In this document: positions 1 through 64,000 of the stretch, one piece after another | How positions within the stretch are numbered: position 1 is the first letter of the stretch | Layout of the letters: every line of letters starts with the position of its first letter | NCBI GenBank assembly: GCA_017471285.1 | Contig: JAFUUZ010000026.1 | Location: 27-64,026, forward strand | From: Paludibacteraceae bacterium | Lineage (GTDB): Bacteria > Bacteroidota > Bacteroidia > Bacteroidales > Paludibacteraceae | Direction of reading: 5' to 3' | DNA: 64,000 nucleotides | Made by a program: the position numbers and the translations under genes | Notes under the pieces: model-generated | Databases searched by the model: none | Told to the model about the DNA's origin: nothing | Seen by the model: only the letters and a program-made list of their open reading frames with translations

Positions 1-361
1 TGTATTCGGGGTAAGCTTTCGCGCCCCGGCGGATTCCGCGCGACTTTTCTACAAGAATGTAGCGCTGATAGCGGAATAAGGTGCTAAGCGGAATTTTCAA
101 GCCGTATTCTTTGCACCTATCAATGGCCCAGGCGGTCGCAAAATATTCCTCTTCGGCCCGTCGCATCTTTGCGGTCGTGGTCTCAATGTGGCCCACTTCG
201 TGAAGTAGGGTAAATGTTGACGAAAAGGAGTTGGCCCGCTTCCACTTACAAACTTTGCGTTCCTTAATGTGGGCGTGCGTGCGTCCCCAACATCCAGCCC
301 CGTCTGAGAGCGTGACGCGGTACTTTGCGACTATCTCGTTCTGTATTTCTGTGTAGGTCAT
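1..361 (-). CDS. HExxH metallopeptidase-like protein (C-terminus beyond window start)
   Basis: Hand translation from ATG 361..359 stays open to base 1: MTYTEIQNEIVAKYRVTLSDGAGCWGRTHAH...FTLLHEVGHIETT. HEVGH is an HExxH zinc motif. Absent from the ORF track because no stop lies in the window. Confidence 0.55.
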   Translation of the reverse strand, partial: MTYTEIQNEIVAKYRVTLSDGAGCWGRTHAHIKERKVCKWKRANSFSSTFTLLHEVGHIETTTAKMRRAEEEYFATAWAIDRCKEYGLKIPLSTLFRYQRYILVEKSRGIRRGAKAYPEY

Positions 362-373
362 AACTCGTTCGGA

Positions 374-526
374 TTATATGAATGTCAGTTCGTTGTCCTG
401 GTATTTGGTTTTGCCGTTCGGGTCGTACCAATAATGTGAGATAAAACCGTGACGGTCCACAGATTCGATAAGGTTGACTTCGACCACTTGGCCGGTCGCC
501 TTCACTTGCGCTTTCTTCGGTGGCAT
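374..526 (-). CDS. small hypothetical protein (50 aa)
   Basis: Track ORF 374..595 trimmed to ATG 526..524 (MPPKKAQVKATGQVVEV...), which removes the overlap with 538..801. The junction TAATCGAGCGAGTTATG resembles those at 376..359 and 63417..63399. Confidence 0.45.
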   Translation of the reverse strand: MPPKKAQVKATGQVVEVNLIESVDRHGFISHYWYDPNGKTKYQDNELTFI

Positions 527-537
527 AACTCGCTCGA

Positions 538-801
538 TTATATGCGGGCGCGGCGGAGCGTTTCGCGGGTGTAATACATCCCGCCGGTAATCCAATGCAC
601 GGCTTTTGCGGCGGGGTCTTTTTTCAGAAGGAAGGCCGCGAGCGTTCGGGCGCTTAGGCCGTTCGGCTCGTTCAAATGTAGTTCGATTGTCTGAGGGAAC
701 ACCGGGTCAATGGTAACGGACCAATTGCGGCGGGTGTCGTTCCGTTTGTAGTTCTTGTCAAGCGCTGCATTCAAGCGTTCGGCGCGTTCAAAAGTAGTCA
801 T
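538..801 (-). CDS. hypothetical protein (87 aa)
   Basis: Track ORF, co-oriented and tightly spaced with its neighbours. No recognisable motif. Confidence 0.5.
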   Translation of the reverse strand: MTTFERAERLNAALDKNYKRNDTRRNWSVTIDPVFPQTIELHLNEPNGLSARTLAAFLLKKDPAAKAVHWITGGMYYTRETLRRARI

Positions 802-849
802 AATATTTGCCCGCTCTGTTATCCTCTCGCGGTCTGAGGTCTAAATTGG

Positions 850-894
850 TGGCCCGTTCGGGTGTCGCTCCCGATTTCCACGCGGTGCGGGCCA
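850..894 (-). repeat. nested GC-rich hairpin element, copy a
   Basis: Outer stem TGGCCCG/CGGGCCA. Inner stem TCGGG/CCCGA closes the 7-nt loop TGTCGCT (AGCGACA on the - strand). Lies in the gap between 538..801 and 900..1319. Confidence 0.7.
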
Positions 895-899
895 ATGTC

Positions 900-1319
900 T
901 TAGGCGCGGGCAATGTGCATCCCGTCCGGGAAGCGTTCGCCCGTGTCAATATGGAAGTGAGCAGTAAGGCAGGGAACAAAGCCCCGGACCGTCTTTTTCG
1001 TCCGTTCGCCCCGGCCGTTCAACGGGTGAAAAACAACCTCTACGACTTCGGGGTAATCGTCATTTCCCACGAAGGAAGCGCGGGAAGCTATCATTATTCC
1101 CGTGACTTCGTAGCGCTTCGTCTCCCCGTCCCGGTTAGTTATCTTCACTCGCTCGTTCATTTGGTACGGTGAAATCTGCCGGGCCATTTGCTCGTCCAAG
1201 TGGTGCGATTCGTTTAATAGGTGGTTTCGCTCCATTCTAAGGGCAACTTCGGCCTCTCTGAGACCCTTGTCCCGTACCCTAATATCGGCTTTCTTGGTGT
1301 AATATTCGCTCGGTGTCAT
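900..1319 (-). CDS. hypothetical protein (139 aa)
   Basis: Track ORF. GGAGG plus CCGAACA lie directly upstream of the ATG on the - strand. No recognisable domain. Confidence 0.6.
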   Translation of the reverse strand: MTPSEYYTKKADIRVRDKGLREAEVALRMERNHLLNESHHLDEQMARQISPYQMNERVKITNRDGETKRYEVTGIMIASRASFVGNDDYPEVVEVVFHPLNGRGERTKKTVRGFVPCLTAHFHIDTGERFPDGMHIARA

Positions 1320-1337
1320 TGTTCGGTCCTCCTATCT

Positions 1338-1589
1338 TTACAGTTCCACGCAATAAATGTCAACATCTTCCCAGGAAAGGGAATAACCCGAAAAGTCGGC
1401 CAAATCCTTGTCAAGAGACGGGCGGGCAATTTCCCCGTCCTGCTCGGTCATTCGCTCCGCGCCGGCCTCAGCGTTCGGGACTGTGGTGTAACTTGCAATA
1501 TAGCGATAGCGCGGGCGGTCCAACTTCTTGTCGGTGATTACGAGATTCCGGCAAATGGTGTCGAAATAGGTCTTTATTGGCTTTTTCAT
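1338..1589 (-). CDS. hypothetical protein (83 aa)
   Basis: Track ORF with the ATATTATG start context shared by many genes of this block. Confidence 0.55.
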   Translation of the reverse strand: MKKPIKTYFDTICRNLVITDKKLDRPRYRYIASYTTVPNAEAGAERMTEQDGEIARPSLDKDLADFSGYSLSWEDVDIYCVEL

Positions 1590-1648
1590 AATATGTGCGC
1601 CCCCTTTGCTTATCGGTCGGGCATCCGTTCAAATGGTGGATAATTAGC

Positions 1649-1695
1649 ACCCCGGCGGCGTGTCGCTCGCCTTTGTCCGTCCTCCGGGCCGGGGT
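1649..1695 (-). repeat. nested GC-rich hairpin element, copy b
   Basis: Outer stem ACCCCGGC/GCCGGGGT (8 bp). Inner stem GGCG/CGCC with loop TGTCGCT. Lies in the gap between 1338..1589 and 1702..2349. Confidence 0.7.
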
Positions 1696-1701
1696 TGTGT
1701 C

Positions 1702-2349
1702 TTACTCTCCGAAACGCTCAATAGCGGGTCGTTCGATATTCTGCCACATAAATTGCCGCGCCCCCTCCTTATCTACGAAAAACGGGTTAATGTTCGCGGA
1801 CTGTTTGCGGGCGTAGTCCTCAATCTTTTTGAGCGCTGCGAGTGACTTGTCCCAGGTTTTGAGAGCGTCGCAGAACATCGCGGCCCGGCGCTCGTTCGAC
1901 TTTATTACCTTGTCGCAAGCGGCGGCGAAGGCTTCGCCGTTGATTCGCTCGTTCAACTTTTCGTCAACCTTGAAAATGTCGTTCGCGTAAGCGCTTGAAT
2001 AAGTGTAATATATACTGTTGTTCAATTCGTCGTCGAAGTAGCACCAATTGTAAGAATCGCGCCCCATTCGTTTGGTGTCAACTCTTACGGCCCGCTCGTT
2101 CAAATAGAACTTGCATTCATAGAAAAGGTTATTATAACCTTGTCGGCTTCCCATATCGAAGTGCGCGTACCCGCTCACTCGCTCGTTCACCGCGTCGGCA
2201 AATCGTTTGTTATACACTTTCCCGTCCCACTCCTTTGCAGTCGTTGCAAGGGTGCGGAACGCCTCGTTCATCTGCTCAAATCCTTTGAGAACTCCGGCCA
2301 AATACTGTTTGTATTCGGTCTTACTGAATCGCTTTTGTACAGTTTCCAT
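1702..2349 (-). CDS. hypothetical protein (215 aa)
   Basis: Track ORF, the longest frame in this stretch. Contains several copies of CGCTCGTTC on the + strand (recurrent NER tripeptides). No recognisable domain. Confidence 0.7.
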   Translation of the reverse strand: METVQKRFSKTEYKQYLAGVLKGFEQMNEAFRTLATTAKEWDGKVYNKRFADAVNERVSGYAHFDMGSRQGYNNLFYECKFYLNERAVRVDTKRMGRDSYNWCYFDDELNNSIYYTYSSAYANDIFKVDEKLNERINGEAFAAACDKVIKSNERRAAMFCDALKTWDKSLAALKKIEDYARKQSANINPFFVDKEGARQFMWQNIERPAIERFGE

Positions 2350-2408
2350 AATAGCGCCCCGTTTGGCTTCGCTCAGTAGCGGTTAGGGCTTCCGCGTCTG
2401 TTATTTTG

Positions 2409-2455
2409 AGGGCCGCCGGGGTGTCGCTCCCCGTCGCCGTTCGCCGTGCGGCCCT
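2409..2455 (-). repeat. nested GC-rich hairpin element, copy c
   Basis: Outer stem AGGGCCGC/GCGGCCCT (8 bp). Inner stem CGGGG/CCCCG with loop TGTCGCT. Lies in the gap between 1702..2349 and 2462..2704. Confidence 0.7.
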
Positions 2456-2461
2456 GGTCGT

Positions 2462-2704
2462 TCAATATGCAATAGCCGTATAATGTGCTATTGCCTTGCC
2501 GGGGTGCAATACCCCGTTAGCGTCGTAGGTGTCCGGCTCGCTTTCGTCCTCGTCCTTATAAACCCGGATTCCGTAAGCGGTCGTACTTTCAAGGCGGCGG
2601 GCCTCTTTCACGGCCTCGGCCTCCGTTGCAAACTCTTTCGAGCGGAAAAACTCGCGGCCCAATTTGTCGCGCTTATGATACATTACTTTGTAGGTCGTTT
2701 TCAT
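2462..2704 (-). CDS. hypothetical protein (80 aa)
   Basis: Track ORF, co-oriented small gene. Confidence 0.55.
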   Translation of the reverse strand: MKTTYKVMYHKRDKLGREFFRSKEFATEAEAVKEARRLESTTAYGIRVYKDEDESEPDTYDANGVLHPGKAIAHYTAIAY

Positions 2705-2715
2705 ATCCTCAGAGG

Positions 2716-2961
2716 TTAAGCCGTTCGGGGCATCCTTTTAATAATCTGTAAATCGTCGTAGCCAATCGTTCGCAGTTCTGCGAGAAGCGGCGCGTATTCG
2801 TTCGGGGTGGCGTTGCGGGTGTCCTGCGTTGCCCACTCGCGGCAACAGTCGGAATGCTGCCCGATATGGGCGTAACACATAATGTCGCCCCGGTTTCGTT
2901 CGGTCGGGAATACCGCGACAACTTCGCGGCTCTTGCGGTCAACTCTAAATAATACTTTCAT
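2716..2961 (-). CDS. hypothetical protein (81 aa)
   Basis: Track ORF. GGGAGGGCCGAACG lies directly upstream of the ATG on the - strand. Confidence 0.6.
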   Translation of the reverse strand: MKVLFRVDRKSREVVAVFPTERNRGDIMCYAHIGQHSDCCREWATQDTRNATPNEYAPLLAELRTIGYDDLQIIKRMPRTA

Positions 2962-2979
2962 CGTTCGGCCCTCCCTACA

Positions 2980-3231
2980 TTAAAAGTCAATCCGCCGGCC
3001 GGTAAGGTAGCAAAAGCCGTAACCGTTCGCCCGCTCCTGGTCTAATTCCTGCTGAATCTTGGCGGCGTGTTCTTTCCACGCTTGCGCCCGCTTGCGGGCA
3101 ATCGTTCGGCCCGTGGCGGTGGTAATCCGTCCGCGCGTCGCAATCAGTAACAGAGCGCCGAAAATAGCGCCGGCCGTGGGCCTGGTTTCGGGGGCTTGGA
3201 ATCGTTCGCCCTTAATCTGAAAAAGTACCAT
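2980..3231 (-). CDS. hypothetical protein (83 aa)
   Basis: Track ORF with a hydrophobic stretch AGAIFGALLLIA, so possibly membrane-associated. Confidence 0.5.
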   Translation of the reverse strand: MVLFQIKGERFQAPETRPTAGAIFGALLLIATRGRITTATGRTIARKRAQAWKEHAAKIQQELDQERANGYGFCYLTGRRIDF

Positions 3232-3254
3232 AATATAAGCCGCGTATTATATCC

Positions 3255-3401
3255 CGTTCGCGTTCGGGTCTTGGTCGGTCGTTCGGTCGTTCGGGTCGTT
3301 CGCCCGTGGTCGTTCGGCCTGGTTTGTTGGAATTGCACCCGCGCCCCGATTCGGTCGGGAGCGTCGCGCCGTTGCGCGGGTCGTTCGGGTGGGTCGTTCG
3401 G
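3255..3401. repeat. GTCGTTCGG tandem array in two blocks flanking hairpin copy g
   Basis: Units read in sequence: CCGTTCG and CGTTCGGG, then GTCGTTCGG at 3278, 3286, 3295 (ends GC) and 3309. After the hairpin, two more at 3380 and 3393. All sit in the 172-bp gap between 2980..3231 and 3404..3643. Confidence 0.8.
3337..3381 (-). repeat. nested GC-rich hairpin element, copy g (variant inner loop)
   Basis: Outer stem ACCCGCGC/GCGCGGGT (8 bp). Inner stem CCCGA/TCGGG has a 5-nt loop instead of the 7-nt CGCT-type loop. Confidence 0.55.
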
Positions 3402-3403
3402 TC

Positions 3404-3643
3404 TTAGTAGATATAAGACCCGCGCCCGGTGGCGGTCATCTTGTCAACGAAAGCGCCCCACGCGGCGCGGCGGTTTTCCTCCGTGGTCCGTATCTCAATA
3501 CGGGCGGCGGCTTCGTGGATATACCCGCCAATCGCGCCCACATAGGCAAGGCGGGCGAAGTCGTAACAACTTGCCGCAATCGCGGCGCAATCCCGCGCGG
3601 CTTGCTCGCTCGGAACAGTTACCGAAATAGTCCCTATATACAT
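3404..3643 (-). CDS. hypothetical protein (79 aa)
   Basis: Track ORF, co-oriented with its neighbours. Confidence 0.5.
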   Translation of the reverse strand: MYIGTISVTVPSEQAARDCAAIAASCYDFARLAYVGAIGGYIHEAAARIEIRTTEENRRAAWGAFVDKMTATGRGSYIY

Positions 3644-3702
3644 AGTATTTGCCCGCTATTTGCACCCGGTCGCGGTTTCCGTTCTTATGGTTGTAATCTT
3701 GC

Positions 3703-3742
3703 GCCCCGTCGCGGTAACGCTCCGCGCGTGTCTATTCGGGGC
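3703..3742 (-). repeat. nested GC-rich hairpin element, copy h
   Basis: Outer stem GCCCCG/CGGGGC. Inner stem CGCGG/CCGCG with loop TAACGCT. Lies in the gap between 3404..3643 and 3775..3993. Confidence 0.65.
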
Positions 3743-3774
3743 AATGTTGGCGGGCCGTTCGACCCGTCCGGGGT

Positions 3775-3993
3775 TTATAGGTATTTTTTCAGATGCTCAA
3801 AGAAAGCGCCCGCCGTGGCGAAGTAAGACCCCGCCGGGCGGCGGTAATGAGCGCGGGCGGCTTCCTTTCTCAGCGCGTCGCGTTCGTCGCTATTGAGGCA
3901 AAAAGCGTTTTTTTGAAAGTCCACGCCGGCGGCGGTTAGTCTGTTGATAATGTCGCGCTTTGCTTCGCGCCGTTCGTCCTTTGTTAGTCTCAT
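3775..3993 (-). CDS. hypothetical protein (72 aa)
   Basis: C-terminal part of track ORF 3775..4491, from ATG 3993..3991 (MRLTKDERREAKRDIINRL...). Its upstream CGCGCGAGAATATG duplicates the start region of 4118..4531. Confidence 0.5.
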   Translation of the reverse strand: MRLTKDERREAKRDIINRLTAAGVDFQKNAFCLNSDERDALRKEAARAHYRRPAGSYFATAGAFFEHLKKYL

Positions 3994-4117
3994 ATTCTCG
4001 CGCGGGTTTGTTGAGCCGGTCCACGCTTCCGGTGTTAAGTGGTGAATAATAGCGCCCCCGGCCGGAATCGAGCCGGCCCAAGTTCCAAAGGGGGCAACCC
4101 TCGCGGGGTGGTGTTTG

Positions 4118-4531
4118 TTAGTAGCTATCCGGGCGGAACTCCGGCGCGGTGCAAATGTAGCCGCCCCAATCCTGCACAATAGGCCCGGCGACCTCGTAAC
4201 GGTTTGCCGGCTCGAATTTGAGCGAATACCCGCGCGGGTCTCTATTCGTGCGGAACTCGTCGCCGGCCTTGTCTTTGTTTCCACAGAGGGAAACGAGACG
4301 ACGACGGGCGCGGGCCTCGGCTGCACTTTGTGCGCGTTCGGTTTCCTCAGTATAGCGCCGGCCGTAATCGTCGCGCCCGTTGCACTCCCATACGGCGAAG
4401 AAGTGCAAAAGCCGTTCATAATAATACGCGGACTTAATAAACGCGGCGAGATTCTCGGCGGGGATTTCGTAACGGTTTGCAAGGGCTGCAAAATGAGCGC
4501 GGCGGCGCGTGGTGGTGTTGGTCTGTTTCAT
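4118..4531 (-). CDS. hypothetical protein (137 aa)
   Basis: Track ORF with protein-like composition. First gene downstream of the leftward promoter box at 4812..4819. Confidence 0.6.
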   Translation of the reverse strand: MKQTNTTTRRRAHFAALANRYEIPAENLAAFIKSAYYYERLLHFFAVWECNGRDDYGRRYTEETERAQSAAEARARRRLVSLCGNKDKAGDEFRTNRDPRGYSLKFEPANRYEVAGPIVQDWGGYICTAPEFRPDSY

Positions 4532-4588
4532 ATTCTCGCGCGGTTGTTAACCCGTCCGCGCTTGCGGGCTTTAATTGTTGAACATTTG

Positions 4589-4636
4589 CACCCCGTCCCG
4601 GTGTCGCTCCGGGCGTGGCATCTTGTGCGCGGGGTG
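4589..4636 (-). repeat. nested GC-rich hairpin element, copy d
   Basis: Outer stem CACCCCG/CGGGGTG. Inner stem CCCGG/CCGGG with loop TGTCGCT. Lies in the leader between the promoter box at 4812..4819 and the ATG at 4531. Confidence 0.7.
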
Positions 4637-4811
4637 TTGGTTTCTTTTCGGGGGTTGTGGCGCGAATCCCGCGCCGGTCGTATCTTTTCCCAAACTCGCG
4701 GAGCAATTAAGCCCGACCCGCTCCGGCTTGCGCCGTTCCTTTTTGCAACTCTCGCAATATGTCGAAGCCGGCAAGAGTGGCGGCGGGAGGTGTTACAACC
4801 TCAACCCGATA

Positions 4812-4819
4812 CAAAGGTA
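4812..4819 (-). promoter_or_regulatory. Bacteroidota -7 box (TAccTTTG on the - strand) for the leftward small-ORF operon
   Basis: The + strand reads CAAAGGTA inside the AT-rich divergent region 4800..4926. Confidence 0.5.
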
Positions 4820-4926
4820 TATATAATATTTTATATATGCAATACTTTGACCCGAAAAAGTGCAAAAAAATGTAAAAAAAATTTCATCTTTGCACGCGAA
4901 CGGCTCGAAATAACTATATATTCAAT

Positions 4927-5454
4927 ATGTCGCAATTATCAGAACTTGAAAAAATCGCGCTTTCGTGGGCCGCAACCCTCGAAGCCGGCCCGGATTGGTG
5001 GAAATTGTACGAAGTTACGCACCCCGTTAGAAAATCCGAAATATTAACCGCCGGCGTTGTCTCGGCGTGGAAAAGGTCCGCACGAATAGCAAATTATTTC
5101 GAGGAACAAAAGCGCAACTTTTCCGCCCGTGTGGACGCAATCAGACAAGAGGAACGCGAACGGATAACGGGAGCAACGGAGCAGGAAACGAGCGAAACGG
5201 GCAATAATAACGAAATAGGCGCAAAGTTCGACTTTTCCGACCGGGGGCAACTGTTGCAATATCTTAACAGAGTAGCCAACACGAGCAAAGACGAAAAGCG
5301 GCGCTTTGAGGCGCTCAAACTGTTAGCGGATTTGCAGCAATTCAAGAAAGACGACCCGAACGGGGGCGAAATACAACGCTTTTACACTCCGTTAGCGTGT
5401 CAAGATTGCCCGCTATACCTCAAACAGAAAGAGAAAACACCGGCGGCGGTTTAG
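4927..5454 (+). CDS. hypothetical protein (175 aa), first gene of the rightward block
   Basis: Track ORF, charged and helical-looking (..KDEKRRFEALKLLADLQQFKK..). A small-terminase or DNA-binding role is only a guess. Confidence 0.6.
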   Translation: MSQLSELEKIALSWAATLEAGPDWWKLYEVTHPVRKSEILTAGVVSAWKRSARIANYFEEQKRNFSARVDAIRQEERERITGATEQETSETGNNNEIGAKFDFSDRGQLLQYLNRVANTSKDEKRRFEALKLLADLQQFKKDDPNGGEIQRFYTPLACQDCPLYLKQKEKTPAAV

Positions 5455-5628
5455 ATTACTTTAATAATGTAAACCACACCAGGCGACGAGCGCGGCGCGA
5501 AATCTTGCCGGGGGAGGGGGCAACCAGGGCCACCGAAGGGGCGGGAGGCGTTTTCGAGAAATTTTTTTGTGAATTTTTTTTCATCGGCTTTCGGGGGACT
5601 GAGGGCCGATGATTGTTTGTTGTTGTAA

Positions 5629-5839
5629 ATCTTTTGCGCATCTTTTTGGCAGATTTACAATTTTGGCCTTTGTAACTTACTGATTGACAATATCAGTTGT
5701 TTATCTCGTTAATCTCGTTACTCTTTTTGAAAAGCAAACCGTGAATAGAAAATATAGAAGAGGGATATAGAAAAAGATGAACGAGATGCACGACGCGCTC
5801 TGTTTCAATGCGTTACAGAGGAAAAGATGCGCAAAAGAT
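5629..5839. repeat. 18-bp perfect inverted repeat bracketing a 175-bp segment
   Basis: ATCTTTTGCGCATCTTTT at 5629..5646 is the exact reverse complement of 5822..5839. The right arm is a tandem AAAAGATGCGC x2. The interior carries tandem ATCTCGTTA x2 (5703..5720), an inverted AACGAGAT (5780..5787) and the palindrome ACTGAT-N7-ATCAGT (5679..5697). Confidence 0.85.
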
Positions 5840-5946
5840 GCGCAACTCAATTTACATACCCCCGTCAAACGGCCTTCTGAGCGGGGTGAGGTAATTTCGG
5901 AAATTCGATTTTAATTCATTTTTCGCCCGTTTTGAGCGGTACGACA

Positions 5947-5976
5947 TTGGAAGATGTTGGAAATTCTTGGAAATTT
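5947..5976 (+). repeat. TTGGAA(A/G)(T) direct repeats x3 at 10-bp spacing
   Basis: TTGGAAG at 5947, TTGGAAATT at 5957 and TTGGAAATTT at 5967, upstream of the 6025 promoter box. Confidence 0.7.
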
Positions 5977-6024
5977 CGGGTATTTTCGATGTAATTATCT
6001 GTAATTATTATTGCAATTTCGGGG

Positions 6025-6032
6025 TATTTTTG
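6025..6032 (+). promoter_or_regulatory. Bacteroidota -7 box TAttTTTG
   Basis: Exact TAnnTTTG, 13 nt upstream of ATG 6045. Confidence 0.5.
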
Positions 6033-6044
6033 CACCTTTGTGGT

Positions 6045-6377
6045 ATGAGAAAAGGAGAAAGGATATTAAAAAAGGCATTTCCCGAAAGGTCGGAGTTCTC
6101 TGAGGAAGAGATAGAGCTGGCGGAGAAGGTGATTGAGGCGTACCTTGCGCCGACACCGCGTTCCTCGGCTCTTCCGACGAAGTACACAGATGTAGGCGAT
6201 ATTCTTGAAATCGGCGGGCATCGGTATGAGTGTATCGTGGCGCGTCGGTGTTCTGTGCCGAGCGAGGCGTGTTCGGGGTGTGACTTCTCGCGCAAGTATC
6301 GCAATTGCTCAGATGTGCAATGTTCCCCTTTTGACAGAAGAGACGGAAAATTCGTGTGGTACAAGGAGGTGAAGTAA
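6045..6377 (+). CDS. Cys-rich hypothetical protein (110 aa)
   Basis: Track ORF 5967..6377 trimmed to ATG 6045 downstream of the promoter box. Contains CSVPSEACSGCDF...CSDVQCSPF. Confidence 0.55.
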   Translation: MRKGERILKKAFPERSEFSEEEIELAEKVIEAYLAPTPRSSALPTKYTDVGDILEIGGHRYECIVARRCSVPSEACSGCDFSRKYRNCSDVQCSPFDRRDGKFVWYKEVK

Positions 6378-7711
6378 TGGAGGACGAGATTCGTGGCTTG
6401 TTGGCGCTCTATGCCGACGATTTTGCCCGCGTGGGCGGGATAAGGGTACAATCTGAGCGGAAGGACGAATACTGCCGCATCATCCGGGGATGCCTTACGG
6501 TGTCGTCGCTATGCTACATCGGTAAGGTCCTGCACTATTTCGACGGGCGGGCCTATGTGCCGACCTCCCGCGCGGAGGTGGCCTCGGCGGTTATCAATTG
6601 CCTCTCGGATGATATGGGGATTGGCGCGTCTGACTTGTCGCGGCTGGGGGACATCCCCTATGTCGTGCTTGACAAAAAAGTGAAGTCTCCCGATGTCACG
6701 AAGGTGTCGTTTCTGAATGTCGTCTATGACATCGCGACGGGTAAGTGTCTGAAATTCTCACCCGACTATTTTACGGCGTATGCGTTGCCGTACAAGTTCG
6801 ACGCTAAGGGCGAATGCCCTGGGTGGCTGCGCTTTCTCGGCGAGGTCCTGCCCGATGCCGCGATGCAAGCGTGCTTGCAGGAGTTCTTTGGGATGTGCTT
6901 CGTGGACCGGCAGAAGTATTCCATAGAGAAGTTTGCGCTCTTCGTGGGTAAGGGCGCGAATGGGAAGAGTGTCGTCTGCGAGGTGATAAAGGCGGTCCTC
7001 GGCGGGGATTCCTGGGTGGATAATCTCTCGCCGGACCAACTGCAAGACCCGAAGCAAGTTGTGTCGCTGAATGGGAAGGTCCTCAACATTGCGCCCGATG
7101 TGCGGCGCGGCGCGGCCTTCGATAGCGCGTTGAAGGCGCTTTCCTCTTCGCAAGTGGTGAAGGGGTGGGCGATGTACAAGGGAAGCCAGGAGGTGAAGTG
7201 TCCCCCGCTTGCTTTCGCCCTCAACGAACTGCCCGTGTTCCGTGACACGACCTTTGGCTTCTTCCGCCGGATAATGCTTTTCAGCTTCAACTATACCGTC
7301 CCCGAAGAGAAGCAGGACAAGCAGCTTGCCTCGCGCCTCGTGGCGACGGAGGCGAGCGGCATCTTCAAGTGGATAATGGCCGGCCGAGCGCGGCTCATTG
7401 CCAACGGCGGGCAGTTCACGCCCTGCCCCGCTATGGACCAGGCCCGCACCGCTATGGAGGGCCGCGTCAAGACGGAGCAATCCCCCGTGCTGCAATACCT
7501 CGAAACGGCGGGTTGGAGCGTTGCGCCTCAGTATGCCGGACAGACCCCCGATAGGGTGACTGCGACGCAGATATACGAGGGTATGGAGGCGGCGGTCTCC
7601 AAATACAATATCACACACGAACTGCGGCGCTACGGCGTGATGTCCGAGCGCGGCAAGGAAGTAAGGTATCTACTGTATAAAAACAATCAATATGGCGAAC
7701 AAAACGATTAA
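6377..7711 (+). CDS. P4-family / D5-like primase-helicase NTPase (SF3-type)
   Basis: Walker A FVGKGANGKSV in the context typical of the phage/plasmid primase P4-family C-terminal domain. TAATG overlap with the upstream gene. Confidence 0.75.
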   Translation: MEDEIRGLLALYADDFARVGGIRVQSERKDEYCRIIRGCLTVSSLCYIGKVLHYFDGRAYVPTSRAEVASAVINCLSDDMGIGASDLSRLGDIPYVVLDKKVKSPDVTKVSFLNVVYDIATGKCLKFSPDYFTAYALPYKFDAKGECPGWLRFLGEVLPDAAMQACLQEFFGMCFVDRQKYSIEKFALFVGKGANGKSVVCEVIKAVLGGDSWVDNLSPDQLQDPKQVVSLNGKVLNIAPDVRRGAAFDSALKALSSSQVVKGWAMYKGSQEVKCPPLAFALNELPVFRDTTFGFFRRIMLFSFNYTVPEEKQDKQLASRLVATEASGIFKWIMAGRARLIANGGQFTPCPAMDQARTAMEGRVKTEQSPVLQYLETAGWSVAPQYAGQTPDRVTATQIYEGMEAAVSKYNITHELRRYGVMSERGKEVRYLLYKNNQYGEQND

Positions 7712-8132
7712 ACTCGGCCCGAACGACATCCGTTGCGGGAATCTGATTTACCACGACGAGCCTCAGTTCATCAAGCTCGTGGATGTGGCCGGCTATTTCT
7801 CCTACCGCATCAGCAAGTTCATCCCTCGCGGGCAAATCTTGATGATTGCGATGCAGCAAGCCAAGAAAGACCCGTCGCAGATGCGCTACTTGGAAAATCA
7901 CGCGGTCGTGACCTTTAACGCTATGACTTGCGTCCCCGACCAGCAGTTCTTTCTCGAACAGAACGCCTCTGCGGTCAACTGCATCAACCGCCACAAGGAC
8001 ATCTATGGCGTGAAGGAGGAAATCTTGGAGAAGGAGGACGCTCAAATCTTGCAGGAAGAGCGCGAGCTGGCCGAGGCTATGGAAGAAGCAAAGAAGGAGG
8101 AAGAGAATGAAGCCCCTAAGAGTGAAGATTAA
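7692..8132 (+). CDS. hypothetical protein (146 aa), acidic C-terminus
   Basis: Track ORF within the rightward operon. Confidence 0.6.
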   Translation: MANKTIKLGPNDIRCGNLIYHDEPQFIKLVDVAGYFSYRISKFIPRGQILMIAMQQAKKDPSQMRYLENHAVVTFNAMTCVPDQQFFLEQNASAVNCINRHKDIYGVKEEILEKEDAQILQEERELAEAMEEAKKEEENEAPKSED

Positions 8133-8574
8133 GCGCTTCGTCGCTGATGCGGAGATTCCGCGCTACGCCAATCCTGGGGATGCGGGTATGGACCTCGTGG
8201 CCGTGACCCGCTCCTTCGACGAATTTGGCAACATCGTGTACGGAACGGGCCTCGGCTTCGAGATTCCCGAAGGCTATGTTGGCCTGGTGTTCCCGCGCAG
8301 CAGCAACTGCAAGAAGGACCTCTTCTTGACGAATAGCGTTGGTGTGATTGATTCCGGCTACCGTGGCGAGGTGACGCTGAAATTCAAGCCGACGGACCTT
8401 CGCTGCGACAAGTGGGGTCGCATCAACCGGCAGAACAAGTCCTTCCCCTACGAGGTTGGCGAGTGTGTCGGCCAACTGATTATTATGCCCTATCCGACGA
8501 TTGAGTTCAAGGAGGTGGCCGAACTGTCTGATTCTGCCCGTGGCGCTCACGGCTACGGCTCAACGGGTAAGTAA
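8107..8574 (+). CDS. dut: dUTP pyrophosphatase (trimeric dUTPase)
   Basis: Motifs PGDAGMDL, FPRSS and GVIDSGYRGEV, with a C-terminal GYGSTG. Confidence 0.9.
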   Translation: MKPLRVKIKRFVADAEIPRYANPGDAGMDLVAVTRSFDEFGNIVYGTGLGFEIPEGYVGLVFPRSSNCKKDLFLTNSVGVIDSGYRGEVTLKFKPTDLRCDKWGRINRQNKSFPYEVGECVGQLIIMPYPTIEFKEVAELSDSARGAHGYGSTGK

Positions 8575-8957
8575 TGGCTGAGAAGGTGCATCAGATACAC
8601 GAGTTTGAGTGCGGCATCTACCCGCGCAACTTGTGGATTACCGTGGGCGCTCCGATAGATGTCCTGCGGGACTTCTTCGGGAAGGACTTGCCCGAAATGG
8701 ATAAGGATGCCGCCGCCGATGTGACATTGGTCCACGCAGACAAGCCAAAGCCTCGCGGTGGAGTTCTGATTCGCTTCGAGAATCGGAAGGAACTCAACAC
8801 CGAGAACATCTGCCACGAGGCCGGCCACGCTGCGTTGGAGATATTTCACTACTGTGGCGCGGGCATCAACTATGACAACCAAGAGCCTTTCTGCTACCTT
8901 ATGGGGTGGATTGCTCGTATGTGTGACAAGGTAAGACGAGGAAAATATGAAGATTGA
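8574..8957 (+). CDS. small HExxH protein (127 aa), putative metallopeptidase-like
   Basis: ICHEAGHAALE contains HExxH. TAATG overlap with dut. Confidence 0.55.
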   Translation: MAEKVHQIHEFECGIYPRNLWITVGAPIDVLRDFFGKDLPEMDKDAAADVTLVHADKPKPRGGVLIRFENRKELNTENICHEAGHAALEIFHYCGAGINYDNQEPFCYLMGWIARMCDKVRRGKYED

Positions 8958-9489
8958 ATTGCTCGAAATGGCCGGCCTCGGCTCGGCGTTGAAGGCCCTG
9001 CGCCTCTCCTACGGAAAGGAAATGCGTAGTGGCGTTGTCTCAGATGTCTATTCCCGTGAGCCTGGCGACTTCAAGTATGAGACGAGCGTCGCGATGAATC
9101 CCGACGACCTCGCGCTGATGCAGAAGCTGATTTCCGCCGGCGACGAACACGCGAAGGTCCTGCGCGGCGTGCTTGTGTATGTTGCGATTACCGCACCCCG
9201 CTATTGGTGGCAGGAAATGGTAACTTACGACAAGATTGGCTCACAATGTCTGATGTCGGAATCCACTATGCACATCCAGGGCAAGGGCCTTTCGACGGAG
9301 GACCTTGTGCGGATGAAGGAGAATCTGACCGAGGGTACTGAGCAGAAGCGCATCTACTACTTCTCTTATCAGACGCTCCGCCGCATCTACCGTCAGCGTC
9401 GCAACCACCGCCTCCCCGTGTGGCATACCTTCTGTGAGTGGGTCGAATCCCTGCCGTTTGCTAATGAACTCATAACCAACGGTCTCTGA
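8947..9489 (+). CDS. ThyX-like fold protein lacking the RHR motif
   Basis: Colinear by eye with ThyX. MKIELLEMAGLGSALKALRLSYG corresponds to the ThyX N-terminus. AGDEHAKVLRGVLVYVAITAPRYWWQEMVTY corresponds to HGHETPFEH..FTF.IKAPIFVARQWFRHR. EMVTY replaces RHR. Confidence 0.45.
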   Translation: MKIELLEMAGLGSALKALRLSYGKEMRSGVVSDVYSREPGDFKYETSVAMNPDDLALMQKLISAGDEHAKVLRGVLVYVAITAPRYWWQEMVTYDKIGSQCLMSESTMHIQGKGLSTEDLVRMKENLTEGTEQKRIYYFSYQTLRRIYRQRRNHRLPVWHTFCEWVESLPFANELITNGL

Positions 9490-9490
9490 T

Positions 9491-9943
9491 ATGCCACCGA
9501 AAGGATTATTCAACCTCAACGGCTCTACGAAGCTATACGCCACCCGCAAGGACACGGGCGAAGAGTACGAGGTGAGCGCCGAGGTGGTCCAAGACAACAT
9601 TTCGGTCCTCAAAAAAGCGTTTGCGCCCGAAGGGTACGCTCCGCCGAAGGACCTCAGTTGCGGGCCGATTACCTTCGATGTGCGCCTTTCGGAAGATGAC
9701 ATCAAGAAAATCTATCGCGAGGTCGGTGCGCTCTCGAATATCCGCAGCTACTACTACAAGTGTCGCGAGCAGTACGCGAATAAGCGTAGGCCGCTCGAAC
9801 TTGTCTGCAACCGCAAGTGCTTCGACATTATCAATCACGAGGCGCATTGGTTATATGGGTGCAACTTGAAGAGGTGGGCCAAAAGGTTTCACCTCAACAT
9901 AAAATTTTCTAAACCACTTAAATACAATCGCGTCAAGCTATGA
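9491..9943 (+). CDS. hypothetical protein (150 aa)
   Basis: Track ORF within the operon. Confidence 0.6.
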   Translation: MPPKGLFNLNGSTKLYATRKDTGEEYEVSAEVVQDNISVLKKAFAPEGYAPPKDLSCGPITFDVRLSEDDIKKIYREVGALSNIRSYYYKCREQYANKRRPLELVCNRKCFDIINHEAHWLYGCNLKRWAKRFHLNIKFSKPLKYNRVKL

Positions 9944-10203
9944 ACATCTTACGAAAACTTCTGAATTGGGCCGGAACTGACGGTCTCCTGCACATTGGAT
10001 GCAGTTTCTTCATCTGCCTGGTGGTTGGCGCATTTCTGCCGATATGGGCCGCAGCCGGCATAACCCTCTTGATTGGTGTCGCGAAGGAAATCTTCGACCT
10101 CCTGCATCCCGAAAGCCACTCCGCAGAATGGAAGGACCTTATCTGCGACGCTATCGGCATCGCGGTAGGCTGCGGCATCATCCTTCTCTATACGCTCCTA
10201 TGA
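9940..10203 (+). CDS. small membrane protein (87 aa, about 3 TM segments)
   Basis: Hydrophobic segments FFICLVVGAFLPIWAAAGITLLIGV and AIGIAVGCGIILLY. ATGA overlap with the upstream gene. Confidence 0.6.
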   Translation: MNILRKLLNWAGTDGLLHIGCSFFICLVVGAFLPIWAAAGITLLIGVAKEIFDLLHPESHSAEWKDLICDAIGIAVGCGIILLYTLL

Positions 10204-10349
10204 TTGTCAAGTTCTTTCAGAAAGCGGTCTATTTCGAGATTCTTCCCTCCCTTTCGGTTTGGGCCGGCCGGAAGGAGGGGAAGTTTCGCGTTGCCCTTTG
10301 GTTTTCTTGGCTCAACTGCATCATCCTTTCCTTGCAGATAGATGTTTAG
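10200..10349 (+). CDS. possible small protein (49 aa)
   Basis: ATG 10200 overlaps the stop of 9940..10203 (ATGA). Read by hand from the frame of track ORF 9999..10349. Confidence 0.3.
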   Translation: MIVKFFQKAVYFEILPSLSVWAGRKEGKFRVALWFSWLNCIILSLQIDV

Positions 10350-10533
10350 GATTGTACGGCTCTTGCTGCATCAGCAGAAGGTTATCCACGAGTACGAACG
10401 CCTCGTGGAGCATATTCTTGTAGAGTTGGCTACGCGCCAATGCGTCCCTTACAAGCCCTTCAATGACGACCTCGTACCCGACGCGGCGGGTCTTTGCGAA
10501 GAGACGGTCAATGTTCTGCGGGACGCAAAGAAA

Positions 10534-10558
10534 GGGCCGGGAGATTACCTCTCGGCCC
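10534..10558 (-). terminator. hairpin terminator at the convergence point of the rightward and leftward operons
   Basis: 10-bp stem (GGGCCGGGAG / CTCTCGGCCC, one G-T pair) with loop ATTAC. On the - strand it is followed by CTTTCTTTG. Confidence 0.5.
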
Positions 10559-10586
10559 TGGTTAGAACAACAACAACCGAAAAAAG

Positions 10587-11363
10587 TTAAGTGATGTCCT
10601 TCTCGAACACGGGAACTGCGTAGCAAACGCAGTTGGGGTGAACGGGCAGGACCACATCATCAATGGGGTACGGGCTTCCCGCTACCACATCGTCGCAACT
10701 CGGACAGTCGTAGTCCGACCCCCTCAGCACACGATAGCCGATAGCGCCCGCCCTGCGGTAGCCATAGACCACGCCACGATTGTAGGCGCGGTTTACCATA
10801 TCCGAGGATGTCAGCACGAAGCCACGGAGCGGCGAGATAGGCGTACCCTTGTCCCAATAGTAGCCGCCCTCGCGGATAATCTTCGAGGCGTAGCTGCGTC
10901 CGTCCTCGAACGCCTTTTTCCAAAGCGGCGATATATACGGGTTGGCGAGAAACACAAGGAGATTCGTGGCGATGCTGCCCTTCGACAGACCGTTGGCGAA
11001 TCCGATTGTGGCCCAACCTTCGAGGATGAATTTGAGGTGCGAGGCGTACTTGTCAAGGGTGTTCTGCGCCGTGATGTCGAAAAGGACGAAAGCAACGATT
11101 TCGTCAGCGTCCTCTTCATCATTAGCCTCTTCTATCGCGCGACGCATACGCACCTCCGCATCTGCGAGAATCTCGTCAGAGAGCGCCATAAGGATGCGGT
11201 TGGTCTCCGCGTCAAGGTCTGCGTCCGCCTCGAAAGTGAACTGCTTGCCGAGACTTCTGTACGCCTCAGCGAGAGCGAGAATCTTTCCGACGGTGGACGC
11301 GACCTTCAAGCGGTAGTCCGTTGCTATCGCGGCGATGTCTTGTAATACCTTATCCGAGTACAT
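10587..11363 (-). CDS. head morphogenesis / minor capsid protein (Mu F / SPP1 gp7-like)
   Basis: C-terminal PVHPNCVCYAVPV matches the HPNCRC signature of the Mu F family. Sits directly downstream of the portal gene. Confidence 0.7.
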   Translation of the reverse strand: MYSDKVLQDIAAIATDYRLKVASTVGKILALAEAYRSLGKQFTFEADADLDAETNRILMALSDEILADAEVRMRRAIEEANDEEDADEIVAFVLFDITAQNTLDKYASHLKFILEGWATIGFANGLSKGSIATNLLVFLANPYISPLWKKAFEDGRSYASKIIREGGYYWDKGTPISPLRGFVLTSSDMVNRAYNRGVVYGYRRAGAIGYRVLRGSDYDCPSCDDVVAGSPYPIDDVVLPVHPNCVCYAVPVFEKDIT

Positions 11364-12907
11364 TACTGAGCGTTGCGGGCGTTAGCAATCACATTGGTGT
11401 CCTTGTTGCTTGCGGGCTGAGGACCAACAAGAGCGTCGTGCACCTCCTGGTTGATGCGCTCATTCTCACCAACAACACCGTAGCCATACTCGTAGGCCAT
11501 TTCGGAAGCGGACCTCTGAGAGAGAGCGCCGATGCCTTTGAGCTGGACGATAGAGTTGATAACCTCCGTCTCGCTTTGGAAGATGTACGGGAAGAGTTCA
11601 GCCTTCACGCCGAAGGTGTTGAAGTCCGAGGACTGCCCGACCTCAATGCCGTAGCCATACTTGAACAGTTCCACAATACTGTCAAGGAAAGGCTGGAAGT
11701 GCATCGAATCGTCAAGCGCCTTCAAGTAGGCATCCGCGAAGAGCATCTTCACGGTCAGCGAGGACATATCCGCGCCGGACTTGATTTCGGGGGTCTCCAC
11801 GGCAAAGGAGGACCGCATAATATTCTTCTCCAATGTGGAAAGTTGGAGCGTGAAGGAGTTTGAGGAATCCGCCGGCTCTAAGAAGCCCACGCGAGCGTTG
11901 GGGTCGGGCGAGTTGATAGAGAGCGGCGTACCGTCAATGCTGCTCTTCATATCCATTTCCTCGCCGAACGAGTAGAGGATGCGAAGGGCGTAGGCGGCGT
12001 TGTTTTCGCAGAGCTGGGAGATTGCCATTTCGTAACTGTCAATCAGCGACTGAGAGTTGGCCCAAAACGGCTCGCCGTAGCGGTCGTAGGCAATCGGAAT
12101 GGTCTTGAAGTTGTGGCGGACGAGCGGCTGGTCTATCACCCAACCATTGAGGCCAAGAAGGTCCTTGACCTTATTCTTTGCGCCCTTGATGCCCTTCTTG
12201 TCCTTCTTGTAGCGGGCGTAGTATTTCTCGTCCCACACATCAAGATACTCGGAGATTTCCTTGTCGTCTCCGTCGCGCAGGGAGTAGCGCCGGCCGAAGA
12301 GGGCGAGCTTGCCGGTTTCGGGGTCGTAGTGCGGATAGAGGATGTCGCCCTTCTCGAACGAGAACACGCGGTAGCCGAGTTTCTTGTTCTTGACGAAGAA
12401 GCACACGGCGCAGTCGCCGGTCTTTCCGTCGGCAGAGAGAGCCTCGTAGATAGCGTTCTCAATGTTGCACTTCTCCCAACCTTCGCGGAACTTGCAGAGC
12501 ATTTCCTGGTCCTTCTCAGTAGGCTTGGCCGAGGTGATGCGGAGGTTGGTGTTGTTGCCGACGAGGGCCGTGAGGCGCTTGACGAAGATGCGCTCCTGGA
12601 AGCCAATGGCAACGCGCGACTTGATTTTGGCGTAGAACTTCCCGTCGTCGTCCTTGCGGAGCGGGTTGGGATAGTATTTGAGAGAGTTGATTTTGTGCGA
12701 GTTGACATCGAACTCGCGCAGGAAGTCTGACTGCGTAAGCAACTCGAAGCGGAGCGGGTCGCGGCCTTCCTCGTACTGAGCGGCGGCATCCCCGGTCTGA
12801 AAGCCCGCGCAACTGACGGTCAGACACTCCGAAGGCAAGGCCCGCTTGAAAGCAGCCTTCACAAGAATGTCCTTCGGCGAGAGTGTTTGAATGTTAATGG
12901 AGTTCAT
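11363..12907 (-). CDS. portal protein
   Basis: 514 aa, positioned between TerL and the MuF-like gene. Called mainly from synteny and size. Confidence 0.7.
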   Translation of the reverse strand: MNSINIQTLSPKDILVKAAFKRALPSECLTVSCAGFQTGDAAAQYEEGRDPLRFELLTQSDFLREFDVNSHKINSLKYYPNPLRKDDDGKFYAKIKSRVAIGFQERIFVKRLTALVGNNTNLRITSAKPTEKDQEMLCKFREGWEKCNIENAIYEALSADGKTGDCAVCFFVKNKKLGYRVFSFEKGDILYPHYDPETGKLALFGRRYSLRDGDDKEISEYLDVWDEKYYARYKKDKKGIKGAKNKVKDLLGLNGWVIDQPLVRHNFKTIPIAYDRYGEPFWANSQSLIDSYEMAISQLCENNAAYALRILYSFGEEMDMKSSIDGTPLSINSPDPNARVGFLEPADSSNSFTLQLSTLEKNIMRSSFAVETPEIKSGADMSSLTVKMLFADAYLKALDDSMHFQPFLDSIVELFKYGYGIEVGQSSDFNTFGVKAELFPYIFQSETEVINSIVQLKGIGALSQRSASEMAYEYGYGVVGENERINQEVHDALVGPQPASNKDTNVIANARNAQ

Positions 12908-12931
12908 AACTTATTGCAATAAAGTTGATTG

Positions 12932-14575
12932 TTAATAGCCAAACGCTCCGAATCCCTTGCGGACGCATTGCCTCTTATGCTCGAAGAGGTGCATTACCAT
13001 AAACAGACCTTCGATGAAGTCCGGGGAATGCCCGATTTCGTCTTTCATCTGCTGCTTGGGGATTATCTCGAAGCGTGAAATGTCGTCTTTGCGTTTGAGG
13101 GCGAGGCGCTCTTCCACAAGGCGGTCCTTAACCGTAAAGCTGCGCCCCTTCTTGTCGGTGAACTTGCGGTCAAGCAAGGCCGAATCTATGCTGAACTCGT
13201 GGCTCTTCATCGCCTTCACGAATTTCTCGGCGCACTCGGATTTGAGGGTGTTCCAAATGCGGGAATCCGACGGGGCGGACTTGTTGTTGAATTTCTCTGC
13301 CCGCTTGAAGTAGCCTTCGAGCCAGAGTCCGAGGCCGTTGGAATCGTAGGTGAAGTTATCCTCGCGCACGCCATTCTTTTTGAGGAAATGCTTGACGAAC
13401 GGGACGACATCATCTGAGAGTACCCCGCGCCAAGCGTCAAGGTCGCAGATGTGATGCCCGTCGAAGGCGTAGATTACGAAGAAGTCTCCCGATAGAGCGA
13501 CATCGGCGGAGGCTCGCATCGTACCGTCGCGGCGTTCCGTGTTGTTGAAGAAGGCATCCATATCGTCAAGGGACAGAAGCGAAGTGCCGCTATCCACATC
13601 GCGCCAAATGCCGCGCATATCGTTGACGACCGACGCGCCGCCCTTTGATGCCAGGCGGGAGACATAGCGCTTGTCGGTGGCTTGGAGAATCTTGTTGTCG
13701 GAGTAGTCGCCTTCGATGAATTGGAGCGTCAGAATCATATCCTCCGGCGAGAGGTCGTCCTTGCCGAGCAACAGTAGGTCAATTTTCTCTTTGGCCTTCG
13801 GGTGTGCATAGACCTCCTGCCAAGTGTCGCCCCACGCGATTTCGCTGATGTCAGAGCCGTAGTTGAACATATAGCGCTTTCTTCCGTCGCGCTCCGGGAT
13901 TACGGTGTCTGTTTCGGGGTCAATGTAATACTCCAACAGTTTGCGGAGTTTGTTGGACCACCCGACGGGGTTGCAAGTGGCGACAAGCTGAGAGCGCACG
14001 CCGGCGGTGTTTCGGTTGACCGAGAGGAAGTCGAAAATCACATCCACATTCTCGCGGGTGTGTTCCGGCAACTCTTCAAGGTCAATGTAGGCCATTTCAG
14101 CGCCACGGAAGCGGTCGGTGATTTTGCCGAGGTCCTGCAAGTGTTCCATTTTGAGCGTCGCGCCCTTCCCGTCAAGGAAGGACCACTCATAGGAGGATTC
14201 CTTCGCCGTGCCGAATCCACGGAACACGGGCTTCGAGGATTTCCACGGGCCGCGCTTCACATCGTCCTCGTACTTACGGAAGGCGTACATAGAGACATCG
14301 GGGTTGAACATATACGGGAGCGCCTTGTAGAGCGCAATCCACGACTTGCCGCCGCCCTTCTTGCCGCCGATGATTACCACATCGGCATCCGCCTCACATA
14401 CGCGCTCCTGGAATCCCTTTTGGGGGACAAGGTTGTACGAGCGCTTGCCTTGAATCTTCTTTTGGAGATTTTCTTCACGCAGAATTTCGATGTACTCATA
14501 GGAAAAGACCCGCATTCCGACGCTTGCGAAAACGGGGTCAAGGTACTGCTCTTCTGCTGCTTTGGTTGCCTTCAT
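12932..14575 (-). CDS. terL: terminase large subunit
   Basis: 547 aa with Walker A-like VVIIGGKKGGGKSW. First gene of the leftward packaging operon. Confidence 0.85.
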   Translation of the reverse strand: MKATKAAEEQYLDPVFASVGMRVFSYEYIEILREENLQKKIQGKRSYNLVPQKGFQERVCEADADVVIIGGKKGGGKSWIALYKALPYMFNPDVSMYAFRKYEDDVKRGPWKSSKPVFRGFGTAKESSYEWSFLDGKGATLKMEHLQDLGKITDRFRGAEMAYIDLEELPEHTRENVDVIFDFLSVNRNTAGVRSQLVATCNPVGWSNKLRKLLEYYIDPETDTVIPERDGRKRYMFNYGSDISEIAWGDTWQEVYAHPKAKEKIDLLLLGKDDLSPEDMILTLQFIEGDYSDNKILQATDKRYVSRLASKGGASVVNDMRGIWRDVDSGTSLLSLDDMDAFFNNTERRDGTMRASADVALSGDFFVIYAFDGHHICDLDAWRGVLSDDVVPFVKHFLKKNGVREDNFTYDSNGLGLWLEGYFKRAEKFNNKSAPSDSRIWNTLKSECAEKFVKAMKSHEFSIDSALLDRKFTDKKGRSFTVKDRLVEERLALKRKDDISRFEIIPKQQMKDEIGHSPDFIEGLFMVMHLFEHKRQCVRKGFGAFGY

Positions 14576-14721
14576 AGCCGCAAAGGTGGAGAAATAATCG
14601 CAATAAAGTGTAATAAATCTTTCATTTTATAGCGAAACAATATCTATTATCGCCGTGCGGACAATGGAAATAAATGGAATAATGTGAAACAATAATTTTG
14701 CAATTGTCAAGAAAGATTCCT

Positions 14722-14729
14722 TACCTTTG
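14722..14729 (+). promoter_or_regulatory. Bacteroidota -7 box TAccTTTG
   Basis: Exact TAnnTTTG in the AT-rich divergent region 14576..14731, 9 nt before ATG 14738. Confidence 0.45.
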
Positions 14730-14737
14730 CCGTGGAT

Positions 14738-14914
14738 ATGGCCGAGAAAGACACACAGATGCGTTTTACGAAGATAGCTTGCCCTCAATGCGGTAAGCCT
14801 TTTCCCGTGCGTATAATCCAGCTCAACGGTAGGCTTCGCTACTCCATTCGCTGCAAGTCCTGCGGCAAGATTAGCGAAATCGAAATTGAGAACAACATAT
14901 CGGAGGCCAAGTAG
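14738..14914 (+). CDS. zinc-ribbon protein (58 aa)
   Basis: CPQCG...CKSCG. Track ORF 14732 (GTG) trimmed to ATG 14738. Confidence 0.5.
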   Translation: MAEKDTQMRFTKIACPQCGKPFPVRIIQLNGRLRYSIRCKSCGKISEIEIENNISEAK

Positions 14915-15015
14915 CGCCCAACAGAGACAACTAAGCGTCCTTAGAGACCACAACAGTCCGGCGGAGAAGCACCATAGGGGTGCTTCCTTGTCGGGCTATA
15001 ATTTTATAAAACATT

Positions 15016-15672
15016 ATGAAACAAAAAATTGTAGATGCACTCAAAACTGCTTACGCGACGCTGGGGTTGAGTGACGAGGCTTTTGACGGGGTTGCCTCTC
15101 TACTCGAAAAAACTGTCACCGAGGAATCCCAAATCGCAACTGCTATTGCCGGGGACGATGTTAAGGGACTTCTCAAAACAATCCAGGGCCAAGTTGATTC
15201 GTGGAAAAACAAGTTCCACGATAAGGACAAGGAACTGAAAGCGTACCAAACCGCGCATCCCGACACCAAACCGTCTGACCCTCCCGCAGACCCGAACGAC
15301 CCGGTGCAGAAGAAACTCGCCGAGTTGGAGGCCAAGCAGAAGGAGTACGACGCGAAAATCAAGGCGACGGAAGCGAAGGCGCGTAATGCCGAGGTGGTGT
15401 CCGAACTTCACCGTCTGTTGAAGGAGAAAGGCGCTGATAACGACTTTATCCGCAATATGACGCTGAGGGGCATCGAAATCGGCGAGAACGATACCGCAGA
15501 AAGCCTTGTGGAGAAGTACAAGACTGAGTACGACAAGAACTTCAAGGAGGCTTACGGTGACGGTCCTGCTCCCAAGACGGGCGTGCAGACCCCTACTGAG
15601 TATCAAGCCGGCGCTTACGCAAGCGAGGTCGAACGCTTACGGGCCGAAGGGAAACTCCCCAAAGCCGAGTAG
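15016..15672 (+). CDS. scaffolding protein (putative)
   Basis: 218 aa, charged coiled-coil composition (KKLAELEAKQKEYDAKIKATEAKARNAE). Lies upstream of the capsid genes. Confidence 0.6.
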   Translation: MKQKIVDALKTAYATLGLSDEAFDGVASLLEKTVTEESQIATAIAGDDVKGLLKTIQGQVDSWKNKFHDKDKELKAYQTAHPDTKPSDPPADPNDPVQKKLAELEAKQKEYDAKIKATEAKARNAEVVSELHRLLKEKGADNDFIRNMTLRGIEIGENDTAESLVEKYKTEYDKNFKEAYGDGPAPKTGVQTPTEYQAGAYASEVERLRAEGKLPKAE

Positions 15673-15697
15673 TACAACTTTAATATAGTAACATCTT

Positions 15698-16387
15698 ATG
15701 AGAAGCTCTTTTAATGCTTTCGGACAGAGCAAGAAGCTCTACGATGCCGGTAGCGTCCCCGTGTGGCTTGGGACTGTTACCGCAGTTCCCGTAGGTGGCA
15801 CGCTTCCTTCTGCCTTCGTGAAGAAGGACGCTCTCTACCCTGCGGGTACTCCTATCTGCCTGGACGGTAAGACTATCACTCCGCTCGTCGCGTTTGTGGT
15901 CGTCTCCTATACCGCCGCTACCACGGGCGACTACGACACTATTGTTATCAAGCCCTGCACCTACGGTGGCGTTGACTTCATCCCCGCCGTGAACGATATG
16001 TTGCAGAAGCTTGGCGCGAACTTCGCCGCCACCGGCAAGGCCGCAAAGGTCGTTGCCGTTACCGCTCTGACGGGTGACGACGCGGGCAAGTACGAGTTCA
16101 CCGTTGACAAGACCGCCAACCTCGGCAGTCTGAGCGCCAACGACATCCTCGTTTTCTCCGCTTCCGCTACCGCCGGCACGGGCAAGGCTATGGCGAATCA
16201 GCCCAACGCCTACCTCTACAACGACATTTTCATTGGCGACATTGACCCGTCCCTCGAAGGCGCGGGCGCAAGCGGTGCTGCCGTGAAGATGCACGCTGAG
16301 GGCATCCTTATCAACCGCACCCCTGCCGCCGACTTCAAGGCTGCAATGGCTGCTGCCGTTCCGGGTGTTGTGCAGGTCAACTACTAA
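15698..16387 (+). CDS. head decoration / auxiliary capsid protein (putative)
   Basis: 229 aa, Ala/Gly/Thr-rich, immediately upstream of the major capsid gene (lambda D-E type order). Confidence 0.5.
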   Translation: MRSSFNAFGQSKKLYDAGSVPVWLGTVTAVPVGGTLPSAFVKKDALYPAGTPICLDGKTITPLVAFVVVSYTAATTGDYDTIVIKPCTYGGVDFIPAVNDMLQKLGANFAATGKAAKVVAVTALTGDDAGKYEFTVDKTANLGSLSANDILVFSASATAGTGKAMANQPNAYLYNDIFIGDIDPSLEGAGASGAAVKMHAEGILINRTPAADFKAAMAAAVPGVVQVNY

Positions 16388-16405
16388 TCGAAGGAGGAAA
16401 AAGTT

Positions 16406-17593
16406 ATGAATACCAACACTCTCGAATTTTACGACCTCCTGGCCCGCGCCCTCGGCGGCAACGACGCAAAGCGTCTCCAGGGCTATCTTGACGAGGTTAT
16501 GGCCGTGAAGTACAACGGCCTCCAGCTCGACGGTTTCACCTTCAACCCCGATATGCAGCTTGACTTCACCTACGAGCAGTTGCAGAAGGAGGTTGGTCTG
16601 AATGTTATGGCTCAGTATGTGGACCTTGACAGTCCGGCCATTCCTCTCGGTGGCGAGGGATTCCAGCTCTCCACGGGCAAGATTCCTCGTATGAAGCTCG
16701 TCGAATACTTCAACGAGGACAAGGTGCGCAAGCAGCTTATTATGGAGCAGCGCTTCGGCGGCTCTTCCGACCGGGTTATCAACTCCGCGAAGGACAAGCT
16801 CTTCGTCACCCTTGACAAGCTGATTGGCGGACACACCAACTCTCTGACCTATCAGCGCCACCAGGTCGTCTCTCGTGGTAAGTTCACCCTTACCGACACC
16901 AACAACCCGAACGGTATCATCAATCAGACCTTCGCCGCCCACATCCCCACCGCGAATGTGACGAATCTGAGCGGCACGGCCCGTTGGTGGACCTCCGTCA
17001 GCGACGGTGTTTACTCCGTCGAAGGCTCTGCTTGCGACCCTATCAAGGACCTCAAAGCCATTGTGCGTAAGGCCAAAGACAAGGGCGTGAAGGGTCACTT
17101 CGAGCTGGACGAGGCATACGCTGAGCAGGTCGTGGACCACTCCAAGATTAAGAGCGCTATCGCTTCCCGTCTGTACCCTCTCGCTTCCGGCGATGCCCTC
17201 ATCGCCGCTATCGCCGCCGTTGCCAATATGGACCGCGACGACAAGCTGCGCGAACTCGGCAAGATTGTCGGCGCTCCCTTCAAGACGATTGATTCTATCG
17301 TCTCTGTGGAGAAGTGGGACAACACCTACAAGAAGCTCGTGCGCCCGACCTTCCGCGCCTTCGAGGACAATGTTCTCGTGTTCGTGCCGGATGGCTCTCT
17401 CGGCGAGGTGCTGACTGTTGAGCCTATCTCCGTCGGCGGTACTGTCGGCTCTTTCTACGGCGGTCGCCTTCTCGTGACTGTCGGTGTGGACTATGTGAAG
17501 AAGTGTCAGTCCTACAACACGGAAATGACCTCTCTCGTCGTCCCGGACAAGCCGCAGTATATGTACTACATCCACCCTTACGCCAACGCCTAA
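16406..17593 (+). CDS. major capsid protein
   Basis: 395 aa with GGAGGA 8 nt upstream of the ATG. Position follows the scaffold and decoration genes. The antisense 631-aa ORF is treated as a shadow. Confidence 0.75.
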   Translation: MNTNTLEFYDLLARALGGNDAKRLQGYLDEVMAVKYNGLQLDGFTFNPDMQLDFTYEQLQKEVGLNVMAQYVDLDSPAIPLGGEGFQLSTGKIPRMKLVEYFNEDKVRKQLIMEQRFGGSSDRVINSAKDKLFVTLDKLIGGHTNSLTYQRHQVVSRGKFTLTDTNNPNGIINQTFAAHIPTANVTNLSGTARWWTSVSDGVYSVEGSACDPIKDLKAIVRKAKDKGVKGHFELDEAYAEQVVDHSKIKSAIASRLYPLASGDALIAAIAAVANMDRDDKLRELGKIVGAPFKTIDSIVSVEKWDNTYKKLVRPTFRAFEDNVLVFVPDGSLGEVLTVEPISVGGTVGSFYGGRLLVTVGVDYVKKCQSYNTEMTSLVVPDKPQYMYYIHPYANA

Positions 17594-17628
17594 GAGTGGA
17601 AAACGATAACCGATAACGCAGGAAGAAT

Positions 17629-17988
17629 ATGAGCGCGACCTACACTTTCGAGGAATGGCTTGTGGGAATGGTTGATTTCAATGTTCCCGATGCCACGATT
17701 AAGGCAATCCTCTACAACAACGGCGTGACCGCCGGCTCTGCCGTGAGCGGCGCTACGGAGAAGCAGAAGGACCTCTGCCTTGCGGACCTCTATATGTGGT
17801 TAGCGGCATCTTCTTCCGCTACATCGGGGGAATATGTCTCTGACGGTGGTTGGCAGCATCAGAAATCCAACAAGGTCGTAGTGGACCGTTCCGGCCTCCG
17901 CGAGAGGGCGAAGCAACTCTACGCCAAGTGGGACGACGAGCGTGCCAACTCCGTCGGAAACAAAATCACCGTGAAAGACCTCTACTGA
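17629..17988 (+). CDS. head-tail connector module protein (hypothetical, 119 aa)
   Basis: Track ORF, called from position only. Confidence 0.55.
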   Translation: MSATYTFEEWLVGMVDFNVPDATIKAILYNNGVTAGSAVSGATEKQKDLCLADLYMWLAASSSATSGEYVSDGGWQHQKSNKVVVDRSGLRERAKQLYAKWDDERANSVGNKITVKDLY

Positions 17989-18395
17989 TGTTTAACCCGC
18001 GATTCCCACATACGCTGACTGTGAAACGGCCTCGCAAGGATTCCTCCGGCGAGCCGGTTTGCGACGCTAATGGCGACCACATCTACGATGTCGTGACCCT
18101 CACTTGCGTAGAAATGCGCGACCACGAGCCGGTCCGTGATGCCAACGGCGCTTTCGTGACCTTCGAGGCACAGTCTGTCAGCTTCGGGTATCGTACCTCG
18201 TCGAAGGACACTCTGACCGCCGGCGATGTGATAGTCTCCGACTTCCGCATTGCTTGCCCGATGTTCCTTACCGAGATACGGGCGGACGACATTCTGTTCC
18301 TTACGGACTATGAGAGGTCCTATCGCGGCAAGGTGGTTAAGAAAACGACCTTCAACTTGGGTACGAGCATTTGGTTTGACGAGGTGCGCAACTAA
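17988..18395 (+). CDS. head-tail joining protein (putative, 135 aa)
   Basis: ATG 17988 overlaps the preceding stop (TGATG). Trimmed from track ORF 17850..18395. Called from position. Confidence 0.5.
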   Translation: MFNPRFPHTLTVKRPRKDSSGEPVCDANGDHIYDVVTLTCVEMRDHEPVRDANGAFVTFEAQSVSFGYRTSSKDTLTAGDVIVSDFRIACPMFLTEIRADDILFLTDYERSYRGKVVKKTTFNLGTSIWFDEVRN

Positions 18396-18829
18396 TGGAT
18401 TACCAAAGTCGCAACGATGCCCGCATTGAGAAGGGGTTTGCGAAGATTCTCCGCAAGAAGGACGAGCAGACCAAGAAGGCAATGGTGAAGTGTATGAAGA
18501 AGGCGTATGAGTACGCGATGAATCTTCACGAACACACGCATCATAACCTTCACCTCATAATGGGCGGAGATTACGGTTGGGCCTTAGTCCACAACGGAGT
18601 AATCGAAGAGAAGTTTCTGAGTACGGGCAAGAACGATAGGGGTACGGCTGATGCCAAACTCGAATCGCTTGCCTTGAAGGTTGGAAATAAGGGTTGGGTA
18701 GGGATTCTAATGGCAGGAATGGAGGCCGGGAACTACCACACGAACTTTGAACGGGGAGTGTTGAGGGCCGACGCTGAAATGACTGCTACCGAGTTCCAAA
18801 AGCATTTCAAGAAGTTTAAGCTTGTATGA
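18395..18829 (+). CDS. hypothetical head-tail module protein (144 aa)
   Basis: Track ORF, overlap-coupled to its neighbours. Confidence 0.55.
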   Translation: MDYQSRNDARIEKGFAKILRKKDEQTKKAMVKCMKKAYEYAMNLHEHTHHNLHLIMGGDYGWALVHNGVIEEKFLSTGKNDRGTADAKLESLALKVGNKGWVGILMAGMEAGNYHTNFERGVLRADAEMTATEFQKHFKKFKLV

Positions 18830-19242
18830 ACAACTTTGACATAACTACGCTTGAAGAGGCTTTGAAATCCATACTGACGACGGGAGCAGTTTCGACGACA
18901 GTATGGAACAACCGCCCCAAGACCGTGGATTCGACGAAGAATGATTTTGTCGTCGCCTCGGTACAGAGCAATATGGAGGATATGGATGCCTATGGCGACA
19001 CCTTCGTGAATATCGCTCTGTTTGCGAAGGACGGTAGCGGCTTCAAGAACAAGACAAAGTTGAGCCTTATGTACGGCAAACTTCTGAACTGTATGCCCGC
19101 AGCCTACGAGGTCACGAATCAAGGCGTAACGGTTGCCGCCTATGAATTTGACACGAATCCGACCATATTCCCCGATGTCGCGGACGACTACGGCTATCAT
19201 TGTAGAATCATACAATTTCGTGTAACTCAAAAAATAATATAA
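18826..19242 (+). CDS. hypothetical tail-completion module protein (138 aa)
   Basis: Track ORF, overlap-coupled to its neighbours. Confidence 0.55.
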   Translation: MNNFDITTLEEALKSILTTGAVSTTVWNNRPKTVDSTKNDFVVASVQSNMEDMDAYGDTFVNIALFAKDGSGFKNKTKLSLMYGKLLNCMPAAYEVTNQGVTVAAYEFDTNPTIFPDVADDYGYHCRIIQFRVTQKII

Positions 19243-19248
19243 CGCGCT

Positions 19249-19821
19249 ATGGCTACACTTACCAAAGCTATGCTGGCCGACCTTATGAAAGGTAACGCAG
19301 CGATTTCGATGCTGGCTTGCCCTGCCAACGGCCAGGTTACTCTCGCTAGCCTGGACTTCTCTGGCGCAGACCAGATTTTCTCTATCAAGGACAGTCTCAC
19401 GATTGCTCCCTCCGACCCGACTATCACCAACATTCAGATAGACCAGCTCAATGAAATCATTGACACGGACATCGAGGACGGTGATTATGTCATCAACGCG
19501 AACATCCCCTCTATCGCCCAGGCCGTGCTTGACTACTTCTACAACGCGGGTGCTACCGTGTCGTCTATGAAGGGTCAGACCGCTACCGACCTCTACGACG
19601 GTAAGGGCTACCTTGACCGCAAGGAAGTGTGGGTGTCCGTGCTGATTGAGAGCGCGAGCAAGCAGACCGCCGTGTGCTTCGCCCGTGTGAAGGTTATCGT
19701 CAACCCTCCCGCACGCGACGACAACTCCAACCCGGTTTACCTCAAATTCGCCGGCTACATCAACGCCAACCTCAAAGCGAATGAGGGCAACTTCGTTGTG
19801 TTGAAGAAGCACACCGTTTAG
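19249..19821 (+). CDS. major tail (tube) protein (putative)
   Basis: 190 aa, last gene before the chaperone pair and tape measure, followed by a strong hairpin. Confidence 0.6.
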   Translation: MATLTKAMLADLMKGNAAISMLACPANGQVTLASLDFSGADQIFSIKDSLTIAPSDPTITNIQIDQLNEIIDTDIEDGDYVINANIPSIAQAVLDYFYNAGATVSSMKGQTATDLYDGKGYLDRKEVWVSVLIESASKQTAVCFARVKVIVNPPARDDNSNPVYLKFAGYINANLKANEGNFVVLKKHTV

Positions 19822-19855
19822 TAGGCTAAAACCTATCCTTTCCTAAATCTCACCG

Positions 19856-19879
19856 GGGGCGGGCCGCAACGCCCGTCCC
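19856..19879 (+). terminator. hairpin terminator/attenuator after the tail tube gene
   Basis: 9-bp stem GGGGCGGGC/GCCCGTCCC (one G-T pair), 6-nt loop, then TATTTCTTT. Confidence 0.55.
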
Positions 19880-19897
19880 TATTTCTTTAAGAAGCTT

Positions 19898-20443
19898 ATG
19901 AAACAACCAATCAGCGACGCAAGGAGGGAGTACACGGACATCGTGAATGACATCCCCACGACAGTTGCAATACCAGGTACAAAGAAGTCCGTCAAGGTGA
20001 CGGGAATGAAGCCCTACACGATAGAGCGATTGACTGAGTTATGGTGTTCCCGCGATATGACTATCAAGGAGGACAGTTCTGAAACTCTGCGCGACCTCTG
20101 CAAAGAGCCGTATTTTGCGGTGAAGGAGGCGTGCCTTTTCGTTCTGAACGGCTATTGGAGGATAAGGTTGCTTTTCCCTCTGATGTGGCGTATATGGGGC
20201 AAATTGAGGGGCTATACCGAGGCGCAGATGCTGCCTATCATAATGGAAGGTAAAAAAAAACTTCCGCTTACGGCACATTGGACCAATATGGCGTACTCGG
20301 TGGATATGAGGAACGATTGGATGAAGCTGACGAGCAAGGAAGCAGAGCAATACCGAGCCGAACTTCTCTCGGTTGCGAAGCGGCTTTCTGCGAAAAATTC
20401 CCACAGTACGGGGGAATCCGCCGCTTCTTCTTCGGCCTCATAG
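19898..20443 (+). CDS. tail assembly chaperone (G-like)
   Basis: 181 aa, directly upstream of the tape measure gene, overlapped by a -1 frame ORF. Confidence 0.6.
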   Translation: MKQPISDARREYTDIVNDIPTTVAIPGTKKSVKVTGMKPYTIERLTELWCSRDMTIKEDSSETLRDLCKEPYFAVKEACLFVLNGYWRIRLLFPLMWRIWGKLRGYTEAQMLPIIMEGKKKLPLTAHWTNMAYSVDMRNDWMKLTSKEAEQYRAELLSVAKRLSAKNSHSTGESAASSSAS

Positions 20444-20682
20444 AAGAGCGCAGTTGGGGATATAGGTGCGTGCTGACGCTCCCTCAGATAGAGATTATGC
20501 AGTCTGACTTGCCGCATACTCTCTACAAGAAACAGAAGGACAGAAAGAAGGTTGTTGTTGACGACGAGGCCGTGCGCTTGCAGGAAGAGGCCAATAAGAG
20601 AGCCGCCGAGCGTAGGGCCGCAAAGAACGGGCAGCAGACCTATACGATAGACGAGTTGTTTGCCGATGCTGCCGACGAGTAG
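20254..20682 (+). CDS. -1 frame extension of the tail chaperone (GT-like product, putative programmed frameshift)
   Basis: The -1 frame opens right after a TAA at 20251..20253 and runs to 20682. The A9 run at 20252..20260 (GGT AAA AAA AAA CTT in the zero frame) is a candidate slippery site. Confidence 0.4.
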   Translation, partial: KKTSAYGTLDQYGVLGGYEERLDEADEQGSRAIPSRTSLGCEAAFCEKFPQYGGIRRFFFGLIEERSWGYRCVLTLPQIEIMQSDLPHTLYKKQKDRKKVVVDDEAVRLQEEANKRAAERRAAKNGQQTYTIDELFADAADE

Positions 20683-20713
20683 TAGCACGGCATAATTTGT
20701 AAATACCGACCCT

Positions 20714-23700
20714 ATGGCAAAGATAGACGAGTTGAACTTTCAACTCATATTGGACGACAAGAAATTCAACAAGCAAGTCAAGTCTGACTTGAAGGCTGCG
20801 CAGGACCTCAACGCGCAGCTATCTACGCTTCTCAATGTCAAGTCTCGTATCACGGGCCTCACGAAGTCCGAATACGATTCTCTCAGCCGCGCCGAGAAGT
20901 TGGAGCATAAGCGCAGAATGGATATTGAGGCCGACGCAAAGGCGGTTGCCGCAAGGAAGCTTGACGAAGCAAGGGAGGTTGAGATTCTCCAACGCTCCAA
21001 CGGCCTCCACAAGACGCGCAACAGATTTCTGAGCGAGGCGGCAACATTGGCCGGCTCGTATATCTCCATTATGGGCGCGACGAAACTCGTCAGCAACCTT
21101 GTCCGGGTTTCCTCGGAGTTTGAGTTGCAGAGGACTACGCTTCGCGCTATCCTGCAAGATGTCAACGGTGCGGACCGCATCTTCGAGCAGATTAAATCCC
21201 TCGCCGTTGTATCGCCCTTCTCCTTCCGCGAGTTGGTGACATACACAAAGCAGTTGTCGGCCTACTCTGTGCCAATTGGCGAACTGTACGAGACCACGAA
21301 GATGCTCGCGGATGTGTCTGCGGGTCTTGGTGTCGGTATGGACCGCCTCGTGCTTGCATACGGCCAGGTCCGAAGCGCCGCATTCCTGCGCGGCCAGGAG
21401 GTCCGTCAGTTCACGGAGGCCGGCATTCCAATTCTTGACGAACTCGCGAAGCAGTTTGGCGAAATAGAAGGACGCTTGGTTTCCGTCGGCGAAGTCTTTG
21501 ACAAGATTTCCGCCCGACAAGTGCCGTTTGAAATGGTTGCGAAGGTCTTTGAGGATATGACCTCCGCCGGCGGCAAGTTCTATCAGATGCAGGAGATTCA
21601 AGCGGAGACCTTGAAGGGTAAGCTCTCCAACCTCACCGATGCCTACGAGATTATGTTCTCGGAGATTGGCGAGAAGATGTCTCCTGCGATGAAGGGCGCG
21701 GTGGATTGGCTGCGCTCCCTTGCCGAGAATTACGAGAGCATTGGGCGCACCATTCTCGAATTGGTTGTTACCTACGGCGTGTACAACGCTGCGCTCCTTG
21801 CTACCGAGGTAATTACAAAGTCCTTTACTCTCAGCAACCACAAGCTGCTTGATTCCCTCGTCTCCGTTGCCAAGAAGTTGAAGGGCGTTATCCTCAGCAA
21901 CCCGTATGCTCTTCTCGCCGCCGGCGCAACTGCCGCCGCCTACGCTATCTACAAGGTTATCCAGGCGTGGACCGAAGAGAGCGAAATGATGCGGCACTAT
22001 CAGCGCACCATTAAGGATATGGAGGCCGCGCAAGCATCCGAGATTGCTACGCTTGACACCCTCTACGCGAAGCTGAAACTCGCGAAGCAAGGCACGCAGG
22101 AGTACGACGATGCGCGGAACGCCATTCTCAGCAAGTATAGCGACCACATTGAGAATCTGCGTCGTGAAGGCGTTGAGGTGAGCAACCTTGCGAATATCTA
22201 TTCCAACCTCCGTACCGAGGTCTTGGCGGCTGCGCAGGAGCGCTTTATGACGACTGCTATGGAGAATGCGGACGAGGACTTCGCCAAGAAAACCGAGGAC
22301 CTCTATAAGCGTTTTAGCGCCGCTTTCGAGAAGGGGTGGAAGGGAACGGTAGGAGGCCCGAAGGGAATAAAGAACGCCACCGCCTTGCAGAAAGAGGCGA
22401 TTTGGCAATGGATTACCGGCGTGAAGAAGTCCGACGAGGTGCGAAATCTTCTTCCTGCCGGCTGGCTTGGATTCTTCGATTGGATTCGCAAGGACTTCTC
22501 TGCTGCGTCAAAGGAATATTCTCAGATTGTTTCCGATGTGACTGCGGCTCACCGTCAGTTGAGCGGTGAGATTAAAAAATCAACCGACCTTCCGAAGTTT
22601 GTTGACATCGTGCAGGGCATCCTCGGACCGAAGGATAAAAACTCTTTCAAGGGTATTTGGGCTGACGAGTACACGCAGTACAACGACTACCTTGAAACCC
22701 TCAAAAAGCGCTACTCCGAGCTGGGGCAGCAGATTCAGTTGGCGGGCAACGCCCAAGCCGACTATGTGCAGGGCTACAAGAACGAAATGGATGTCATACG
22801 GCGCATCGCGAAGGCTCTTGACCTCCCGACCTCCACAAATGTCTATGACTATGTGACGGGCAAGAGCGAATCTCACGGCGGTGGCCGCACGGAAAAGTCG
22901 CCGGAGCAGATTCGTATTGAACGGCAGATTGAACTTGTCAAGCAGCTTCGTGAAGCCTACGAGCAGCTTTCTCCGTACATCAGCGACGAGCGTATGGCCG
23001 GCACGCTGAGCAACATCTTCTCGGAATCCATTAACGACGAGGCGGAGCAGAACATAGTCAATGCAATGCACTACGAAGAGAAGCTTGTAAAACTCGCAAA
23101 GGAACTCGCAAAGTACGACCCCGAAGCGTCGGCGCGTCTTATGCTTTCTATTGGTGCTGACGGTGCTAAGGACCTCGTGACTGAATACAAGAACGCCTAC
23201 GACCAAATGAAGGCGTATGCGGACTTTATGAACGCTTGGAAGGCGAAGGATTTTGAGGTGGAGGGTAGTGGAATCCTCGTTGACTTGTCGAAGGTTGCAT
23301 CCGACCTCAATACCAAGCTGAACGATATAGAGAGCCGCAGTCAAAAGGCGAAAGAGCTTTTGAAGAAGGCGCAAGCCGGCGACAAGGATGCTATTGAGAG
23401 CGTGAAGGAAACCTACGGTCAGCAGTTTTGGGATGATTTCGTCGTCCGTGGAGAAGCCGCTATTGACGAGCTGGCTGACAAGGAGCGTGCCGCCGCTCGC
23501 ACCATATCGCAAGAGAAGGTTAACGACCTCGCGAAAAAGTATGTCTCTGAGGGCTACTTCCTCAATAACATTGACCTCAAAGAGTTTGGCGACAAGACAA
23601 TCTTCCAATTGGATAAGATGCGTCAGCGCCTCCAAGCCTTCCTTGATAAAGAGCCTCTGACGATTAGCGCCGACTTCCAGGCAATAGTGAACGGTGCGGG

Positions 23701-25390
23701 CATTGACACAACGAAGCTCTACGCCACGAACACCAACGGTGCGGTTACGAGCGATGTAGATATTGATGCCTTCGTGGATTCTCTGACCGAGGCTCAGAAG
23801 CAGGAGTTTGAGACAGAGATTGCCACGCTTCGGCTGATGAAGGCGACACAAAAGGCCGGCATCGGTTTCGACGACCTCTCGGAAGCTATCAAGAAGGTAG
23901 TGAGTGGAGACCTCGCAAATCTCACCGAAGAGGAAGGCAAGGCCGCTATGTCTCTTATCAAGGAGTACATTGGCGACTTTAAGCAACTCTTCTCTGCGAT
24001 TGACGAGTATGCCGCCGAAGCTGGTAACAACGGCCTCTCTGCTCTTGCGAATGGCTTTACCGAGGTAATGGATGTGCTGATGCCGATTGCCGAGCGTATG
24101 ATGCAAGGCGATTGGATTGGCGCAATTATCTCCGGCGTAACCTCCCTTGCAACCAAGATATTTCAAGCTGCCACGGCGCAGCAGAAACTCGCCAATGCCA
24201 TTGAAGAGGCTGCGGCCAACCAGCGCGTACTCAACGCTGAAATGGCAATCTCTATGGGTGTTGACGGAGTGTTTGGCAAGGACCAATATCGCGAACTTAT
24301 CAACGCCTACGACCAGGCCGCAGATGCCTACAAGGTTTGCGCGAGCGACATTGCTGAGGCCACGAAAAAACTCGGCGGCGGCGGCGGCAACGACAGTAAC
24401 GGTTTGGCTACGGGTATCGGCGTTGCGGCCGGCGCGGGCCTCGGCGCTGCTATCGGCGTGTGGTTTTTCGGTGTCGGCGCTCTCATTGGAGCGGCTATCG
24501 GCGCTGCGGTTGGCCTGGTGGCCGGCGCGACCATTGATATTGTCAACGAGGTTGACAACTACACGCTGACATTGCAGGAAATGGCCGACAAGATTGGCGC
24601 TCCACTTCTGACCGAGGACGGAGTGTTCAATAAGGAGACCTTGCAGAAGATTCTTGATACCTACACGGACCTCAACCAAGAGAGCGTTGCCTTCATCAAG
24701 AATCTCATTGCCAATGTGGAGATTTTCGAGAAGTCTTGCGATGCCGTAGCGGAGACAATGACCGACATCTTCGGCGATGTGGCTGAGAGCGTGGCCGATG
24801 CCTTCATTACCGCATTCAAGGAATCCGGCGAGGCTGCTCTTGACTATGCCGACATCATTGACAACCTCGCTACATCCATTGTGAGAATGGTGATGAAGTC
24901 CGCTCTGTTGCAGACTATCTTCGACGAGGATAAGGCGAAGGAGGTGGCCCGCAAGCTTGTCTCCGGCGACCTCACGGGCGCTATCGGTGCAGTTGACGAG
25001 GCTATGCAGGAGGCTCAGTCTCTCGCTCCCGTGTTCCAGGAGTGGCTTGAATCTATGCAGGGCTACTTCAAAATGGGTAGCGGTGAAAGTGGCGCTTCTC
25101 TGACCGAGGGTATGCAAGCGCTGACGGAAAGCACGGGCGACCTCTTGGCCTCCTACCTCAACGCTATCCGCGCCGATGTCTCCTACTCCAAGTCTCAGCG
25201 TGACACAATCATTGGTGTTGTCAACAGAATCGCATCCTTGCTGCCTTCCACTCCGAAGCTTGGCGACTATCTCGCGAAGATTCAAGCCAACACCTTTGAC
25301 ACGGCGCAAGCCACGCAAGACATCCTTTCGGAACTGAGGTCTGTAATGACGAACGACGGTGGAATGACTGCGATACGGGCCTATATGTAA
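20714..25390 (+). CDS. tail tape measure protein
   Basis: 1558 aa, helical and Ala/Glu/Lys-rich. Gly/Ala-rich TM-like segment GIGVAAGAGLGAAIGVWFFGVGALIGAAIGAAVGLVAG. Position follows the chaperones. Confidence 0.9.
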   Translation: MAKIDELNFQLILDDKKFNKQVKSDLKAAQDLNAQLSTLLNVKSRITGLTKSEYDSLSRAEKLEHKRRMDIEADAKAVAARKLDEAREVEILQRSNGLHKTRNRFLSEAATLAGSYISIMGATKLVSNLVRVSSEFELQRTTLRAILQDVNGADRIFEQIKSLAVVSPFSFRELVTYTKQLSAYSVPIGELYETTKMLADVSAGLGVGMDRLVLAYGQVRSAAFLRGQEVRQFTEAGIPILDELAKQFGEIEGRLVSVGEVFDKISARQVPFEMVAKVFEDMTSAGGKFYQMQEIQAETLKGKLSNLTDAYEIMFSEIGEKMSPAMKGAVDWLRSLAENYESIGRTILELVVTYGVYNAALLATEVITKSFTLSNHKLLDSLVSVAKKLKGVILSNPYALLAAGATAAAYAIYKVIQAWTEESEMMRHYQRTIKDMEAAQASEIATLDTLYAKLKLAKQGTQEYDDARNAILSKYSDHIENLRREGVEVSNLANIYSNLRTEVLAAAQERFMTTAMENADEDFAKKTEDLYKRFSAAFEKGWKGTVGGPKGIKNATALQKEAIWQWITGVKKSDEVRNLLPAGWLGFFDWIRKDFSAASKEYSQIVSDVTAAHRQLSGEIKKSTDLPKFVDIVQGILGPKDKNSFKGIWADEYTQYNDYLETLKKRYSELGQQIQLAGNAQADYVQGYKNEMDVIRRIAKALDLPTSTNVYDYVTGKSESHGGGRTEKSPEQIRIERQIELVKQLREAYEQLSPYISDERMAGTLSNIFSESINDEAEQNIVNAMHYEEKLVKLAKELAKYDPEASARLMLSIGADGAKDLVTEYKNAYDQMKAYADFMNAWKAKDFEVEGSGILVDLSKVASDLNTKLNDIESRSQKAKELLKKAQAGDKDAIESVKETYGQQFWDDFVVRGEAAIDELADKERAAARTISQEKVNDLAKKYVSEGYFLNNIDLKEFGDKTIFQLDKMRQRLQAFLDKEPLTISADFQAIVNGAGIDTTKLYATNTNGAVTSDVDIDAFVDSLTEAQKQEFETEIATLRLMKATQKAGIGFDDLSEAIKKVVSGDLANLTEEEGKAAMSLIKEYIGDFKQLFSAIDEYAAEAGNNGLSALANGFTEVMDVLMPIAERMMQGDWIGAIISGVTSLATKIFQAATAQQKLANAIEEAAANQRVLNAEMAISMGVDGVFGKDQYRELINAYDQAADAYKVCASDIAEATKKLGGGGGNDSNGLATGIGVAAGAGLGAAIGVWFFGVGALIGAAIGAAVGLVAGATIDIVNEVDNYTLTLQEMADKIGAPLLTEDGVFNKETLQKILDTYTDLNQESVAFIKNLIANVEIFEKSCDAVAETMTDIFGDVAESVADAFITAFKESGEAALDYADIIDNLATSIVRMVMKSALLQTIFDEDKAKEVARKLVSGDLTGAIGAVDEAMQEAQSLAPVFQEWLESMQGYFKMGSGESGASLTEGMQALTESTGDLLASYLNAIRADVSYSKSQRDTIIGVVNRIASLLPSTPKLGDYLAKIQANTFDTAQATQDILSELRSVMTNDGGMTAIRAYM

Positions 25391-25431
25391 TAAACTGAAA
25401 CCAATATTGCAATTTATCACACAAGATACCC

Positions 25432-25439
25432 TACTTTTG
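25432..25439 (+). promoter_or_regulatory. TActTTTG box 5 nt before ATG 25444
   Basis: Exact TAnnTTTG, but so close to the ATG that it would imply a leaderless mRNA. May be coincidental. Confidence 0.3.
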
Positions 25440-25443
25440 CACT

Positions 25444-25962
25444 ATGGCGTACATACCGAATATTTCTAACTACAAGCCGTTTTACATCCAAACGGCTTCT
25501 GACAATTCCGCGATAGACACGCTGACCTGGGGTATGGTGGCGAAGTCCAACCCGTACCTGGCGCTCCCGAAGCCCAAGACCCCGTACAAGAACGAATGGA
25601 AGGACGAGAACGGGGACGACGAATACACGACGCAGATGTTCTACGAGGCGGACGAGTTTACGGTCTCCTTCTATATGAAGGCGTTTGATACGGTCTCTTC
25701 CGGCGTTGTCACCAAGCCGGCGGTCGCCGCGCTTCGCGAGCAGCTTGATACCTTCTTCAACAAGGTCAAGAACGGCAGCTTCAAGGTCTATGATTCCTAC
25801 ACGGGTCTTGGCCGCAAGGATGTCCGCTATGCCGGATTCAAGGAGGATTCCTTCAAGGCTCGCGGAAATTGGGCGCGAATCATCTTCTCGGTAACTTTCA
25901 AAATGAACGACCCCATTACTCGCGTGATATATTCGAGCGGGGTCTTGACGGAGGTCTCGTAA
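25444..25962 (+). CDS. distal tail protein-like (172 aa)
   Basis: Lies between the tape measure and the giant fibre gene. Called from synteny only. Confidence 0.5.
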   Translation: MAYIPNISNYKPFYIQTASDNSAIDTLTWGMVAKSNPYLALPKPKTPYKNEWKDENGDDEYTTQMFYEADEFTVSFYMKAFDTVSSGVVTKPAVAALREQLDTFFNKVKNGSFKVYDSYTGLGRKDVRYAGFKEDSFKARGNWARIIFSVTFKMNDPITRVIYSSGVLTEVS

Positions 25963-25963
25963 T

Positions 25964-28900
25964 ATGGCAAAATTCACCATTTATTCGAGCGACGGGCAAG
26001 CGGTGCGCTATACCGGCAGTCCTCGCTACAACGGCACATATCTCAAAGTTTCCTTCCTTGACTTTGGCTCTGTCAACTCGCCCACGAAAATCCCGTGGGC
26101 CGTTGGCGATTATGTGGACTACACTCGCACGGGGCTGAGGTATCGGCTCTATAACCTTCCGCAGCCCAAGAAGCAAGCCCGTGGTAGCGCTTCGGGTGAA
26201 TCCTTCACATACCCCGATGTGCAACTGCACGAAAAGACGAAGGACCTTGAAATAGCACCGTTCCGCGATTTCGTCTTTGCCGACAATCAGATTCACTTCT
26301 CCACGCTGAATACCGTCTCCACCTACGAGAATGTGTATGGCATTGTGAATCGCATCCAAGCGTGCCTTGACGACCTCTACCCGAACGAGTGGGTGGTCCG
26401 CGTCTTTGACGAGCTGGATTCCGATTTCGTAGAACTTATCAGCGAATCTCAGAACTTCTCCGTCACGGGGTCTGTAATGGACGCTTGCAACCGCCTCTAT
26501 GATATTTGGGGGATTGGTTGGATTCACACCGTAGAGAACGGGAAGGATGTGTTGACATTTGGCCGGCCAAACAAGCGCGGTGATGCCAACACCACAAACA
26601 CCTTTATCTACGGGGCGGGCAATGGTCTGACCGCAATTCGCAAGTCTGCGGCAAACCTTGATGAACTCGCTACGAGGCTCTACGCCTACGGCTCTACCCG
26701 CAATATGCTTTCCCGCTACTATAACGGCCTTGACATCAAGGATGCCGAGAGCGTAGATATTGAGCATCTGATGATTCCTCTCTCGCATTGGGGAATCACC
26801 GACGGGAAGAGAGACCCGAAGAAGGCATATCTCGAAAGCAACGCGGCAGTCTTGAAGTACGGGCTTATCCCGAAGATTGTCTATTTCGACGGTACGGACG
26901 ACTACCCCGAAATCTACCCGTCTTTGGAGGGTGTAACTATTGCCGATGTGCGGAGCGTGATGCAGCCCACAGACCAATACTATCCGAACACGACAATCTA
27001 CGACGGTACTGAGCGCGTGGACCAGGTGAAGGGTTGCGACAACCCTACTGACGACGGTAAGGAATCGGGCGATAGCGGCCAAAGGTATGTGCAGACCGCT
27101 ACGGTGGAAGGGCCGGTGAAGAGCGCTGACACAATCTCCTTTTACGGCTCTACCAACAAGGACTACACGATATTCTCCGGCATCAACTTTGGGCTTGGAG
27201 ACATTGTGAAGGTGGAGGGTGGACAGACCGGCTTTATCGACGACAATTCTGGGCTGATTGCCTCGCTGAATATCAAGGTGATTGTCACTTGCGGAAGCGA
27301 GACGGTACAGTTCCCCGTGACTTGGCGGAGGACCAACAACCGCTACTACATCGAAATCCCCGACTTCTCCTTTGCCTTCACGCCGAACGCCTCCATTTCC
27401 TGCGTGTTGCGCATTAGCGTGGCCTCCAACCGCTCCGAGCAGTCCTCTGTGTATTGTACGCTCAATGCCTTCACCTACCGAATGGGAACGGTCTATGAGT
27501 TGACAAATACATTCAAGGTCTATGTCCGCCAGCTCGGTTTCGACATCAATCAGCAAGCCTCGCTCTCGTCTGAGGGCAAGTGTTCCCTGCTGATGCGCAC
27601 GGGTATGAATGCGGCCCGTCAGTTCACAATCAAGAATGCGGAATATCGCCCTTCTACCGACGATTGGGCGTTGAATGTGAATCGTCTGATTGACGACGAC
27701 CTCGGCGAGAAGTTCCCAAACACCAACTACCCGATTGCCGAAGGCGACGAGTTTGTGCTTGTGGACCTCGCGATGCCGACAATATATATCTCCCTTGCTG
27801 AGCAGAAACTGTACGCGAAGGCATCTGCGCTCTTCGATGAAATCAACCATATCAAGCCCTTCTACGAGCCGGAGGTTGACGCGAAGAAAATGGCCGCGTC
27901 GGGTTGGGCCTTGAAGGAGGGTATGTATATGCACATCCAGGACACGGATGTTGTTGAGGACAATCCGCAGGGCAACGACTATGTGCTGATTGATACCCTC
28001 ACGATTACCGAGGGCGAAGAGGCTATCCCGACCTACAAGGTTACGCTCCGCGAAGAGAAGCGCAAGTCCTTTCAGCAAACCACCACAGAGGCAATCAGCG
28101 ACCTAAAAAGCTCTACCGGGACATCTATCAAGGTGAACACGGAGTACGCCAACAGAGCGGGGTCTGCTGATTATGCCTCTCGTGCGGGCGATGCGGACAA
28201 ATGGGCCGGCCACTCTTTCGGCGATGTCTTGGACCAAAGCGTGCGCGAGCAGGACGAGGTGAAGTTTGAGAAGGTTACGACACCAACCGTACAAAGCCCG
28301 GATTTCTCCGAAGGTGCTATGGGCGCTGGCTTCAAGATTGGAGACGACGACAACGGCAACAAGACCCTTGAAATTGACAACATCATCGTCCGCAAGGCGA
28401 TGAAGGTGTTTGAACTGATTATTCAGCAAATCAAGCACCAGGGCGGCATCGTGTTCTACTCTGCGGCCTCTATGGAGTGCAACAAGGTAGAGACCGTCAC
28501 GGGCGGCTATAAGTGCTATTTCGACACCAAAGAGGGGCAAGTTCCGAACGAGTTTGCCGTGGGCGACCAGGCCCGTTGCCAGCGCTTCAATCTCGGCACG
28601 ACGCAGCAGAAATACTATTGGCGGCTTGTGACTGCCGTAGGCGACGACTACATCATTCTGAGCGATTCCGACTGCGATACGGGTAGCGGTGTTCCCGCCG
28701 CCGGCGATGTGATTGTGCAATGTGGTAATAGGACCAACGCGCAGCGCCAAGCGGTGAAGATTACGACTTGTATGGGCGACAACACGCCGCGAGACGAATA
28801 CTACAAGAATGTCAATTCCTACAACCTCACGGGTAAGCTTGTGACGGTTGTCGGCGTGAAGGACGGTGTTGTTGGCGTGTTCACGAATCAAGGCCGTTTT

Positions 28901-31900
28901 GAGGGTGAGGTTGTCATTGGTAGCGGCTCTACGGGCCTCACCAATCTTGACGAATGGGCCGAGCAGTCTCAGCGCATTTCCGATGCCTGGGACGAGGCGT
29001 ACCAAGCTATGCAGGATGCCGCTACCGCGCAGGGTACGGCGGACCGCGCCTTACAGACGATTGAACACTACATAGACCAGGTGAACGATGATTCTATTTT
29101 CGACCTCACGGAGAAGAATCTGATTCGCAAGGAGTGGATAAACATCAACGGCATCAAGTCCACGATGCGCGGCAGCAAGAAAGGCTCGTACTATCTCACG
29201 AAGTACAACTTCGACCAGGCCGCATTCACGGGCGAGGACACCGTGTTCGTGTTCCACAATGTAGAATATACCTACAATCAGAAGAAGCTTGTCTATAAGG
29301 TCGTCGGTATCGTCGCGCTTGACGCTGCGTATCGCGAACTCCGCGACTACCTCAACTCTGTCGAATTAAACAACGAGAGCGAGGTATTCCGTGGTTTCGA
29401 CCGCGACAAGTTGGCAAATCTGCTCACGAACTACTACGATGCCGAGCAGCGCATCCGCGACATCGCGCAGCAGGCCCTTGACACCAAGATTGACGACACG
29501 AAGGCCGAACTTGAAGCCGAGTTGACAAACTACCAGGCCGTAGTCGCGCAAGCTATCGCTGACATCCAAGACCAAATTGACGGTGTGATTGACACTTGGT
29601 TTTACGCCTATGTGCCGACCACGAGCAATGCGCCGGCGAACACTTGGACCACGGATGCAGATAAGAAGAATCACATTGGCGACCTCTTCTACAACACGGA
29701 CACCGGCAAGGCGTATCGGTGGATTAAGGATAGTACGACCAATCAATACTATTGGCAGGAGTTGCAGGACGACGCTACGGCCCGCGCCCTTGCGCTTGCG
29801 CAGGAGGCAAAGGATGTTGCTGACAGTAAGCGCCGCGTATTCTACCGCCAACCCTACGATTCTGAGGCATACGACCCCGGCGATTTGTGGGTGGGCGCTA
29901 CCTACGGCACGACCTACTCTAACGACATCCTGCGGGCGCAGACTGCAAAGATTGAGGGCGCAGCCTTCAATATCTCGCATTGGGTGAAGGCTTCCAAGTA
30001 CACGGACGACACCGTGGCCCTGGACGCAAAGACACGCGCTCAGAACGCACAAGCCGCCGCCGATGCTGCGGCTACTGCCGCTTCCAATGCGGCAACGGCT
30101 GCGCAGAACGCCGCTACCGCAGCGAATCAAGCCAACACGAAGCTTTCAACTTGGGCCGACGATAGCATTATCAATCCTACCGAGAAAGAAGCCCTGCGGC
30201 AGCAATGGAAGGATGTGCAGACCGAGAAGGCCGAGGTCTGCGCTGAGGCGTTGAAGTACAAGGACTATATCACGGACTACGACACCAAGATTCAAGCCTT
30301 CATCAGCGCCTATGATGCCGCGAACTTGGCATTTCAGAAGTACACGGCGGTCTCGCCGGCCGAGATTGCGGTGGAATCCGACTACGCCAATATCTCCGCC
30401 TACTACGATGCCCGCGTGCTGATTGCCGACATCATCGCGAAGGCGGCGAAGGATATGGCCGACGAAGCGCTTGCCAATGCCGCGAGCGCTTGGGATGCCG
30501 CATACGCCGCACAACAGACTGCTAACGACGCTAAGAGCCTCGCCGAGACCGCTATGTCGTCTATCGGTATGCTGGATTCTGACAACATCCTTACGATAAA
30601 GGAGAAGGGTGCAATCCGCACGGAGTGGACCTCTATCAACGGCATCGAATCCACGGGTGTTGAGGGAATCTCCGGCCGGTACTTCCGCGCCAAGCAGTCT
30701 CTCGCTGATGCGGGCTTCAATACCAAGACTATCTTTAAGTATCGTGGAAGCAAGGCATACACTTACAATGGCGTTGGCTTCACTTACAACTGTCTTGGTC
30801 TCGCAAATCTGACTGCCGCATACCTTGACCTCCGCGCCTACTTGCAGGAGATTGAGTTGAACGACCGCAGCGAGGCTTACGATGCTTTCGACCGAGACAA
30901 GTACACGATGCTCTTGGAGCGCTACTACGATGCCGAGGCCGTGGTGACGGGCAAGAAGTCTGATGCCGCAATGGAGTTCATCAACAACGAGTACCAGGAC
31001 GACATTGAGGCTCTCAAAACTCAAATTGACGGGAAGGCCGAGACCTATGTGCAGTCCTCCGACCCTGCGACTGCGTGGAATACGGACGACTTGAAGAAGG
31101 AACACCTCGGAGATATGTGGCTGAATACCGCCGCATCCACCGTAAGCGGAATCGGCTCTATGAAAACTGCTATCTACGAGGTCCACAACAATGTGTACGG
31201 GTGGGTGCAGAAGAATGTGCCGAACGATGTGTTCGACCAAATTGACGGGAAGGCACAAGTGTTCGTCGCCCTGCCGACGAACTACCACGCGAACGACCTT
31301 TGGATTATCCTTAGCACGATTGATTCCTCCTTCTACCCGACGGGATGCACCGCCGGCGACCTCTGTGTTGCCACGACTGCGAGTTCCTCCTTCAACAAGG
31401 CGCATTGGAAGAAATATGTGAAGTACACGGACGATTCCGCCCTGCAAACCTTCATTACCAACTATCAGTCCACGCTCCTTGAAATTGAGCAGCAGATAGA
31501 CCAAAAGGCCGACACCTTCTATCAATCCTCGAAGCCTCATACGGAATACACGAATGTGCCGAATAACTCTACCTACAATCTGTGGGTTGGAGACCTTTGG
31601 TTTAACACCTCCGTGGGCCGCACATACCGCTATACCAAGACCGCGAACGGCAGCAACTTCAACTACACTTGGGTGGAGTTTGACGGTGTGCCGCAAGCCG
31701 TGTACGACCAAATTGACGGTATTGCGAGCATTTATGTCACCATTCCTTCTTCGCCGCAGACGGGCGACCTTCTGATTCCGACGAGCAACATTTCTTCGGG
31801 CGGAAGGACCTACTATGCGGGCCGAATCTACAAGTACAATGGCTCTTCCTGGGTTGAAGTTAGCTATGTTGACACCTCAACATATACCAATCAGATAAAT

Positions 31901-33250
31901 ACTATCAACCAGGTACTGAATAGCTTTGCGACCGACGGACAGATTGACGCATCCGAGAAGCGAACGCTCTCGCAAGCCCTCAGCGACGAGACGCAAGCAC
32001 GCAACGACATCGTGGCGAAGGCTGCTCCGTACTTGAATGTGACCGTTACGGTTGGCGGTGTCACTCAGACCGTTTCCCTCTTCTTGGATGCCTACAACAA
32101 GGCATACTCTACGACGAGCGGACAGAGCGGCTACCCCGGAATGAAGGAGGTAATCGAACACTACTGCAACACGGCGGGCAATGTCAACATTGACAACACG
32201 AATTGGCCGCTCTCGAAGATTACCACCTACTACGAGAAGCGTAATCTTGTGGTCCAGGCAATCAATGTCGCTGAGAAGGCGCTGATTGATTCAAAAGACA
32301 ACACGCAGACGACAATCAACGGAGGGCTTATCACTTCGGGAACTATCCAGCTCGGAAGCGGCGGAACAGTCAAGGCCGGCATCACGGGCGTTGGCACGGC
32401 GAACACAGATGTTCGCATTTGGGCCGGCTCAACCTTCGAGAATCGCGCAAGCGCCCCGTTCCGCGTCACGCAAGCGGGCAAGCTCTATGCCACAGACGCT
32501 GAGATTTCCGGCAAGATTGTCGCGACGAGCGGTGAGTTCCACGGCAAGTTGTACGCCTCCGAGGGTACGATTGGCGGCTTCAATATCGGAAGCAACTACA
32601 TCGGCCTCTCGAACTCTTCTACCGGGTCTCCGTCCCAAACGGGTATGTCGCTCTACAATCAGTTTATTGCCTTCTCCGACGACGAGAGTTCCGACACCTA
32701 CTATGGTGGCAAATACTACTCCTACATCGGCTCGAATGTGATGCCTTCCGTTGCGGGAATCCGTGGCCTGGCCCGCTTCGAGGCGGACGGGTCGTATGGC
32801 TCTACGAACGCGAACTTCGGCTATTGCATCGGCGTGTACTCAAATGTGGTAGGCTTCCGCTATCAATACGCCTGGTATTGCCCCGAAGGTGTGTTTGTCG
32901 GATTCCGCCCGCAGATTGACATTGCCAATAGTGGCAAGACGCTCACGAATCTTGATTCCGTGATTCTGTGCGGCAATTCCTACACTTGCACCTTCAATCT
33001 GCCGACCAACCCGAAGCACGGACAGTTCTATGCGATTGTGCATACGACGATGAATACTATGAATATCAGTAGTTCCGTTACGCACCCGATAATGCGCGTC
33101 ACTTCGGGCAATGGCGGCGTGACTACCGTAACATCCACCTATTCCGGCGAAGGCGAGACCGTGCTGCTTGTGTACAATGCGCACGCGACGATAACATATA
33201 GCGGAGCGACCCGCACCGGCATTTGGACCTTAACATATCTCAAAGTATAA
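25964..33250 (+). CDS. giant tail tip / tail fibre protein (2428 aa)
   Basis: Single long ORF after the Dit-like gene. Has internal duplicated modules of about 120 aa and recurrent IDG(K)...GDLW motifs. The antisense ORFs are shadows. Confidence 0.85.
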   Translation: MAKFTIYSSDGQAVRYTGSPRYNGTYLKVSFLDFGSVNSPTKIPWAVGDYVDYTRTGLRYRLYNLPQPKKQARGSASGESFTYPDVQLHEKTKDLEIAPFRDFVFADNQIHFSTLNTVSTYENVYGIVNRIQACLDDLYPNEWVVRVFDELDSDFVELISESQNFSVTGSVMDACNRLYDIWGIGWIHTVENGKDVLTFGRPNKRGDANTTNTFIYGAGNGLTAIRKSAANLDELATRLYAYGSTRNMLSRYYNGLDIKDAESVDIEHLMIPLSHWGITDGKRDPKKAYLESNAAVLKYGLIPKIVYFDGTDDYPEIYPSLEGVTIADVRSVMQPTDQYYPNTTIYDGTERVDQVKGCDNPTDDGKESGDSGQRYVQTATVEGPVKSADTISFYGSTNKDYTIFSGINFGLGDIVKVEGGQTGFIDDNSGLIASLNIKVIVTCGSETVQFPVTWRRTNNRYYIEIPDFSFAFTPNASISCVLRISVASNRSEQSSVYCTLNAFTYRMGTVYELTNTFKVYVRQLGFDINQQASLSSEGKCSLLMRTGMNAARQFTIKNAEYRPSTDDWALNVNRLIDDDLGEKFPNTNYPIAEGDEFVLVDLAMPTIYISLAEQKLYAKASALFDEINHIKPFYEPEVDAKKMAASGWALKEGMYMHIQDTDVVEDNPQGNDYVLIDTLTITEGEEAIPTYKVTLREEKRKSFQQTTTEAISDLKSSTGTSIKVNTEYANRAGSADYASRAGDADKWAGHSFGDVLDQSVREQDEVKFEKVTTPTVQSPDFSEGAMGAGFKIGDDDNGNKTLEIDNIIVRKAMKVFELIIQQIKHQGGIVFYSAASMECNKVETVTGGYKCYFDTKEGQVPNEFAVGDQARCQRFNLGTTQQKYYWRLVTAVGDDYIILSDSDCDTGSGVPAAGDVIVQCGNRTNAQRQAVKITTCMGDNTPRDEYYKNVNSYNLTGKLVTVVGVKDGVVGVFTNQGRFEGEVVIGSGSTGLTNLDEWAEQSQRISDAWDEAYQAMQDAATAQGTADRALQTIEHYIDQVNDDSIFDLTEKNLIRKEWININGIKSTMRGSKKGSYYLTKYNFDQAAFTGEDTVFVFHNVEYTYNQKKLVYKVVGIVALDAAYRELRDYLNSVELNNESEVFRGFDRDKLANLLTNYYDAEQRIRDIAQQALDTKIDDTKAELEAELTNYQAVVAQAIADIQDQIDGVIDTWFYAYVPTTSNAPANTWTTDADKKNHIGDLFYNTDTGKAYRWIKDSTTNQYYWQELQDDATARALALAQEAKDVADSKRRVFYRQPYDSEAYDPGDLWVGATYGTTYSNDILRAQTAKIEGAAFNISHWVKASKYTDDTVALDAKTRAQNAQAAADAAATAASNAATAAQNAATAANQANTKLSTWADDSIINPTEKEALRQQWKDVQTEKAEVCAEALKYKDYITDYDTKIQAFISAYDAANLAFQKYTAVSPAEIAVESDYANISAYYDARVLIADIIAKAAKDMADEALANAASAWDAAYAAQQTANDAKSLAETAMSSIGMLDSDNILTIKEKGAIRTEWTSINGIESTGVEGISGRYFRAKQSLADAGFNTKTIFKYRGSKAYTYNGVGFTYNCLGLANLTAAYLDLRAYLQEIELNDRSEAYDAFDRDKYTMLLERYYDAEAVVTGKKSDAAMEFINNEYQDDIEALKTQIDGKAETYVQSSDPATAWNTDDLKKEHLGDMWLNTAASTVSGIGSMKTAIYEVHNNVYGWVQKNVPNDVFDQIDGKAQVFVALPTNYHANDLWIILSTIDSSFYPTGCTAGDLCVATTASSSFNKAHWKKYVKYTDDSALQTFITNYQSTLLEIEQQIDQKADTFYQSSKPHTEYTNVPNNSTYNLWVGDLWFNTSVGRTYRYTKTANGSNFNYTWVEFDGVPQAVYDQIDGIASIYVTIPSSPQTGDLLIPTSNISSGGRTYYAGRIYKYNGSSWVEVSYVDTSTYTNQINTINQVLNSFATDGQIDASEKRTLSQALSDETQARNDIVAKAAPYLNVTVTVGGVTQTVSLFLDAYNKAYSTTSGQSGYPGMKEVIEHYCNTAGNVNIDNTNWPLSKITTYYEKRNLVVQAINVAEKALIDSKDNTQTTINGGLITSGTIQLGSGGTVKAGITGVGTANTDVRIWAGSTFENRASAPFRVTQAGKLYATDAEISGKIVATSGEFHGKLYASEGTIGGFNIGSNYIGLSNSSTGSPSQTGMSLYNQFIAFSDDESSDTYYGGKYYSYIGSNVMPSVAGIRGLARFEADGSYGSTNANFGYCIGVYSNVVGFRYQYAWYCPEGVFVGFRPQIDIANSGKTLTNLDSVILCGNSYTCTFNLPTNPKHGQFYAIVHTTMNTMNISSSVTHPIMRVTSGNGGVTTVTSTYSGEGETVLLVYNAHATITYSGATRTGIWTLTYLKV

Positions 33251-33254
33251 CATT

Positions 33255-33539
33255 ATGAAAAGGATTGATTTCAAGCACTTTGAAATGTTCCAAGACATTT
33301 CGCAGACCTCCACAATGGAGCAGGACATTTCCCACGATTTCGCAGACTTCGTGTACAAGAACGCCAATGGCGTAATGGCGCACGACATCGCTATGCGAAT
33401 CTACAAGTCGGACGGGCCAATTGACCTCACGGACGAAGAGCTGGCCCTGCTCACTACTATGGCAGAGATTGGCACTCCAATCTTTGCCGATTCCTTCCAC
33501 GCGAACATTAAGGATATTCCTAACAACACCCAATCTTAA
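33255..33539 (+). CDS. hypothetical protein (94 aa)
   Basis: Track ORF between the fibre gene and DGR target 1. Confidence 0.55.
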   Translation: MKRIDFKHFEMFQDISQTSTMEQDISHDFADFVYKNANGVMAHDIAMRIYKSDGPIDLTDEELALLTTMAEIGTPIFADSFHANIKDIPNNTQS

Positions 33540-33550
33540 TTTCTATCATT

Positions 33551-34876
33551 ATGACAGAGCAAGACATTACCACCTTGACCCCCGTGTACACGAATCCTCG
33601 TGTGCTTGAAGGTCTCGCAATCGTGGCCCACAATCCCTCTACGGGAGACCCGATTGCATTCGATGCCGGCAAGCTTTGCAACACCGCGTTCAAAGACTTG
33701 TCTATGTACACTATCTACGGTGGCTCTCTCGCCAAGCGCGAGACCGCCAACTGCTATGTTATCAAGGAGGCCGGAGCGTATATGTTCCCCCTCGTCTATG
33801 GTAACGCTATCAAGGGCGGCGTAGCCAACCCCAACGCCTACACGAACAACGGTGCGACCTACTCCAACGACTTCGTGAACTCCCGCGATGTGCAAATCAC
33901 CTCGCCCTTCATCGAACTCAACACCGGCTGCGCCGTGGCATCCTGCGAGGTTGTGTGGCAGGACCACCAGGACCTCATTCAGAATCTCGAACTCTACGAA
34001 GGTGGCGACTGCAAGTATGTCCGCTTCATCATTGATTCGATGCCTTCCCTCAACGCAAACGCGATTATCGCGGTCAAGGACGGGTCGGGCAACATTCTGT
34101 GGAGCTGGCACATTTGGTGCTGCCTGGACGACCTTTCGCCTATCACCTTCACCAACCACACCGAGGTCAACTACGACCTTATGCCGATTAACCTCGGTTG
34201 GAAGTGGGATTCTACCGACCGTCTCCGTGGCCGCTCCCCGCACTATCAATGGGGGCGCAAAGACCCGATGCCCTGCCCTGCGGCCTACAACTCCAATAGC
34301 AACACTTCTCTGTGGGGCGCAAAGACCTACGGCTCTGCTGAGGCCGACACTATCGGCGCGGCAATCAAGAATCCGCACCTCTTCTACAAGCAGGACGGTG
34401 AGACCTACTACAATTGGTTTACCGGCGGAAGCAAGTACAATCTGTGGAATGCCGCAGTCACCACGACCGGCGCGGGCGACGACCAAGCCTCGGCCAAAAA
34501 GACTATCTATGACCCCTGCCCCGTCGGGTTTATGCTCCCTGCGGGTCGCGCCTTCACGGGCTTCACTACCTCCGGCGGCAATGTCAGTAGCGGCGCTCCT
34601 ACGGGCTGCGAGGTTATCGGCGAGTGGTCGAACGGTTGGACGATGAAGAAGAATGCCAACGATACTGTCGGTAACTTCTTTGCCGCATCCGGCAGCCGTG
34701 GTAGGACTTCGGGTGCGCTCCTCAATGTTGGCAGCCGCGGCAACTATTGGTCTTTTGCCTCCGATAGCCGGGCTAGCGCTTACCTCTTGCGCTTCGATTC
34801 GAGCAGCCTCTACCCGTTGAACGGCGACCGCCGGGCTTACGGTTTCGCGGTGCGGCCTTGCCGAGAATTATCTTAA
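33551..34876 (+). CDS. DGR target protein 1 (441 aa), C-terminal CLec-type variable domain (DUF1566 / Fib_succ_major-like)
   Basis: The C-terminus ...FAASGSRGRTSGALLNVGSRGNYWSFASDSRASAYLLRFDSSSLYPLNGDRRAYGFAVRPCRE carries VR1. Upstream are DPCPVGFMLPAG and WGRKDP motifs. Confidence 0.9.
   Translation: MTEQDITTLTPVYTNPRVLEGLAIVAHNPSTGDPIAFDAGKLCNTAFKDLSMYTIYGGSLAKRETANCYVIKEAGAYMFPLVYGNAIKGGVANPNAYTNNGATYSNDFVNSRDVQITSPFIELNTGCAVASCEVVWQDHQDLIQNLELYEGGDCKYVRFIIDSMPSLNANAIIAVKDGSGNILWSWHIWCCLDDLSPITFTNHTEVNYDLMPINLGWKWDSTDRLRGRSPHYQWGRKDPMPCPAAYNSNSNTSLWGAKTYGSAEADTIGAAIKNPHLFYKQDGETYYNWFTGGSKYNLWNAAVTTTGAGDDQASAKKTIYDPCPVGFMLPAGRAFTGFTTSGGNVSSGAPTGCEVIGEWSNGWTMKKNANDTVGNFFAASGSRGRTSGALLNVGSRGNYWSFASDSRASAYLLRFDSSSLYPLNGDRRAYGFAVRPCRELS
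34681..34865 (+). repeat. DGR variable region VR1
   Basis: Gap-free 185-nt match to TR 35656..35840. 24 mismatches by hand count, all at TR adenines. Confidence 0.93.
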
Positions 34877-34928
34877 TTCCTTTCGTTTGAGGCGAGCGTT
34901 TTAAGCGAGCCGGTGATATTAAAGACAT

Positions 34929-35117
34929 TTGCGTATGAAGTCGAAGTTTAACATAAGGCATATTCACAATTCGATAGTCTTTATCTGCGATAGCTCTGAG
35001 GGTGACGAAGTTCTACGAGCAGTCAAGGATTTCGATTTGGCGAACGCTACCCCTATGCAATGCTTCGACTTCTTGCGCAAACTTAAAAACCTCTTCCGAA
35101 AGAATGGAGACGCATAA
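34929..35117 (+). CDS. small ORF (62 aa) between VR1 and avd, function unknown
   Basis: Track ORF that overlaps the avd start by 14 nt. Could be a DGR accessory gene or spurious. Confidence 0.35.
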   Translation: MRMKSKFNIRHIHNSIVFICDSSEGDEVLRAVKDFDLANATPMQCFDFLRKLKNLFRKNGDA

Positions 35118-35454
35118 ACTCAAAGTATATAACCGCGCCCGTCTCTTGTCTGAGCAAATCGTCAAGAGTACGGGTAAAGTGCCTCGCTTCGCGAAGTACA
35201 GTTATGTTGACCCTATGATTGTTTCAGTCTATGGGATAATGGAGTATATCTCATTTGCCAACGATACGCCCGAACAAAGGGTGCAATTCATTGACACCGC
35301 ACTCGCCGCCTTGAATCAACTGAAAATCAAGGTGCGCGTACTGCGTGACTTGAAGTTCGTGACGCAGAAGGGATATGATGCGATAATCCGCGAGGAAGAG
35401 AATGTCACGCGGCAGCTTAACGGTTGGCGAAAAACTACACTCGGTGAACAATAA
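35104..35454 (+). CDS. avd: DGR accessory variability determinant (Avd, four-helix-bundle family)
   Basis: 116 aa from ATG 35104 (METHKLKVYNRARLLSEQIVKSTGKVPRFAKYSYVDPMI...QLNGWRK). The pattern is typical of Avd / 23S-IVS-protein-like bundles. Sits between VR and TR. Confidence 0.8.
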   Translation: METHKLKVYNRARLLSEQIVKSTGKVPRFAKYSYVDPMIVSVYGIMEYISFANDTPEQRVQFIDTALAALNQLKIKVRVLRDLKFVTQKGYDAIIREEENVTRQLNGWRKTTLGEQ

Positions 35455-35655
35455 TCTAACATATCGCATACGGTATAGGCAGAATCCCTACCGTCCCGTG
35501 GTAACGCACGACGGGCTGGGAGCGTCCTTCTTAATTCAGTCCGCCACCTCAACTTTCAGAGGATATGTCAGAAGCGTTCCGGCAACGGGCGTGGAAGTCT
35601 GCTTCATTGCTTGTAACAACATTCAATCCTGCATTCACAAAACGGTGGACTCTGT

Positions 35656-35840
35656 TGCCGCATCCGGCAACCGTAATAGAACTTCGGGTGCGCTCAACAA
35701 TGTTGGCAGCAACGGCAACTATTGGTCTTTTGCCTCCAATAGCCAGGCTAACGCTTACAACTTGAACTTCAATTCGAGCAACCTCAACCCGTTGAACAAC
35801 AACAACCGGGCTAACGGTTTCGCGGTGCGGCCTTGCCGAG
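35656..35840 (+). repeat. DGR template repeat (TR)
   Basis: AAC-rich copy of the VR sequence (reads as ...SGNRNRTSGALNNVGSNGNYWSFASNSQANAYNLNFNSSNLNPLNNNNRANGFAVRPC). Ends 21 nt before the first RT ATG. Confidence 0.93.
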
Positions 35841-35861
35841 CATTGAGAGACCGTGTGCGAT

Positions 35862-37073
35862 ATGTTTTTTCATAGTACGATGAAACACTACACGAGAGAG
35901 GAAATACATCTGTTGGTGACGCAGGGCTATCTTGATGCTCGGCAGAATGAGCGCAGCAAAGGCACTCAGCTTCTGTACGAGATTCACCAAGAGACCAACA
36001 TTGCCGACCTCACCAATGCCTTGTATAACCGCGAGTGGAAACCCGCGCCTCCTATCGTGTTTGTCGTGACTGACCCTACTGTACGCGAGGTCTTTGCGCC
36101 TCAGTTCCCGGATAGGATTGTCAGCCACATCGTCTATTCCTTGTTGTCGCCGCTTTTCGAGCGCCGCTTCATCTACGATTCCTACTCTTGCCGAAAAGGG
36201 AAGGGAACGCTCTTCGGTATAGAGCGCTTCGAGCATCATATCCGAAGCGTGACCGACAACTACAAGTACACCGCCTACATCCTCAACCTGGATATATCGG
36301 GCTACTTTATGAGCATCCACAAGCCTACGCTCTACGACATCATCCATACCACCCTTGACGAGTATGCCGCTCGCGACTGCCGGCCGGGAGTGAAGTGGTC
36401 CGATGTCATAGATTTCGAGTTCTGTGACTATGTTATCCGCCAAATCCTCTTTCGCGACCCGTTGAAGGGAAGTATCTATATGGGCGACCCGAAGCTTCGC
36501 GCCCTCGTGCCGCCACAGAAGCTGCTGCGCAATTCTCCTGCGGACACGGGATTGATTATTGGCGATTTGACCTCGCAACTTTTCAGCAATGTCTATCTCA
36601 ACCCCTTCGACCATTTCGTGAAGAGGGTGTTGCATATCAAGGGCTATGGCCGATATGTTGACGACGGGCGTATGATTCATCGCGACAAGGACTATCTGTT
36701 GGAGTGCAAGGAGCGCTCCACGGTGTTCTTGAAGGAGCGTCTGCGCCTTGTGGTCCACCCGACCAAGACCACCATTACCTCTACGGAAGAGACCAACTTC
36801 TTCCTCGGCGCAGCGATACGGGACTACCGCCGCTATGCCAAGAACGATACTGTCGGCCACTTCCACGAGACTGTGCGCCTCTACGAGAGGGCCATTGAGA
36901 CGGGGGCATACCTTGACCTCCTGGGTATGTACTCGGTGTTGAACTCCTACCTCGGTTACTTTCAGCACTTCAAGGCCAAGACTATCGTGGAGCGCACGCT
37001 GCGCGAATCCCCGGTGTTGAACTACTTTACGCTCACGCCAAACTGCAAGAAAGTTATTCTCAAACCCTTATAA
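35862..37073 (+). CDS. DGR reverse transcriptase
   Basis: GRYVDDG (YxDD catalytic box), LTSQLFSNVYLNPFDHF, and SCRKGKGT upstream. Start is ambiguous (GTG 35853, ATG 35862 or ATG 35880). Confidence 0.92.
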   Translation: MFFHSTMKHYTREEIHLLVTQGYLDARQNERSKGTQLLYEIHQETNIADLTNALYNREWKPAPPIVFVVTDPTVREVFAPQFPDRIVSHIVYSLLSPLFERRFIYDSYSCRKGKGTLFGIERFEHHIRSVTDNYKYTAYILNLDISGYFMSIHKPTLYDIIHTTLDEYAARDCRPGVKWSDVIDFEFCDYVIRQILFRDPLKGSIYMGDPKLRALVPPQKLLRNSPADTGLIIGDLTSQLFSNVYLNPFDHFVKRVLHIKGYGRYVDDGRMIHRDKDYLLECKERSTVFLKERLRLVVHPTKTTITSTEETNFFLGAAIRDYRRYAKNDTVGHFHETVRLYERAIETGAYLDLLGMYSVLNSYLGYFQHFKAKTIVERTLRESPVLNYFTLTPNCKKVILKPL

Positions 37074-37077
37074 CATT

Positions 37078-37443
37078 ATGAGACAGTACACTTTACCTTA
37101 TGAGCCGAGCGCCTTTGAGCAGCTCGTGAACGGACTGTTCCGCGTGTTCTACAATGTGGAGAAGTCCTCTGAAACCATTACCACTACCGACGAGGAAGGT
37201 CACGAGACCTCCGAGACGCACGACATTTGGCTTTGCAATGCCGTTGACATTGAAGGCCCGATGAACGAATCCGCCTACGCCCGCCTGGTGTCCGCTATCA
37301 TCCGCGACAAGTACACGGTTGACGACGAGCTGGCACTTGAACGCCACGCCCGCAAGGGAGACCACGCTGAGGAAATTGCCGAACACGACGACTTCGCTGA
37401 GGCCGCAAAGACCTTCGCCAAGTCTGTTCTTGGTATGGAGTAG
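37078..37443 (+). CDS. hypothetical acidic protein (121 aa) directly after RT
   Basis: Track ORF beginning 4 nt after the RT stop. Confidence 0.55.
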   Translation: MRQYTLPYEPSAFEQLVNGLFRVFYNVEKSSETITTTDEEGHETSETHDIWLCNAVDIEGPMNESAYARLVSAIIRDKYTVDDELALERHARKGDHAEEIAEHDDFAEAAKTFAKSVLGME

Positions 37444-37489
37444 TGTAATAATCTTAAACGAATATTGCACGAGAATGGCAAGGGTTTTA

Positions 37490-37497
37490 TACTTTTG
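37490..37497 (+). promoter_or_regulatory. Bacteroidota -7 box TActTTTG ahead of the lysis genes
   Basis: Exact TAnnTTTG, 27 nt upstream of ATG 37524. Confidence 0.5.
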
Positions 37498-37523
37498 CAC
37501 AGAACATCAAATCAAGAGTAGCT

Positions 37524-37715
37524 ATGGCAATAGACAACACAACTCTCAAAAAGGTAGGATGCTTCTTCGCAAGTTTCGCTTGCATTATTGGAGCAATCGG
37601 CGGTTTTGGCACTTGCGTCGCTCAGCACGAGTGGCCCATTGCAATCTGCATCGTGGTTGTCGCGGGATGCGCCGTGCCAACCGTCGTGAAAATGGTTAAA
37701 TATCTGATTTCGTAG
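37524..37715 (+). CDS. small 2-TM membrane protein (holin/antiholin candidate)
   Basis: 63 aa with FFASFACIIGAIGGFG and IAICIVVVAGCAVPTVV. Position is upstream of the endolysin. Confidence 0.5.
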   Translation: MAIDNTTLKKVGCFFASFACIIGAIGGFGTCVAQHEWPIAICIVVVAGCAVPTVVKMVKYLIS

Positions 37716-37721
37716 TGCGCT

Positions 37722-38234
37722 ATGATTACAACCGTTATATCGCGCTGCTTGACTAAATTAAGTGACGCTATGCAACACATTTGGGCTTGGTTTGCCGCTA
37801 TCGGCCTCTTCATCGTTGACATCTTCGCCGGCCACGCATTCATCGTGAATCTCGTCGTGACGGTCACGATTATGGATGCGATTTGGGGTGTCGCGGTCAG
37901 CTTGAAGAATAAGAAGTTCTTTCTCTCCGAGCTGGCCCGTCAGACGATAGGCAAAATCGCGGTGTACGGTTGTGCGCTCTTCGGTGTCGCCGGTATTGAC
38001 CTCTATGTTCACAATCAGACCGGCCTCGAAATGGCTATCACAACCGCCATTATCGGTGTCGTGATTGTGCTTACCGAACTGTGGTCCTCTTCGGCCTCTA
38101 TGCTGATTCTTTTCCCCGACTTCCCGTTCCTCCGTCTCTTGCAGAAGTCCCTCACGAGTGAAATCGCGAGGAAACTCGGCGTGCCGGAGGAAGAGGTCGC
38201 GGGGATTCTATCTCACAACAGACACAAAAAGTAA
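37722..38234 (+). CDS. multi-TM membrane protein (holin candidate, 170 aa)
   Basis: Four hydrophobic segments and a charged C-terminus. Lies in the lysis module. Confidence 0.5.
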   Translation: MITTVISRCLTKLSDAMQHIWAWFAAIGLFIVDIFAGHAFIVNLVVTVTIMDAIWGVAVSLKNKKFFLSELARQTIGKIAVYGCALFGVAGIDLYVHNQTGLEMAITTAIIGVVIVLTELWSSSASMLILFPDFPFLRLLQKSLTSEIARKLGVPEEEVAGILSHNRHKK

Positions 38235-38239
38235 ATCCT

Positions 38240-38470
38240 ATGACTACTGCACTTATCCAGGGGGAACAGATATTCAGAGTTCCCGTCAGCAATTTCGCCA
38301 TTTCGCCGAGCGCAAGTGGCTACACGCTGAATTATTCCGCAGACGGGGAGAATTTCGATGCTTGGGACGAGGCAACGCCCGCCAACAAGAACGAGATTGT
38401 CACCAACGCGCCTTGCGGTCTTTGGTACAAACTTGTCGGCAACACATCTGATGTGAAGCTGCAATACTAA
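38240..38470 (+). CDS. hypothetical protein (76 aa)
   Basis: Track ORF. Confidence 0.5.
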   Translation: MTTALIQGEQIFRVPVSNFAISPSASGYTLNYSADGENFDAWDEATPANKNEIVTNAPCGLWYKLVGNTSDVKLQY

Positions 38471-38484
38471 GGGAGGGCCGAGCA

Positions 38485-38835
38485 ATGATTGACTTTTCCA
38501 AAAGAGTAACCTCGCAGGAAATGCAGGAAGAGTTGGCGAAGAAGGAAGATACCAACGCTATCCGCCTTCTCGCCATTCGCTCCGACTATCCCAACATTGA
38601 CCTCACGACCGCCACTCTTGCCTCTCTGAGCGAGTGGCTGACCGCAGAGCGTGCAAAGGAGCAGCAGGGCGACTTCGAGCATTATCTGCCCTTCCACGAT
38701 GTTGTCGTCCCCGTCTCACTTGACACGGGCGACTATGCCGTGAGATTCTCCTACGGCGGCAATGATTACGCGGTCTCTGCCGAAGGTCTGCGCATCGCAA
38801 CGCCTTCGGGTTGGAGGCTCGTCAACTCCGAGTAG
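38485..38835 (+). CDS. hypothetical protein (116 aa)
   Basis: Track ORF. Confidence 0.55.
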   Translation: MIDFSKRVTSQEMQEELAKKEDTNAIRLLAIRSDYPNIDLTTATLASLSEWLTAERAKEQQGDFEHYLPFHDVVVPVSLDTGDYAVRFSYGGNDYAVSAEGLRIATPSGWRLVNSE

Positions 38836-38837
38836 CT

Positions 38838-39287
38838 ATGACTGAGAAAGTGACTATGAACATTTCTCGCAATTTCACTTTCGCGGAGTTCGAGGAATCT
38901 CCGACTGCAAAGGCGAAGGGCATCGTGAATGTCATTAACACCTTCGAGATTCGGGATTCTATCGTCGCACTTGTCCGTGATGTCCTGCAACCTCTGCGGG
39001 ACATCTACGGTAAGCCGATGAAGGTCAATTCCGGCTACCGATGCCCCGAACTCAACGCTGCCGTTGGAGGTGTCGCCACCTCTCAGCACACGAAGGGCGA
39101 AGCTGCCGACATCCACACGGGCAGCGAGGCGGAATCCTACCGCCTGGCGAAACTCGCAAAGGATGCCAAGCTGCCCTACGACCAGCTTATCCTCTATCCG
39201 ACTTTCGTCCACATCAGCCACAAGCTGAAAGGCGAGCAGAGACAGAGGATTCTCTACAACTCGTCCTATCGGGGAAAGAAATTCTAA
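38838..39287 (+). CDS. endolysin, peptidase M15 (zinc D-Ala-D-Ala carboxypeptidase-like) family
   Basis: NSGYRCPELNAAVGGVATSQHTKGEAADI matches the SGYR..LN...GG...SQH..G.A.D signature. Trimmed to ATG 38838. Confidence 0.85.
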   Translation: MTEKVTMNISRNFTFAEFEESPTAKAKGIVNVINTFEIRDSIVALVRDVLQPLRDIYGKPMKVNSGYRCPELNAAVGGVATSQHTKGEAADIHTGSEAESYRLAKLAKDAKLPYDQLILYPTFVHISHKLKGEQRQRILYNSSYRGKKF

Positions 39288-39293
39288 TACTGA

Positions 39294-39322
39294 GGGGCGG
39301 GCTTCGGTCCGCCTCTTCTTTT
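39294..39322 (+). terminator. intrinsic terminator after the endolysin gene
   Basis: 9-bp GC stem (two G-T pairs) closing a TTCG tetraloop, followed by TTCTTTT. Confidence 0.65.
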
Positions 39323-39326
39323 GCCT

Positions 39327-39917
39327 ATGAAGAAGATTATTATTTGGATTCTTGTCGTGGCCGCGCTCATTGCTGCGGCATATTTTGTTGGGGACAGACG
39401 GGGGTATAACAGAGCGATGAATGGCTTTGAAGAGAAGCGCGACACCGTGACGGTGATAAAGTGGCGCAAAGACCCGAAGCCCTCGCTTATCTCAGAGATT
39501 ACCCTTCCTCAGCTTCCGTACTATGTGTTCTTTACCGTGCGCGACACCGTGAACGGCGAGCCGGTTGTTGTGAAGGATTCCGTGGCCGTAGGAATGGTGC
39601 AGAGGGAGTTTGGGGACAGTACCTATACCGCGTGGGTTAGCGGCCCGCAGATAGGCGAATATGGCCCGCAGTTGGATAGCATAGAGCAAGCCGTACCCGT
39701 CAAGTATATCACATCCTATATCACGCCGAAGGTGCGGCCCAATAGCATTTTCGTTGACGCGAGCGCCATATACGACAAAAGCCCGTTCCTCCCGCTCACC
39801 GTGAACTACGGCTACGAGAAAAACGGGCTAATGCTCTACGGGGGCGGAGGCTATGATTTCCTCACGAAATCCCCGGTTGTGCGTGTCGGTTTTCGGTGGA
39901 AGCCTTTTACTTGGTAG
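39327..39917 (+). CDS. N-terminally anchored protein (196 aa), possible spanin/lysis accessory
   Basis: MKKIIIWILVVAALIAAAYF signal-anchor. The C-terminus ends ...VGFRWKPFTW (aromatic terminal residue). Confidence 0.5.
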   Translation: MKKIIIWILVVAALIAAAYFVGDRRGYNRAMNGFEEKRDTVTVIKWRKDPKPSLISEITLPQLPYYVFFTVRDTVNGEPVVVKDSVAVGMVQREFGDSTYTAWVSGPQIGEYGPQLDSIEQAVPVKYITSYITPKVRPNSIFVDASAIYDKSPFLPLTVNYGYEKNGLMLYGGGGYDFLTKSPVVRVGFRWKPFTW

Positions 39918-40257
39918 GCTCTGAGAGCGGGATTTTCGGACCGTAGGAGCGAAGCGCATCCGCGTATTCCTGGGCCGCTCTCTGCAAGCCGGCAAGCTTG
40001 CTCTCTACATAGTCGCTTCTGAGCCGCTCCTGCTTCCGCTTGGCGGCATCAATGGAGAAGAGGATATGTTCGTCGTAATACCCCTTGCAGTATTCCGCAT
40101 CGGGCGCGACATTCCGCTCTCGCATTGGGTGGCTCGCGAAAGATACAAGGAGGTCCTTACCGTCACTCTTGCGGACGGAGTGGACCTTCTCTTCTTTGAT
40201 GCTGCTTGCGGTCACGATATAGACGACCGAAGCGAGATTCAGTTCTGATGCTTTCAT
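39907..40257 (-). CDS. hypothetical protein (116 aa), last gene of the leftward block
   Basis: Track ORF. Confidence 0.55.
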   Translation of the reverse strand: MKASELNLASVVYIVTASSIKEEKVHSVRKSDGKDLLVSFASHPMRERNVAPDAEYCKGYYDEHILFSIDAAKRKQERLRSDYVESKLAGLQRAAQEYADALRSYGPKIPLSEPTK

Positions 40258-40487
40258 TTCTCCAACTCCTGCATCTTATTCATAAGCGCGAGCGACGCAA
40301 GCGCCATAGCAACTTCATCCTTTTGTTCCTCGAACGCATCTATGCTCACCTCCACGCTTTCGGCCTCTTTTACGGCCTTTGTAGCGTCGTCAAGCATCTT
40401 GCGCTCGTCACCTTTGGCTTTCATTTTGAGAAGGGCGGCGATACCGTCAACCACCTCTTCTTCGATAGCTACAACAATCTTTACCAT
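40254..40487 (-). CDS. hypothetical protein (77 aa)
   Basis: Track ORF 40254..40643 trimmed to ATG 40487 (MVKIVVAIEEE...) to remove the overlap with 40502..40990. Confidence 0.5.
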   Translation of the reverse strand: MVKIVVAIEEEVVDGIAALLKMKAKGDERKMLDDATKAVKEAESVEVSIDAFEEQKDEVAMALASLALMNKMQELEK

Positions 40488-40501
40488 ATTGCTTTTGTGG
40501 A

Positions 40502-40990
40502 TTAAACGGGTTTTGCTCCGCGCACCTTCTCCCACTCGCTTTCTGTTATGACATATCGGCAACAGTTGCAAGTGTGGATGAAGGTCGGGAACGGAATTGT
40601 GTGTATGACCTCCGCGACTTGAATCATACCGCAACGCGGGCATTTGATGTATTCGAGGTGCGATGCAGAAGGCTTCCTCTGCAACGCAAGGTCGTGAAGA
40701 TACTGTCTGATGTCGTCGGGCGTTTTCAGTTTGCGGCCCTCATAGGTGATGATGTCTCCGTACTGCACAACGCCGAGAAGGACGCGCTCTGTGCCGATGC
40801 CGTGATACCAGGCGAGTTGTTTGATGCCACGGATGCGGCAACGGAACTTGGTAATCTCGCCGTGACGCATCGGGAACACAATATGGTTGCGAAGGATATG
40901 CTCTACGGTCTCCCAAGTCCTCGCGTTTTCTTCTGCGACTTGCGTAGAGACGCTCTCGTATATAGCGTCTATTATGTCCTGCATTTCCAT
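40502..40990 (-). CDS. zinc-finger-containing hypothetical protein (162 aa)
   Basis: CPRCG...CNCC near the C-terminus. Confidence 0.6.
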   Translation of the reverse strand: MEMQDIIDAIYESVSTQVAEENARTWETVEHILRNHIVFPMRHGEITKFRCRIRGIKQLAWYHGIGTERVLLGVVQYGDIITYEGRKLKTPDDIRQYLHDLALQRKPSASHLEYIKCPRCGMIQVAEVIHTIPFPTFIHTCNCCRYVITESEWEKVRGAKPV

Positions 40991-40993
40991 AGG

Positions 40994-41191
40994 CTACATA
41001 TTTTGCATTTTGGTCTCATATTCGATAACAAGTTTCTCGGCCTCTCGTCTATCCGCGTATGCGGTCTGAAAGCGCCTCTTGTCTCGCTTCGAGTTCGCGG
41101 CATACTTGCCACGCCCGTCTCGGTCCTTTGGCGCTACGAGGTGGCACGGGATAATCTCGTAGCGATGTACGGCATAGAAGAGTTGTCTCAT
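40994..41191 (-). CDS. hypothetical protein (65 aa)
   Basis: Track ORF. Confidence 0.5.
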   Translation of the reverse strand: MRQLFYAVHRYEIIPCHLVAPKDRDGRGKYAANSKRDKRRFQTAYADRREAEKLVIEYETKMQNM

Positions 41192-41352
41192 TTCAGATAG
41201 ATGTTTGCGGCCTCACGCTCGCATTCTTCCAACATTTTGTCGCGGAGGAATAGCCGCCGCTTCGATTTCTCAATAGCAACGGCCATTTCCTCTTGCGACA
41301 GTTCTGCAAGGTCGCCTACGGTGAGGTCCTCGGAATCAAGGTTTCGTGGCAT
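41188..41352 (-). CDS. micro-ORF (54 aa)
   Basis: Hand-read: MPRNLDSEDLTVGDLAELSQEEMAVAIEKSKRRLFLRDKMLEECEREAANIYLK. ATGA overlap with 40994..41191 and starts 2 nt after the stop of 41355..41681. Below the track size cut-off. Confidence 0.45.
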   Translation of the reverse strand: MPRNLDSEDLTVGDLAELSQEEMAVAIEKSKRRLFLRDKMLEECEREAANIYLK

Positions 41353-41354
41353 TA

Positions 41355-41681
41355 TCACGCCTCCTTGTATTCTTCAATGAGGACGACCTTACTGTAAATG
41401 TAGGTCCGTTGGAGCGAACGGCCACCCGTTTTCTTGTCCTTGAACAGAATCGGGGTGATTTCCGTACCTTCCCAACGGAGTTCGTAGCCGCCGAGCCAAG
41501 CGACAATCTCGCGGGTAGCACCGTAGTGGTCCTTCGTGACGACGCGCACCTTCTTGTCAATGAGGGTTTGGTCGGCATTGTCCGCGATATACTGCTTCTT
41601 GGCTTCGGCCAGCTCTGCGTCAAGTTCCGCCTTGCGGCGCTTGATGTCGGCTACCTTCGCCTTGAAATCTTCCTTCGTCAT
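41355..41681 (-). CDS. hypothetical protein (108 aa)
   Basis: Track ORF. Confidence 0.6.
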   Translation of the reverse strand: MTKEDFKAKVADIKRRKAELDAELAEAKKQYIADNADQTLIDKKVRVVTKDHYGATREIVAWLGGYELRWEGTEITPILFKDKKTGGRSLQRTYIYSKVVLIEEYKEA

Positions 41682-42556
41682 AGCGTTGGCGGTGTCGGGA
41701 AGTCAAGGTAGGTCTCCACGAACTCACGGGCAATAACCTTCTTGCACTTGAAGGGAGACGCTGAGAGCGTGGTAGCCTCTTCGATGATAGTATTCTCCGT
41801 GCCGGCGAGTTTCAGCCAATCAATGCACTTCTCCTTCGCCTCGTCAGCATCGTCTGCTTCCACGAGGAATGCTTGCTTGCCGGAAGTGATAGTGTCGGAC
41901 TGTCCTGCGGTCTTGGAGACCTCGCGGGAGGTGACATACAAGGAAATCTCGTAGTATCTGATTTCCTTCTTGACCTCTTCCTCGTCGTCGCTAAGCTCTT
42001 CGGCCGGCTTCGGCTCTTCTTCGGGGAAGAGAGGCTCTTCCTTCACGATTGCCTCGCCCGCTTTGAGTTTCGTGAACTCCTGCTTGTCGCGGTTGAGGAT
42101 AGTGCCGCAATCCAGCTCGCCGATAGAGAGGAACTTGAAGTCGTACTTCTCCGTCAGTTCGATGTAGTCCGCGATAATGGCCTTCGCCATATCAATGTTG
42201 GTGGCCTGGCAGACATACTTGTACTTCTTGTCGCTGATAACCACCTTCGCGGCATAGACCTTCAACCAAGCGCTTTCACGCTCAGCGCAAAGTCTGCATT
42301 GGTCGGAGACCTTGATGCCTTCAAGTTCTTTGGATTCGAGGTAGAAGGCTACGGAATCCACATTCTGCTCGTCAATCTTCGTTCCACGGGAGAAGAGGAC
42401 CTCTGAGCGCTCAATAGTAGTCTCCTTGCCCGTCGCTTCGTCAACGAAAGTCTCGGCCCAACGGCGGCACGCATTTTCGGCCACATACTTGCCGAACATT
42501 TCCTCCGTCGTCGTGGCAAGGATGATGTTTTCGGTCTTTCTTGTTTGGATGTTCAT
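41678..42556 (-). CDS. hypothetical protein (292 aa) with an acidic linker
   Basis: Track ORF. No motif recognised. Confidence 0.7.
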   Translation of the reverse strand: MNIQTRKTENIILATTTEEMFGKYVAENACRRWAETFVDEATGKETTIERSEVLFSRGTKIDEQNVDSVAFYLESKELEGIKVSDQCRLCAERESAWLKVYAAKVVISDKKYKYVCQATNIDMAKAIIADYIELTEKYDFKFLSIGELDCGTILNRDKQEFTKLKAGEAIVKEEPLFPEEEPKPAEELSDDEEEVKKEIRYYEISLYVTSREVSKTAGQSDTITSGKQAFLVEADDADEAKEKCIDWLKLAGTENTIIEEATTLSASPFKCKKVIAREFVETYLDFPTPPTL

Positions 42557-42582
42557 AAATTCTGAGGTTTAAGTGGAATACC

Positions 42583-42607
42583 CCGCGCCCTTCGAGATAG
42601 GGCGCGG
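42583..42607 (-). other. GC hairpin downstream of DGR target 2
   Basis: 8-bp stem CCGCGCCC/GGGCGCGG with a 9-nt loop and no U-tract. Lies in the gap 42557..42620. Confidence 0.35.
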
Positions 42608-42620
42608 AGCAGAAAAGGCT

Positions 42621-43226
42621 TTAATTTAATTCTCGGCAAGGCCGCACCGCGAAACCGTAAGCCCGGCCGTTGTTGCCCAACGGGTAGAGGTCGCTCGAAT
42701 AGAAGCCCAAGTAGTAAGCGTTAGCCTGGCTATCGGAGGCAAAAGACCAATAGCGGCCGTAGCTGCCAACATTGGTGAGCGCACCCGAAGCGCTAACACG
42801 GTAGCCGGAGGCTGGTAGGAAGATAGAGTTGCCATTAGGACCGACGACATCGTAGCCCTTCTTGTCAGAGTTCCAGGTCCACTTGCACTCTTCTACGAGT
42901 TCCGCGATAGCGACCGCTTTCGGAAGGAATTTGCCGAAGATGTCAACGGCCTCGTAGTGCGTGTAGTAGTCGGGCGCATTCTCTGTGGCCCACAGTCGGC
43001 CCGAAGGGAGGCCGAGGTCAACATACTTGAAGGCATCGGGATTGAAGGTTTCCTTCGTCAGCTTATTGGGATTGGCCTTCTTTTCGGGCCGCTCCGAAAT
43101 ACTGATGTCAGACACCTCCATACCCTCCGTATCTTCAACCATTTCGTTGAACAATTCCTCAATGTAGGAATCGCTCTTCTCTCCAAAAATATCGTTGGAG
43201 AGGTCAAGTTCGATAGTTACTTTCAT
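42621..43226 (-). CDS. DGR target protein 2 (201 aa), same CLec-type variable C-terminus
   Basis: ...FLPASGYRVSASGALTNVGSYGRYWSFASDSQANAYYLGFYSSDLYPLGNNGRAYGFAVRPCREL carries VR2. The N-terminus is acidic with no signal peptide. Confidence 0.88.
   Translation of the reverse strand: MKVTIELDLSNDIFGEKSDSYIEELFNEMVEDTEGMEVSDISISERPEKKANPNKLTKETFNPDAFKYVDLGLPSGRLWATENAPDYYTHYEAVDIFGKFLPKAVAIAELVEECKWTWNSDKKGYDVVGPNGNSIFLPASGYRVSASGALTNVGSYGRYWSFASDSQANAYYLGFYSSDLYPLGNNGRAYGFAVRPCRELN
42632..42812 (-). repeat. DGR variable region VR2 (remote, opposite strand)
   Basis: The reverse complement aligns gap-free to TR 35660..35840. 22 mismatches by hand count, all at TR adenines. Confidence 0.9.
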
Positions 43227-43402
43227 TTTCCTTTCTTGAATTTACCGAGGTGATTTTTTCTGAGGTAGCGCTTGTGCGTCTTGGAGGATGCGCGATAGAG
43301 ACCGTAGGCTTCGACATCGCCGAGATGCTCCTTGACAATCGGCATCATACCGCCGTAGTCCGGCATAAGATAGGGATAGGTTTTACCCCCCCCCCGTGCC
43401 AT
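43223..43402 (-). CDS. small basic protein (59 aa) translationally coupled to DGR target 2
   Basis: ATG 43402 (MARGGGKTYPYLMPDYGG...). Its stop overlaps the target-2 ATG (ATGA at 43226..43223). The reading frame passes through the G10 tract. Confidence 0.45.
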   Translation of the reverse strand: MARGGGKTYPYLMPDYGGMMPIVKEHLGDVEAYGLYRASSKTHKRYLRKNHLGKFKKGK

Positions 43403-43475
43403 TTTCCTGCGCAAAGAGCGCAGCAAGCGCCGCAAACAGACCGATGCGCCGCTTCAAAGTGGATGTTCCTTTCAT
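43383..43475 (-). CDS. 30-aa signal-peptide-like ORF ending just after the G10 tract
   Basis: Hand-read MKGTSTLKRRIGLFAALAALFAQENGTGGG then stop. Loss of one G would fuse it in frame to 43223..43402. Confidence 0.35.
   Translation of the reverse strand: MKGTSTLKRRIGLFAALAALFAQENGTGGG
43386..43395 (-). repeat. homopolymer G10 (C10 on the + strand)
   Basis: Counted directly in the sequence. Confidence 0.95.
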
Positions 43476-43486
43476 ATGGATGTTGG

Positions 43487-43993
43487 TTAGAGATTTCTGC
43501 GGTGCGCGAACTCTGCGAGTAGGGTCGCGTCAACCTTATTGTCGTCAATGTTCTTGCACCTCGGATTGCGGCGGAAGTCCTCATAGGGAAAGAGGCGCTT
43601 GGCCGCGTTGATAGAGGTGTTCTTGGTGTCAACCATTTTCTTCCCGTCGTGCTTGTATCGGTAAACCTTGTCCTCCGTAATCCATATCTCATTCTGCCAT
43701 TGCTTAGGCTGAACGAGGTGGTACGGGAAGCCGTAGGCTATGATAAGCCCTTTGAGGAATCCGAAGGTCTCGCCGAAGGAGAATGTGGCCTTCGCGGAAC
43801 TGCCGAAGATTGCGTGAACTTCCTCCATTACGCAGACGAATTTATCCTGCGGGCGGAGGGAGAATTTGGCAAAGAAGGCGGCAATCTCGCGAGGGTCGTG
43901 TTCCGACAAGGCGAAATACTCGTTGATTCCGTCCTCGGAGCGGACGCAGATGTAGCCGATGCTGCCGGGGTCTATCGCGATATAGTATTTCAT
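43487..43993 (-). CDS. RuvC-like Holliday junction resolvase
   Basis: N-terminal YIAIDPGS, then VMEEV and a late NKVDA acidic residue. This is the pattern of phage RuvC-fold resolvases. Confidence 0.65.
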   Translation of the reverse strand: MKYYIAIDPGSIGYICVRSEDGINEYFALSEHDPREIAAFFAKFSLRPQDKFVCVMEEVHAIFGSSAKATFSFGETFGFLKGLIIAYGFPYHLVQPKQWQNEIWITEDKVYRYKHDGKKMVDTKNTSINAAKRLFPYEDFRRNPRCKNIDDNKVDATLLAEFAHRRNL

Positions 43994-44232
43994 TCTACTT
44001 CGTCAAGGGCCGCACGCATACCTTCGATGAAGGCATAGTCGGGCAGGGATTTGTCGTACACTTCCAGCTCGGCGCTCACGATGCGCTTGCACGCTTCGAT
44101 GCGCCCGCGTCTGTCAAGGACGATAGTGGAGTTGAGCATATCTGCGACCTGGTTTTGAAGGTCAATGGTGCGGGGCTTGTGTTCCGCATTCTGAGGGGCG
44201 CAGTAGGACTGCGTAAATTCTTGAATAGTCAT
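43990..44232 (-). CDS. hypothetical protein (80 aa)
   Basis: Track ORF. Confidence 0.55.
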   Translation of the reverse strand: MTIQEFTQSYCAPQNAEHKPRTIDLQNQVADMLNSTIVLDRRGRIEACKRIVSAELEVYDKSLPDYAFIEGMRAALDEVE

Positions 44233-44399
44233 ACCTTTTTGTGTTCTACTTTCTTGATACTATATACAGAGACGAGAACAAAGCCTCGGCCCGTATCTAC
44301 TTGGAGGGTAAGATTATCAACGACACCGACGATGATTCCCGATGTTGGTCCGTTGACGCATTCCCACCAAATACGGTCTCCGAATTGCAATTGTTCCAT
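44229..44399 (-). CDS. micro-ORF (56 aa)
   Basis: Hand-read MEQLQFGDRIWWECVNGPTSGIIVGVVDNLTLQVDTGRGFVLVSVYSIKKVEHKKV. ATGA overlap with 43990..44232. Confidence 0.45.
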   Translation of the reverse strand: MEQLQFGDRIWWECVNGPTSGIIVGVVDNLTLQVDTGRGFVLVSVYSIKKVEHKKV

Positions 44400-44463
44400 A
44401 GTGCCTTACATTTGAGAGCGTGGAGCGGGGCGCAAGCCACCGCAGCCCGAAATAGAAAATGTG

Positions 44464-44688
44464 TCATTGCTTGAACTTGAAGCACTCGCAGCATTTCTCG
44501 CAGCCGGAGCGCTTCTCTTCCCAATGATAGCAGTAACCCTTCCACAGACGATTCTCCCAATAGTCACACTCTTCGCAAGCGTGGTCGAAAGTGTCGTCTT
44601 GTGCGAGGTAGAATACTGCCGCAATAAACGCGGCAATCACGATGAAAAACACGAGTGCTGCTATGAGCAGCATTGCTGCGACAATCAT
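44464..44688 (-). CDS. TM-anchored Cys-rich protein (74 aa)
   Basis: N-terminal MIVAAMLLIAALVFFIVIAAFIAAVF, then CEECD...CEKCCEC. Confidence 0.55.
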   Translation of the reverse strand: MIVAAMLLIAALVFFIVIAAFIAAVFYLAQDDTFDHACEECDYWENRLWKGYCYHWEEKRSGCEKCCECFKFKQ

Positions 44689-44864
44689 TGTATTCTGTCT
44701 TTATTGATTGGCTTTGAACTGAGCGGGCAAGTCCGCATATCTGCAATCCAACACCCGCTCTGATTACACTTGTGGCGGGATTGCTGCGTCTTAGAATCGA
44801 ATTTCAGCACGCGAAAGTTGCAACCCTTGCAATCTTCGCTGCTCTTATTTCGTGGAGGTATCAT
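44685..44864 (-). CDS. micro-ORF (59 aa), Cys-rich
   Basis: Hand-read MIPPRNKSSEDCKGCNFRVLKFDSKTQQSRHKCNQSGCWIADMRTCPLSSKPINKDRIQ. ATGA overlaps at both ends. Confidence 0.4.
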   Translation of the reverse strand: MIPPRNKSSEDCKGCNFRVLKFDSKTQQSRHKCNQSGCWIADMRTCPLSSKPINKDRIQ

Positions 44865-45301
44865 ATCTTGTTGCGTTCGCGGAAGTTGAAACGGGCGATG
44901 TCCTCTGCCGAGAAGAGGCCACCTTCGGGGAGTTCTGTGAGGAACTTGACTACGGCATCGTATGCTTCATAAGTCCCCGTGCGGTCAAGGTAGAGCATCA
45001 GAATCTGCACGAGTTCGTTGCTCTCGGCGCGGAATCCGTCAAGGCGCTTCCAATTGCCCTCTGCGGCCTCAATGAAATCTTCATCAAGGCCGCACTTCTC
45101 GTACCACAGAAGTGTCTCTTTTACCTTCTGCGTGAAGATTCCGTAGTTGCGCTTGCGCTCCTGCTTGAATCCGCCAAGCGGCCTCAGATGAAGCGCAATG
45201 TCGTTATACAGAATATCAATCGAAAAGGCGAGGGCGTTAGCGAGGCGAAGCTGCTGCCCGATTATCTTGGTGGCCTCAGCGACCCTTTCTTCTTGTGTCA
45301 T
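44861..45301 (-). CDS. hypothetical protein (146 aa)
   Basis: Track ORF. Confidence 0.6.
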   Translation of the reverse strand: MTQEERVAEATKIIGQQLRLANALAFSIDILYNDIALHLRPLGGFKQERKRNYGIFTQKVKETLLWYEKCGLDEDFIEAAEGNWKRLDGFRAESNELVQILMLYLDRTGTYEAYDAVVKFLTELPEGGLFSAEDIARFNFRERNKI

Positions 45302-46407
45302 TACTTCCCAATGAGAATAGGCATCAGAAGGAGCGTGCAGGGGTCAGCCTCCGCATCCTGCGGGATAAGGAGAGCCGCACGCCGCTCGTCAGCGAGTTTC
45401 ACAATGACATCCTTGCTGCCGATGATACCGAGGGCCTTCATCAGCACTTCGCTCTTGAATCCGATAGAGATAGGCGTGCCTTCGTACCGCACACCAGGTA
45501 CGGTTTCCGTGGCAGCAAGGGCGAATCCGAAGTCCTGGGCCTCGGCCTTGAAGATTTCCTGCGAAATCGTCAGACGGATAGCGCCCGTGGACTTGTTGGC
45601 GCAAGTGGAGACGCGGTTGACAGATTCCATAAGCACCGCTCTGTTGGCGATAGCGACATTGGCGTTGCCGGTCGGAATCACGGCGGAATACTTCGGGAAC
45701 TTGCCTTCGAGCGTGCGGCAGGAGATAGTCACATCGCCGAAGCAGAATGCAATATTCTTCTCGTCTGCGAGGATTGCCACATCGCCCTCCTTGTTGAGCG
45801 CGGAATTGATAGTGGCGGCGGCAGAGGACGGGATGATGATTTGGCGCGGGTCGGAGCATCCGACGGGAATCGGGTACACGGACATAATCTTGGCATCCGT
45901 GGCAACGAAGTTCGTCTTGTTGGCTTGCGCATCCAGGAGGATGCCCGTAAGCGCCGGCCGCAGCTTGTCGTCTTTCTCCACGCACGGCAGCGTATGGTCG
46001 AACGCAGCCCGCAGGACCTTCTGAGGAATAACGATAAGGCTATTCTCAGCACCGGGGATTGCAACGACGGGGTAATCCTCCACGGGGAAGGTGGGAATGA
46101 CGGAGTTACCGAAGCCCCAATCAATCACGGCTTCCTTGTCCTCTGTGGTAATAGTGATGTCAATGTCGGGACAGACCTTGACGATGTTGAGGAAGTCACG
46201 CGCCATAACCGCCATACGGCCCTCGCACTCCGCATCCGTGGCGCAGACGATAGTCACGCTCGAATCAGAGGCGGTAATGGTGAGGCGATTGTCTCGGCTT
46301 TCCAAGAGGAAGGTTTCGAGAATTGGGAGGGACGATTTGCCGGGAATGGCTTTGATAGCGAGTGAGAGTGCTTTGGCGAGCGCCCTCGAATTGATTTTGA
46401 TATTCAT
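45301..46407 (-). CDS. dnaN: DNA polymerase III beta sliding clamp
   Basis: 368 aa. The N-terminus ...LAKALSLAIKAIPGKSSLPILETFLLESRDNRLTITASD is typical of DnaN. Length fits three clamp domains. Confidence 0.8.
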   Translation of the reverse strand: MNIKINSRALAKALSLAIKAIPGKSSLPILETFLLESRDNRLTITASDSSVTIVCATDAECEGRMAVMARDFLNIVKVCPDIDITITTEDKEAVIDWGFGNSVIPTFPVEDYPVVAIPGAENSLIVIPQKVLRAAFDHTLPCVEKDDKLRPALTGILLDAQANKTNFVATDAKIMSVYPIPVGCSDPRQIIIPSSAAATINSALNKEGDVAILADEKNIAFCFGDVTISCRTLEGKFPKYSAVIPTGNANVAIANRAVLMESVNRVSTCANKSTGAIRLTISQEIFKAEAQDFGFALAATETVPGVRYEGTPISIGFKSEVLMKALGIIGSKDVIVKLADERRAALLIPQDAEADPCTLLLMPILIGK

Positions 46408-46425
46408 AACAGTTGTGGTTGTTGT

Positions 46426-48549
46426 CTAAAATGGAAGGTCGTCAATATCTTCGATTGCTTGCTCCGGCTCTTCGGGGGTCTCGTCGGAGTTCTCTACCCA
46501 CCCCATAGGCTGAGTGGTGTCGAACACTTCGGGGAGGTCGTCAATGCGAGTATCTTCCTGCCACCCGTAGATGATATGTTCCGCAGCGTCATTCTTGTAC
46601 CGGCGCGAAGGCTTGTCGTAGTACAGTCCGATAAGGTGGTCCTTGATGCCGAATGCGCGATTCTTGCAGACCTCTATCACGGAATCGTACTTCTCGAACT
46701 CTTCGATTGTCGGAGCGCCGAAGAAGTCTTTTGCGCGGCGCTTGAAGTCGCGACCGACGCGGTGGATGATGAAGCAGTTGTCGGCAAGGTTGGTGAGGTC
46801 CGCCGTACCCGAAATGGATTCCATTCGCAGAAGCTGGAAGCCCTGCTCCTTTCGGGGGTGGCAGACGAGAACGATGTGAACATTCTCCCGCTTCGCGTAG
46901 TCTTTGAGGTCATTGATGAATCCCGTCTGACGGTCATTCTTCTCGCCGTAGTAGTTGTCAAGCTGCAACGCCATAAGGTTGTCAACGACGAGAAGCTGAG
47001 CGCCCGTGGTTTTCACGCACTCTTTGATGTCGGCGAAGATTTGGCTGAACTTGTTGCCATACTCGTTGTTGTAGAGGTAAATCTTGCCTTCGAGCCAACG
47101 GTTGATTTGGTCGCAGATTTCCTTCGGGGCGTAGTATAGACCGTCATAGCCTTCCTTAGCGCGAACGAAGTTCGGTCCTGCGGCCATTTGGTCCAACCAC
47201 GACTGAAAGCGGAAGTCCTGCAACTCGCCGGACCATACTGCGGAGACATAGCCTCGCTGAGCGGCATTGAGCAGAAAGAAGTCAATTACAGAGGTCTTGC
47301 CCGCGCCGGAGATACCCGATATGATTGTCACATCGCCCATAATCAGCCCCATAACCTTCTTGTCAAGGGCGACTATGCCGGTTGGGATTGCCACAAGCTG
47401 AGACGGGTCGCGAAACGCGATGTCTGTCATTTGCAGCCACTTCTTGCCTTTCTCCTTGCTCTCGCCCTCAATCTTGATAGGCAACTGCTGAATCTGCGCG
47501 GTCTTGCCGTAGTAGGACTGCTTGTGCTGAAACTCCTTGTAGTCCCGTTGGTCGTAGGCTTGCGGGTCGAATTTGAGCCGCACATCGCGCCAGGTGTACT
47601 GTTGGCAGGAGTGGTGGAGGCACTTGAATCCGATTGCCCCGCTATCCATTACGAAGAGGGCGCTATCGGGCGCTTTGTGGTCCGAACAGAAGGGACACTC
47701 ATTGAGGACAAGCTTCTCGCCGCCGGAGAATTTCACGCGCTTCGCAATGCCAATGCCGTGCTGCGTGACGAAACTCTCTATGTCGAACTTCTCGGCTGAG
47801 TAACCGTTGAATCTGCTTGGCCGCTCCTGCTGAGGAAGCATCGCCGCCACCTTCTCGAAGTATTCGTTAGGTGTCGGTTTGATTTCTTCGGGTACGCTGA
47901 CGATTGTCGAAAGGCGTTGCGGGCGGTCGGGCGAATTGACACCCTTGCGCGAGACGCAGCCGTAGAGTTTGCAGATGCGGTTGGGGTCGTGCGGAGCGCA
48001 GTCAATGTGTGCGCCACCGGCGGAGAAGAGCATATCCAGGACTTGAAGAAACCTCTTCATCGTCTCGGTGTTCTTTTCCGTGTTCGCCATATTCTGACGA
48101 ATCAGCAGATGCACGCCGTTTCCCGAAAGGCAGACCACGGGAGGCGTGAAGCCTTCGTCGCGGAGGAACTTGCAGACATTGTTGGCGACGACCTTCGCGG
48201 TCTCCACCTCAGCATCCGAGGCGTTTGTGCCGGCCGGCCGCACAACATCAATGTCTATCAGACACCAATCGCGGCCAACGATGTCGCCCGCAGATGTCGA
48301 AATCGCTCCGAGTTGGAGGCGGTCACGCTGAATGCGGTTGTAGCACGCTTCGTTGATGCGATTGAGCGTGAAGTATATTTGGCAGTAATCATACGGCGCT
48401 ATGGCCGCAAGGATTGTCTCTACATCCGTGAAGTAGCCCGAATAGATTTTCTTTCCGTTGCGTGCCGAAGGGTCAATGACGCGAATCTCCACCAACTCGT
48501 GATTGGCTTTGAACACATTGTACCACATTCGGATGATATTCGCTTCCAT
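46426..48549 (-). CDS. bifunctional primase-helicase (T7 gp4 / DnaB-like SF4 helicase C-terminal half)
   Basis: Zinc motif CPFCSDHK...CLHHSC, Walker A ISGISGAGKTS, and a RecA-type core (LLVVDNLMAL, VLVCHPRK). Confidence 0.8.
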   Translation of the reverse strand: MEANIIRMWYNVFKANHELVEIRVIDPSARNGKKIYSGYFTDVETILAAIAPYDYCQIYFTLNRINEACYNRIQRDRLQLGAISTSAGDIVGRDWCLIDIDVVRPAGTNASDAEVETAKVVANNVCKFLRDEGFTPPVVCLSGNGVHLLIRQNMANTEKNTETMKRFLQVLDMLFSAGGAHIDCAPHDPNRICKLYGCVSRKGVNSPDRPQRLSTIVSVPEEIKPTPNEYFEKVAAMLPQQERPSRFNGYSAEKFDIESFVTQHGIGIAKRVKFSGGEKLVLNECPFCSDHKAPDSALFVMDSGAIGFKCLHHSCQQYTWRDVRLKFDPQAYDQRDYKEFQHKQSYYGKTAQIQQLPIKIEGESKEKGKKWLQMTDIAFRDPSQLVAIPTGIVALDKKVMGLIMGDVTIISGISGAGKTSVIDFFLLNAAQRGYVSAVWSGELQDFRFQSWLDQMAAGPNFVRAKEGYDGLYYAPKEICDQINRWLEGKIYLYNNEYGNKFSQIFADIKECVKTTGAQLLVVDNLMALQLDNYYGEKNDRQTGFINDLKDYAKRENVHIVLVCHPRKEQGFQLLRMESISGTADLTNLADNCFIIHRVGRDFKRRAKDFFGAPTIEEFEKYDSVIEVCKNRAFGIKDHLIGLYYDKPSRRYKNDAAEHIIYGWQEDTRIDDLPEVFDTTQPMGWVENSDETPEEPEQAIEDIDDLPF

Positions 48550-49013
48550 TATCTATATTCGGACGAAGGTTGAGGTGACGGGAGTTCTGTGGGGAAGAGG
48601 TCGTCAGAGACGACTTCGGGGAGGTTATTGAGCAGCGTGCCGAAGTTTTTGAGGTACTGCCCGGAGATTCTGCAATCTTCAAGGTACTGCGTGATAGACT
48701 GCTTGATTTCCTCGGCGCTCTTGGTTTTGAGCAGCGTGCGGATGCGGGCCTTGTCTTTGCTGCATTTGCCCGTAGCGACACCGCGATTGGGGCATTTCGT
48801 GGGGTACATCTTGTAGATTTCTTCCACGGCGGCTTCCATTTCGGCATCTTTGGCCGATTTCGCGGCCTCTGACGGGCTTTCGGGCATCGGGTGGTAAGAT
48901 TCTCCACCCGCATACTCGTCGGCGGATTTCAGCCACTCTTCTGCGCTTCTGTCGGTCTTAGTTCCGACAAGGGCGGCAAGGAGGTAGGCGATAACTCTGA
49001 GTTGGTGTTCCAT
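48549..49013 (-). CDS. hypothetical protein (154 aa)
   Basis: Track ORF. Confidence 0.6.
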   Translation of the reverse strand: MEHQLRVIAYLLAALVGTKTDRSAEEWLKSADEYAGGESYHPMPESPSEAAKSAKDAEMEAAVEEIYKMYPTKCPNRGVATGKCSKDKARIRTLLKTKSAEEIKQSITQYLEDCRISGQYLKNFGTLLNNLPEVVSDDLFPTELPSPQPSSEYR

Positions 49014-49015
49014 TC

Positions 49016-49378
49016 CTAAAAAAGCGATAGCTGCACGGTCTCTTGCGGGACGGGCTTGGGCCGTGCGTGTTTGACAAAATTCTCAATGGTCTTGCGCCGC
49101 TCGAATACGGCGATAGCCTTCGATTTGAGTTCCGCCACGGCGTTCTCGGCGAGTTCCACATCCTCCTTGTTGAACGGGTCGGGGATGTGGTAGCCCTTCT
49201 TGGCGACAGTAGAGAGGATGCAGAGGTTGAACGGCAGCAAGCGCTGCGTCAGTTCCTCTGTATAGGCACGCGCCTTGCGCTCGCGGTCCTTCGTGCGGGG
49301 AAGTTCGAGCATATCGGCCAGCTCTTCTTTGGAAACCCAACGGGTTTGAAGCTCCTTGATGATTTCTTCTTCTGTCAT
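49016..49378 (-). CDS. hypothetical protein (120 aa)
   Basis: Track ORF. Confidence 0.6.
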   Translation of the reverse strand: MTEEEIIKELQTRWVSKEELADMLELPRTKDRERKARAYTEELTQRLLPFNLCILSTVAKKGYHIPDPFNKEDVELAENAVAELKSKAIAVFERRKTIENFVKHARPKPVPQETVQLSLF

Positions 49379-49380
49379 AG

Positions 49381-49812
49381 CTAAAAGTGAAGCAGGACGC
49401 GCTCGAACTCTTCCGTGGAGATTACGGGCGCAAGGATTGTGTCTATTACGGTGCGTACTCGCGTGTAGAGGTCCTCAAATTCCGTCTCGTCAATTTTGTC
49501 CCACGCGATGCTCTTGGGTATTTCCACCCATTCTTTGTATCTCGGAGAGTAGAAGATGTCGCAATGACCCGCCGCGACTTGAACATACTTTCGGAAGTTC
49601 TCTGTGGTGCGGAATCCTTGCTGCTGACTTTCGGGCAGGAGATTCCACGCGGCGTTAATCAGAGCGTGATATTTTTTGAAAAATTGGGGGTTGACTACCT
49701 TCCGAATCTCGGCAGTATAGGCTTCCCCCAATTTCAGCTTCTTCTTCTCTTCGTAACTGTCGTCATACATCGGCATTAAGCCGTGGACGGTGTTAAGGAG
49801 AAGGAGTTTCAT
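49381..49812 (-). CDS. hypothetical protein (143 aa), replication/recombination module
   Basis: Track ORF. Confidence 0.6.
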   Translation of the reverse strand: MKLLLLNTVHGLMPMYDDSYEEKKKLKLGEAYTAEIRKVVNPQFFKKYHALINAAWNLLPESQQQGFRTTENFRKYVQVAAGHCDIFYSPRYKEWVEIPKSIAWDKIDETEFEDLYTRVRTVIDTILAPVISTEEFERVLLHF

Positions 49813-49814
49813 AC

Positions 49815-50402
49815 CTACGGCAAATCGTCAACTGCGCCGCCCTGGGGAGGTGCGGACTGAGGGAACGGGACTTGGTAGGCGGGAGCGGGCTGCGGTGCAG
49901 GAGCAGGGGCTGCGGCGGGTTGGTATGCCGGCTGCGGGGCGGGCTGATACTGAGGCTGCGGCTGATACTGCGGCTGAGGCGCGGGAGCGTACCCCTGCTG
50001 AGGCGGGTACTGCGGCTGAGGCTGATAGCCCTGCGGCGCGTAGCCCTGCTGAGGTGCAGGAGCGGGCGCGGCCGGCTGCTGAGGACGAGAGCCGACAAGC
50101 TGCAACTGAAAGACACGAATCTTCTTGGATTCGCGGGCCTGGCCTTGCTGGTCGGTCCACTTGTCCGTCTTAATCTTGCCTTCGATATAGACTTGCTGAC
50201 CCTTTTTCAGATAGGGATAGACACCCTCGCTGCCGAAGATTTCACAGTTGTGGAACTCCGTCTCTTCGAGCATCTGCCCGTTGCGGTCTTTGAACTTCTC
50301 TGATGTGGCGACACCGAAGGAGGCCACTTGCGACTGTCCCGCTTGGCGGAACTCCGCGTCTCTCGTCAGATTGCCGACGAGGATAACCTTGTTTACACTC
50401 AT
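49815..50402 (-). CDS. ssb: single-stranded DNA-binding protein
   Basis: OB-fold N-terminus MSVNKVILVGNLTRDAEFR, a P/Q/Y-rich linker and an acidic tip ...GGAVDDLP. Confidence 0.93.
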   Translation of the reverse strand: MSVNKVILVGNLTRDAEFRQAGQSQVASFGVATSEKFKDRNGQMLEETEFHNCEIFGSEGVYPYLKKGQQVYIEGKIKTDKWTDQQGQARESKKIRVFQLQLVGSRPQQPAAPAPAPQQGYAPQGYQPQPQYPPQQGYAPAPQPQYQPQPQYQPAPQPAYQPAAAPAPAPQPAPAYQVPFPQSAPPQGGAVDDLP

Positions 50403-50405
50403 AGC

Positions 50406-50813
50406 TTACTGTGGAATTTTGTTGCCTTTGGCGGTCTTGGTGATGTAGTGGTGGATGATTTCTTCGAGGATGCTTTCAACAACCTCTTCTGCGAGGCGAC
50501 CATAGGCTTCCGGGGATTTCTCCTTCGGAATGATGTCGCCGACGCAACTCAGCCTCGCGTGGAAGATTTTGTTGGAATCTGCGTTGTCCTTGCAGTCAAC
50601 ATAGATGTGGAACTGTCCCACGAGTTCCTGCAACGCTACGGCAAAGCCCATTTTTGCCGAGATAGGCATATTGGCGATGTCGTTGAGAGCGCCGCCGAAC
50701 TTCAAGGAATCGTTGGCCGGCATAACTTGCAGCTTACCCACTATGAAGGTGTGTTCTGCAACCTCTTTGAGAATGGCGATAAGTCCGCCGAACTGCTCGA
50801 ATACTTTATTCAT
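50406..50813 (-). CDS. hypothetical protein (135 aa)
   Basis: Track ORF. Confidence 0.6.
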   Translation of the reverse strand: MNKVFEQFGGLIAILKEVAEHTFIVGKLQVMPANDSLKFGGALNDIANMPISAKMGFAVALQELVGQFHIYVDCKDNADSNKIFHARLSCVGDIIPKEKSPEAYGRLAEEVVESILEEIIHHYITKTAKGNKIPQ

Positions 50814-51759
50814 TTGGCTTGAAAGATACGCTACCCTTCACCTCGCTCACGGACGAGACCTCTGCGGCGATTTCGGGGTACTTGGATTTGAGTTTGGCTG
50901 AATTGACCCGCGTTGTCTCGTAGGGCTTCTTCAACTTGAACACGCCGCCGGGACAACTCATTTCTTCGAGGTTGTTGGCGAGCATATACTGATAGAGTTT
51001 GTCCTTGATTGCCTCAGAGGACGCTTTCAGCGCCTTCGTTGCTGCATCGTATGCGGCAATCTTCGTCTCTGCATCCACGAGGGTGAGAGCCTCGGCATCA
51101 GAGAGAATGAGGCTCGCATCTGCGGGCGCATTCTTCTGAACATAGCGCTCGCCGGCCTCTTCGCAGCGCAGGACCTCGGCAACCTCTTCGTCGGCCACCC
51201 TCTGCACTTCAATCAGCTTGGCCTGGCCGTTGCGGATGTGAATGGCGTAGAGGTGCGGGACTTTGATTTCGGGATTCTGACGCTCGAACAGATAGGCGTA
51301 GATGCTAAGCTGCCACGCTACGGAATCAAGGTGCAAGGAGGATGTCGTCTTGACATCTGCGAGGCTACCGTCTTTGAACACCTTGTCAATGAAGGAAGCG
51401 ACAATCTTGTTGTCGGTGACGAGGTACTCGGAGCATTCGATTTGGAGGCCAAGTTTCGCATAGGCTTTCAGCAGGGCCTCCTGCTCTTCCTTCGTCTGTA
51501 AGACCTTACCCTCGAAGTAGTCCGAGAGGACCTCTGCGGGGACTGCGGTCTCGCCGTTGTCGTAGTGTTCAAGGAGCGTGTGGACTGCCGTGCCACGCTT
51601 TGCGGCATCGGCAAGAATCTCCGGCGAGATTCCGTCATAGTCGGGCGAGAGGCCCTGGTGCTTCATCAGCGTGGTAATGCCAATCAGCACCTTGTCTCCC
51701 ATTATGTAGCTATGGGTGAACTCGTCGAAGGCGACATTGGAGGGATGATTCAGTTTCAT
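50806..51759 (-). CDS. PD-(D/E)xK family exonuclease (recombination partner of ERF)
   Basis: FIDKVF...LADVKTT fits a D...(D/E)xK core. Adjacent to the ERF gene. Confidence 0.6.
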   Translation of the reverse strand: MKLNHPSNVAFDEFTHSYIMGDKVLIGITTLMKHQGLSPDYDGISPEILADAAKRGTAVHTLLEHYDNGETAVPAEVLSDYFEGKVLQTKEEQEALLKAYAKLGLQIECSEYLVTDNKIVASFIDKVFKDGSLADVKTTSSLHLDSVAWQLSIYAYLFERQNPEIKVPHLYAIHIRNGQAKLIEVQRVADEEVAEVLRCEEAGERYVQKNAPADASLILSDAEALTLVDAETKIAAYDAATKALKASSEAIKDKLYQYMLANNLEEMSCPGGVFKLKKPYETTRVNSAKLKSKYPEIAAEVSSVSEVKGSVSFKPNE

Positions 51760-52466
51760 TTCTGTGTACTCCTTCCAGCATTAGGGTTGCAGGGGTGTTG
51801 CATTACTGCGCGGACGACATCGGCGTTCTGCGAGAACATCGTTTTCCAAAAGCCCCACTTGGCGGCGAGGTCCTCGGCGGATGTGGCAGTATTGATGTCG
51901 GCGATTGCCTGGTCCACCGTGTAGGCGGGCTGAATGGTACGCTGCTGAGGCTGCTGCGGCGTGGGCTGCTCTGCGGCGGGCGCAGGAGCAGGGGCTTCTG
52001 CTGCGGGAGCGGCGGCTGCGGGCTTGCGGCCACGCTTCGGGGCTGCGGGAGCTGGAGCGCCAGGCGCTGCGGGTGCTTCCTGCCCGTGAGTGTTCGTCGC
52101 GTCGGGGTCTTTGTTGTCGTCAATGCAGAACAGACCGTTGAGGGCATACTTGCGAGCGTAGGAAGAGGACGCGCCCGTAATCTGAGAAGCGTCGCTACCC
52201 TTGCGGTCAAGCGGCTCGCGGGCGAAGGCGGAGTTGCTCACGGTCTCGCCGGCGGCATTGGTAATGGTCGCGGTCGCCTTGACATAGATGCGGTCGCCAA
52301 CGGCAACGATGTCGTCGGTGATAGTGACCGTACAACCCGTTTGAGCGAGCAGGGGTTTGAGCGCTTCAAGGATGTCCTCGCAGGAGCGGTAGTAGTAGCC
52401 ACCGAACTTGTTGTACTGATTCTTCGGCGCGGAAAGCTGCGTCTGAATGATGTTCAACTCTTTCAT
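51756..52466 (-). CDS. ERF-family single-strand annealing protein
   Basis: ...REPLDRKGSDASQITGASSSYARKYALNGLFCIDD matches the ERF core signature. Pro/Ala-rich linker. Confidence 0.8.
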   Translation of the reverse strand: MKELNIIQTQLSAPKNQYNKFGGYYYRSCEDILEALKPLLAQTGCTVTITDDIVAVGDRIYVKATATITNAAGETVSNSAFAREPLDRKGSDASQITGASSSYARKYALNGLFCIDDNKDPDATNTHGQEAPAAPGAPAPAAPKRGRKPAAAAPAAEAPAPAPAAEQPTPQQPQQRTIQPAYTVDQAIADINTATSAEDLAAKWGFWKTMFSQNADVVRAVMQHPCNPNAGRSTQK

Positions 52467-52470
52467 AGGG

Positions 52471-52746
52471 CTACTCGGCTACTTGCTCCTTGAAGTCGGG
52501 GCAGGGTTTGAAGTGGGGAACATAGTGTTCCGGGATAATGACGGTTTCCTTCGCGGAGATATTCTGACCGCGCTTCTCCTTGCGGAGTTTGGCGGAGAAT
52601 GTACCGAAACCACGGAGGTAAACGGAATCCTTCTTGGCGATTGCCTTTCGGACTTCGCTCATAGCGTCGTCAAGGACCGCTTTGACAACAACGCGGTCGA
52701 GGCCGAGGTTGGATGCCACGGCTTGTACTAAATCTGCTTTAATCAT
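52471..52746 (-). CDS. HU/IHF-family DNA-binding protein
   Basis: MIKADLVQAVASNL...VYLRGFGTFSAKLRKEKRGQN... is typical HU (GFGxF, beta-arm RxxRNP-like). Confidence 0.85.
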   Translation of the reverse strand: MIKADLVQAVASNLGLDRVVVKAVLDDAMSEVRKAIAKKDSVYLRGFGTFSAKLRKEKRGQNISAKETVIIPEHYVPHFKPCPDFKEQVAE

Positions 52747-52778
52747 ATTTGTTGGGGTTAGAAATGTTCAGAGAAAAA

Positions 52779-52802
52779 AGTGGCGGGCTGCAACCCACCA
52801 CT
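52779..52802 (-). terminator. intrinsic terminator (- strand)
   Basis: On the - strand: AGTGGTGGG-TTGCAG-CCCGCCACT followed by TTTTTTCTC. Confidence 0.55.
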
Positions 52803-53018
52803 TGACGGATGTCGCGAATTGGTGCAATGTCACTTAGGGAGGGGACACCTTTCATCCGGCAGCTTGTCACAATTCAGTTCCGATTTAGGGGATAACTTAC
52901 TGCCATATTCGCAACCTACCCAAGACGGTGTGTTCCGTCGGACACCCCCGCATTATTACCCCTCCGCCCCTGGAATATCGGGGAAAGAATAGGGACATTT
53001 CGAGGTGTAGGAGGACAC

Positions 53019-53231
53019 CTATGCAGAGTTCCACGCAACAATCATAAGGACCGATGCGCTCGTTCCAAGCCAGCATCCCGAATGGCCGAGGAAGAGGCCG
53101 ACGACACTCACGATTCCAATTACGGCAAACAGAGCCGTAAAGAACTTACGGCTAAGCTGCTCTTGGTTGTCGTAGCACTTGTAGAGCGCCCTGCGAACAA
53201 CCCACAGTTTATGAAGAATCTTGCGTTTCAT
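53019..53231 (-). CDS. small membrane protein (70 aa)
   Basis: Hydrophobic FTALFAVIGIVSVVGLFLG and SASVLMIVAW. Confidence 0.5.
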   Translation of the reverse strand: MKRKILHKLWVVRRALYKCYDNQEQLSRKFFTALFAVIGIVSVVGLFLGHSGCWLGTSASVLMIVAWNSA

Positions 53232-53524
53232 TTTGAGAAAAAGACGATTTTAGATTTCTTGACGAATGTTCTGCCGGGCGTTCCGACGGGCGCAGTTGGC
53301 TCATACCAAACTTTTCGCTTTATTGGCAACTGTTTGGAACTGATATGAAGCCAACAACGACAGTTCTCAGAGGGCGAGCAGCATCCAAAGTCAACGCAAC
53401 ACTCGTCGCGAAACGGGTTGTGAATTGCAATGCCGAAAAATTGAAGAAGGCATTGAACTCGCGCGGTAAAGGCGATGTGCTTTCTCGCGGCCGAGCGTAG
53501 ATAGTATGTGTCAAATGCTTTCAT
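53228..53524 (-). CDS. Cys-rich hypothetical protein (98 aa)
   Basis: Track ORF with an ATGA overlap with 53019..53231. Composition is only moderately protein-like. Confidence 0.4.
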   Translation of the reverse strand: MKAFDTYYLRSAARKHIAFTARVQCLLQFFGIAIHNPFRDECCVDFGCCSPSENCRCWLHISSKQLPIKRKVWYEPTAPVGTPGRTFVKKSKIVFFSK

Positions 53525-53528
53525 AATG

Positions 53529-54353
53529 TCAAGTCAATGTCAAAATATTCTTCGAGAAATTGTTTTGTATGTAGTTGATATTCAGCGAATAGGGGGGGGC
53601 AATTGCGTCATAGAACTCCGCCATACTATTGCAAAACATCTTCATATAGACTGCATCATAGACATTGGCGAAGGTCTTTGCGCTCTTGGTGTCGGGGTGG
53701 TCCGTAAACCACTTATGGTAGGCTCGCACCCAGGCTTTGAACATCCGTGGGTATTGCTTGAAGTCGGCTCGTCCCTTGTCCGCTTGAAGAGGGCATCCGA
53801 TACAACCGACGCGGCGCTTCACGCAGAAATTTCCGTCGGCATCGTAGTAGTGAGGGTGGCATTTGATGCCGCGCATTTTGATGAACTGCTCCACATCCTC
53901 GTCGGTCCACTCCAAGATAGGCAGATACAATCGCACTTTCTCGGTCTTGGAATAGACGCGGCAGACTTCCGGCTCGTGGTAGCGCTTAGTCCTCGCGACA
54001 GATTCCGCCCTGCGGATTCCAAGCACGGCTCTGTCATAGACTTTATACTCCTTGAGCGCCTTGCAACAGAATCGCATCCAACGGCTCGGCCAACCCGATT
54101 CTTCAATCAGTTTGAGCATTCCCTTCGGCGGGTTGATGATTGTCGCGCCAACCTCCCTTGCGTGAGGAAGAGAGCCAGGGCGGTCAATCGTCGTGTTCTT
54201 ATAGATTGCCTCGAACGGGATGCCGGCCATTTTCGCAAGTTCAAGAATGACATCGCTATCCTTTCCCGTTGAGTAGGATATTTCTATCGGTCCGTCCTGC
54301 GGGATGCTTTGCAGAAGCTTAATCGCGAAGTCAATCTTGCGGTTGAGGTCCAT
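53529..54353 (-). CDS. PAPS-reductase-like PP-loop ATPase
   Basis: ISYSTGKDSDVILEL (SGGKDS-type PP-loop), GIRRAESVARTKRY, LPILEWTDEDVEQFI, and late GCIGCPLQ. Confidence 0.8.
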   Translation of the reverse strand: MDLNRKIDFAIKLLQSIPQDGPIEISYSTGKDSDVILELAKMAGIPFEAIYKNTTIDRPGSLPHAREVGATIINPPKGMLKLIEESGWPSRWMRFCCKALKEYKVYDRAVLGIRRAESVARTKRYHEPEVCRVYSKTEKVRLYLPILEWTDEDVEQFIKMRGIKCHPHYYDADGNFCVKRRVGCIGCPLQADKGRADFKQYPRMFKAWVRAYHKWFTDHPDTKSAKTFANVYDAVYMKMFCNSMAEFYDAIAPPYSLNINYIQNNFSKNILTLT

Positions 54354-54354
54354 A

Positions 54355-54621
54355 TCAGTTCTTGTCTTTTGAATCCTGCATCTGAGCCGCCAACTGATTG
54401 TCGAAGTCCGCTACTGTCAGAAGGAACTTGGCAAGGAAGGCTTCACGGCTCTCACATTCGAGATAGTGTCGCAGCATACCGTTGATTGCTGCGTCGGTGA
54501 ATGTCGGCCCGCCCCAACAGAGCGCGGCGGTAAGGTCAGATGTCTGTCCCTTTTCGAGTTTGCAATTGACTACCTTATTGTCGTCAAGGTCGAACGAGAT
54601 AATGATTTCTTTGTGTTCCAT
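54355..54621 (-). CDS. hypothetical protein (88 aa)
   Basis: Track ORF. Confidence 0.5.
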   Translation of the reverse strand: MEHKEIIISFDLDDNKVVNCKLEKGQTSDLTAALCWGGPTFTDAAINGMLRHYLECESREAFLAKFLLTVADFDNQLAAQMQDSKDKN

Positions 54622-54794
54622 ATCGGCTTGCGTTGTTTGGCCCTCTTTATTGCGAGGACCGAGATAACATCGTTAATGAGCAATTGGTTGTCTCCGCCGC
54701 CGAGCGCCAGGAACTCGTCGCAGACGGATTCAATGGCACGCAGATAGCGTTGCTTGCTCGGTGATTGGTCTATAATTATCGTTGTCATAAGCAT
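54570..54794 (-). CDS. hypothetical protein (74 aa)
   Basis: Track ORF with a 52-nt overlap with the downstream gene, so the boundaries are uncertain. Confidence 0.4.
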   Translation of the reverse strand: MLMTTIIIDQSPSKQRYLRAIESVCDEFLALGGGDNQLLINDVISVLAIKRAKQRKPIWNTKKSLSRSTLTTIR

Positions 54795-54883
54795 TCTAAA
54801 AGAGACCCCGCGTTATCGCAACGCAGGGCCTCAACCACATAATTATAACACTAAAACTAATAACCATTCGAGCGAATGCCCGG

Positions 54884-54962
54884 TGGCGGCAGCGAGGCTC
54901 GAACTCGCGCACGACTGAATCGGCTTGCAACTGAAAGAAGTCGTGTTCCCTGCTTTACCGCC
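54884..54962 (-). ncRNA. tRNA-like element (perfect acceptor and T arms, non-canonical core)
   Basis: The - strand reads GGCGGTA-AA-...-GCGAG-TTCGAGC-CTCGC-TGCCGCC-A. The acceptor stem is 7 bp and the T arm is 5 bp with a TTCGAGC loop. The central 45 nt forms a 7-bp stem (CACGACT/AGTCGTG) around a 22-nt loop instead of D and anticodon arms. Confidence 0.35.
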
Positions 54963-54973
54963 AGGCCGAATGA

Positions 54974-55132
54974 TTAGGCCCACTTCACGGATTCCTTGCG
55001 GAACTCTTTGAGTGCCTTTTCGAGCGCGAAGGAAGTCTTACGAGCGCGAACGCCCGCAGCCTTCGTTCCCTTCTCAGCCTTCTCCGCATCCTTGATGAAG
55101 TCGAAGAAGAGGTCTTTGATTTTTTCAGTCAT
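54974..55132 (-). CDS. Hc1-type histone H1-like DNA-binding protein (52 aa)
   Basis: Hand-read MTEKIKDLFFDFIKDAEKAEKGTKAAGVRARKTSFALEKALKEFRKESVKWA. The AAG.RARK.S..LEK..KEFRK pattern matches Bacteroidota histone H1-like proteins. Below the track cut-off. Confidence 0.6.
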   Translation of the reverse strand: MTEKIKDLFFDFIKDAEKAEKGTKAAGVRARKTSFALEKALKEFRKESVKWA

Positions 55133-55143
55133 AGCAATAGATA

Positions 55144-55437
55144 TTAAGGGGTTACTGTTTTGATTCGTTTGAGGTCAGAGAGGCGATACCCACGGATGCC
55201 ACCCTGCTCCACGAAGGTAATCTTGCCTCGTGCGGCCCACGATTTCAGCGTGTGCGTGGTGCGTCCGACGAAACGAGCGGCCTCTGCGGGTGTCAGCACC
55301 TGGTCGCGCTCTTCGAGGGTGGCGATGCGGGATTCCAGCTCGTGACCCTTCTCGTTGGCAAAGCGCAACTCGCGAAGTATATCTTCGAGGATTTCCCCGA
55401 TAGGTCGCGGCTCGCAGTAGCGTTTCTCTTCTTCCAT
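55144..55437 (-). CDS. excisionase/MerR-type HTH DNA-binding protein (97 aa)
   Basis: LTPAEAARFVGRTTHTLKSWAARGKITFVEQGGIRGYRLSDL is a typical excisionase-family HTH. Confidence 0.65.
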   Translation of the reverse strand: MEEEKRYCEPRPIGEILEDILRELRFANEKGHELESRIATLEERDQVLTPAEAARFVGRTTHTLKSWAARGKITFVEQGGIRGYRLSDLKRIKTVTP

Positions 55438-55438
55438 A

Positions 55439-56217
55439 TCAGAAAAGTGTTAATTGCATTTGTTCCAAGTCTATGCGCTGCTGAGCGTAATCGCAGTAGC
55501 GCTTCGAGATTTCCGTACCGACATATTGGTATTTGTCTTTGATGCAAGCAATGGCAGTTGTACCCGTTCCCATAAAAGGGTCATACACAATTACCCCCCC
55601 CGTGCGTATATTGCTAATAATCTGCGACATAGCACGGTAGAGAATGTTGCCTTGTGGATGTCATTGCTTCCGTCGTTGTTGGGCGCTTCTATGAGGTTAA
55701 AGATGTTCTCGTAGTTGGCCTGGCCGGAGGCGCGGTGTGTCGTAACCTTCTTGTTGGTCTTAAAGGTGGCGAACTCGCTCTTGCGGCAGAACACAAAGAC
55801 AAACTCGCAGATGCGGGTCAGTTTATTCGGCGAGCAGGAGTTTGGCGAGGTGGTCGTCTTTTTCCACACGAGACAGTCGGCGACGATGAAGTTGGTCTTG
55901 CGCTGAATCTCCGAGACGACATTCCACATCAGCCAAGTGTTCTCGGCTGAGTAGCTGAGGTTGTATAGAACGCATCCGTCTTTGACGAGAACGCGGTCAA
56001 AACCCTCGAAGATGCGAAGCGTCCAATCAATGTATTCTTCGTCACTCTTGCGGTCGTTGTATTCGTCGTAGCGGACATTGGCGCAAGCGCCCGTCAATGA
56101 AGAGCCGCGCCGAGAGGTGTTGTAGGGAGGCGATGTCAGAATCACATCCACAGACTGCGGCTCGGCGGCTTGCATCCATTCGATACAGTCTTGGTTGTAG
56201 ATTCTGTTGACCTCCAT
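55439..56217 (-). pseudogene. beta-class N6A/N4C DNA methyltransferase interrupted by a frameshift at a G8 tract
   Basis: The N-terminal ORF (55591..56217) has ILTSPPYNT (motif IV). The C-terminal ORF (55439..55630) has VYDPFMGTGTT (motif I). One extra G in the G8 run (C8 at 55594..55601) gives ...LLAIYARGGVIVYDPFMGTGTT... in one frame. Confidence 0.8.
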
Positions 56218-56218
56218 A

Positions 56219-56473
56219 CTAAGCCTTCAACGATGCGGTGATTGTCATAATGCGGCTGCGGTAGTCCATACTGACTTTGAAGCTTCGCTCCGCGTCCGTC
56301 ACATTCATACGATACGCAACGGACTTGCAGGAATCCATTGCCTTGCTCGAAGGGAAGAGATAGCCCTTCGGTTTGTCAAGCGGGAGGGCGTTGAGGAACT
56401 CCGTCCACTTGCCCTCTGCGATAAGAGTTTCAATATCCATAATGGTGATTTGTTTTGATTCAGTCCCGTCCAC
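56219..56473 (-). CDS. hypothetical protein (84 aa), first gene of the leftward block
   Basis: Track ORF. Confidence 0.55.
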   Translation of the reverse strand: MDGTESKQITIMDIETLIAEGKWTEFLNALPLDKPKGYLFPSSKAMDSCKSVAYRMNVTDAERSFKVSMDYRSRIMTITASLKA

Positions 56474-56754
56474 GATTCTTTCACACCTCAGATTCGGAAG
56501 AGGTCGTTGTCCGTGTTAAACCGGGGTTTAATTTTACTAATAGCCCTACGGGATTTCTCTTCCGTATAGACGCGGTTTTCTCCATTCCGCAACCCTAATC
56601 CCCATTCTCGTCTTGGCAATGCCTCAGATTCAAGGTTAGCAACAATCAGCGCTAAGGTCCTACGCCCGCTCTATGTTTTATCGCCTTTTTGAGCAGTAAA
56701 CTTAACTTGGCGGGATTTTCGGTAGCAAATGTTTGTTTCTTAAAGAAAATTCCC

Positions 56755-56762
56755 TATCTTTG
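56755..56762 (+). promoter_or_regulatory. Bacteroidota -7 box TAtcTTTG in the 497-bp divergent region
   Basis: Exact TAnnTTTG, about 230 nt upstream of ATG 56995. Confidence 0.4.
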
Positions 56763-56994
56763 TCTCTACGAAATTTGGCTTGCAACTATATTTCGCAGAC
56801 TTAGATTTATATAAGCGCCCATTTTTATGGTTGCTACGGGAATCTTTCGTTTGTTTGTTTCCTAAATCCGAGGACAAAGTAACGGAGAATTTCTGTAATA
56901 TGCAAACATTTCAACGGAAATTTTTGAAGAAATTTTCGTGATGTGCCTTGTATGGCCGTAGAATGGGGATTTGCTTACAGAAAATTTTTGCGTT

Positions 56995-57381
56995 ATGGAA
57001 GGAAACGACCTTAAAACTCGCCTGGTCGCCTACGCCCGCGAGCGATTCGACTACGGCCAAAACAAGTTCGAGGAATACTGCGGTATTTCTCGTGGCACTA
57101 TCAATGCCATTCCCGACGGAGGTGGCATCAGTACGAAGTCTCTGACGAAGATTGCGCTCGCTTGCCCCGACCTTGATTTGCGGTGGCTTCTGACGGGCGA
57201 AAGAACTCAGTTGGAGGAAATGCCCGTTCGCACCGAGAAGGTGGCTGATTCAGCCCCGGAGGTGGCAAATCCGAGCGCAGACGAGGTGGCCTTCTACCGT
57301 CGTCTGATTGAATCGCAACAGAGGACCATTGAATTGCTTGCCGGAAAAGGGGGAAGCGTATCACAATCCGTACAGAAATAA
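56995..57381 (+). CDS. HTH transcriptional regulator (XRE-like) with a coiled-coil tail
   Basis: ...KFEEYCGISRGTINAIPDGG...PDLDLRWLLTGER is the Bacteroidota-style HTH plus WLLTGE motif. Trimmed from TTG 56971 to ATG 56995. Confidence 0.7.
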   Translation: MEGNDLKTRLVAYARERFDYGQNKFEEYCGISRGTINAIPDGGGISTKSLTKIALACPDLDLRWLLTGERTQLEEMPVRTEKVADSAPEVANPSADEVAFYRRLIESQQRTIELLAGKGGSVSQSVQK

Positions 57382-57384
57382 GCT

Positions 57385-57729
57385 ATGACTGATTCTGAGA
57401 TTTTGGATTTCCTTATCAAGACACTTGAAGGAAACAACGCGAGGAAGTTCGCGGAAAAGACGGGTATCACACCGCCGATACTGAGCCGCATCCGCAAGGG
57501 CGAACTCAGACTGTCGAAGCGGTACGATGCAATAATGGCGGCGTACCCGATGTTGAATAGGGAGTTTCTTACGACGGGCGAGGGCTACCCCGGCGACCTA
57601 TCCATAGAACTCGTGCGCGAGCGTATGCAGACGCTGCTTGCCGAGAAGGATAGGGTGATAAATACCCTTACGCGAGAGCTGGAACTGAATCAGAAAGTGA
57701 TTGCCCGGCTCACATCCACGAGGAAATAG
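57385..57729 (+). CDS. second HTH regulator (paralogous architecture)
   Basis: ...KFAEKTGITPPILSRIRKGE...LNREFLTTGEG, then a coiled-coil. Confidence 0.65.
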   Translation: MTDSEILDFLIKTLEGNNARKFAEKTGITPPILSRIRKGELRLSKRYDAIMAAYPMLNREFLTTGEGYPGDLSIELVRERMQTLLAEKDRVINTLTRELELNQKVIARLTSTRK

Positions 57730-57760
57730 TTGGAAATTTTCGGTAATTCGTGGAAATTTT
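57730..57760 (+). repeat. (T/G)TGGAAATTTT x2, 20 bp apart
   Basis: TTGGAAATTTT at 57730 and GTGGAAATTTT at 57750, directly after the second HTH gene. Related GGAAATTTTT / GAAATTTTCG lie at 56916..56938. Confidence 0.6.
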
Positions 57761-57794
57761 AGTGTATGCCTATTGATTCAAAGAAAAATCTCGT

Positions 57795-57802
57795 TACCTT
57801 TG
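57795..57802 (+). promoter_or_regulatory. Bacteroidota -7 box TAccTTTG
   Basis: Exact TAnnTTTG, about 460 nt upstream of the lipoprotein ATG at 58266. Confidence 0.4.
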
Positions 57803-58265
57803 CGCTGAACTCTTGTTCGGTAGCAAGGGGAGAGACTTTCATACGAATTAGGATTATTACTTCATCCCTGGCTCTTCTCTACTGCCGATTCCCCTCACGG
57901 GGAAAGAGAACAGACGGGGATTCTTTTATGCCCCTGCTGCCGAACGAAAGTTTATGCCGAGAACTCGTCACCTCGGAAGAGGTAGCCACTCATATCGGCA
58001 TTAGCGCGGTCAGAGGAAAGCACAACAACCGCAATGTGGGGCGTGACTATCAAGCATTGTGCTGGCGGGATTTGCCGTTAATTGATAGAGCCTTCAACTC
58101 AAATCGGTATGAAGGTGCGCAACGCGGGCGACGACGCGGCGAAAGGCAAGTTGCGCAGAAGCCGGAGCGAGACCAAATCGCGCTTGGGGCTTTTGCGTCT
58201 TTGCAGACAACAACTTGGGTCAAGGCAAGTAGAGGTTGAAACCAAATTTAACTTATAGGTTAAAA

Positions 58266-58718
58266 ATGAAATCAAGGATTCTCGTACTCATTGCAGGGCT
58301 TCTCGCCCTCTGTTCTTGTGGGGAAAAAATCGAAGAAGTGAACTATCCGAAGCAGTACAAATTCGGCGACTACTCTCAGATTGTCAAGACGACATCAGAT
58401 TACATCGTCAAGCAAGGCGTGGCCGGCTATGAGATTCTGTGGATTCTGACAGAGTATGACGCGGACCACAATATTGTCGCGACCACCAGGCGGACCGTTG
58501 ACGAATCCTTCAACAATACGGTCACGCTCACGGCCAATGACAAGTCCGAATGGGTATGTGCCAACCTTCACGCGGACCTTTTCGGGGAGAATGGCAAATC
58601 GGGCGAGCTGGACTACTACTCGTACCCTATGAAGCGCCTCGCGGCGGTCAGAGACTTCGCCGTGGACCTCACGATAAAGACGGGCGCGGTATTCTCACCG
58701 TCGCCCAATTTCGACTGA
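58266..58718 (+). CDS. lipoprotein (150 aa), moron-like
   Basis: MKSRILVLIAGLLALCSCGEK has a lipobox-type signal with Cys. Trimmed from track ORF 58236. Convergent with the integrase gene. Confidence 0.7.
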   Translation: MKSRILVLIAGLLALCSCGEKIEEVNYPKQYKFGDYSQIVKTTSDYIVKQGVAGYEILWILTEYDADHNIVATTRRTVDESFNNTVTLTANDKSEWVCANLHADLFGENGKSGELDYYSYPMKRLAAVRDFAVDLTIKTGAVFSPSPNFD

Positions 58719-59885
58719 TTACTTGAAGAAGGGGGAATCCATTAGCTTCTGAGCGTTCTCTTCCTTCGTGATGCGGATGTACTTGGCAAAGTTGGATTCC
58801 GACTGATGCCCGGTAATAAGCATAATCTGCCTTTCGGGGAGACCCGACAGATACAGTAGCGTAGCCCCGGTCCTCCGCGCCGTGTGGCTGCTGACGAATT
58901 TCCACTTCGGCTCGCGCTTCGTGACGCTCTTCGCTCCGAGCGTAATGGTCCGCTCGCAAGGCGTATTGATGCCGGCATCCTTGCACACCTTCTTTATCAG
59001 CACATCATAGTAGCGCACATCCATTTGCGGCGAATGGCCTCCATTTCGGTCCATAAGCAGCTTGACTTTTGGGGATAGTGGCATAATGACGGGGATGCCC
59101 GTCTTTTGCTGCGTGAAGCGAAGCGTATTGCCGACGATATTCTCCGTCGTCAAGCGGACCACATCGGAATAGCGGGATGCCGTGTACACTCCAAGCAGAA
59201 AGAGGTCGCGGGCCTCGGTCTTGCGGCCGGTCAGCTTCACATCCCACAACAGTTGCAGTTCGTCCTCTGTCAGATAGATTGCGCCCGTATCTTCGCCCAT
59301 TCTGCGAAAGTCAAGGAAGGCAAGGTTACTGTGGTAATTCAGCTTCGCCCCCTCGCGCATTATGGTCTTTACCATACCGAAGTATGTACCCTGCGAGTTT
59401 TTGGCAACACCCTCGTCCTCCATTTTGCGGATGAATCGGAAGGCCCACGACGAATCAATGTCATTCCAATTGTCCCCGTCGCCCATAAGGGCCTTAATCT
59501 TGTTGTAGCGATTCTTGCGGCATCGCTTGCTCTTGCAGGGCCGTTCCACATACTCGGCGAAGTGTTCCCAAAAGGTAGGGACGACTTTGCCGTTGACGAC
59601 CTTCGGGGCTTCCTGGTCCTCAGCGCCACTCAGCGCCCAATCCAAGATGCCGTTGATTTGCTCGTCCGTGGAAAATTCGTTGAGGTGCGATTCGAGCCGG
59701 ATGCGAATGCTTTTCAGCTTCTCTTCTTTCGAGACGACCGCGCACTTCTGCTTCTTGACGGACCAATCAGACACATTGCAGGAAATGCCAACACTCCTGC
59801 GGTACACTTTACCCTTGTTGGTAATGACGACCCGAATAGGAGACACCTTCGCCTTCGGGTACACGAGGTTGAAATTGATTCTCAT
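58719..59885 (-). CDS. int: tyrosine integrase (Bacteroidota phage type with N-terminal arm-binding-like domain)
   Basis: C-terminal ...SSHTARRTGATLLYLSGLPERQIMLITGHQSESNFAKYI (HxxR...H...Y). 388 aa. Confidence 0.9.
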   Translation of the reverse strand: MRINFNLVYPKAKVSPIRVVITNKGKVYRRSVGISCNVSDWSVKKQKCAVVSKEEKLKSIRIRLESHLNEFSTDEQINGILDWALSGAEDQEAPKVVNGKVVPTFWEHFAEYVERPCKSKRCRKNRYNKIKALMGDGDNWNDIDSSWAFRFIRKMEDEGVAKNSQGTYFGMVKTIMREGAKLNYHSNLAFLDFRRMGEDTGAIYLTEDELQLLWDVKLTGRKTEARDLFLLGVYTASRYSDVVRLTTENIVGNTLRFTQQKTGIPVIMPLSPKVKLLMDRNGGHSPQMDVRYYDVLIKKVCKDAGINTPCERTITLGAKSVTKREPKWKFVSSHTARRTGATLLYLSGLPERQIMLITGHQSESNFAKYIRITKEENAQKLMDSPFFK

Positions 59886-59968
59886 TTTGGTTGCAAGCCG
59901 TTATTCGTCACAAAGATATAAACTTTGGTTGAATAATTGGCAAGAAATCTTCCAAAAATGAGAAATCG

Positions 59969-59996
59969 TTGGAAATCGTTGGAAGTCGTTGGAAAT
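59969..59996 (+). repeat. TTGGAA(A/G)T x3 at 10-bp spacing upstream of int
   Basis: CGTTGGAAAT, CGTTGGAAGT and CGTTGGAAAT. The last copy forms TTGGAAATCCAA. An inverted TTCCAA lies at 59950 and the palindrome GCTGAT-A-ATCAGC at 60035..60047. Confidence 0.75.
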
Positions 59997-60148
59997 CCAA
60001 CACTCCCTCTAACAGATTGAACTACATAGGATTTGCTGATAATCAGCGAAATATCTCGTAATTTGTTCTGATTTCAATTTGCGATTGAGAATGCCTATCT
60101 ACACGGCATTCTGTGAGGGGGTATGGCAAGAATCTTGGCAAGTTTTGG

Positions 60149-60391
60149 CTAAATCACGACTTTGTTGACGGTGGCGAACTCCTGGATGTAGATTGACGCT
60201 TTCTTCCCGTCAATAATCCCACGGGCGACGCGCCCGCCTACGGTCGGAGACTTCATCAGCGTTTTTGCTACAAGCATCAGAGCGTCGCGGGCGGCATCCA
60301 AATCGTCGAAGATACCGTGGAATGTTGTCAGCAGATTCTTGTTTCCGTCGGGGACAATCTCTACCTCAACGAGCAGATAGGTCCGTTTCAT
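60149..60391 (-). CDS. hypothetical protein (80 aa)
   Basis: Track ORF. Confidence 0.55.
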   Translation of the reverse strand: MKRTYLLVEVEIVPDGNKNLLTTFHGIFDDLDAARDALMLVAKTLMKSPTVGGRVARGIIDGKKASIYIQEFATVNKVVI

Positions 60392-60726
60392 AGCGGGTTG
60401 TAGATGTAGCGTTTGTAGCGATTCTTGTGCGGCTCAATCCGTTCGGTACGGTAGAACTCGCCCATTCGTTCGAGAAGGGGCTTAGCGTCCCGTTCGTTGG
60501 TCCACTCGCCGGCCAAGCATCCGTTCGCCAATACGAACACGGAATAGCCGGGGATGCGCACACCAACAACGCGCTCATTCGCGATGTCGTCAAGTGTCTT
60601 GCTCAGTTGGTCCTCGTCGTAGGTGGCGAAGATGCGTCCAATCAGAAAGGGCTTCTCAGTAAGCAGGACAAAAGGCATAGGCAGTTCCTGCTTGTTCTCT
60701 ATGATGCAAAATTTCGGTAATTTCAT
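60388..60726 (-). CDS. hypothetical protein (112 aa)
   Basis: Track ORF 60388..60819 trimmed to ATG 60726 (MKLPKFCIIENK...) so it does not run through the tRNA. Confidence 0.55.
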   Translation of the reverse strand: MKLPKFCIIENKQELPMPFVLLTEKPFLIGRIFATYDEDQLSKTLDDIANERVVGVRIPGYSVFVLANGCLAGEWTNERDAKPLLERMGEFYRTERIEPHKNRYKRYIYNPL

Positions 60727-60758
60727 TGTGCAATTATTGTTTAATAAAATTTTCTTGC

Positions 60759-60766
60759 TACCTTTG
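60759..60766 (+). promoter_or_regulatory. Bacteroidota -7 box TAccTTTG for the tRNA
   Basis: Exact TAnnTTTG ending 9 nt before the tRNA 5' end. Confidence 0.55.
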
Positions 60767-60775
60767 CACCCACAT

Positions 60776-60848
60776 CGCGGGATAGAGCAGTTGGTAGCTC
60801 GTGTGGCCCATAACCACAAGGTCGTAAGTTCAAGTCTTACTCCCGCTA
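60776..60848 (+). tRNA. tRNA with CAT anticodon (Met family, initiator-like features)
   Basis: Hand-folded 73-nt cloverleaf: acceptor CGCGGGA/TCCCGCT, D arm GAGC-AGTTGGTA-GCTC, anticodon arm TGTGG-CCCATAA-CCACA, variable AGGTC, T arm GTAAG-TTCAAGT-CTTAC, discriminator A. No encoded CCA. Confidence 0.85.
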
Positions 60849-61220
60849 CTACTCAGCGCCTGGGTTGCCGCTTCCGACATCCTGGGCGCTACTCTTTTTC
60901 GGCCGGCCAAGCTTCGTGCCGTACTCGCTCGCGGGCTTGCGGTTGTACTTCTTCGTCGGCTTCTTCGGAGCTGGCGGCACGACCTTCTTCAACTCCTTCT
61001 CAATCCTCGCTTTCTCCTTCAATAGTCGCTCGGCCTCGGTCTGCTCCTTTGGCTTCGGCGGATTCAGCCAATCGGTCGTCAGCACGACGCGGCCCGTTCG
61101 GGATATGGCTTCGAGGTCAAGGCCCGTCACGACGAGTTCTTTCCCGCCTGGGCTAAGCAGTACCACTTCGTCCTCAGAGTGGAAGTCGCGCACCATTTCT
61201 ACAAGTTCTCTCTGTTTCAT
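60849..61220 (-). CDS. hypothetical protein (123 aa), Lys/Pro-rich C-terminus
   Basis: Track ORF. Its stop abuts the tRNA 3' end. Confidence 0.55.
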   Translation of the reverse strand: MKQRELVEMVRDFHSEDEVVLLSPGGKELVVTGLDLEAISRTGRVVLTTDWLNPPKPKEQTEAERLLKEKARIEKELKKVVPPAPKKPTKKYNRKPASEYGTKLGRPKKSSAQDVGSGNPGAE

Positions 61221-61573
61221 AGCGTTTCCTCCCTCAGAATGCGGATTTCGTGGTCGTCAACATCGTAGCCGCAGTTGTTCGGCGCGAAGAGCCAAATAAT
61301 CTCTTCGAGGGTGTCAAGCGGCAGAGGAATCTTCCCGTTGAGGAAGTTACAGATGTTCGGCTGCGGCTTTCCAAGCCGGCGGGCCAGGTCGTTCTGCGAT
61401 ATGCCCTCTTCCGCCATTCGCCGGCGGATGAAAGCGCGGATGTCGAAGCGCACAGAGACGCGGGGGCGGTCGCTTACAACGCCCTCTGTTATCATCCGTT
61501 CGAGTTCGTGCGCGTTCTCTCGCGGGGTGTCATTGAGAAGGTCGAACTTCTCTCGTACCGTCAAATATTCCAT
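61217..61573 (-). CDS. XRE-family HTH protein (118 aa)
   Basis: ISQNDLARRLGKPQPNICNFLNGK is a classic HTH_XRE. Confidence 0.7.
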   Translation of the reverse strand: MEYLTVREKFDLLNDTPRENAHELERMITEGVVSDRPRVSVRFDIRAFIRRRMAEEGISQNDLARRLGKPQPNICNFLNGKIPLPLDTLEEIIWLFAPNNCGYDVDDHEIRILREETL

Positions 61574-61594
61574 AATATTCGCAAAGTTAGCAAT

Positions 61595-62419
61595 TTACTG
61601 AAAGAAAGCGAGCGCCTTGTCAGAAATCTTGATTGCGCCGTTCGCTATGTATCGTTCGGTCATAGCCGTGGAAGAGTGGCCGGCCATTTGCTTGACCTCC
61701 AAAATCGGCACTTCCAGGGCGGATAGATTCGAGCAGAAGCTGATGCGTGCCGTGTGGCTCGAAACGCACTCCCATTTCTCCTTCACGGCATCAATGCCGC
61801 CGCGTCTGACCTTCACTCGTTCGGATATATCAGCCCGCTTACAGAGCCTCCGAATCGCCTTGTTGTAGCCAGCCTCCGATATGCGGACCTTACTCGTTCG
61901 GATTTCCTTGATGTAGGCGGGTATTCGTTCGCGGCAAGGGACGGTGGCGTGAATCTTGGTCTTGACGGAGACATAGTTGAGGTAGCCGTTCAAGATATTC
62001 TCCGGCTCAACCCTCAGAGTGTCGGAGATTCGCATTCCCGTGTAGGCGCTCACGATGAAGCAAGCAAGCACGAAGCGCTCTTTGTCGCTCTTGGTTTCGA
62101 CCCGTTCAAGTCGTTCGAGTTCCCCCATTGTCAGATATGCCTTCACGGGGTGGTCGTTCTTGGCTTTGAGGACATCGCGGAAGTTCTTGCAGGGAATATC
62201 AACTTCTTCCTCATAGCGGCCAAGAATGGACTTGAAAACCGCCAAATAGGTGTGAACTGAGGAAATAGCCACGGTGTCGTTCAGATAGTCGCGGAAGTCG
62301 CTCAGTTTGGTCCTTGTGCAGTCCGCCCACGAGAGGATGCCGGCGGCTTGCGTGTGTTTCAGCAGGGCGGCAGCTTGCGGCCCTGCGTGGTCCTGGATTG
62401 CAAGGATAAGTGTTTTCAT
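61595..62419 (-). CDS. short tyrosine recombinase (274 aa)
   Basis: ...SSHTARISFCSNL...MAGHSSTAMTERYI (HxxR, H, Y). Trimmed to ATG 62419, which overlaps the upstream stop (ATGA). Confidence 0.8.
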   Translation of the reverse strand: MKTLILAIQDHAGPQAAALLKHTQAAGILSWADCTRTKLSDFRDYLNDTVAISSVHTYLAVFKSILGRYEEEVDIPCKNFRDVLKAKNDHPVKAYLTMGELERLERVETKSDKERFVLACFIVSAYTGMRISDTLRVEPENILNGYLNYVSVKTKIHATVPCRERIPAYIKEIRTSKVRISEAGYNKAIRRLCKRADISERVKVRRGGIDAVKEKWECVSSHTARISFCSNLSALEVPILEVKQMAGHSSTAMTERYIANGAIKISDKALAFFQ

Positions 62420-62679
62420 TTCTCGAATGTGGTAAGGAGTTGACGGGAGGCTTCCATAATGTAGCCGTAGTATTCCATTTCGTCGCGCAGCGTGCAGCCA
62501 AAAGACTGCCGCCAAACACGACCATAGAGAAGCGCCTTGATGTCCTCAAAGCGGCTCTTGGCGTTCGCGTGGATGTTTTTGAGTGATTCGTGGAACTGTT
62601 CGGGTGTCTCGCCCCTCTGCTCAGATTTCCAAATAATCTGATTCCTTTGAAGGTCCACTTCTTCCTGGTAAGTTCTCAT
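62416..62679 (-). CDS. hypothetical protein (87 aa)
   Basis: Track ORF. Confidence 0.55.
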   Translation of the reverse strand: MRTYQEEVDLQRNQIIWKSEQRGETPEQFHESLKNIHANAKSRFEDIKALLYGRVWRQSFGCTLRDEMEYYGYIMEASRQLLTTFEK

Positions 62680-62731
62680 AATATTGGTGCGCCCTTATGT
62701 CGTTGCGCCTCGCTCTAAGAAATTGATTTGT

Positions 62732-62776
62732 GACCGGGCGGGGTATCGCTCCCCTGGCGCGTCGTTCGCCCCGGTC
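62732..62776 (-). repeat. nested GC-rich hairpin element, copy e
   Basis: Outer stem GACCGGG/CCCGGTC. Inner stem GGGG/CCCC with loop TATCGCT. Lies in the gap between 62416..62679 and 62785..63099. Confidence 0.65.
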
Positions 62777-62784
62777 GTTCGGTA

Positions 62785-63099
62785 TTACGCCTCCGATTCG
62801 GCGGGCTTCTCAGCAGCTTCGCCCTCGGCGGGCTTCGCGGTCTCTAAGAAGCGCTTTTCCGAATAGCGTGCCACTTTCTTCTCGCCATAGGCATCGTAGA
62901 TAGCGGCACTGCCGTTCGCATAGATGTGGGCTTTCTTGCCGGTCTCCGGGCAATAGGCGTGGATATATCCCGTTCCGTCGCCCTCGCGGTGGCCGTGGCC
63001 CTTCAAGTAGATTTCGTCAGCCTCTTTCAAGGCTTCCTTTGCCTCGGCAAGCGTGTCGAACTCCTTGCCAAAGATTCCGATTGTGTAGATTGCCTTCAT
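62785..63099 (-). CDS. hypothetical protein (104 aa)
   Basis: Track ORF. Confidence 0.6.
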   Translation of the reverse strand: MKAIYTIGIFGKEFDTLAEAKEALKEADEIYLKGHGHREGDGTGYIHAYCPETGKKAHIYANGSAAIYDAYGEKKVARYSEKRFLETAKPAEGEAAEKPAESEA

Positions 63100-63143
63100 A
63101 TCTTGGTCTCCTTTTCGGCAAAGGTAACAAAAATTTCAGAATG

Positions 63144-63401
63144 TTACACAATCAGATAGGTAAGCCCGTCTATCTCGGCCCGCTTCAAGTCCTGGTAATG
63201 GTCCTCGCCCATAAGAAGGCGATATTCTTCGGGAAATAGATGCTCAGCGTAAATGACGCTCGCATAGTCGTCGAATCGTTCTGCGGCCTTCATTGCGTTT
63301 TCAACGCTTTTGTGCCAAGAAATCAGCGCGTAGGGCTTCGGCATTTCCTTGTCTGTAATGTACAGTTCGTAGTAGCCGGCGTATAGGTAAATCTTTGTCA
63401 T
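63144..63401 (-). CDS. hypothetical protein (85 aa)
   Basis: Track ORF 63144..63452 trimmed to ATG 63401 (MTKIYLYAGYYELY...), preceded by TAATACCGAACGAGTT. Confidence 0.55.
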   Translation of the reverse strand: MTKIYLYAGYYELYITDKEMPKPYALISWHKSVENAMKAAERFDDYASVIYAEHLFPEEYRLLMGEDHYQDLKRAEIDGLTYLIV

Positions 63402-63414
63402 AACTCGTTCGGTA

Positions 63415-63651
63415 TTATCTAACATCAAAATAGAATCCGGCGACCTCTGCAACTGTGTCGCTCTCTAAGTCGTTCAATTCCTCGTAAATCCAACCGTCGG
63501 GGACTTGTTCGTGGGAATCAATCGCCACAATCTCGTTCGTGTCGGGGTTTACTGCGATTCGGTAGGTGTCGGGCGTGTCGTTGCCGTGGTGTTCGTTCAA
63601 CGCTTCGAGGATTCGGGCCTCAAATGCCCGTTGGTCTTGAATGCTATCCAT
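63415..63651 (-). CDS. hypothetical acidic protein (78 aa)
   Basis: Track ORF. Confidence 0.55.
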   Translation of the reverse strand: MDSIQDQRAFEARILEALNEHHGNDTPDTYRIAVNPDTNEIVAIDSHEQVPDGWIYEELNDLESDTVAEVAGFYFDVR

Positions 63652-63663
63652 AGTCGTTCGGGG

Positions 63664-63834
63664 TTAGTCGTCGTTCTCGTTCGCGTATGAATCGGACTTG
63701 TTGACATCCAGCTCAGCGCCGCACTCGTCGCAGATGTAGCAGATGTCAACACCGTAGTAGGTGTTCGGAATCGGAGAATCCAGGCGGGCCAATGTCTTGT
63801 TGCCGCACTTGGGGCAAATAGTGTAGAATGCCAT
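63664..63834 (-). CDS. zinc-ribbon micro-ORF (56 aa)
   Basis: Hand-read MAFYTICPKCGNKTLARLDSPIPNTYYGVDICYICDECGAELDVNKSDSYANENDD (CxxC...CxxC). Below the track cut-off. Confidence 0.5.
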   Translation of the reverse strand: MAFYTICPKCGNKTLARLDSPIPNTYYGVDICYICDECGAELDVNKSDSYANENDD

Positions 63835-63881
63835 AATGTTCGTGCGCTTGTTACTCCCACTTGCGCGTGTGGTCTGATTAG

Positions 63882-63927
63882 CACCCCGCGCGGGCCTCGC
63901 TCCCGCAAATGTCGCTCGTTCGGGGTG
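63882..63927 (-). repeat. nested GC-rich hairpin element, copy f
   Basis: Outer stem CACCCCG/CGGGGTG. Inner stem GCGGG/CCCGC with loop CCTCGCT. Confidence 0.65.
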
Positions 63928-63935
63928 GTCGTTTG

Positions 63936-64000
63936 CTACGCCTCGTCCTCAATGCACCATTTTGGGTCAATCTGTCGTTTGACTTCCTCAATGCTGACAT
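63936..64000 (-). CDS. 3' end of a gene whose start lies beyond the window
   Basis: Open frame ...VSIEEVKRQIDPKWCIEDEA then TAG at 63938..63936. Confidence 0.35.
   Translation of the reverse strand, partial: VSIEEVKRQIDPKWCIEDEA

Follow-up and report, generated by a model that had tools for sequence, protein, structure and literature searches.

The diversity-generating retroelement (DGR) of a temperate tailed phage of gut Bacteroidales very probably has a second active target, VR2, which lies in a lectin-like protein of the replication operon. The window (the whole stretch of DNA that was analyzed, 64,000 nucleotides) is nearly the complete genome of this ~64.4-kb phage, which is binned at NCBI as a contig of a Paludibacteraceae MAG. 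The phage carries one canonical DGR, with its accessory protein (Avd), template repeat (TR), and reverse transcriptase (RT) at 35.1-37.1 kb, and the window holds only one of each. The cassette and its two targets are:

33551..34876, + strand: target 1 (T1), 441 aa, with a FISUMP-like C-terminus that bears VR1; directly after the gene for a 2428-aa tail protein
34680..34870, + strand: VR1, the cassette-side variable repeat (direct repeat D1), with the invariant 26-nt homing core and a VR-type 3' end (AATTA)
35104..35454, + strand: Avd (accessory variability determinant); matches phrog_3206, 'Avd protein of DGR' (E = 3.9e-13), and PF05635 (above cut-off)
35655..35845, + strand: TR, whose VR-frame codons include 14 AAC and 4 AAT; 3' end of the TR type, ...CCGAG-CATTG
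35853..37073, + strand: DGR reverse transcriptase; matches PF00078 (E = 2.5e-10, above cut-off) and phrog_1423 (E = 3.4e-77)
42628..42812, − strand: VR2, the remote variable repeat (inverted repeat I2), with 22 of 22 mismatches at TR adenines
42621..43226, − strand: target 2 (T2), 201 aa, with 65 acidic N-terminal residues and then a predicted stand-alone C-type-lectin-like (FISUMP/DUF1566-like) domain

Judging by its sequence, the RT belongs to the DGR clade: it has both the (I/L/V)GxxxSQ motif (IGDLTSQ at residue 236) and the YxDD motif (YVDD at residue 268), and the closest RTs in GenBank are those of phage DGRs (30-36% identity). Its probable start is ATG 35880. As is usual for DGRs, an accessory protein adjoins the TR and the RT. 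The Avd reading frame is open from GTG 35002, and its probable start is ATG 35104, as called in the relative L007; its match to PF22296 (bAvd; 1e-7, 32.8 bits) falls below the cut-off of 40. T1 matches the FISUMP model TIGR02145 over residues 293-435 (E = 3.7e-7) at 31 bits, which is below the curated cut-off of 41.65, and the 2428-aa ORF upstream of it matches tail and tail-fibre PHROGs.

The original prediction was that VR2 aligns to the TR without gaps and differs from it at 22 positions, all of them TR adenines, and the computed alignment agrees exactly. In an ungapped alignment of TR 35660-35840 with the reverse complement of 42632-42812, all 22 mismatches are at TR adenines and there are no indels; a non-A mismatch or an indel inside 42632-42812 had been named as grounds for giving up the claim, and neither is present. 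As this segment of the TR has 47 adenines in 181 nt, 22 of 22 mismatches at A would arise by chance with a probability of ~1.3e-13. The substitutions in VR2 are to all three other bases (A>G, 11; A>T, 7; A>C, 4). Similarly, all 24 mismatches between VR1 (34685-34865) and the TR are at adenines, so both repeats differ from TR 35660-35840 only at its adenines, as expected of a DGR. An independent repeat search recovered both TR/VR pairs unaided. Three non-A mismatches, at TR 35656, 35657, and 35659, lie just 5' of the boundary that had first been drawn, which is where the homing tract has its 5' end. VR2 is 6.8 kb from the TR and 5.55 kb past the end of the RT gene (about 5.5 kb had been estimated), and it is on the opposite strand.

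VR1 and VR2 (83% identical over 212 nt) were rewritten independently, as had been proposed. Among the 47 TR adenines, both VRs are changed at 14, VR1 alone at 10, VR2 alone at 8, and neither at 15, and where both are changed, the new base is the same at just 6 of the 14 sites.

The signals for retrohoming are also present at VR2. The last 27 nt (ACGGTTTCGCGGTGCGGCCTTGCCGAG) were noted to be identical in the TR, VR1, and VR2. This is true within the window, where this 27-mer occurs exactly three times (and not at all in shuffled sequences), but its first A (TR 35814) is mutated in the relative L004, so that the truly invariant core is 26 nt. Directly 3' of this core, both VRs read ...CCGAG-AATTA while the TR reads ...CCGAG-CATTG, and this distinction between VR-type and TR-type 3' ends (A versus C) is conserved in all five lineages examined (this one and four others). 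The 26-nt core together with the differing 3' ends has the sequence properties of an IMH and IMH*, and we take it as the candidate IMH. An exact search of IMG/VR with the 27-nt homing sequence of the window gave no match; the relatives that we discuss were found by protein searches.

Shortly after the T2 gene there is a further element of this kind:

42583..42607, − strand: hairpin/cruciform element, GC-rich, 13 nt past the stop codon of T2 (CCGCGCCCT-ATCTCGA-AGGGCGCGG)

Its 9-bp GC stem and 7-nt loop (DNA fold z = −3.3) match the hairpin/cruciform that is expected downstream of a VR (Guo 2011). In experiments with BPP-1, the stem's structure matters, not its sequence, and targeting is independent of orientation (PMC3240598). 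Other lineages have stems of unlike sequence at an equal distance past their VRs, and across lineages 10 of 16 such stems are perfect with at least 8 bp, versus 0.23% of shuffles. The stem at VR1 is degenerate and contains tandem G.A mismatches, so a hairpin may not be a strict requirement for this element. We considered whether the VR2 hairpin could be an intrinsic terminator, but no T run follows the stem and a terminator scan does not flag it.

Natural variation indicates that VR2 is active. The original prediction would have lost ground had VR2 been invariant across related genomes; we found the opposite. Among 17 natural variants of T2, residues 1-137 are nearly invariant and all 18 of the Asn-templated positions are hypervariable, with 3-8 residue types each. 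Codons that contain an A in the template vary in 22 of 27 cases, versus 1 of 37 for A-free codons, and the sole exception (P138/A) fits a longer 5' homing tract that copied TR sequence. At the DNA level, siblings of this phage (L004, L005/L006, and L007) are ~99% identical across the T2 gene and differ at many TR-A sites of VR2; in L004, L005, and L007, the variation within VR2 is at TR-A sites only. (The TR of L007 is nearly identical to that of the window, with 2 differences.) T1 behaves in the same way, with 14 natural variants that differ only at the Asn-codon sites of VR1. Diversification of both targets was thus seen between genomes (17 variants of T2 and 14 of T1); as it was measured between assemblies, ongoing mutagenesis within one population is inferred from those differences. 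With a single cassette, a common homing sequence, and both proteins hypervariable at TR-adenine codons across siblings, the suggestion that one RT and TR serve two targets in trans holds up well.

These comparisons also bear on two other accounts of VR2, both of which we consider highly improbable. One is that the 3' end bearing VR1 was once copied into an unrelated gene and that the DGR no longer mutates it. Mismatches at A sites in a single genome cannot separate past from present activity, and in one sibling (L007) a 1-nt deletion in VR2 shortens T2 to 182 aa, so that either T2 is dispensable there or the assembly contains an error. But the 17 genomes are nearly identical and have different VR2 sequences, with variation confined to TR-adenine codons, which refutes the idea of a dead relic. 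Also, VR2 has an intact homing core, VR-type 3' end, and hairpin; phages with a helicase that is just 49-54% identical retain the two-target layout; and the remote VR of a 46.7-kb lineage has diversified further than its adjacent VR. The other account is that VR2 diverged by ordinary point mutation under diversifying selection, or by gene conversion with VR1, instead of by retrohoming. The similarity of the two VRs over 212 nt makes recombination between them conceivable. However, the changes are found only at TR-adenine positions, where they lead to all three other bases, while synonymous and A-free sites are untouched. Conversion between VRs could not create new bases at A sites, and so few shared bases at the co-mutated sites would not be expected from it either; given these and the restriction to A sites, we reject it.

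The T2 protein appears, from structural modeling, to be a single C-type-lectin-like domain of the FISUMP/DUF1566-like type with an acidic N-terminal segment. The AF2 model (pLDDT 86) gave as its best match in the PDB the C-terminal domain of Legionella Lcl (8q4e), followed by C-type lectin-like receptors, and its best structural matches in BFVD are phage FISUMP-domain proteins; the TM-scores are modest (0.3-0.5). Lcl is an extracellular adhesin. T2 is also 56% identical to T1 over the last 94 aa. In contrast to these similarities, searches of T2 against Pfam, NCBIfam, PHROGs, and PADLOC found no match (for Pfam-A and NCBIfam, even at E ≤ 10), nor did a sequence-profile search of the PDB with the T2 family, and precomputed annotations place PF26707 (DUF8237) on close relatives of T2 as merely 'faint' or 'weak'. 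We assign T2 to the wider superfamily that includes DUF8237 (PF26707), FISUMP (TIGR02145), and DUF1566 (PF07603) on the basis of the fold matches and the profile search. The wider superfamily gave 14,163 profile-search matches at E ≤ 1e-10, mostly from tandem arrays in very large, multi-repeat proteins.

VR2 is at the C-terminus of the lectin-like domain, as in other DGR targets, and its 18 in-frame AAC/AAT template codons place the randomized Asn-templated positions in the C-terminal third of this domain. Read in the frame of the VRs, 44 of the 47 TR adenines fall at codon positions 1-2. T2 had been described as a 201-aa protein with an acidic N-terminus and no signal peptide, and this was borne out: the first 50 residues have a pI of 4.05 (15 D/E versus 5 K/R), and a scan for a hydrophobic segment or signal peptide found none. 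We also considered whether a conserved disulfide might mark T2 as extracellular, and rejected this because C196 is S, A, or V in many homologs.

The neighbors of T2 are as first described, with the resolvase, clamp, and helicase genes all identified at 43487-48549 on the minus strand:

41678..42556, − strand: p292, the downstream neighbor, 292 aa; matches phrog_35807 (E = 1.9e-38), function unknown
43223..43435, − strand: small ORF upstream of T2; its stop and the start codon of T2 share 4 nt (ATGA)
43487-43993, − strand: RuvC-like resolvase, in the upstream part of the T2 operon
45301-46407, − strand: sliding clamp, in the upstream part of the T2 operon
46426-48549, − strand: DnaB-like primase/helicase, in the upstream part of the T2 operon

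The ATGA overlap suggests translational coupling, and T2 is probably cotranscribed with the replication and recombination genes and translationally coupled. In relatives, shorter genes of 47-77 aa are called upstream and overlap the start of T2. As to whether T2 might be a tail fibre or receptor-binding protein of the tail module, it sits between the resolvase and the phrog_35807 gene, and its PHROG scan gave no tail match. PHROG and PADLOC scans of the small neighboring genes gave nothing informative. A homolog of p292 is directly downstream of the T2 homolog in L008. Residues 17-69 of p292 resemble a segment of the Bacteroidetes RNA polymerase beta subunit (PDB 9n9p_C residues 232-284, profile E = 8e-6); its AF2 model was built from only 4 sequences (pLDDT 50) and was too poor for a fold search.

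A survey of related phages for a two-target layout had been suggested, and it was productive. T2 homologs are remote DGR targets in four other phage lineages, and three of these, which are the lineages whose gene context was determined (all but L013), have the gene beside replication or transposition genes. The T2 homolog has a remote VR that adjoins a helicase in IMGVR_UViG_3300037512_000559, that belongs to a Mu-like lineage in IMGVR_UViG_3300037512_000973, that shares its TR with a total of 3 VRs in IMGVR_UViG_3300031993_000166, and that adjoins a 1036-aa primase in IMGVR_UViG_3300032007_000144 / 3300028886_000143. In the Mu-like lineage, the gene comes after a virion-morphogenesis (Mu G-like) gene. 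The N-terminal extensions of the homologs vary (none, 45, 65, or 140 aa), and many homologs (138-141 aa) are a bare domain without an anchor. A search within 10 kb on either side of 18 T2 homologs found no TR; their TRs are more than 10 kb away and were located by scanning for each lineage's own homing core. Among GenBank phages, tblastn with T2 found no match except for one 4-kb fragment, and megablast with 33000-48600 found none.

The placement of VR2 had been called unusual for a phage DGR target. It is uncommon, but it has already been published, and the two-target layout is not new; T2 adds a confirmed active case to a known kind. Non-adjacent targets were found in 45 of 372 DGRs, with 'many examples' in prophages of one adjacent and one non-adjacent target (Wu 2018, PMC5758913). 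Bacuni_F1/F4 (Hedzet et al. 2021, PMC8143477; MT635598.1) is similarly a Bacteroidales siphovirus with one Avd-TR-RT cassette and two targets. In Bacuni_F1 (MT635598.1; three repeat copies at 22557, 35187, and 35891), one target is adjacent and after the tail genes, and the other is distant and in the replication module: it is a DUF1566-class lectin-like protein of 224 aa, one small ORF downstream of DNA polymerase A, and it also adjoins methyltransferases and a primase. However, Bacuni_F1 has no DNA-level relation to the window phage, and its remote target is on the same strand as the TR, whereas T2 is on the opposite strand. T2 resembles this target weakly, via a YWS...A..L core (E = 0.005), which implies a different subfamily. 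The Bacuni authors read both targets as fimbrial-tip-like host-range proteins, and the remote one is annotated as a putative fimbrial tip protein (PMC8143477). Quimbyvirus ('Quimbyviridae'; Benler et al. 2021, PMC8008677) also has two C-type-lectin targets and one TR, with the first target after tail fibre genes and the second on the opposite strand, at a distance from the structural module. It differs in that its RT is split over three frames and in that the second target has methyltransferases, a nuclease, and a tRNA ligase as neighbors, where T2 has a helicase, clamp, and resolvase. Its authors read the second target as non-structural and involved in phage-host conflict (PMC8008677). The terminase (TerL) of the window phage shares 34% identity with the TerL of LoVEphage-type Bacteroides phages; as to membership in the 'Quimbyviridae', our literature search gave no paper that connects LoVEphage with Quimby.

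Targets of cellular multi-target DGRs usually carry signal peptides or lipoprotein signals, whereas T2 lacks a signal peptide. What these systems (the TvpA family of Treponema denticola and Legionella LdtA) share with the window phage is that one RT and TR serve several distant VRs (PMC5758913). The DGR of Faecalibacterium Toutatisvirus differs in having DUF6273 lectin-like targets and a Firmicute host, and its second target was read as a receptor-binding protein (bioRxiv 10.1101/2024.10.15.618418). In the prototype, BPP-1 (Mtd/VR, TR, Avd, Brt), too, mutagenic retrohoming from TR to VR is adenine-specific, the template is rich in AAC codons, the VR is C-terminal in a C-type-lectin fold and has at its 3' end an IMH that is unlike the TR copy, a hairpin/cruciform lies downstream, and targeting works in trans and in either orientation (PMC3240598; PMC5758913). 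But the tail-fibre protein Mtd, beside the cassette, is the only target in BPP-1, while the window phage has a second one that belongs to another operon and is encoded on the other strand; the lectin subtypes also differ, being Mtd-like in BPP-1 and FISUMP/DUF1566-like here.

We propose that RNA from the TR is reverse-transcribed with adenine-specific errors and that the cDNA would replace the 3' ends of two genes, T1 and T2, each of which ends in the 26-nt homing core and AATTA. T1 adjoins the cassette; T2, which is oppositely oriented and at a distance of 6.8 kb, would be reached in trans. In natural populations both targets are actively diversified. T2 would be a small soluble protein made in the cytoplasm.

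Our high confidence in VR2 as an active target does not extend to the function of T2. Our preferred reading, which we hold tentatively, is that T2 is an early-expressed binder that is not part of the virion, and that its variable face tracks a polymorphic factor of the host or of a competitor, for counter-defence or host takeover. The absence of a signal peptide, the coupling to the replication operon, and the same placement elsewhere fit with T2 not being a virion protein; the original remark that it is not obviously one is thus consistent with our results, although unproven. As the main alternative, T2 might be an accessory receptor-binding or adhesion protein encoded away from the tail module, which either uses its N-terminal segment to dock on the virion or leaves the cell at lysis and binds glycans on the host surface; we think this possible but doubtful. 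Its domain is of the same class as that of T1, with a common TR-templated scaffold, and FISUMP/DUF1566-like domains are typical of surface and secreted proteins; both the best PDB match, to the adhesin Lcl, and the predominance of large multi-repeat proteins in the superfamily point the same way. The varied N-terminal extensions of the homologs recall the modular anchors of receptor-binding proteins, and the position after the Mu G-like gene in the Mu-like lineage and the fimbrial tip annotation in Bacuni also speak for this reading. On the other hand, in three other lineages and in Bacuni_F1 the gene sits with replication or early genes and a separate tail-side target is kept, many homologs are bare domains with nothing to anchor them, and T2 itself has no signal peptide and is likely coupled translationally to an ORF of an early operon. 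If T2 is an accessory adhesin, the phage would have two specificities, the second of them diversified independently of the first.

The usual explanation of phage DGRs is that they switch tail-fibre specificity. Here, a clean case that is supported by population data has one cassette that also diversifies a small, signal-peptide-free protein among replication genes, and homologs that are similarly placed in several unrelated Bacteroidales phage lineages strengthen the idea, raised for Quimbyvirus, of DGR targets that act away from the tail. A broader and rather unlikely proposal is that T2 and its homologs form a class of small, cytoplasmic, DGR-diversified, antibody-like binders that Bacteroidales phages express together with their replication or early genes, and whose randomized lectin face tracks polymorphic factors inside the host cell (for example, defence proteins or RNA polymerase) or factors of competing phages. 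This is supported by the repeated placement beside non-homologous replication machinery (a DnaB-type helicase, the 1036-aa primase, Mu-type transposition genes, and PolA in Bacuni) and by the conserved neighbor p292 with its RpoB-like segment. If so, then DGR hypermutation serves counter-defence or host takeover besides adsorption. The 17 natural variants, the defined library of 18 positions, and the conserved target signals provide material for a direct test.

The remote gene T2 is a genuine target of the diversity-generating retroelement (DGR): it is hit in trans and is encoded in a replication operon. The features that this conclusion involves are:

33551-34876, plus strand: T1, the tail-side target gene with variable repeat VR1 (NCBI MBR1473108.1), after a tape-measure gene and the gene for a 2428-aa tail protein
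35002/35104-35454: Avd (phrog_3206; PF05635; bAvd model)
35660-35840: the template repeat (TR)
35853/35880-37073: reverse transcriptase (RT; PF00078; phrog_1423, E = 3.4e-77)
42583-42607: GC-rich hairpin (9-bp stem, 7-nt loop; DNA fold z = -3.3), starting 13 nt after the T2 stop codon
42621-43226, minus strand: T2, with variable repeat VR2 (201 aa, pI 4.6; NCBI MBR1473124.1)

When aligned to TR 35660-35840, the reverse complement of 42632-42812 shows no gaps and 22 mismatches, all 22 of them at TR adenines, exactly as the original prediction had it; the changes are 11 A>G, 7 A>T, and 4 A>C. As 47 of the 181 nucleotides in this TR segment are adenines, the chance that all 22 mismatches would fall on A is about 1.3e-13. 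A repeat finder identified the same repeat pairs independently. VR1 lies at the TR position offset by -975 nt and has 24 mismatches to TR, again at adenines only. Among the 47 TR adenines, 14 are altered in both VRs (to the same base at only 6 of the 14), 10 in VR1 only, 8 in VR2 only, and 15 in neither. These unlike sets of substitutions imply that the two VRs were rewritten independently from one TR, as had been proposed. No indel or non-A mismatch lies inside 42632-42812; the three non-A mismatches (TR 35656, 35657, and 35659) are just 5' of the predicted boundary and mark the 5' limit of the homing tract. The last 27 nt had been described as invariant. The 27-mer ACGGTTTCGCGGTGCGGCCTTGCCGAG does have three copies in the window (and none in shuffles), but a relative has a mutation at the first A of the 27-mer, which leaves an invariant core of 26 nt.

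The element is a canonical DGR. Its RT has the DGR-type motifs IGDLTSQ and YVDD. In the target frame, the TR contains 14 AAC and 4 AAT codons, and codon positions 1 and 2 account for 44 of its 47 adenines. Immediately 3' of the common core, both VRs have AATTA versus CATTG in the TR, which looks like the expected distinction between the homing sequence of a VR (IMH) and its TR counterpart (IMH*). The TRs of the window and of the sibling genome L007 differ at 2 positions. The TR also lies within a 157-aa ORF (35402-35875, plus strand), for which relatives have a gene call (L007 17121-17594). This call, over a template that does not code for protein, is most likely spurious.

Natural variants show that VR2 is alive and that T2 is actively diversified. 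Four sibling assemblies (L004, L005 = L006, and L007) share about 99% identity with the window over the T2 gene, and in each VR2 has its own set of substitutions, all at TR-adenine positions. Across 17 protein variants, every one of the 18 Asn-templated positions takes 3-8 different residues, and 22 of the 27 codons that have A in their first or second position are variable, as compared to only 1 of the 37 A-free codons. (Residues 1-137 contain 8 sporadically variable columns.) Thus, the VR2 invariance that would have counted against the original prediction was not observed. The exceptional A-free codon, P138/A, varies because a longer 5' homing tract in L005 copies TR sequence: L005 and L006 have the TR-derived TTGCCGCA (L005 10411-10417) where the window has TACCAGCC (42813-42817), which changes Pro138 to Ala. 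A variable 5' homing boundary has been described (Wu et al., 2018; PMC5758913), and the long tract of L005 fits it. T1 shows the same pattern of variability (14 variants), so both targets vary across siblings, in agreement with the proposal that one RT and one TR also serve a second target in trans. In L007 (ENA ERZ27247122; 10421-10549), a 1-nt deletion near the 5' end of VR2 leaves a truncated T2 of 182 aa (P0003); either the assembly is wrong in this hypervariable region or T2 has been lost naturally.

The stem after T2 matches the hairpin/cruciform element of BPP-1, for which the structure of the stem matters rather than its sequence and targeting is independent of orientation (PMC3240598). 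The hairpin is not followed by a T run and was not flagged by a terminator scan. We surveyed 16 distinct VR-downstream sequences of this DGR type from different phages. A perfect 8-12 bp stem starting 10-14 nt past the stop codon is present in 10 of the 16 (versus 0.23% of shuffles), and the sequences of these 10 stems are unlike between lineages. Another 4 have a stem with one mismatch. The stem is degenerate only for VR1 of the window's lineage (2 sequences, from the window and L007): the GC hairpin that is clean at other VRs is here (34891-34911) GGCGAGC-GTTTTAA-GCGAGCC, broken by tandem G.A mismatches. VR1 has diversified across siblings despite this.

T2 lies within a long minus-strand operon that is convergent with the lysis genes. 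The part upstream of T2 encodes ERF, a PD-(D/E)XK nuclease, a DnaB-like primase/helicase, a sliding clamp, and a RuvC-like resolvase, which agrees with the predicted site among resolvase, clamp, and helicase genes; phrog_35807 and small genes of unknown function follow on the downstream side. T2 is probably translationally coupled to a small ORF that overlaps its start codon by 4 nt. The source is a 64,465-nt contig of a "Paludibacteraceae bacterium" MAG, and the window also encodes terminase, portal, major capsid protein, and integrase. Given sibling contigs of 63.8-64.6 kb, the window is essentially a complete temperate phage genome. The 2428-aa ORF directly upstream of T1 (25964-33250, plus strand) matches several tail and tail-fibre PHROGs. 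There is a second primase-like gene at 6356-7711, besides the primase/helicase at 46426-48549.

The original prediction considered this placement unusual for a phage DGR target, but there are direct published precedents for two targets of which the second is in a non-tail module. Non-adjacent targets were reported for 45 of 372 DGRs, with "many examples" of prophages with one adjacent and one non-adjacent target (Wu et al., 2018; PMC5758913). The Quimbyvirus DGR has one target after the tail fibre genes and another that is distant and on the opposite strand, which its authors read as non-structural and as having a part in phage-host conflict (Benler et al., 2021; PMC8008677). Bacuni phages have two targets, one of them distant (Hedzet et al., 2021; PMC8143477), and in Toutatisvirus the second VR gene lies 17.5 kb away from the TR (bioRxiv 10.1101/2024.10.15.618418). 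The record MT635598.1 annotates the distant Bacuni target as DUF1566 (224 aa) and places it one small ORF downstream of DNA polymerase A, adjoining methyltransferases and a primase; the repeat copies are at 22557, 35187, and 35891, and T2 resembles this target only weakly. Roux et al. (2021) found that viral targets are mostly tail proteins; remote targets were beyond detection in their work.

T2 homologues also hold equivalent positions in other lineages. At L008, L011, L017, and L018, in phages with a helicase that is only 49-54% identical, a T2 homologue lies a few hundred bases downstream of this helicase. We scanned IMG/VR with each lineage's own homing core and found a remote VR in the T2 homologue of four other lineages. 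IMGVR_UViG_3300037512_000559 has a VR1-TR spacing of 966 nt and a remote VR on the opposite strand. The Mu-like 3300037512_000973 has three repeat copies, with the remote copy in a T2 homologue that ends the transposition/early block. In IMGVR_UViG_3300031993_000166 (43.4 kb; L161-L163), the homing core occurs four times (TR and three VRs; the T2 homologue carries one of the three). Finally, the 46.7-kb phages 3300032007_000144 and 3300028886_000143 encode a 1036-aa primase-like protein, and the T2 homologue with the remote VR lies downstream of it, one small ORF further on. Here (L166/L169 and L167/L168), the adjacent VR has only 3-5 adenine differences from the TR and is identical in both contigs, while the remote VR is heavily diversified and differs between them, so the remote target looks like the more active one. 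In all scanned lineages, mismatches in the homologous tract are at TR adenines, and after ...CCGAG the TR has C and the VRs have A. Two Mu-like loci (L009 and L010; 36-40 kb) belong to transposable, Hankyphage-style Bacteroidales phages with transposase, MuB, Mu F, and a Mu-type portal; their T2 homologue is a remote DGR target at the end of the early block. To our knowledge, the tail-fibre VR is the sole one described in published Hankyphage work.

Scans of T2 against Pfam, NCBIfam, PHROGs, and PADLOC and a PDB sequence-profile search gave no hits, and we found no mention in the literature of DUF8237, a Pfam label that precomputed annotation gives its close relatives only weakly. An AlphaFold model (70 homologues; mean pLDDT 86, and above 89 for residues 55-200) predicts a lectin-like fold. 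In the PDB, the C-terminal domain of Legionella Lcl (8q4e) ranks first and a series of C-type lectin-like receptors comes next; in BFVD, the best matches are phage proteins whose annotation names the FISUMP (Fibrobacter succinogenes major paralogous) domain. The TM-scores are modest (0.3-0.5). The T1 C-terminus matches the FISUMP model weakly and is 56% identical to T2 across the last 94 residues. A profile search with the T2 domain yielded 14,163 cluster representatives at E ≤ 1e-10, with very large multi-repeat proteins as the top matches, and in GTDB genomes the domain occurs throughout Bacteroidales MAGs from animal guts. Close homologues are mostly 138-163 aa, which is the bare domain; others have differing N-terminal extensions.

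We tentatively suggest that T2 is an early, non-virion binder: in three of the four other lineages, and likewise in Bacuni_F1, the remote target gene lies next to replication genes that are not homologous, many T2 homologues are bare domains, and T2 is probably coupled in translation to the upstream ORF. T2 also lacks any export signal. As predicted, its N-terminus is acidic (15 acidic and 5 basic residues in the first 50), and it has no hydrophobic stretch that would point to a signal peptide or a membrane anchor. That T2 is instead an accessory adhesin is nearly as likely. In favour of this, the domain superfamily is mostly extracellular, the scaffold is common to T2 and the tail-side T1, N-termini vary among the homologues, and in one lineage the neighbour is a Mu G-like morphogenesis gene.

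Just downstream of T2, residues 17-69 of the 292-aa phrog_35807 protein (41678-42556, minus strand) are similar to part of the beta subunit of Bacteroidetes-type RNA polymerase, residues 232-284 (profile E = 8e-6 for PDB 9n9p_C and 0.039 for 8dkc_C). The phrog_35807 protein could mimic a fragment of the host RpoB. A phrog_35807 homologue also follows the T2 homologue in L008.

Follow-up and report, generated by a model that had tools for sequence, protein, structure and literature searches.

A small gene of a temperate Bacteroidales phage was found to carry, at the junction between its predicted signal peptide and its mature part, a poly-G tract (T1) that comprises eight, nine or ten Gs among very close relatives of this phage. 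We consider it reasonably likely that T1 is hypermutable through slipped-strand mispairing, so that a small exported protein is encoded by heritable ON (G9) and OFF (G8, G10) alleles, and that T1 is one of three contingency loci present in the same genome. What the sequences show is that the three alleles occur, that indels are confined to the tracts, and that homologues of the ON frame exist.

The window, i.e., the whole stretch of 64,000 nucleotides that was analysed, represents nearly all of one contig (C81) of a 55%-complete MAG. The termini of this contig overlap by 141 nt, which indicates that it corresponds to a circular genome of 64,024 bp. Its gene content comprises an integrase, tail genes, a replication block and a DGR, and the entity that hosts the tract is a temperate Bacteroidales phage of the gut or the rumen. 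Relatives of 53-66 kb, 96-100% identical over the aligned parts, were found in many metagenome assemblies belonging to several study series. The phage is widespread, with dozens of metagenome assemblies containing it. The small gene sits in the phage replication operon, its ATG being located 11 nt downstream of the stop codon of a gene encoding a RuvC-like Holliday junction resolvase (Table 1). When 1.4 kb of this region was compared at the DNA level with deposited phages, no match was obtained. In seven distant relatives (L002-L008), which were found via the RuvC-like gene, other genes are present downstream of the latter, and the small gene is absent at that position.

Table 1. Positions of the features of the phage genome in the window.
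Feature	Position	Strand	Remarks
VR1 of DGR	34680-34869		
TR	35660-35844		beside reverse transcriptase
DGR reverse transcriptase	35853-37073		
DGR target 2	42621-43226	-	201 aa; start overlaps stop of small gene (ATGA)
VR2	42628-42812	-	inverted repeat with TR (35660-35844), 88% complementary
Small gene, whole	43223-43475	-	83 aa with G9; frameshifted (OFF) in the window
59-aa downstream ORF of G10 state	43223-43402	-	own ATG at 43402; MARGGGKTY...
30-aa stub ORF of G10 state	43383-43475	-	MKGTSTLKRRIGLFAALAALFAQENGTGGG, from ATG at 43475
Poly-G tract T1 (G10 in the window)	43386-43395	-	at junction of signal peptide and mature part
RuvC-like Holliday junction resolvase	43487-43993	-	PHROG 1770, E 6.7e-25
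Poly-C tract T3 (C8, coding strand)	53592-53599	-	near 3' end of PAPS-reductase-like gene (53529-54353)
Poly-G tract T2 (G8)	55594-55601	-	splits N6/N4 DNA methyltransferase (55439-56217)

The frame opened by the first ATG of the small gene ends at a TAA (43385-43383) directly after the ten Gs of T1. The resulting 30-aa stub consists of a basic n-region (K2, K8, R9, R10), the h-region IGLFAALAALFA and the residues QENGTGGG. When versions of the gene with G7 to G11 were translated, removal of one G (G9) led to an 83-aa product, MKGTSTLKRRIGLFAALAALFAQENGTGGGKTYPYLMPDYGGMMPIVKEHL...KFKKGK, and the G8 version to a 42-aa product with a wrong tail. With ten Gs inside a reading frame, T1 has the length (at least about 8 nt) of a contingency locus, and its length toggles the product between 83 aa (G9) on the one hand and 42 aa (G8) or 30 aa (G10) on the other. 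In-frame ATGs persist in both OFF states. With G10, this is the ATG at 43402, at the equivalent of which gene callers start a 59-aa product in the G10 relatives; the 59-aa ORF carries the conserved C-terminal motif YGLYRASSKTHKRYLRKNHLGKFKKGK. With G8, the ATGs are found in ATG CCG and ATGATG; the G8 frame ends in a TGA overlapping the latter, and a 41-aa form is possible from there.

The sequence-only reading had described the stub ORF closed by a TAA behind G10, the fusion of both frames into an ORF of about 83 codons by G9, and the overlap between the stop codon of the downstream frame and the ATG of target 2 (ATGA). All these elements were recovered in the sequence, and the translated G9 version indeed starts with a signal peptide. 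That reading had called the fused product "signal-anchored". The signal peptide itself holds, but a cleavable Sec signal peptide is the better interpretation, given an h-region of about 12 residues with an A-x-A-type site behind it.

The fused ORF is a real gene. The sequence-only reading had stated that a complete lack of homologues would speak against the switch; intact homologues were found. Five relatives (L009, L010, L011, L048 and L049) have an intact 83-aa gene call, and an intact 83-aa product called on other contigs is 95% identical. Further evidence came from an exhaustive phmmer search, in which two proteins, P0003 (78 aa, E 9e-14) and P0005 (73 aa), aligned to residues 9-83 and 7-83 of the query, respectively, that is, across the junction. 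A profile search extended the family to 106 clusters of 37-107 aa, all of them unannotated and without Pfam domain. Their C-terminal motif, (Y/F)G.YRA.SRTHK.YLR.HHLGKFKKG in alignments A1 and A2, is present in the window. The family alignments contain ten invariant columns, and the invariant residues of the motif are G58, A62, K68, L71, R72 and L76-G77-K78-F79. At the N-terminus, 28 of 42 sampled members have a basic n-region and an Ala-rich h-region of 10-12 residues, the last of which are often ASA or VAG; Gly-rich or acidic residues come next. The 30-aa stub of the window is built in the same way, and this arrangement is as expected for a cleavable Sec signal peptide. Members naturally devoid of a signal peptide also exist. 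The AF2 model of the 83-aa protein, computed with the family alignment, comprised a helix (residues 5-23), followed by a disordered linker and then by two short helices that cover the motif; the confidence of this model is low (pLDDT of 59.6). In P0003 and P0005, a mixture of codons (GGA GGA; GGT GGA GGT GGT) rather than a homopolymer encodes the Gly run behind the h-region, which indicates that the homopolymer is derived in this phage lineage.

Neither the small protein nor target 2 could be assigned to a PHROGs family, no Pfam family matched the small protein above the cut-off, and deposited phages gave no match when searched by tblastn with the 83-aa protein. The Pfam family DUF3674 aligned across the junction of the fused ORF with 21.8 bits (cut-off, 22); we regard this as a chance match, as it was shared by 1 of 42 members. 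Tat (twin-arginine) export, with target 2 hitch-hiking, was considered because of the KRR of the n-region and was rejected because RR is not conserved in the family.

Comparison of the tract length among related genomes, which the sequence-only reading had proposed as a check, revealed G8, G9 and G10 among very close relatives. T1 was G8 in six, G9 in four and G10 in eight of 18 records that were 96-100% identical. A census of the gene calls in a collection of 15 billion proteins yielded 17 contigs with the 59-aa product (G10), 13 with an 83- or 77-aa product (G9) and 11 with a 47-aa product (G8), the G9 (ON) form representing about one-third of the contigs (13 of 41); some of the contigs counted as independent may be one sample assembled twice. 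In the 2141-column alignment of the 18 sequences, in which SNP divergence reached up to about 3% outside VR2, T1 was the sole indel site outside VR2. The other indel of this alignment was a 1-nt deletion inside VR2 of one record (L035).

Tract length was decoupled from the SNP haplotype. With zero SNPs over 1452-1856 bp, T1 was nevertheless G9 in L009 and L010 and G10 in L030 and L037. Pairs with identical ORFs also had tracts of unequal length (G8 in L031 versus G10 in L033; G9 in L035 versus G8 in L016), and the haplotype designated I79 was found with G8 in ERZ27297498 and with G9 in ERZ27297502. On a tree built from the flanks of 11 haplotypes, at least 5 length changes were needed, the mean after shuffling of the labels being 6.7. 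This decoupled polymorphism, together with the confinement of the indels to the tract, is as expected for a contingency locus. A search for both alleles within one sample, via short "bubble" contigs, was negative, the G9 contig of the I79 haplotype being from a sibling sample. Searching for the T1 pattern in IMG/VR and in GTDB genome contigs yielded nothing, and one metagenome scan yielded 2 loci.

The same signature was observed at two other tracts of the genome. In the window, T2 (G8) leaves the DNA methyltransferase in pieces of 208 and 63 aa, and a G9 tract gives an intact 259-aa enzyme. T2 comprises 7, 8, 9 or 10 Gs in relatives, and intact 259-aa PF01555 genes are present in L024 and L027. 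The length of T3 sets the C-terminal tail of the PAPS-reductase-like protein, the C7 to C10 versions found in relatives leading to products of 256, 274, 277 and 257 aa, respectively. In near-identical strains (0-6 mismatches to the window over 1.2-7.3 kb), T3 was the only difference, and it differed by 1-2 nt. The states of the three tracts (T1/T2/T3) were combined independently across contigs, as 10/8/8, 8/8/7, 9/10/8, 10/8/10 and 10/9/9.

We also considered the base composition of the phage. Among the G/C runs of the window, 41 have a length of 5; lengths of 6 and 7 are missing, and the three tracts (8, 8 and 10) are the only longer ones. Runs of at least 8 numbered three in these 64 kb versus four in the other 1.49 Mb of the MAG. 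The pattern GGGGGGGG matched 5 times (expectation, 1.52); of 100 dinucleotide shuffles, 5 reached that count as well. Among the Gly codons of the phage, GGG is used least (8.7%), and the ACG-GGG-GGG-GGT stretch of T1 is therefore not expected from codon usage. Support from composition alone for an enrichment of the tracts is marginal, and it is the comparative evidence that carries the argument. Two distant phages (L004 and L005) have frame-breaking G8 and G9 tracts elsewhere in their PAPS-reductase-like genes, and the different positions of these tracts hint at repeated evolution or selection of such sequences.

From the sequences compared, we infer a slippage mechanism, export of the product and an adaptive role. 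Slipped-strand mispairing during replication would shift the length of T1 by one or two bases, and these changes would far outpace the accumulation of point mutations, the phage population carrying three heritable alleles. T1 would lie in a Gly-rich linker that separates a Sec-type signal peptide from the conserved, basic domain at the C-terminus. With G9 (ON), the 83-aa exported precursor would be made, and ribosomes would reach the TGA that overlaps the start of target 2. With G10 (OFF), which is the state of the window, the product would be the 30-aa signal-peptide stub and, at best, the 59-aa form without signal peptide started at ATG 43402. Ribosomes would then halt 160 nt upstream of the overlap with target 2, and only re-initiation, at ATG 43402 or at an ATG CCG 17 nt past the stop codon, could result in a form without signal peptide. 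With G8 (OFF), a 42-aa product would be formed and, at best, forms of 47 or 41 aa from internal ATGs. These short forms might be active, because some family members have no signal peptide. Taken with T2 and T3, this scheme fits a contingency-locus (bet-hedging) strategy superimposed on the DGR.

T1 may instead be a non-adaptive mutational hotspot, slipping in a small gene that is under weak or no selection and is drifting toward loss, which we judge unlikely. The three frames are nearly equal in frequency (17:13:11 contigs), as expected without selection on the frame, and the proportion of ON alleles (13 of 41 contigs) is what a neutral, dispensable gene would give; yet both halves of the gene are open and the tract is pure in 18 of 18 copies across about 3% divergence. 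The N-terminal part of the gene shows 3 non-synonymous changes for 1 synonymous one, whereas the C-terminal motif is strongly conserved in more than 100 clusters; substitutions in the C-terminal part were synonymous in 5 cases and non-synonymous in 5, third positions being favoured. The absence of the gene at this position in distant relatives of the phage would also agree with a drift toward loss. On the other hand, a single genome contains three tracts and lacks G/C runs of 6 or 7, and the presence of G8 and G9 tracts elsewhere in the PAPS-reductase-like genes of distant relatives suggests repeated selection.

The sequence-only reading had mentioned a sequencing or assembly error at the homopolymer as the alternative to a switch. 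There would then be one true length (probably G9), and the other lengths would be wrong consensus calls due to short-read errors or to bubble-popping at poly-G. Homopolymers are error-prone, the data consist of metagenome assemblies throughout, and the window and a near-identical scaffold of a sister assembly are 2 nt apart at T3. However, the Illumina consensus is normally reliable at homopolymers of 8-10 nt, and errors of this kind would not be expected to leave the remainder of the 2.1 kb compared in 18 sequences, including every G5/C5 run, free of indels outside VR2. In addition, contigs of identical haplotype produced by different assemblers (Logan and ENA) agreed on the length of T1 in the three cases L010/L009, L013/L012 and L038/L029, which argues against random assembler noise. 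A control homopolymer, the A9 run at 20252-20260, had a length of 9 in 5 of 5 relatives, including three samples in which T3 was 10, 9 and 10, and the spread at the G/C tracts amounts to up to 2-3 nt (7 to 10) and is consistent over three loci. An artefact is thus disfavoured, and we regard it as distinctly improbable.

Programmed recoding, in which out-of-frame DNA would still yield the full-length protein because the RNA polymerase slips, or the ribosome shifts frame, on the G run, is very improbable: both ORF halves are conserved in spite of a majority of out-of-frame alleles, as it would predict, and transcriptional slippage can arise at long homopolymers, but this concerns mainly A/T runs, G/C runs being poorer slippage substrates; moreover, programmed sites are normally fixed in length, whereas T1 varies from 8 to 10 and is commonly in frame (G9), and both the +1 and the -1 registers would need rescue. 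Some slippage may nevertheless occur as a by-product.

If T1 is indeed an ON/OFF switch, its effect might extend to the gene that follows. From the overlap of the two reading frames, the sequence-only reading had suggested that T1 could modulate the translation of target 2 through coupling. This possibility is weakened by three observations: genes of this operon usually overlap by ATGA, internal ATGs are retained in both OFF states, and no association with DGRs is seen for homologues of the small gene. Downstream of the genes for P0003 and P0005 lie small unrelated ORFs rather than DGR targets, and the adjacency of the small gene and target 2 is specific to this lineage. Because its homologues precede unrelated genes, with no DGR target downstream, the small gene is not a part of the DGR. 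Its product shares with Avd (of the Bordetella phage BPP-1 type) the property of being a small basic protein encoded beside a DGR component. It differs from it by the absence of sequence similarity and by the position of the gene, which adjoins a remote target rather than the TR and the reverse transcriptase. The small protein is thus not an Avd-like DGR accessory protein, as judged from the lack of a Pfam match and from the neighbours of P0003 and P0005. VR2 differed among contigs with identical flanks. A -1 frameshift at A-AAA-TGA, which would fuse the small protein to target 2, found no support.

A broader and rather doubtful proposal, which we put forward tentatively, is that the phage would operate two diversification systems at once, i.e., the two-target DGR and the three poly-G/C tracts. 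T1 would then be a localisation switch that also sets the supply of ribosomes to target 2, G9 giving an exported peptide and G8 and G10 giving re-initiated forms of the same basic domain without signal peptide, while T2 and T3 would switch DNA-modification enzymes. If this is true, there would be phage subpopulations distinguished by their anti-restriction methylation and by an envelope-directed factor.

To our knowledge, neither Bacteroidales nor their phages are documented to use homopolymer phase variation, and a literature search on poly-G tracts returned nothing for Bacteroidales phages or DGR phages. The novelty is that of a known type of candidate switch in a host group and in gene classes that are new for it, to which an unannotated family of small proteins is added. 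The hypermutable poly-G tracts of Campylobacter phages, which are said to occur in lytic Fletchervirus phages, to vary within stocks and to affect receptor-binding proteins, resemble those described here in that several tracts are present in coding sequences of one phage genome and in that length variation leads to ON and OFF subpopulations. They constitute the one phage precedent named in the papers searched (Sorensen et al. 2021, as cited in PMC12823448 and PMC10877375). In contrast with them, the present tracts belong to a temperate, DGR-carrying phage of the Bacteroidales type, and the variation was seen between metagenome assemblies. They are located in genes encoding a small (predicted) exported protein, a DNA methyltransferase and a PAPS-reductase-like protein, and none of T1, T2 and T3 lies in a receptor-binding or tail-fibre gene, in contrast to what is reported for the Campylobacter phages.

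Simple-sequence contingency loci are classical in bacteria (PMC11868660; PMC2831843). T1 resembles them in the presence of a homopolymer in an ORF, in the switching of the frame by 1 nt and in a polymorphism that is decoupled from phylogeny. Phase-variable methyltransferases are also known, for instance in C. jejuni (PMC4889913), and one of our three tracts, T2, similarly lies in a DNA methyltransferase. Unlike bacterial contingency loci, the tracts described here are borne by a phage and not by a chromosome, and T1 is located exactly between the predicted signal peptide and the mature domain, with the consequence that OFF states may yield forms without signal. The nearest cultured relative of the phage is the Bacteroides phage C3_41T2LP (OR296439.1), the primase-helicase of which is 56.7% identical over 96% of its length. 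The two phages share an early-gene block of the same kind, with a methyltransferase and an integrase, and one G9 tract was found in the stretch of C3_41T2LP that was examined. Most of the genome cannot, however, be aligned at the DNA level, and a homologue of the small gene was not found in the 26 kb examined.

Homopolymer phase variation is a textbook device for bet-hedging in bacteria. The same signature is found here at three genes of one widespread 64-kb phage, the nearest cultured relative of which infects Bacteroides. As gene callers split or truncate these genes (calls of 30, 47, 59, and 208 + 63 aa), annotation pipelines mis-describe them. If the switching is true, Bacteroidales phages would make use of contingency loci alongside DGRs, and DNA-modification genes of phages would be phase-variable. 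A family of more than 100 clusters of small, predicted exported proteins would also gain a natural ON/OFF genetic handle on its function.

The ends of contig C81, which flank positions 1 and 64000 of the window, overlap exactly over 141 nt. Because of this terminal overlap, we conclude that C81 is a complete 64,024-bp phage genome, circular or circularly permuted, and that in this assembly it is not an integrated prophage. Three homopolymeric runs located elsewhere in this genome are listed below.

Homopolymeric runs and the genes that carry them (window coordinates)
Run	Position	Strand	Gene	Gene position	Remarks
G8 (T2)	55594-55601	-	N6/N4 DNA methyltransferase	55439-56217	gene broken into 208-aa and 63-aa pieces
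C8 (T3)	53592-53599	-	PAPS-reductase-like gene	53529-54353	run close to the 3' end of the gene
A9	20252-20260		181-aa ORF		GGT AAA AAA AAA CTT, within the ORF

The methyltransferase tract, T2, had the same flanks, GCAC-Gn-TAA, as T1, the tract of the small signal-peptide gene (43386-43395). Its length ranged from G7 to G10 among relatives, and the gene was found unbroken, coding for 259 aa, in two of them (L024 and L027). T3 also varied among relatives, from C7 to C10, leading to alternative C-terminal tails (256, 274, 277 and 257 aa). The PAPS-reductase-like genes of two distant phages were broken by G8 or G9 tracts (L004:2457; L005:4022), at sites that differ from the position of T3. We also observed that one or two 121-aa ORFs occupied the place of the PAPS-reductase-like gene in some close relatives (L023, 4564-5291; GCA_016648615 contig), which looks like a module swap at one shared position.

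The A9 run had a constant length in five relatives. The ORF that contains it sits immediately upstream of the tape-measure gene, where a tail assembly chaperone is usually encoded, and the chaperone pair might use this run as its programmed frameshift site.

Further long G runs were also noted. In Bacteroides phage C3_41T2LP (OR296439.1), the nearest cultured relative, a G9 tract (L047:19112, record position about 66462) lies in the 77-nt gap separating two hypothetical early genes. Another G9 tract (L039:2806), also in a stretch separating ORFs, was found on the contig that encodes P0003, a distant homologue of the small protein; the P0003 gene lies about 1.8 kb upstream of this tract. The remainder of the MAG contained a G10 and a G9 run (C29:42939 and C12:5357, respectively), both of which appear to be intergenic and match T1 in their 3' context, Gn-TAAAA.

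Finally, we compared VR2, the variable repeat of DGR target 2 (42628-42812), between the window and four contigs of related phages (L009, L010, L030 and L037); flanks with 0 SNPs occurred among the contigs compared. In another relative (L035), VR2 carried a 1-nt deletion that shortened the target to 182 aa. VR2 differed among the contigs with identical flanks, and this sequence divergence indicates that DGR activity at target 2 is ongoing.

Follow-up and report, generated by a model that had tools for sequence, protein, structure and literature searches.

A hypermutable guanine run probably switches the orphan DNA methyltransferase gene of a temperate gut phage on and off

The DNA methyltransferase gene near the end of the window (the whole 64,000-nt stretch of DNA analyzed here) is interrupted at a run of eight guanines, which raises the question of whether the break is an error of the assembly, the mark of a decaying gene, or one setting of a reversible switch. 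The first-pass annotation, made from the letters of the window, had left two options, namely an ON/OFF switchable phage methyltransferase captured in the OFF state or a sequencing error. The former is supported here, both by the occurrence of G7 to G10 on identical or near-identical backgrounds and by purifying selection on the gene. Since near-identical copies of the phage carry 7, 8, 9, or 10 guanines at this position, the break appears to be a real and fast-mutating on/off switch.

On the gene strand, the sequence across the run is ...GCA CGG GGG GGG TAA TTG TGT ATG ACC C..., and the first open reading frame (ORF1) closes within it as ...LLAIYARGG-stop (Table 1). The second open reading frame (ORF2) begins upstream of this stop, reads MSQIISNIRTGGVIVYDPFMGTGTTAIA..., and goes on in the -1 frame as ...GGVIVYDPFMGTGTTAIA. 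The addition of one G to the run joins the two into the fused reading ...AIYARGGVIVYDPFMGTGTT..., which is part of a 259-aa protein. Both pieces match the Pfam family PF01555 (N6_N4_Mtase) above its curated cut-off of 26.7 bits, the N-terminal piece over profile positions 1-179 (E 1.6e-18, 67.9 bits) and the C-terminal piece over positions 172-220 (E 1.7e-12, 48.2 bits). In the fused protein, SPPY occupies residues 29-32 and FMGTGTT residues 215-221, such that motif IV precedes motif I in the circular permutation of the beta class. The profile matches confirm the 208-aa and 63-aa ORFs as two pieces of one predicted PF01555 beta-class DNA methyltransferase, and every detail that the first-pass annotation gave of the two frames, the G8 break, and motifs IV and I was found in the sequence.

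Table 1. Positions of the split methyltransferase gene, its neighbors, and the long G/C runs in the window.
Feature	Position	Strand	Basis or remark
Whole gene, predicted beta-class N6A/N4C DNA methyltransferase	55439-56217	minus	PF01555 on both pieces; intact relatives; structural model; 259 aa at G9, two ORFs here
ORF1, OFF-state product, 208 aa	55591-56217	minus	Motif IV and target-recognition part, without AdoMet-binding motif I
ORF2, 63 aa, -1 frame, own ATG at 55630	55439-55630	minus	Holds the whole of motif I
Motif IV S29-P30-P31-Y32 (TCG CCT CCC TAC), catalytic motif	56122-56133	minus	Sequence; homologue alignment
Hypermutable run, read as G8 in the gene and as C8 on the plus strand	55594-55601	minus	Part of R206-G207-G208
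C-terminal 51 codons, translated only with the run in frame	55439-55593	minus	PF01555 positions 172-220; alignment to solved enzymes
Motif I F-M-G-T-G-T-T	55556-55576	minus	Aligns with the DPFxGxGTT AdoMet loop of solved enzymes
PAPS-reductase-like gene (PAPS_reduct)	53529-54353	minus, same strand as methylase	Profile search
Second variable run (gene-strand C8), close to the 3' terminus of the PAPS-reductase-like gene	53592-53599	minus
Hc1	54974-55132		Profile search
HTH_17/excisionase-like gene	55144-55437		Profile search
Third run, G10	43386-43395	minus	Interrupts a small ORF with a signal peptide, immediately ahead of DGR target 2

The assignment to the beta class, previously proposed from the order of the two motifs, holds by sequence and by fold. 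Motif IV (SPPY) is unchanged across 26 homologues and, in the alignment with the cytosine-N4 methyltransferase 8s9m, matches TSPPYN. The top 38 PDB fold matches to an AlphaFold model of the fused protein (pLDDT 81.7, pTM 0.83) are all beta-class N4C or N6A enzymes, with E-values down to 3e-17. By both sequence and fold the best match is N4CMT (8s9m; phmmer E 2e-16, Foldseek E 3e-17), followed by CcrM, M.MboIIA, M.BceJIV, M1.HpyAVI, and M.PvuII. The phage methylase has in common with the solved beta-class enzymes (N4CMT of Adineta vaga, 8s9m/8s9n; CcrM, 6pbd; M1.HpyAVI/DpnA-like, 5hek; M.MboIIA, 1g60; M.PvuII, 1boo) the order of motif IV then motif I, the motifs TSPPYN and DPFxGxGTT, and the fold (TM 0.68-0.72 for the model). 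However, the identity is only about 20% and the target-recognition region is unrelated to theirs, and specificity is therefore not transferable from them. None of the solved enzymes has a homopolymer switch, unlike the phage methylase. The SPPY motif, which favors N4-cytosine by established motif knowledge, and N4CMT as the closest solved enzyme are hints of m4C as the product, with N6-adenine as a less likely target base; the nearest NCBIfam models are adenine-specific, yet the protein scores far under their cut-offs. In the model, the run encodes a loop between the helix at residues 194-204 and the first core strand at 210-213, just before the AdoMet loop, and this loop lies on the surface at a position that is variable among homologues.

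The contig carrying the gene (C81) has a length of 64,165 nt and a terminal direct repeat of 141 nt, and is therefore read as a circular assembly of 64,024 bp. The contig encodes proteins for phage structure and packaging (portal, large terminase, major head protein, and tape-measure protein), for replication and recombination (primase-helicase, sliding clamp, ERF, and RecE-like exonuclease), and for lysogeny (repressor-like HTH, excisionase-like HTH, and tyrosine integrase). Judged by this gene content, C81 is a complete temperate siphophage, and contigs of 63.8-64.6 kb related to it turn up in several studies, with roughly 20 public contigs reaching the full 64 kb. The structural, replication, and lysogeny genes bear out the first-pass view of the element as a phage, and the PAPS-reductase-like, Hc1-like, and excisionase-like neighbors that were listed for the methylase were all recovered by profile search, together with small phage ORFs. 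No further copy of the phage region holding the methylase turned up when 400 host-family genomes were searched at the DNA level, and no close relative was found among cultured phages, the best match being the Fusobacterium phage phiKSUM at 43% identity. No res, hsdR, or hsdS gene lies beside the methylase, which is a stand-alone PF01555 domain and, having no restriction partner nearby, is regarded as an orphan. The DNA-modification genes flanking the methylase are mosaic among copies of the phage, and the PAPS-reductase-like gene is missing from some of them.

Examination of about 60 public contigs of the same phage identified G7, G8 (the commonest), G9, and G10 at the run. By contigs, the modal OFF allele has a share of about 70% and the in-frame G9 about 14%, while the OFF alleles G7, G8, and G10 together reach about 85%, although these counts were taken from assemblies and are not fully independent because some contigs may re-assemble the same sequencing runs. 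The protein expected from one extra G, as put forward in the first-pass annotation, exists among called proteins (P0124 and others), and the fused protein matches a 100% identical entry of 259 aa (P0001/P0124). A protein cluster at 90% identity has 15 members, whose C-termini are exactly those predicted for each run length: the fused 259 aa at G9, ...ARGG-stop at G8 (208 aa), ...ARGGNCV-stop at G7 (211 aa), and ...ARGGGNCV-stop at G10 (212 aa). At the DNA level, 27 loci, drawn from ENA, NCBI, JGI, and Logan assemblies and reached mainly through protein clusters, have G7 (five), G8 (11), G9 (10, two of which are one contig), or G10 (two) between identical flanks. Each of the four lengths recurs across several archives and several assemblers. 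A scan for the exact run and flank pattern gave no match in IMG/VR or GTDB genomes and only two contigs in JGI metagenomes. As shown by these loci, the run-length polymorphism at the DNA level sets the reading frame, and motif I is missing from the OFF products.

An error at the homopolymer in this assembly, with a true state of G9 and an intact gene, is suggested by the error-prone nature of long G/C runs, by the source (a 55%-complete metagenome bin, k=141), and by the second run of the window, which is also one base under its in-frame length. We regard such an error as quite improbable, as independent studies, different assemblers, and several archives (ENA, NCBI, and Logan) agree on G8 as the commonest allele, the exact 208-aa product is listed on 27 contigs and in 38 index blocks, and G7 and G10 recur as well. 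Moreover, the third run (G10) exceeds its fusing length by one base, and hence the runs are not uniformly under-called. The G8 state of the source sample itself is judged from public contigs and thus rests on G8 being the commonest allele elsewhere.

Pairs of nearly identical contigs with different run lengths provide closer evidence. Locus L004 (G8) and locus L010 (G9) have no mismatch in 2,497 nt except for the run, and L021 (G9) differs from L024 (G8), which comes from a different study, by three mismatches in 6,628 nt plus the run, and from L025 (G8) by two mismatches in 2,320 nt plus the run. Likewise, a single gene haplotype is common to L009 (G9) and L023 (G10). On a gene tree of 26 tips constructed without the run, run length changed at least 10 times and the ON/OFF state at least six times, compared to a mean of 13 for shuffled labels, and run length is therefore almost uncoupled from descent. 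Homopolymer errors of single reads, averaged out in a consensus, would not give this pattern of variation. A single pseudogenizing event was also considered and rejected, since the tree shows ON alleles scattered among OFF alleles.

The sequence diversity of the gene allows selection to be assessed separately for its two parts. The gene varies by up to 4.8% of nucleotides over 18 haplotypes, and the proteins differ by at most two residues. In the N-terminal part (205 codons), pS is 0.123 and pN is 0.0017 (pN/pS 0.014), with 63 synonymous and five non-synonymous polymorphisms. In the C-terminal part, read in the fused frame (50 codons), pN/pS is 0.09, with 10 synonymous and 10 non-synonymous polymorphisms against the 20% synonymous sites expected neutrally (p = 0.003), and variable sites are enriched at third positions in the fused frame only. 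Constraint is weaker in this part than in the N-terminal part. For the OFF alleles, which had not been selected on their C-terminal part, a test of these alleles alone gave a pN/pS of 0.195 (8:10, p = 0.017) and, after removal of the divergent locus L007, a ratio of 3:4 that is not significant (p = 0.15). No second lesion, either a stop or another frameshift, occurs in the 27 loci. These data support purifying selection on both halves of the gene, and are most simply read as a sign that no lineage stays OFF for so long that selection ceases to preserve the whole enzyme.

The same data bear on the possibility that the gene is decaying or dispensable and that its unstable run moves between ON and OFF without a selected role. 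The share of the G7, G8, and G10 alleles (about 85% of contigs), the weaker C-terminal constraint, and the mosaic flanking genes, including the PAPS-reductase-like gene that some copies lack, are in line with decay, and the modal OFF pattern (about 70% modal and about 14% ON) also fits a mostly dispensable gene. On the other hand, a pN/pS of 0.014 over 205 codons at 12% synonymous diversity, the lack of any second lesion in the 27 loci, and the constraint still visible on the C-terminal part in OFF alleles argue against it, as do the rare codons from which the run is built and the retention of a run at the same site in a relative of 76% identity. Taken together, we consider decay improbable.

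The composition of the run was compared to the codon usage of the phage and to the rest of the assembly. The run is spelled in the rarest glycine and arginine codons of the phage, GGG accounting for 8% of the glycine codons and CGG for 11% of those for arginine, and the chance of R-G-G being written as CGG GGG GGG is about 7e-4. Among the 41 Gly-Gly pairs of 16 phage genes, the pair within the run is alone in being spelled GGGGGG. The 64-kb phage contains three G/C runs of at least eight bases and none of six or seven, whereas the remaining 1.49 Mb of the assembly contains four of at least eight and 80 of six or seven, which amounts to an enrichment of about 17-fold of the long runs in the phage (Poisson p = 7e-4 for the three). 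On the strength of this codon usage and census of run lengths, we rejected chance as the origin of the run. The first-pass annotation had proposed a comparison with orthologues for conservation of the tract, and the outcome was divided. The relative with 76% identity, which lies in a different gene neighborhood, has GCC-G9-CGG at the same site, out of frame (G7 or G10 would be in frame there), whereas relatives at 67% identity or less have an intact gene with ordinary codons (GAAGGAAGT and similar) and no run.

Since the modal allele is G8, it could also be the working allele, with the full-length enzyme made by -1 ribosomal slippage on G_GGG_GGG or by transcriptional slippage. ORF2 is in the -1 frame, the run fits the pattern X_XXY_YYZ, and the 0-frame stop TAA follows directly; recoding would also explain the constraint on the C-terminal part in OFF alleles. 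Against this, the same haplotypes also occur with the in-frame G9, and a different shift would be required for G7 and G10. A programmed frameshift has a slippery site of fixed length and no in-frame alleles, whereas the run here varies from G7 to G10 and G9 alleles exist. The 94 nt downstream have a predicted fold of -14.3 kcal/mol (z = +1.06 versus shuffles), which speaks against a stimulatory structure at the level of prediction, with slippage being possible without one. G-only heptamers are not known as efficient slippery sites. Some leakiness may come from slippage, which cannot, however, be the main design, and recoding as the purpose of the G8 allele is accordingly very improbable.

A further reading concerns the two products themselves, the 208-aa and 63-aa proteins, which might form an active split methyltransferase in the G8 state. 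Natural split methyltransferases exist (e.g., M.AquI), ORF2 has an ATG of its own, and motif I is complete within it. Nevertheless, this start is a chance ATG in the overlap, and all that remains with G7 or G10 is a 44-aa ORF whose start lies inside motif I. In the model, moreover, a helix precedes the break and the first strand of the Rossmann core follows it. A two-piece enzyme is therefore considered exceedingly improbable.

The explanation that we consider probable is a slipped-strand (simple-sequence-repeat) contingency locus, in which the length of the G run switches an orphan phage beta-class methyltransferase, caught here in the OFF state. As in contingency loci, the tract lies within the gene and its length sets the frame, this length differs among otherwise identical genomes with repeated changes (G8/G9 and G9/G10), and the gene is kept by selection in the ON frame, as seen in pN/pS and the lack of a secondary lesion. 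Polymerase slippage during replication would add or remove one G far more often than point mutations arise. The allele in frame is G9, which encodes the 259-aa enzyme, while in G7, G8, and G10 translation stops at or just past the run. As it ends before the AdoMet-binding motif I, the products of these three alleles should be inactive. The phage population may in this way hedge between methylated and unmethylated genomes. The methylated genomes would be protected from restriction enzymes of matching specificity and may re-program the epigenome of the lysogen, and the unmethylated genomes would bear no cost and be invisible to methylation-dependent restriction.

The methylase run is not the only variable run of the phage. 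The PAPS-reductase-like gene, which lies on the methylase strand about 1.2 kb further downstream, has a second variable run close to its 3' end, for which C7 gives 256 aa, C8 (this window) 274 aa with a foreign tail, C9 277 aa, and C10 257 aa. Only C9 gives the conserved C-terminus of the homologues, ...PPLFAEYQLxTKxFLExYFxIDLTL. Homologues of this protein (60-84% identity) have PP (a C-run) or GGG (a G-run) at the same site, and many are frameshifted, truncated forms. Among the 12 loci with both genes, C9 was found in all four with the methylase ON versus one of eight with the methylase OFF (Fisher p = 0.01; p = 0.03 after collapsing identical haplotypes), an association that we treat as a weak lead. 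It is conceivable, albeit rather unlikely, that the phage possesses a 'phasome' of at least three G/C runs beside a diversity-generating retroelement, in which the methylase and the PAPS-reductase-like protein would form one jointly selected, switchable DNA-modification module. If so, the run pattern at the C-terminus of the PAPS-reductase-like family would be a switch conserved across a large family of phage proteins.

Phase-variable methyltransferases are known from bacteria, including the Type III mod phasevarions of Haemophilus, Neisseria, Helicobacter, and Moraxella and the poly-G-switched Type IIG enzyme cj0031 of Campylobacter jejuni (PMC4889913, PMC6902483). As in these systems, an intragenic repeat of the phage methylase probably slips, the frame moves in and out, and ON and OFF states occur on one background. 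Unlike the bacterial phasevarion enzymes, the phage methylase is a small, orphan, Type-II-like enzyme of the beta class that has no res or hsd partner and is borne by a phage; it is neither a Type III mod nor a Type I hsdM/S subunit, and the term phasevarion in that sense does not apply to it.

Closer parallels are found among the contingency loci of phages. In phage T2, an A-run in agt switches the phage between sensitivity to TgvAB, a defense targeting the modified base, and sensitivity to McrA/BC, and reversion at the run is about 1000-fold faster than that of a point mutant (Gomez, Barrick and Waters, bioRxiv 10.1101/2025.10.21.683753). The same preprint cites a poly-G run in the methylase gene of the Bordetella phage BPP-1 (Liu et al. 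2004) and poly-G runs in receptor-binding genes of Campylobacter Fletchervirus phages (Sorensen et al. 2021). In all of these, as is proposed for the phage methylase, a homopolymer frameshifts a gene reversibly and gives heterogeneous progeny, and in two of the cases, T2 and BPP-1, the gene is one for DNA modification. For T2 agt, the trade-off between modification-dependent and other restriction was shown by experiment, whereas the evidence for the phage methylase is population-genomic. The present case also differs from the T2, Fletchervirus, and BPP-1 loci in being a temperate phage with three G/C runs and a diversity-generating retroelement. The prophage CJIE1 was considered as a precedent and rejected, as the homopolymer runs reported with it are in host genes and not in the prophage methylase (PMC4004267). 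The switch is thus of a known kind, seen here in the orphan methylase of a temperate gut phage.

Phase-variable methyltransferases have been well studied in a few bacterial pathogens, and the contingency loci of phages were named only recently, with experiments in lytic coliphages. The run described here extends the same device to a DNA-modification gene of a temperate phage from an uncultured gut anaerobe, with clear population-level evidence from public metagenomes. For the annotation of phages and metagenome-assembled genomes, a frameshifted methylase at a G/C run should not be dismissed as a pseudogene or an assembly error. Methylated DNA may escape classical restriction and unmethylated DNA may escape methylation-dependent restriction, and, if this trade-off is true, such switches would help to explain how gut phages retain access to hosts with different defense repertoires. 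A switching prophage methylase could, in addition, generate epigenetic heterogeneity among lysogens.

Besides the methylase run, this phage has a second homopolymer of variable length, located in the PAPS-reductase-like gene close to its 3' end. On related contigs, the product is 256 aa with C7, 274 aa with C8, 277 aa with C9, and 257 aa with C10, and only the C9 allele encodes the conserved C-terminus of the family; the C8 allele of the window therefore specifies a foreign 22-residue tail. The corresponding position in homologues of the PAPS-reductase-like protein at 60-84% identity is also homopolymeric, either poly-C (PP) or poly-G (GGG), and frameshifted forms are numerous.

The states of the two runs may be associated. 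Among the 12 loci that carry both, the in-frame C9 of the PAPS-reductase-like gene was present in all four loci with the methylase ON (G9), versus one of the eight OFF loci (Fisher p = 0.01, or 0.03 after identical haplotypes were collapsed, in what is a small sample of related loci). The PAPS-reductase-like gene lies within a mosaic block of otherwise near-identical phages, between an 88-aa ORF and the HU gene, and this block contains the gene in some of the public loci of the same phage; in others its place is taken by unrelated 121-aa ORFs (one or two) or by an ORF of 72 aa. Within the 90% identity cluster of the methylase, the member P0127 (221 aa, from two Logan contigs) continues as unrelated sequence after residue 174 (...NIFNLI), and this points to an insertion into, or a rearrangement of, the methylase gene in some samples, or else to a chimeric contig joined within it.

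Homopolymers and associated features of the phage and its bin (C12, C16, C29 and C79, contigs of bin G000)
Feature	Position	Strand	Context
Variable C-run on gene strand (C8 in window)	53592-53599	minus	near 3' end of PAPS-reductase-like gene 53529-54353
Mosaic block	equivalent to window 52750-54360		~1.2-2.7 kb downstream of methylase gene; loci L005-L028
Third long run, G10	43386-43395	minus	ORFs 43223-43475
G/C runs ≥ 8 outside phage	C12:5357 (G9); C16:12831 (G8); C29:42939 (C10); C79:16339 (G8)		bin G000

The third long run has flanks (GCAC-Gn-TAA) similar to those of the methylase run. Immediately 3' of the G10 is the stop codon of a minus-strand, signal-peptide-like ORF with an ATG start (MKGTSTLKRRIGLFAALAALFAQENGTGGG), and a G9 instead is predicted to join this ORF to the frame at 43223-43435, which adjoins the target-2 gene (42621-43226) of the diversity-generating retroelement.

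The phage contig in bin G000, C81, has a 141-nt direct repeat at its termini, which marks it as a circular assembly made with k=141. The phage thus came out of the assembly as a free circle, or a permuted genome, with no host sequence on either side, and only binning places it in the bin. Outside the phage, the 1.49 Mb of this bin contains only four G/C runs of at least 8. The run on C29 is in frame in this assembly and falls close to the 5' end of an ORF of 410 aa on the minus strand (beginning MQENQRITRRGGGKNPL), which could be a phase-variable gene of the host.
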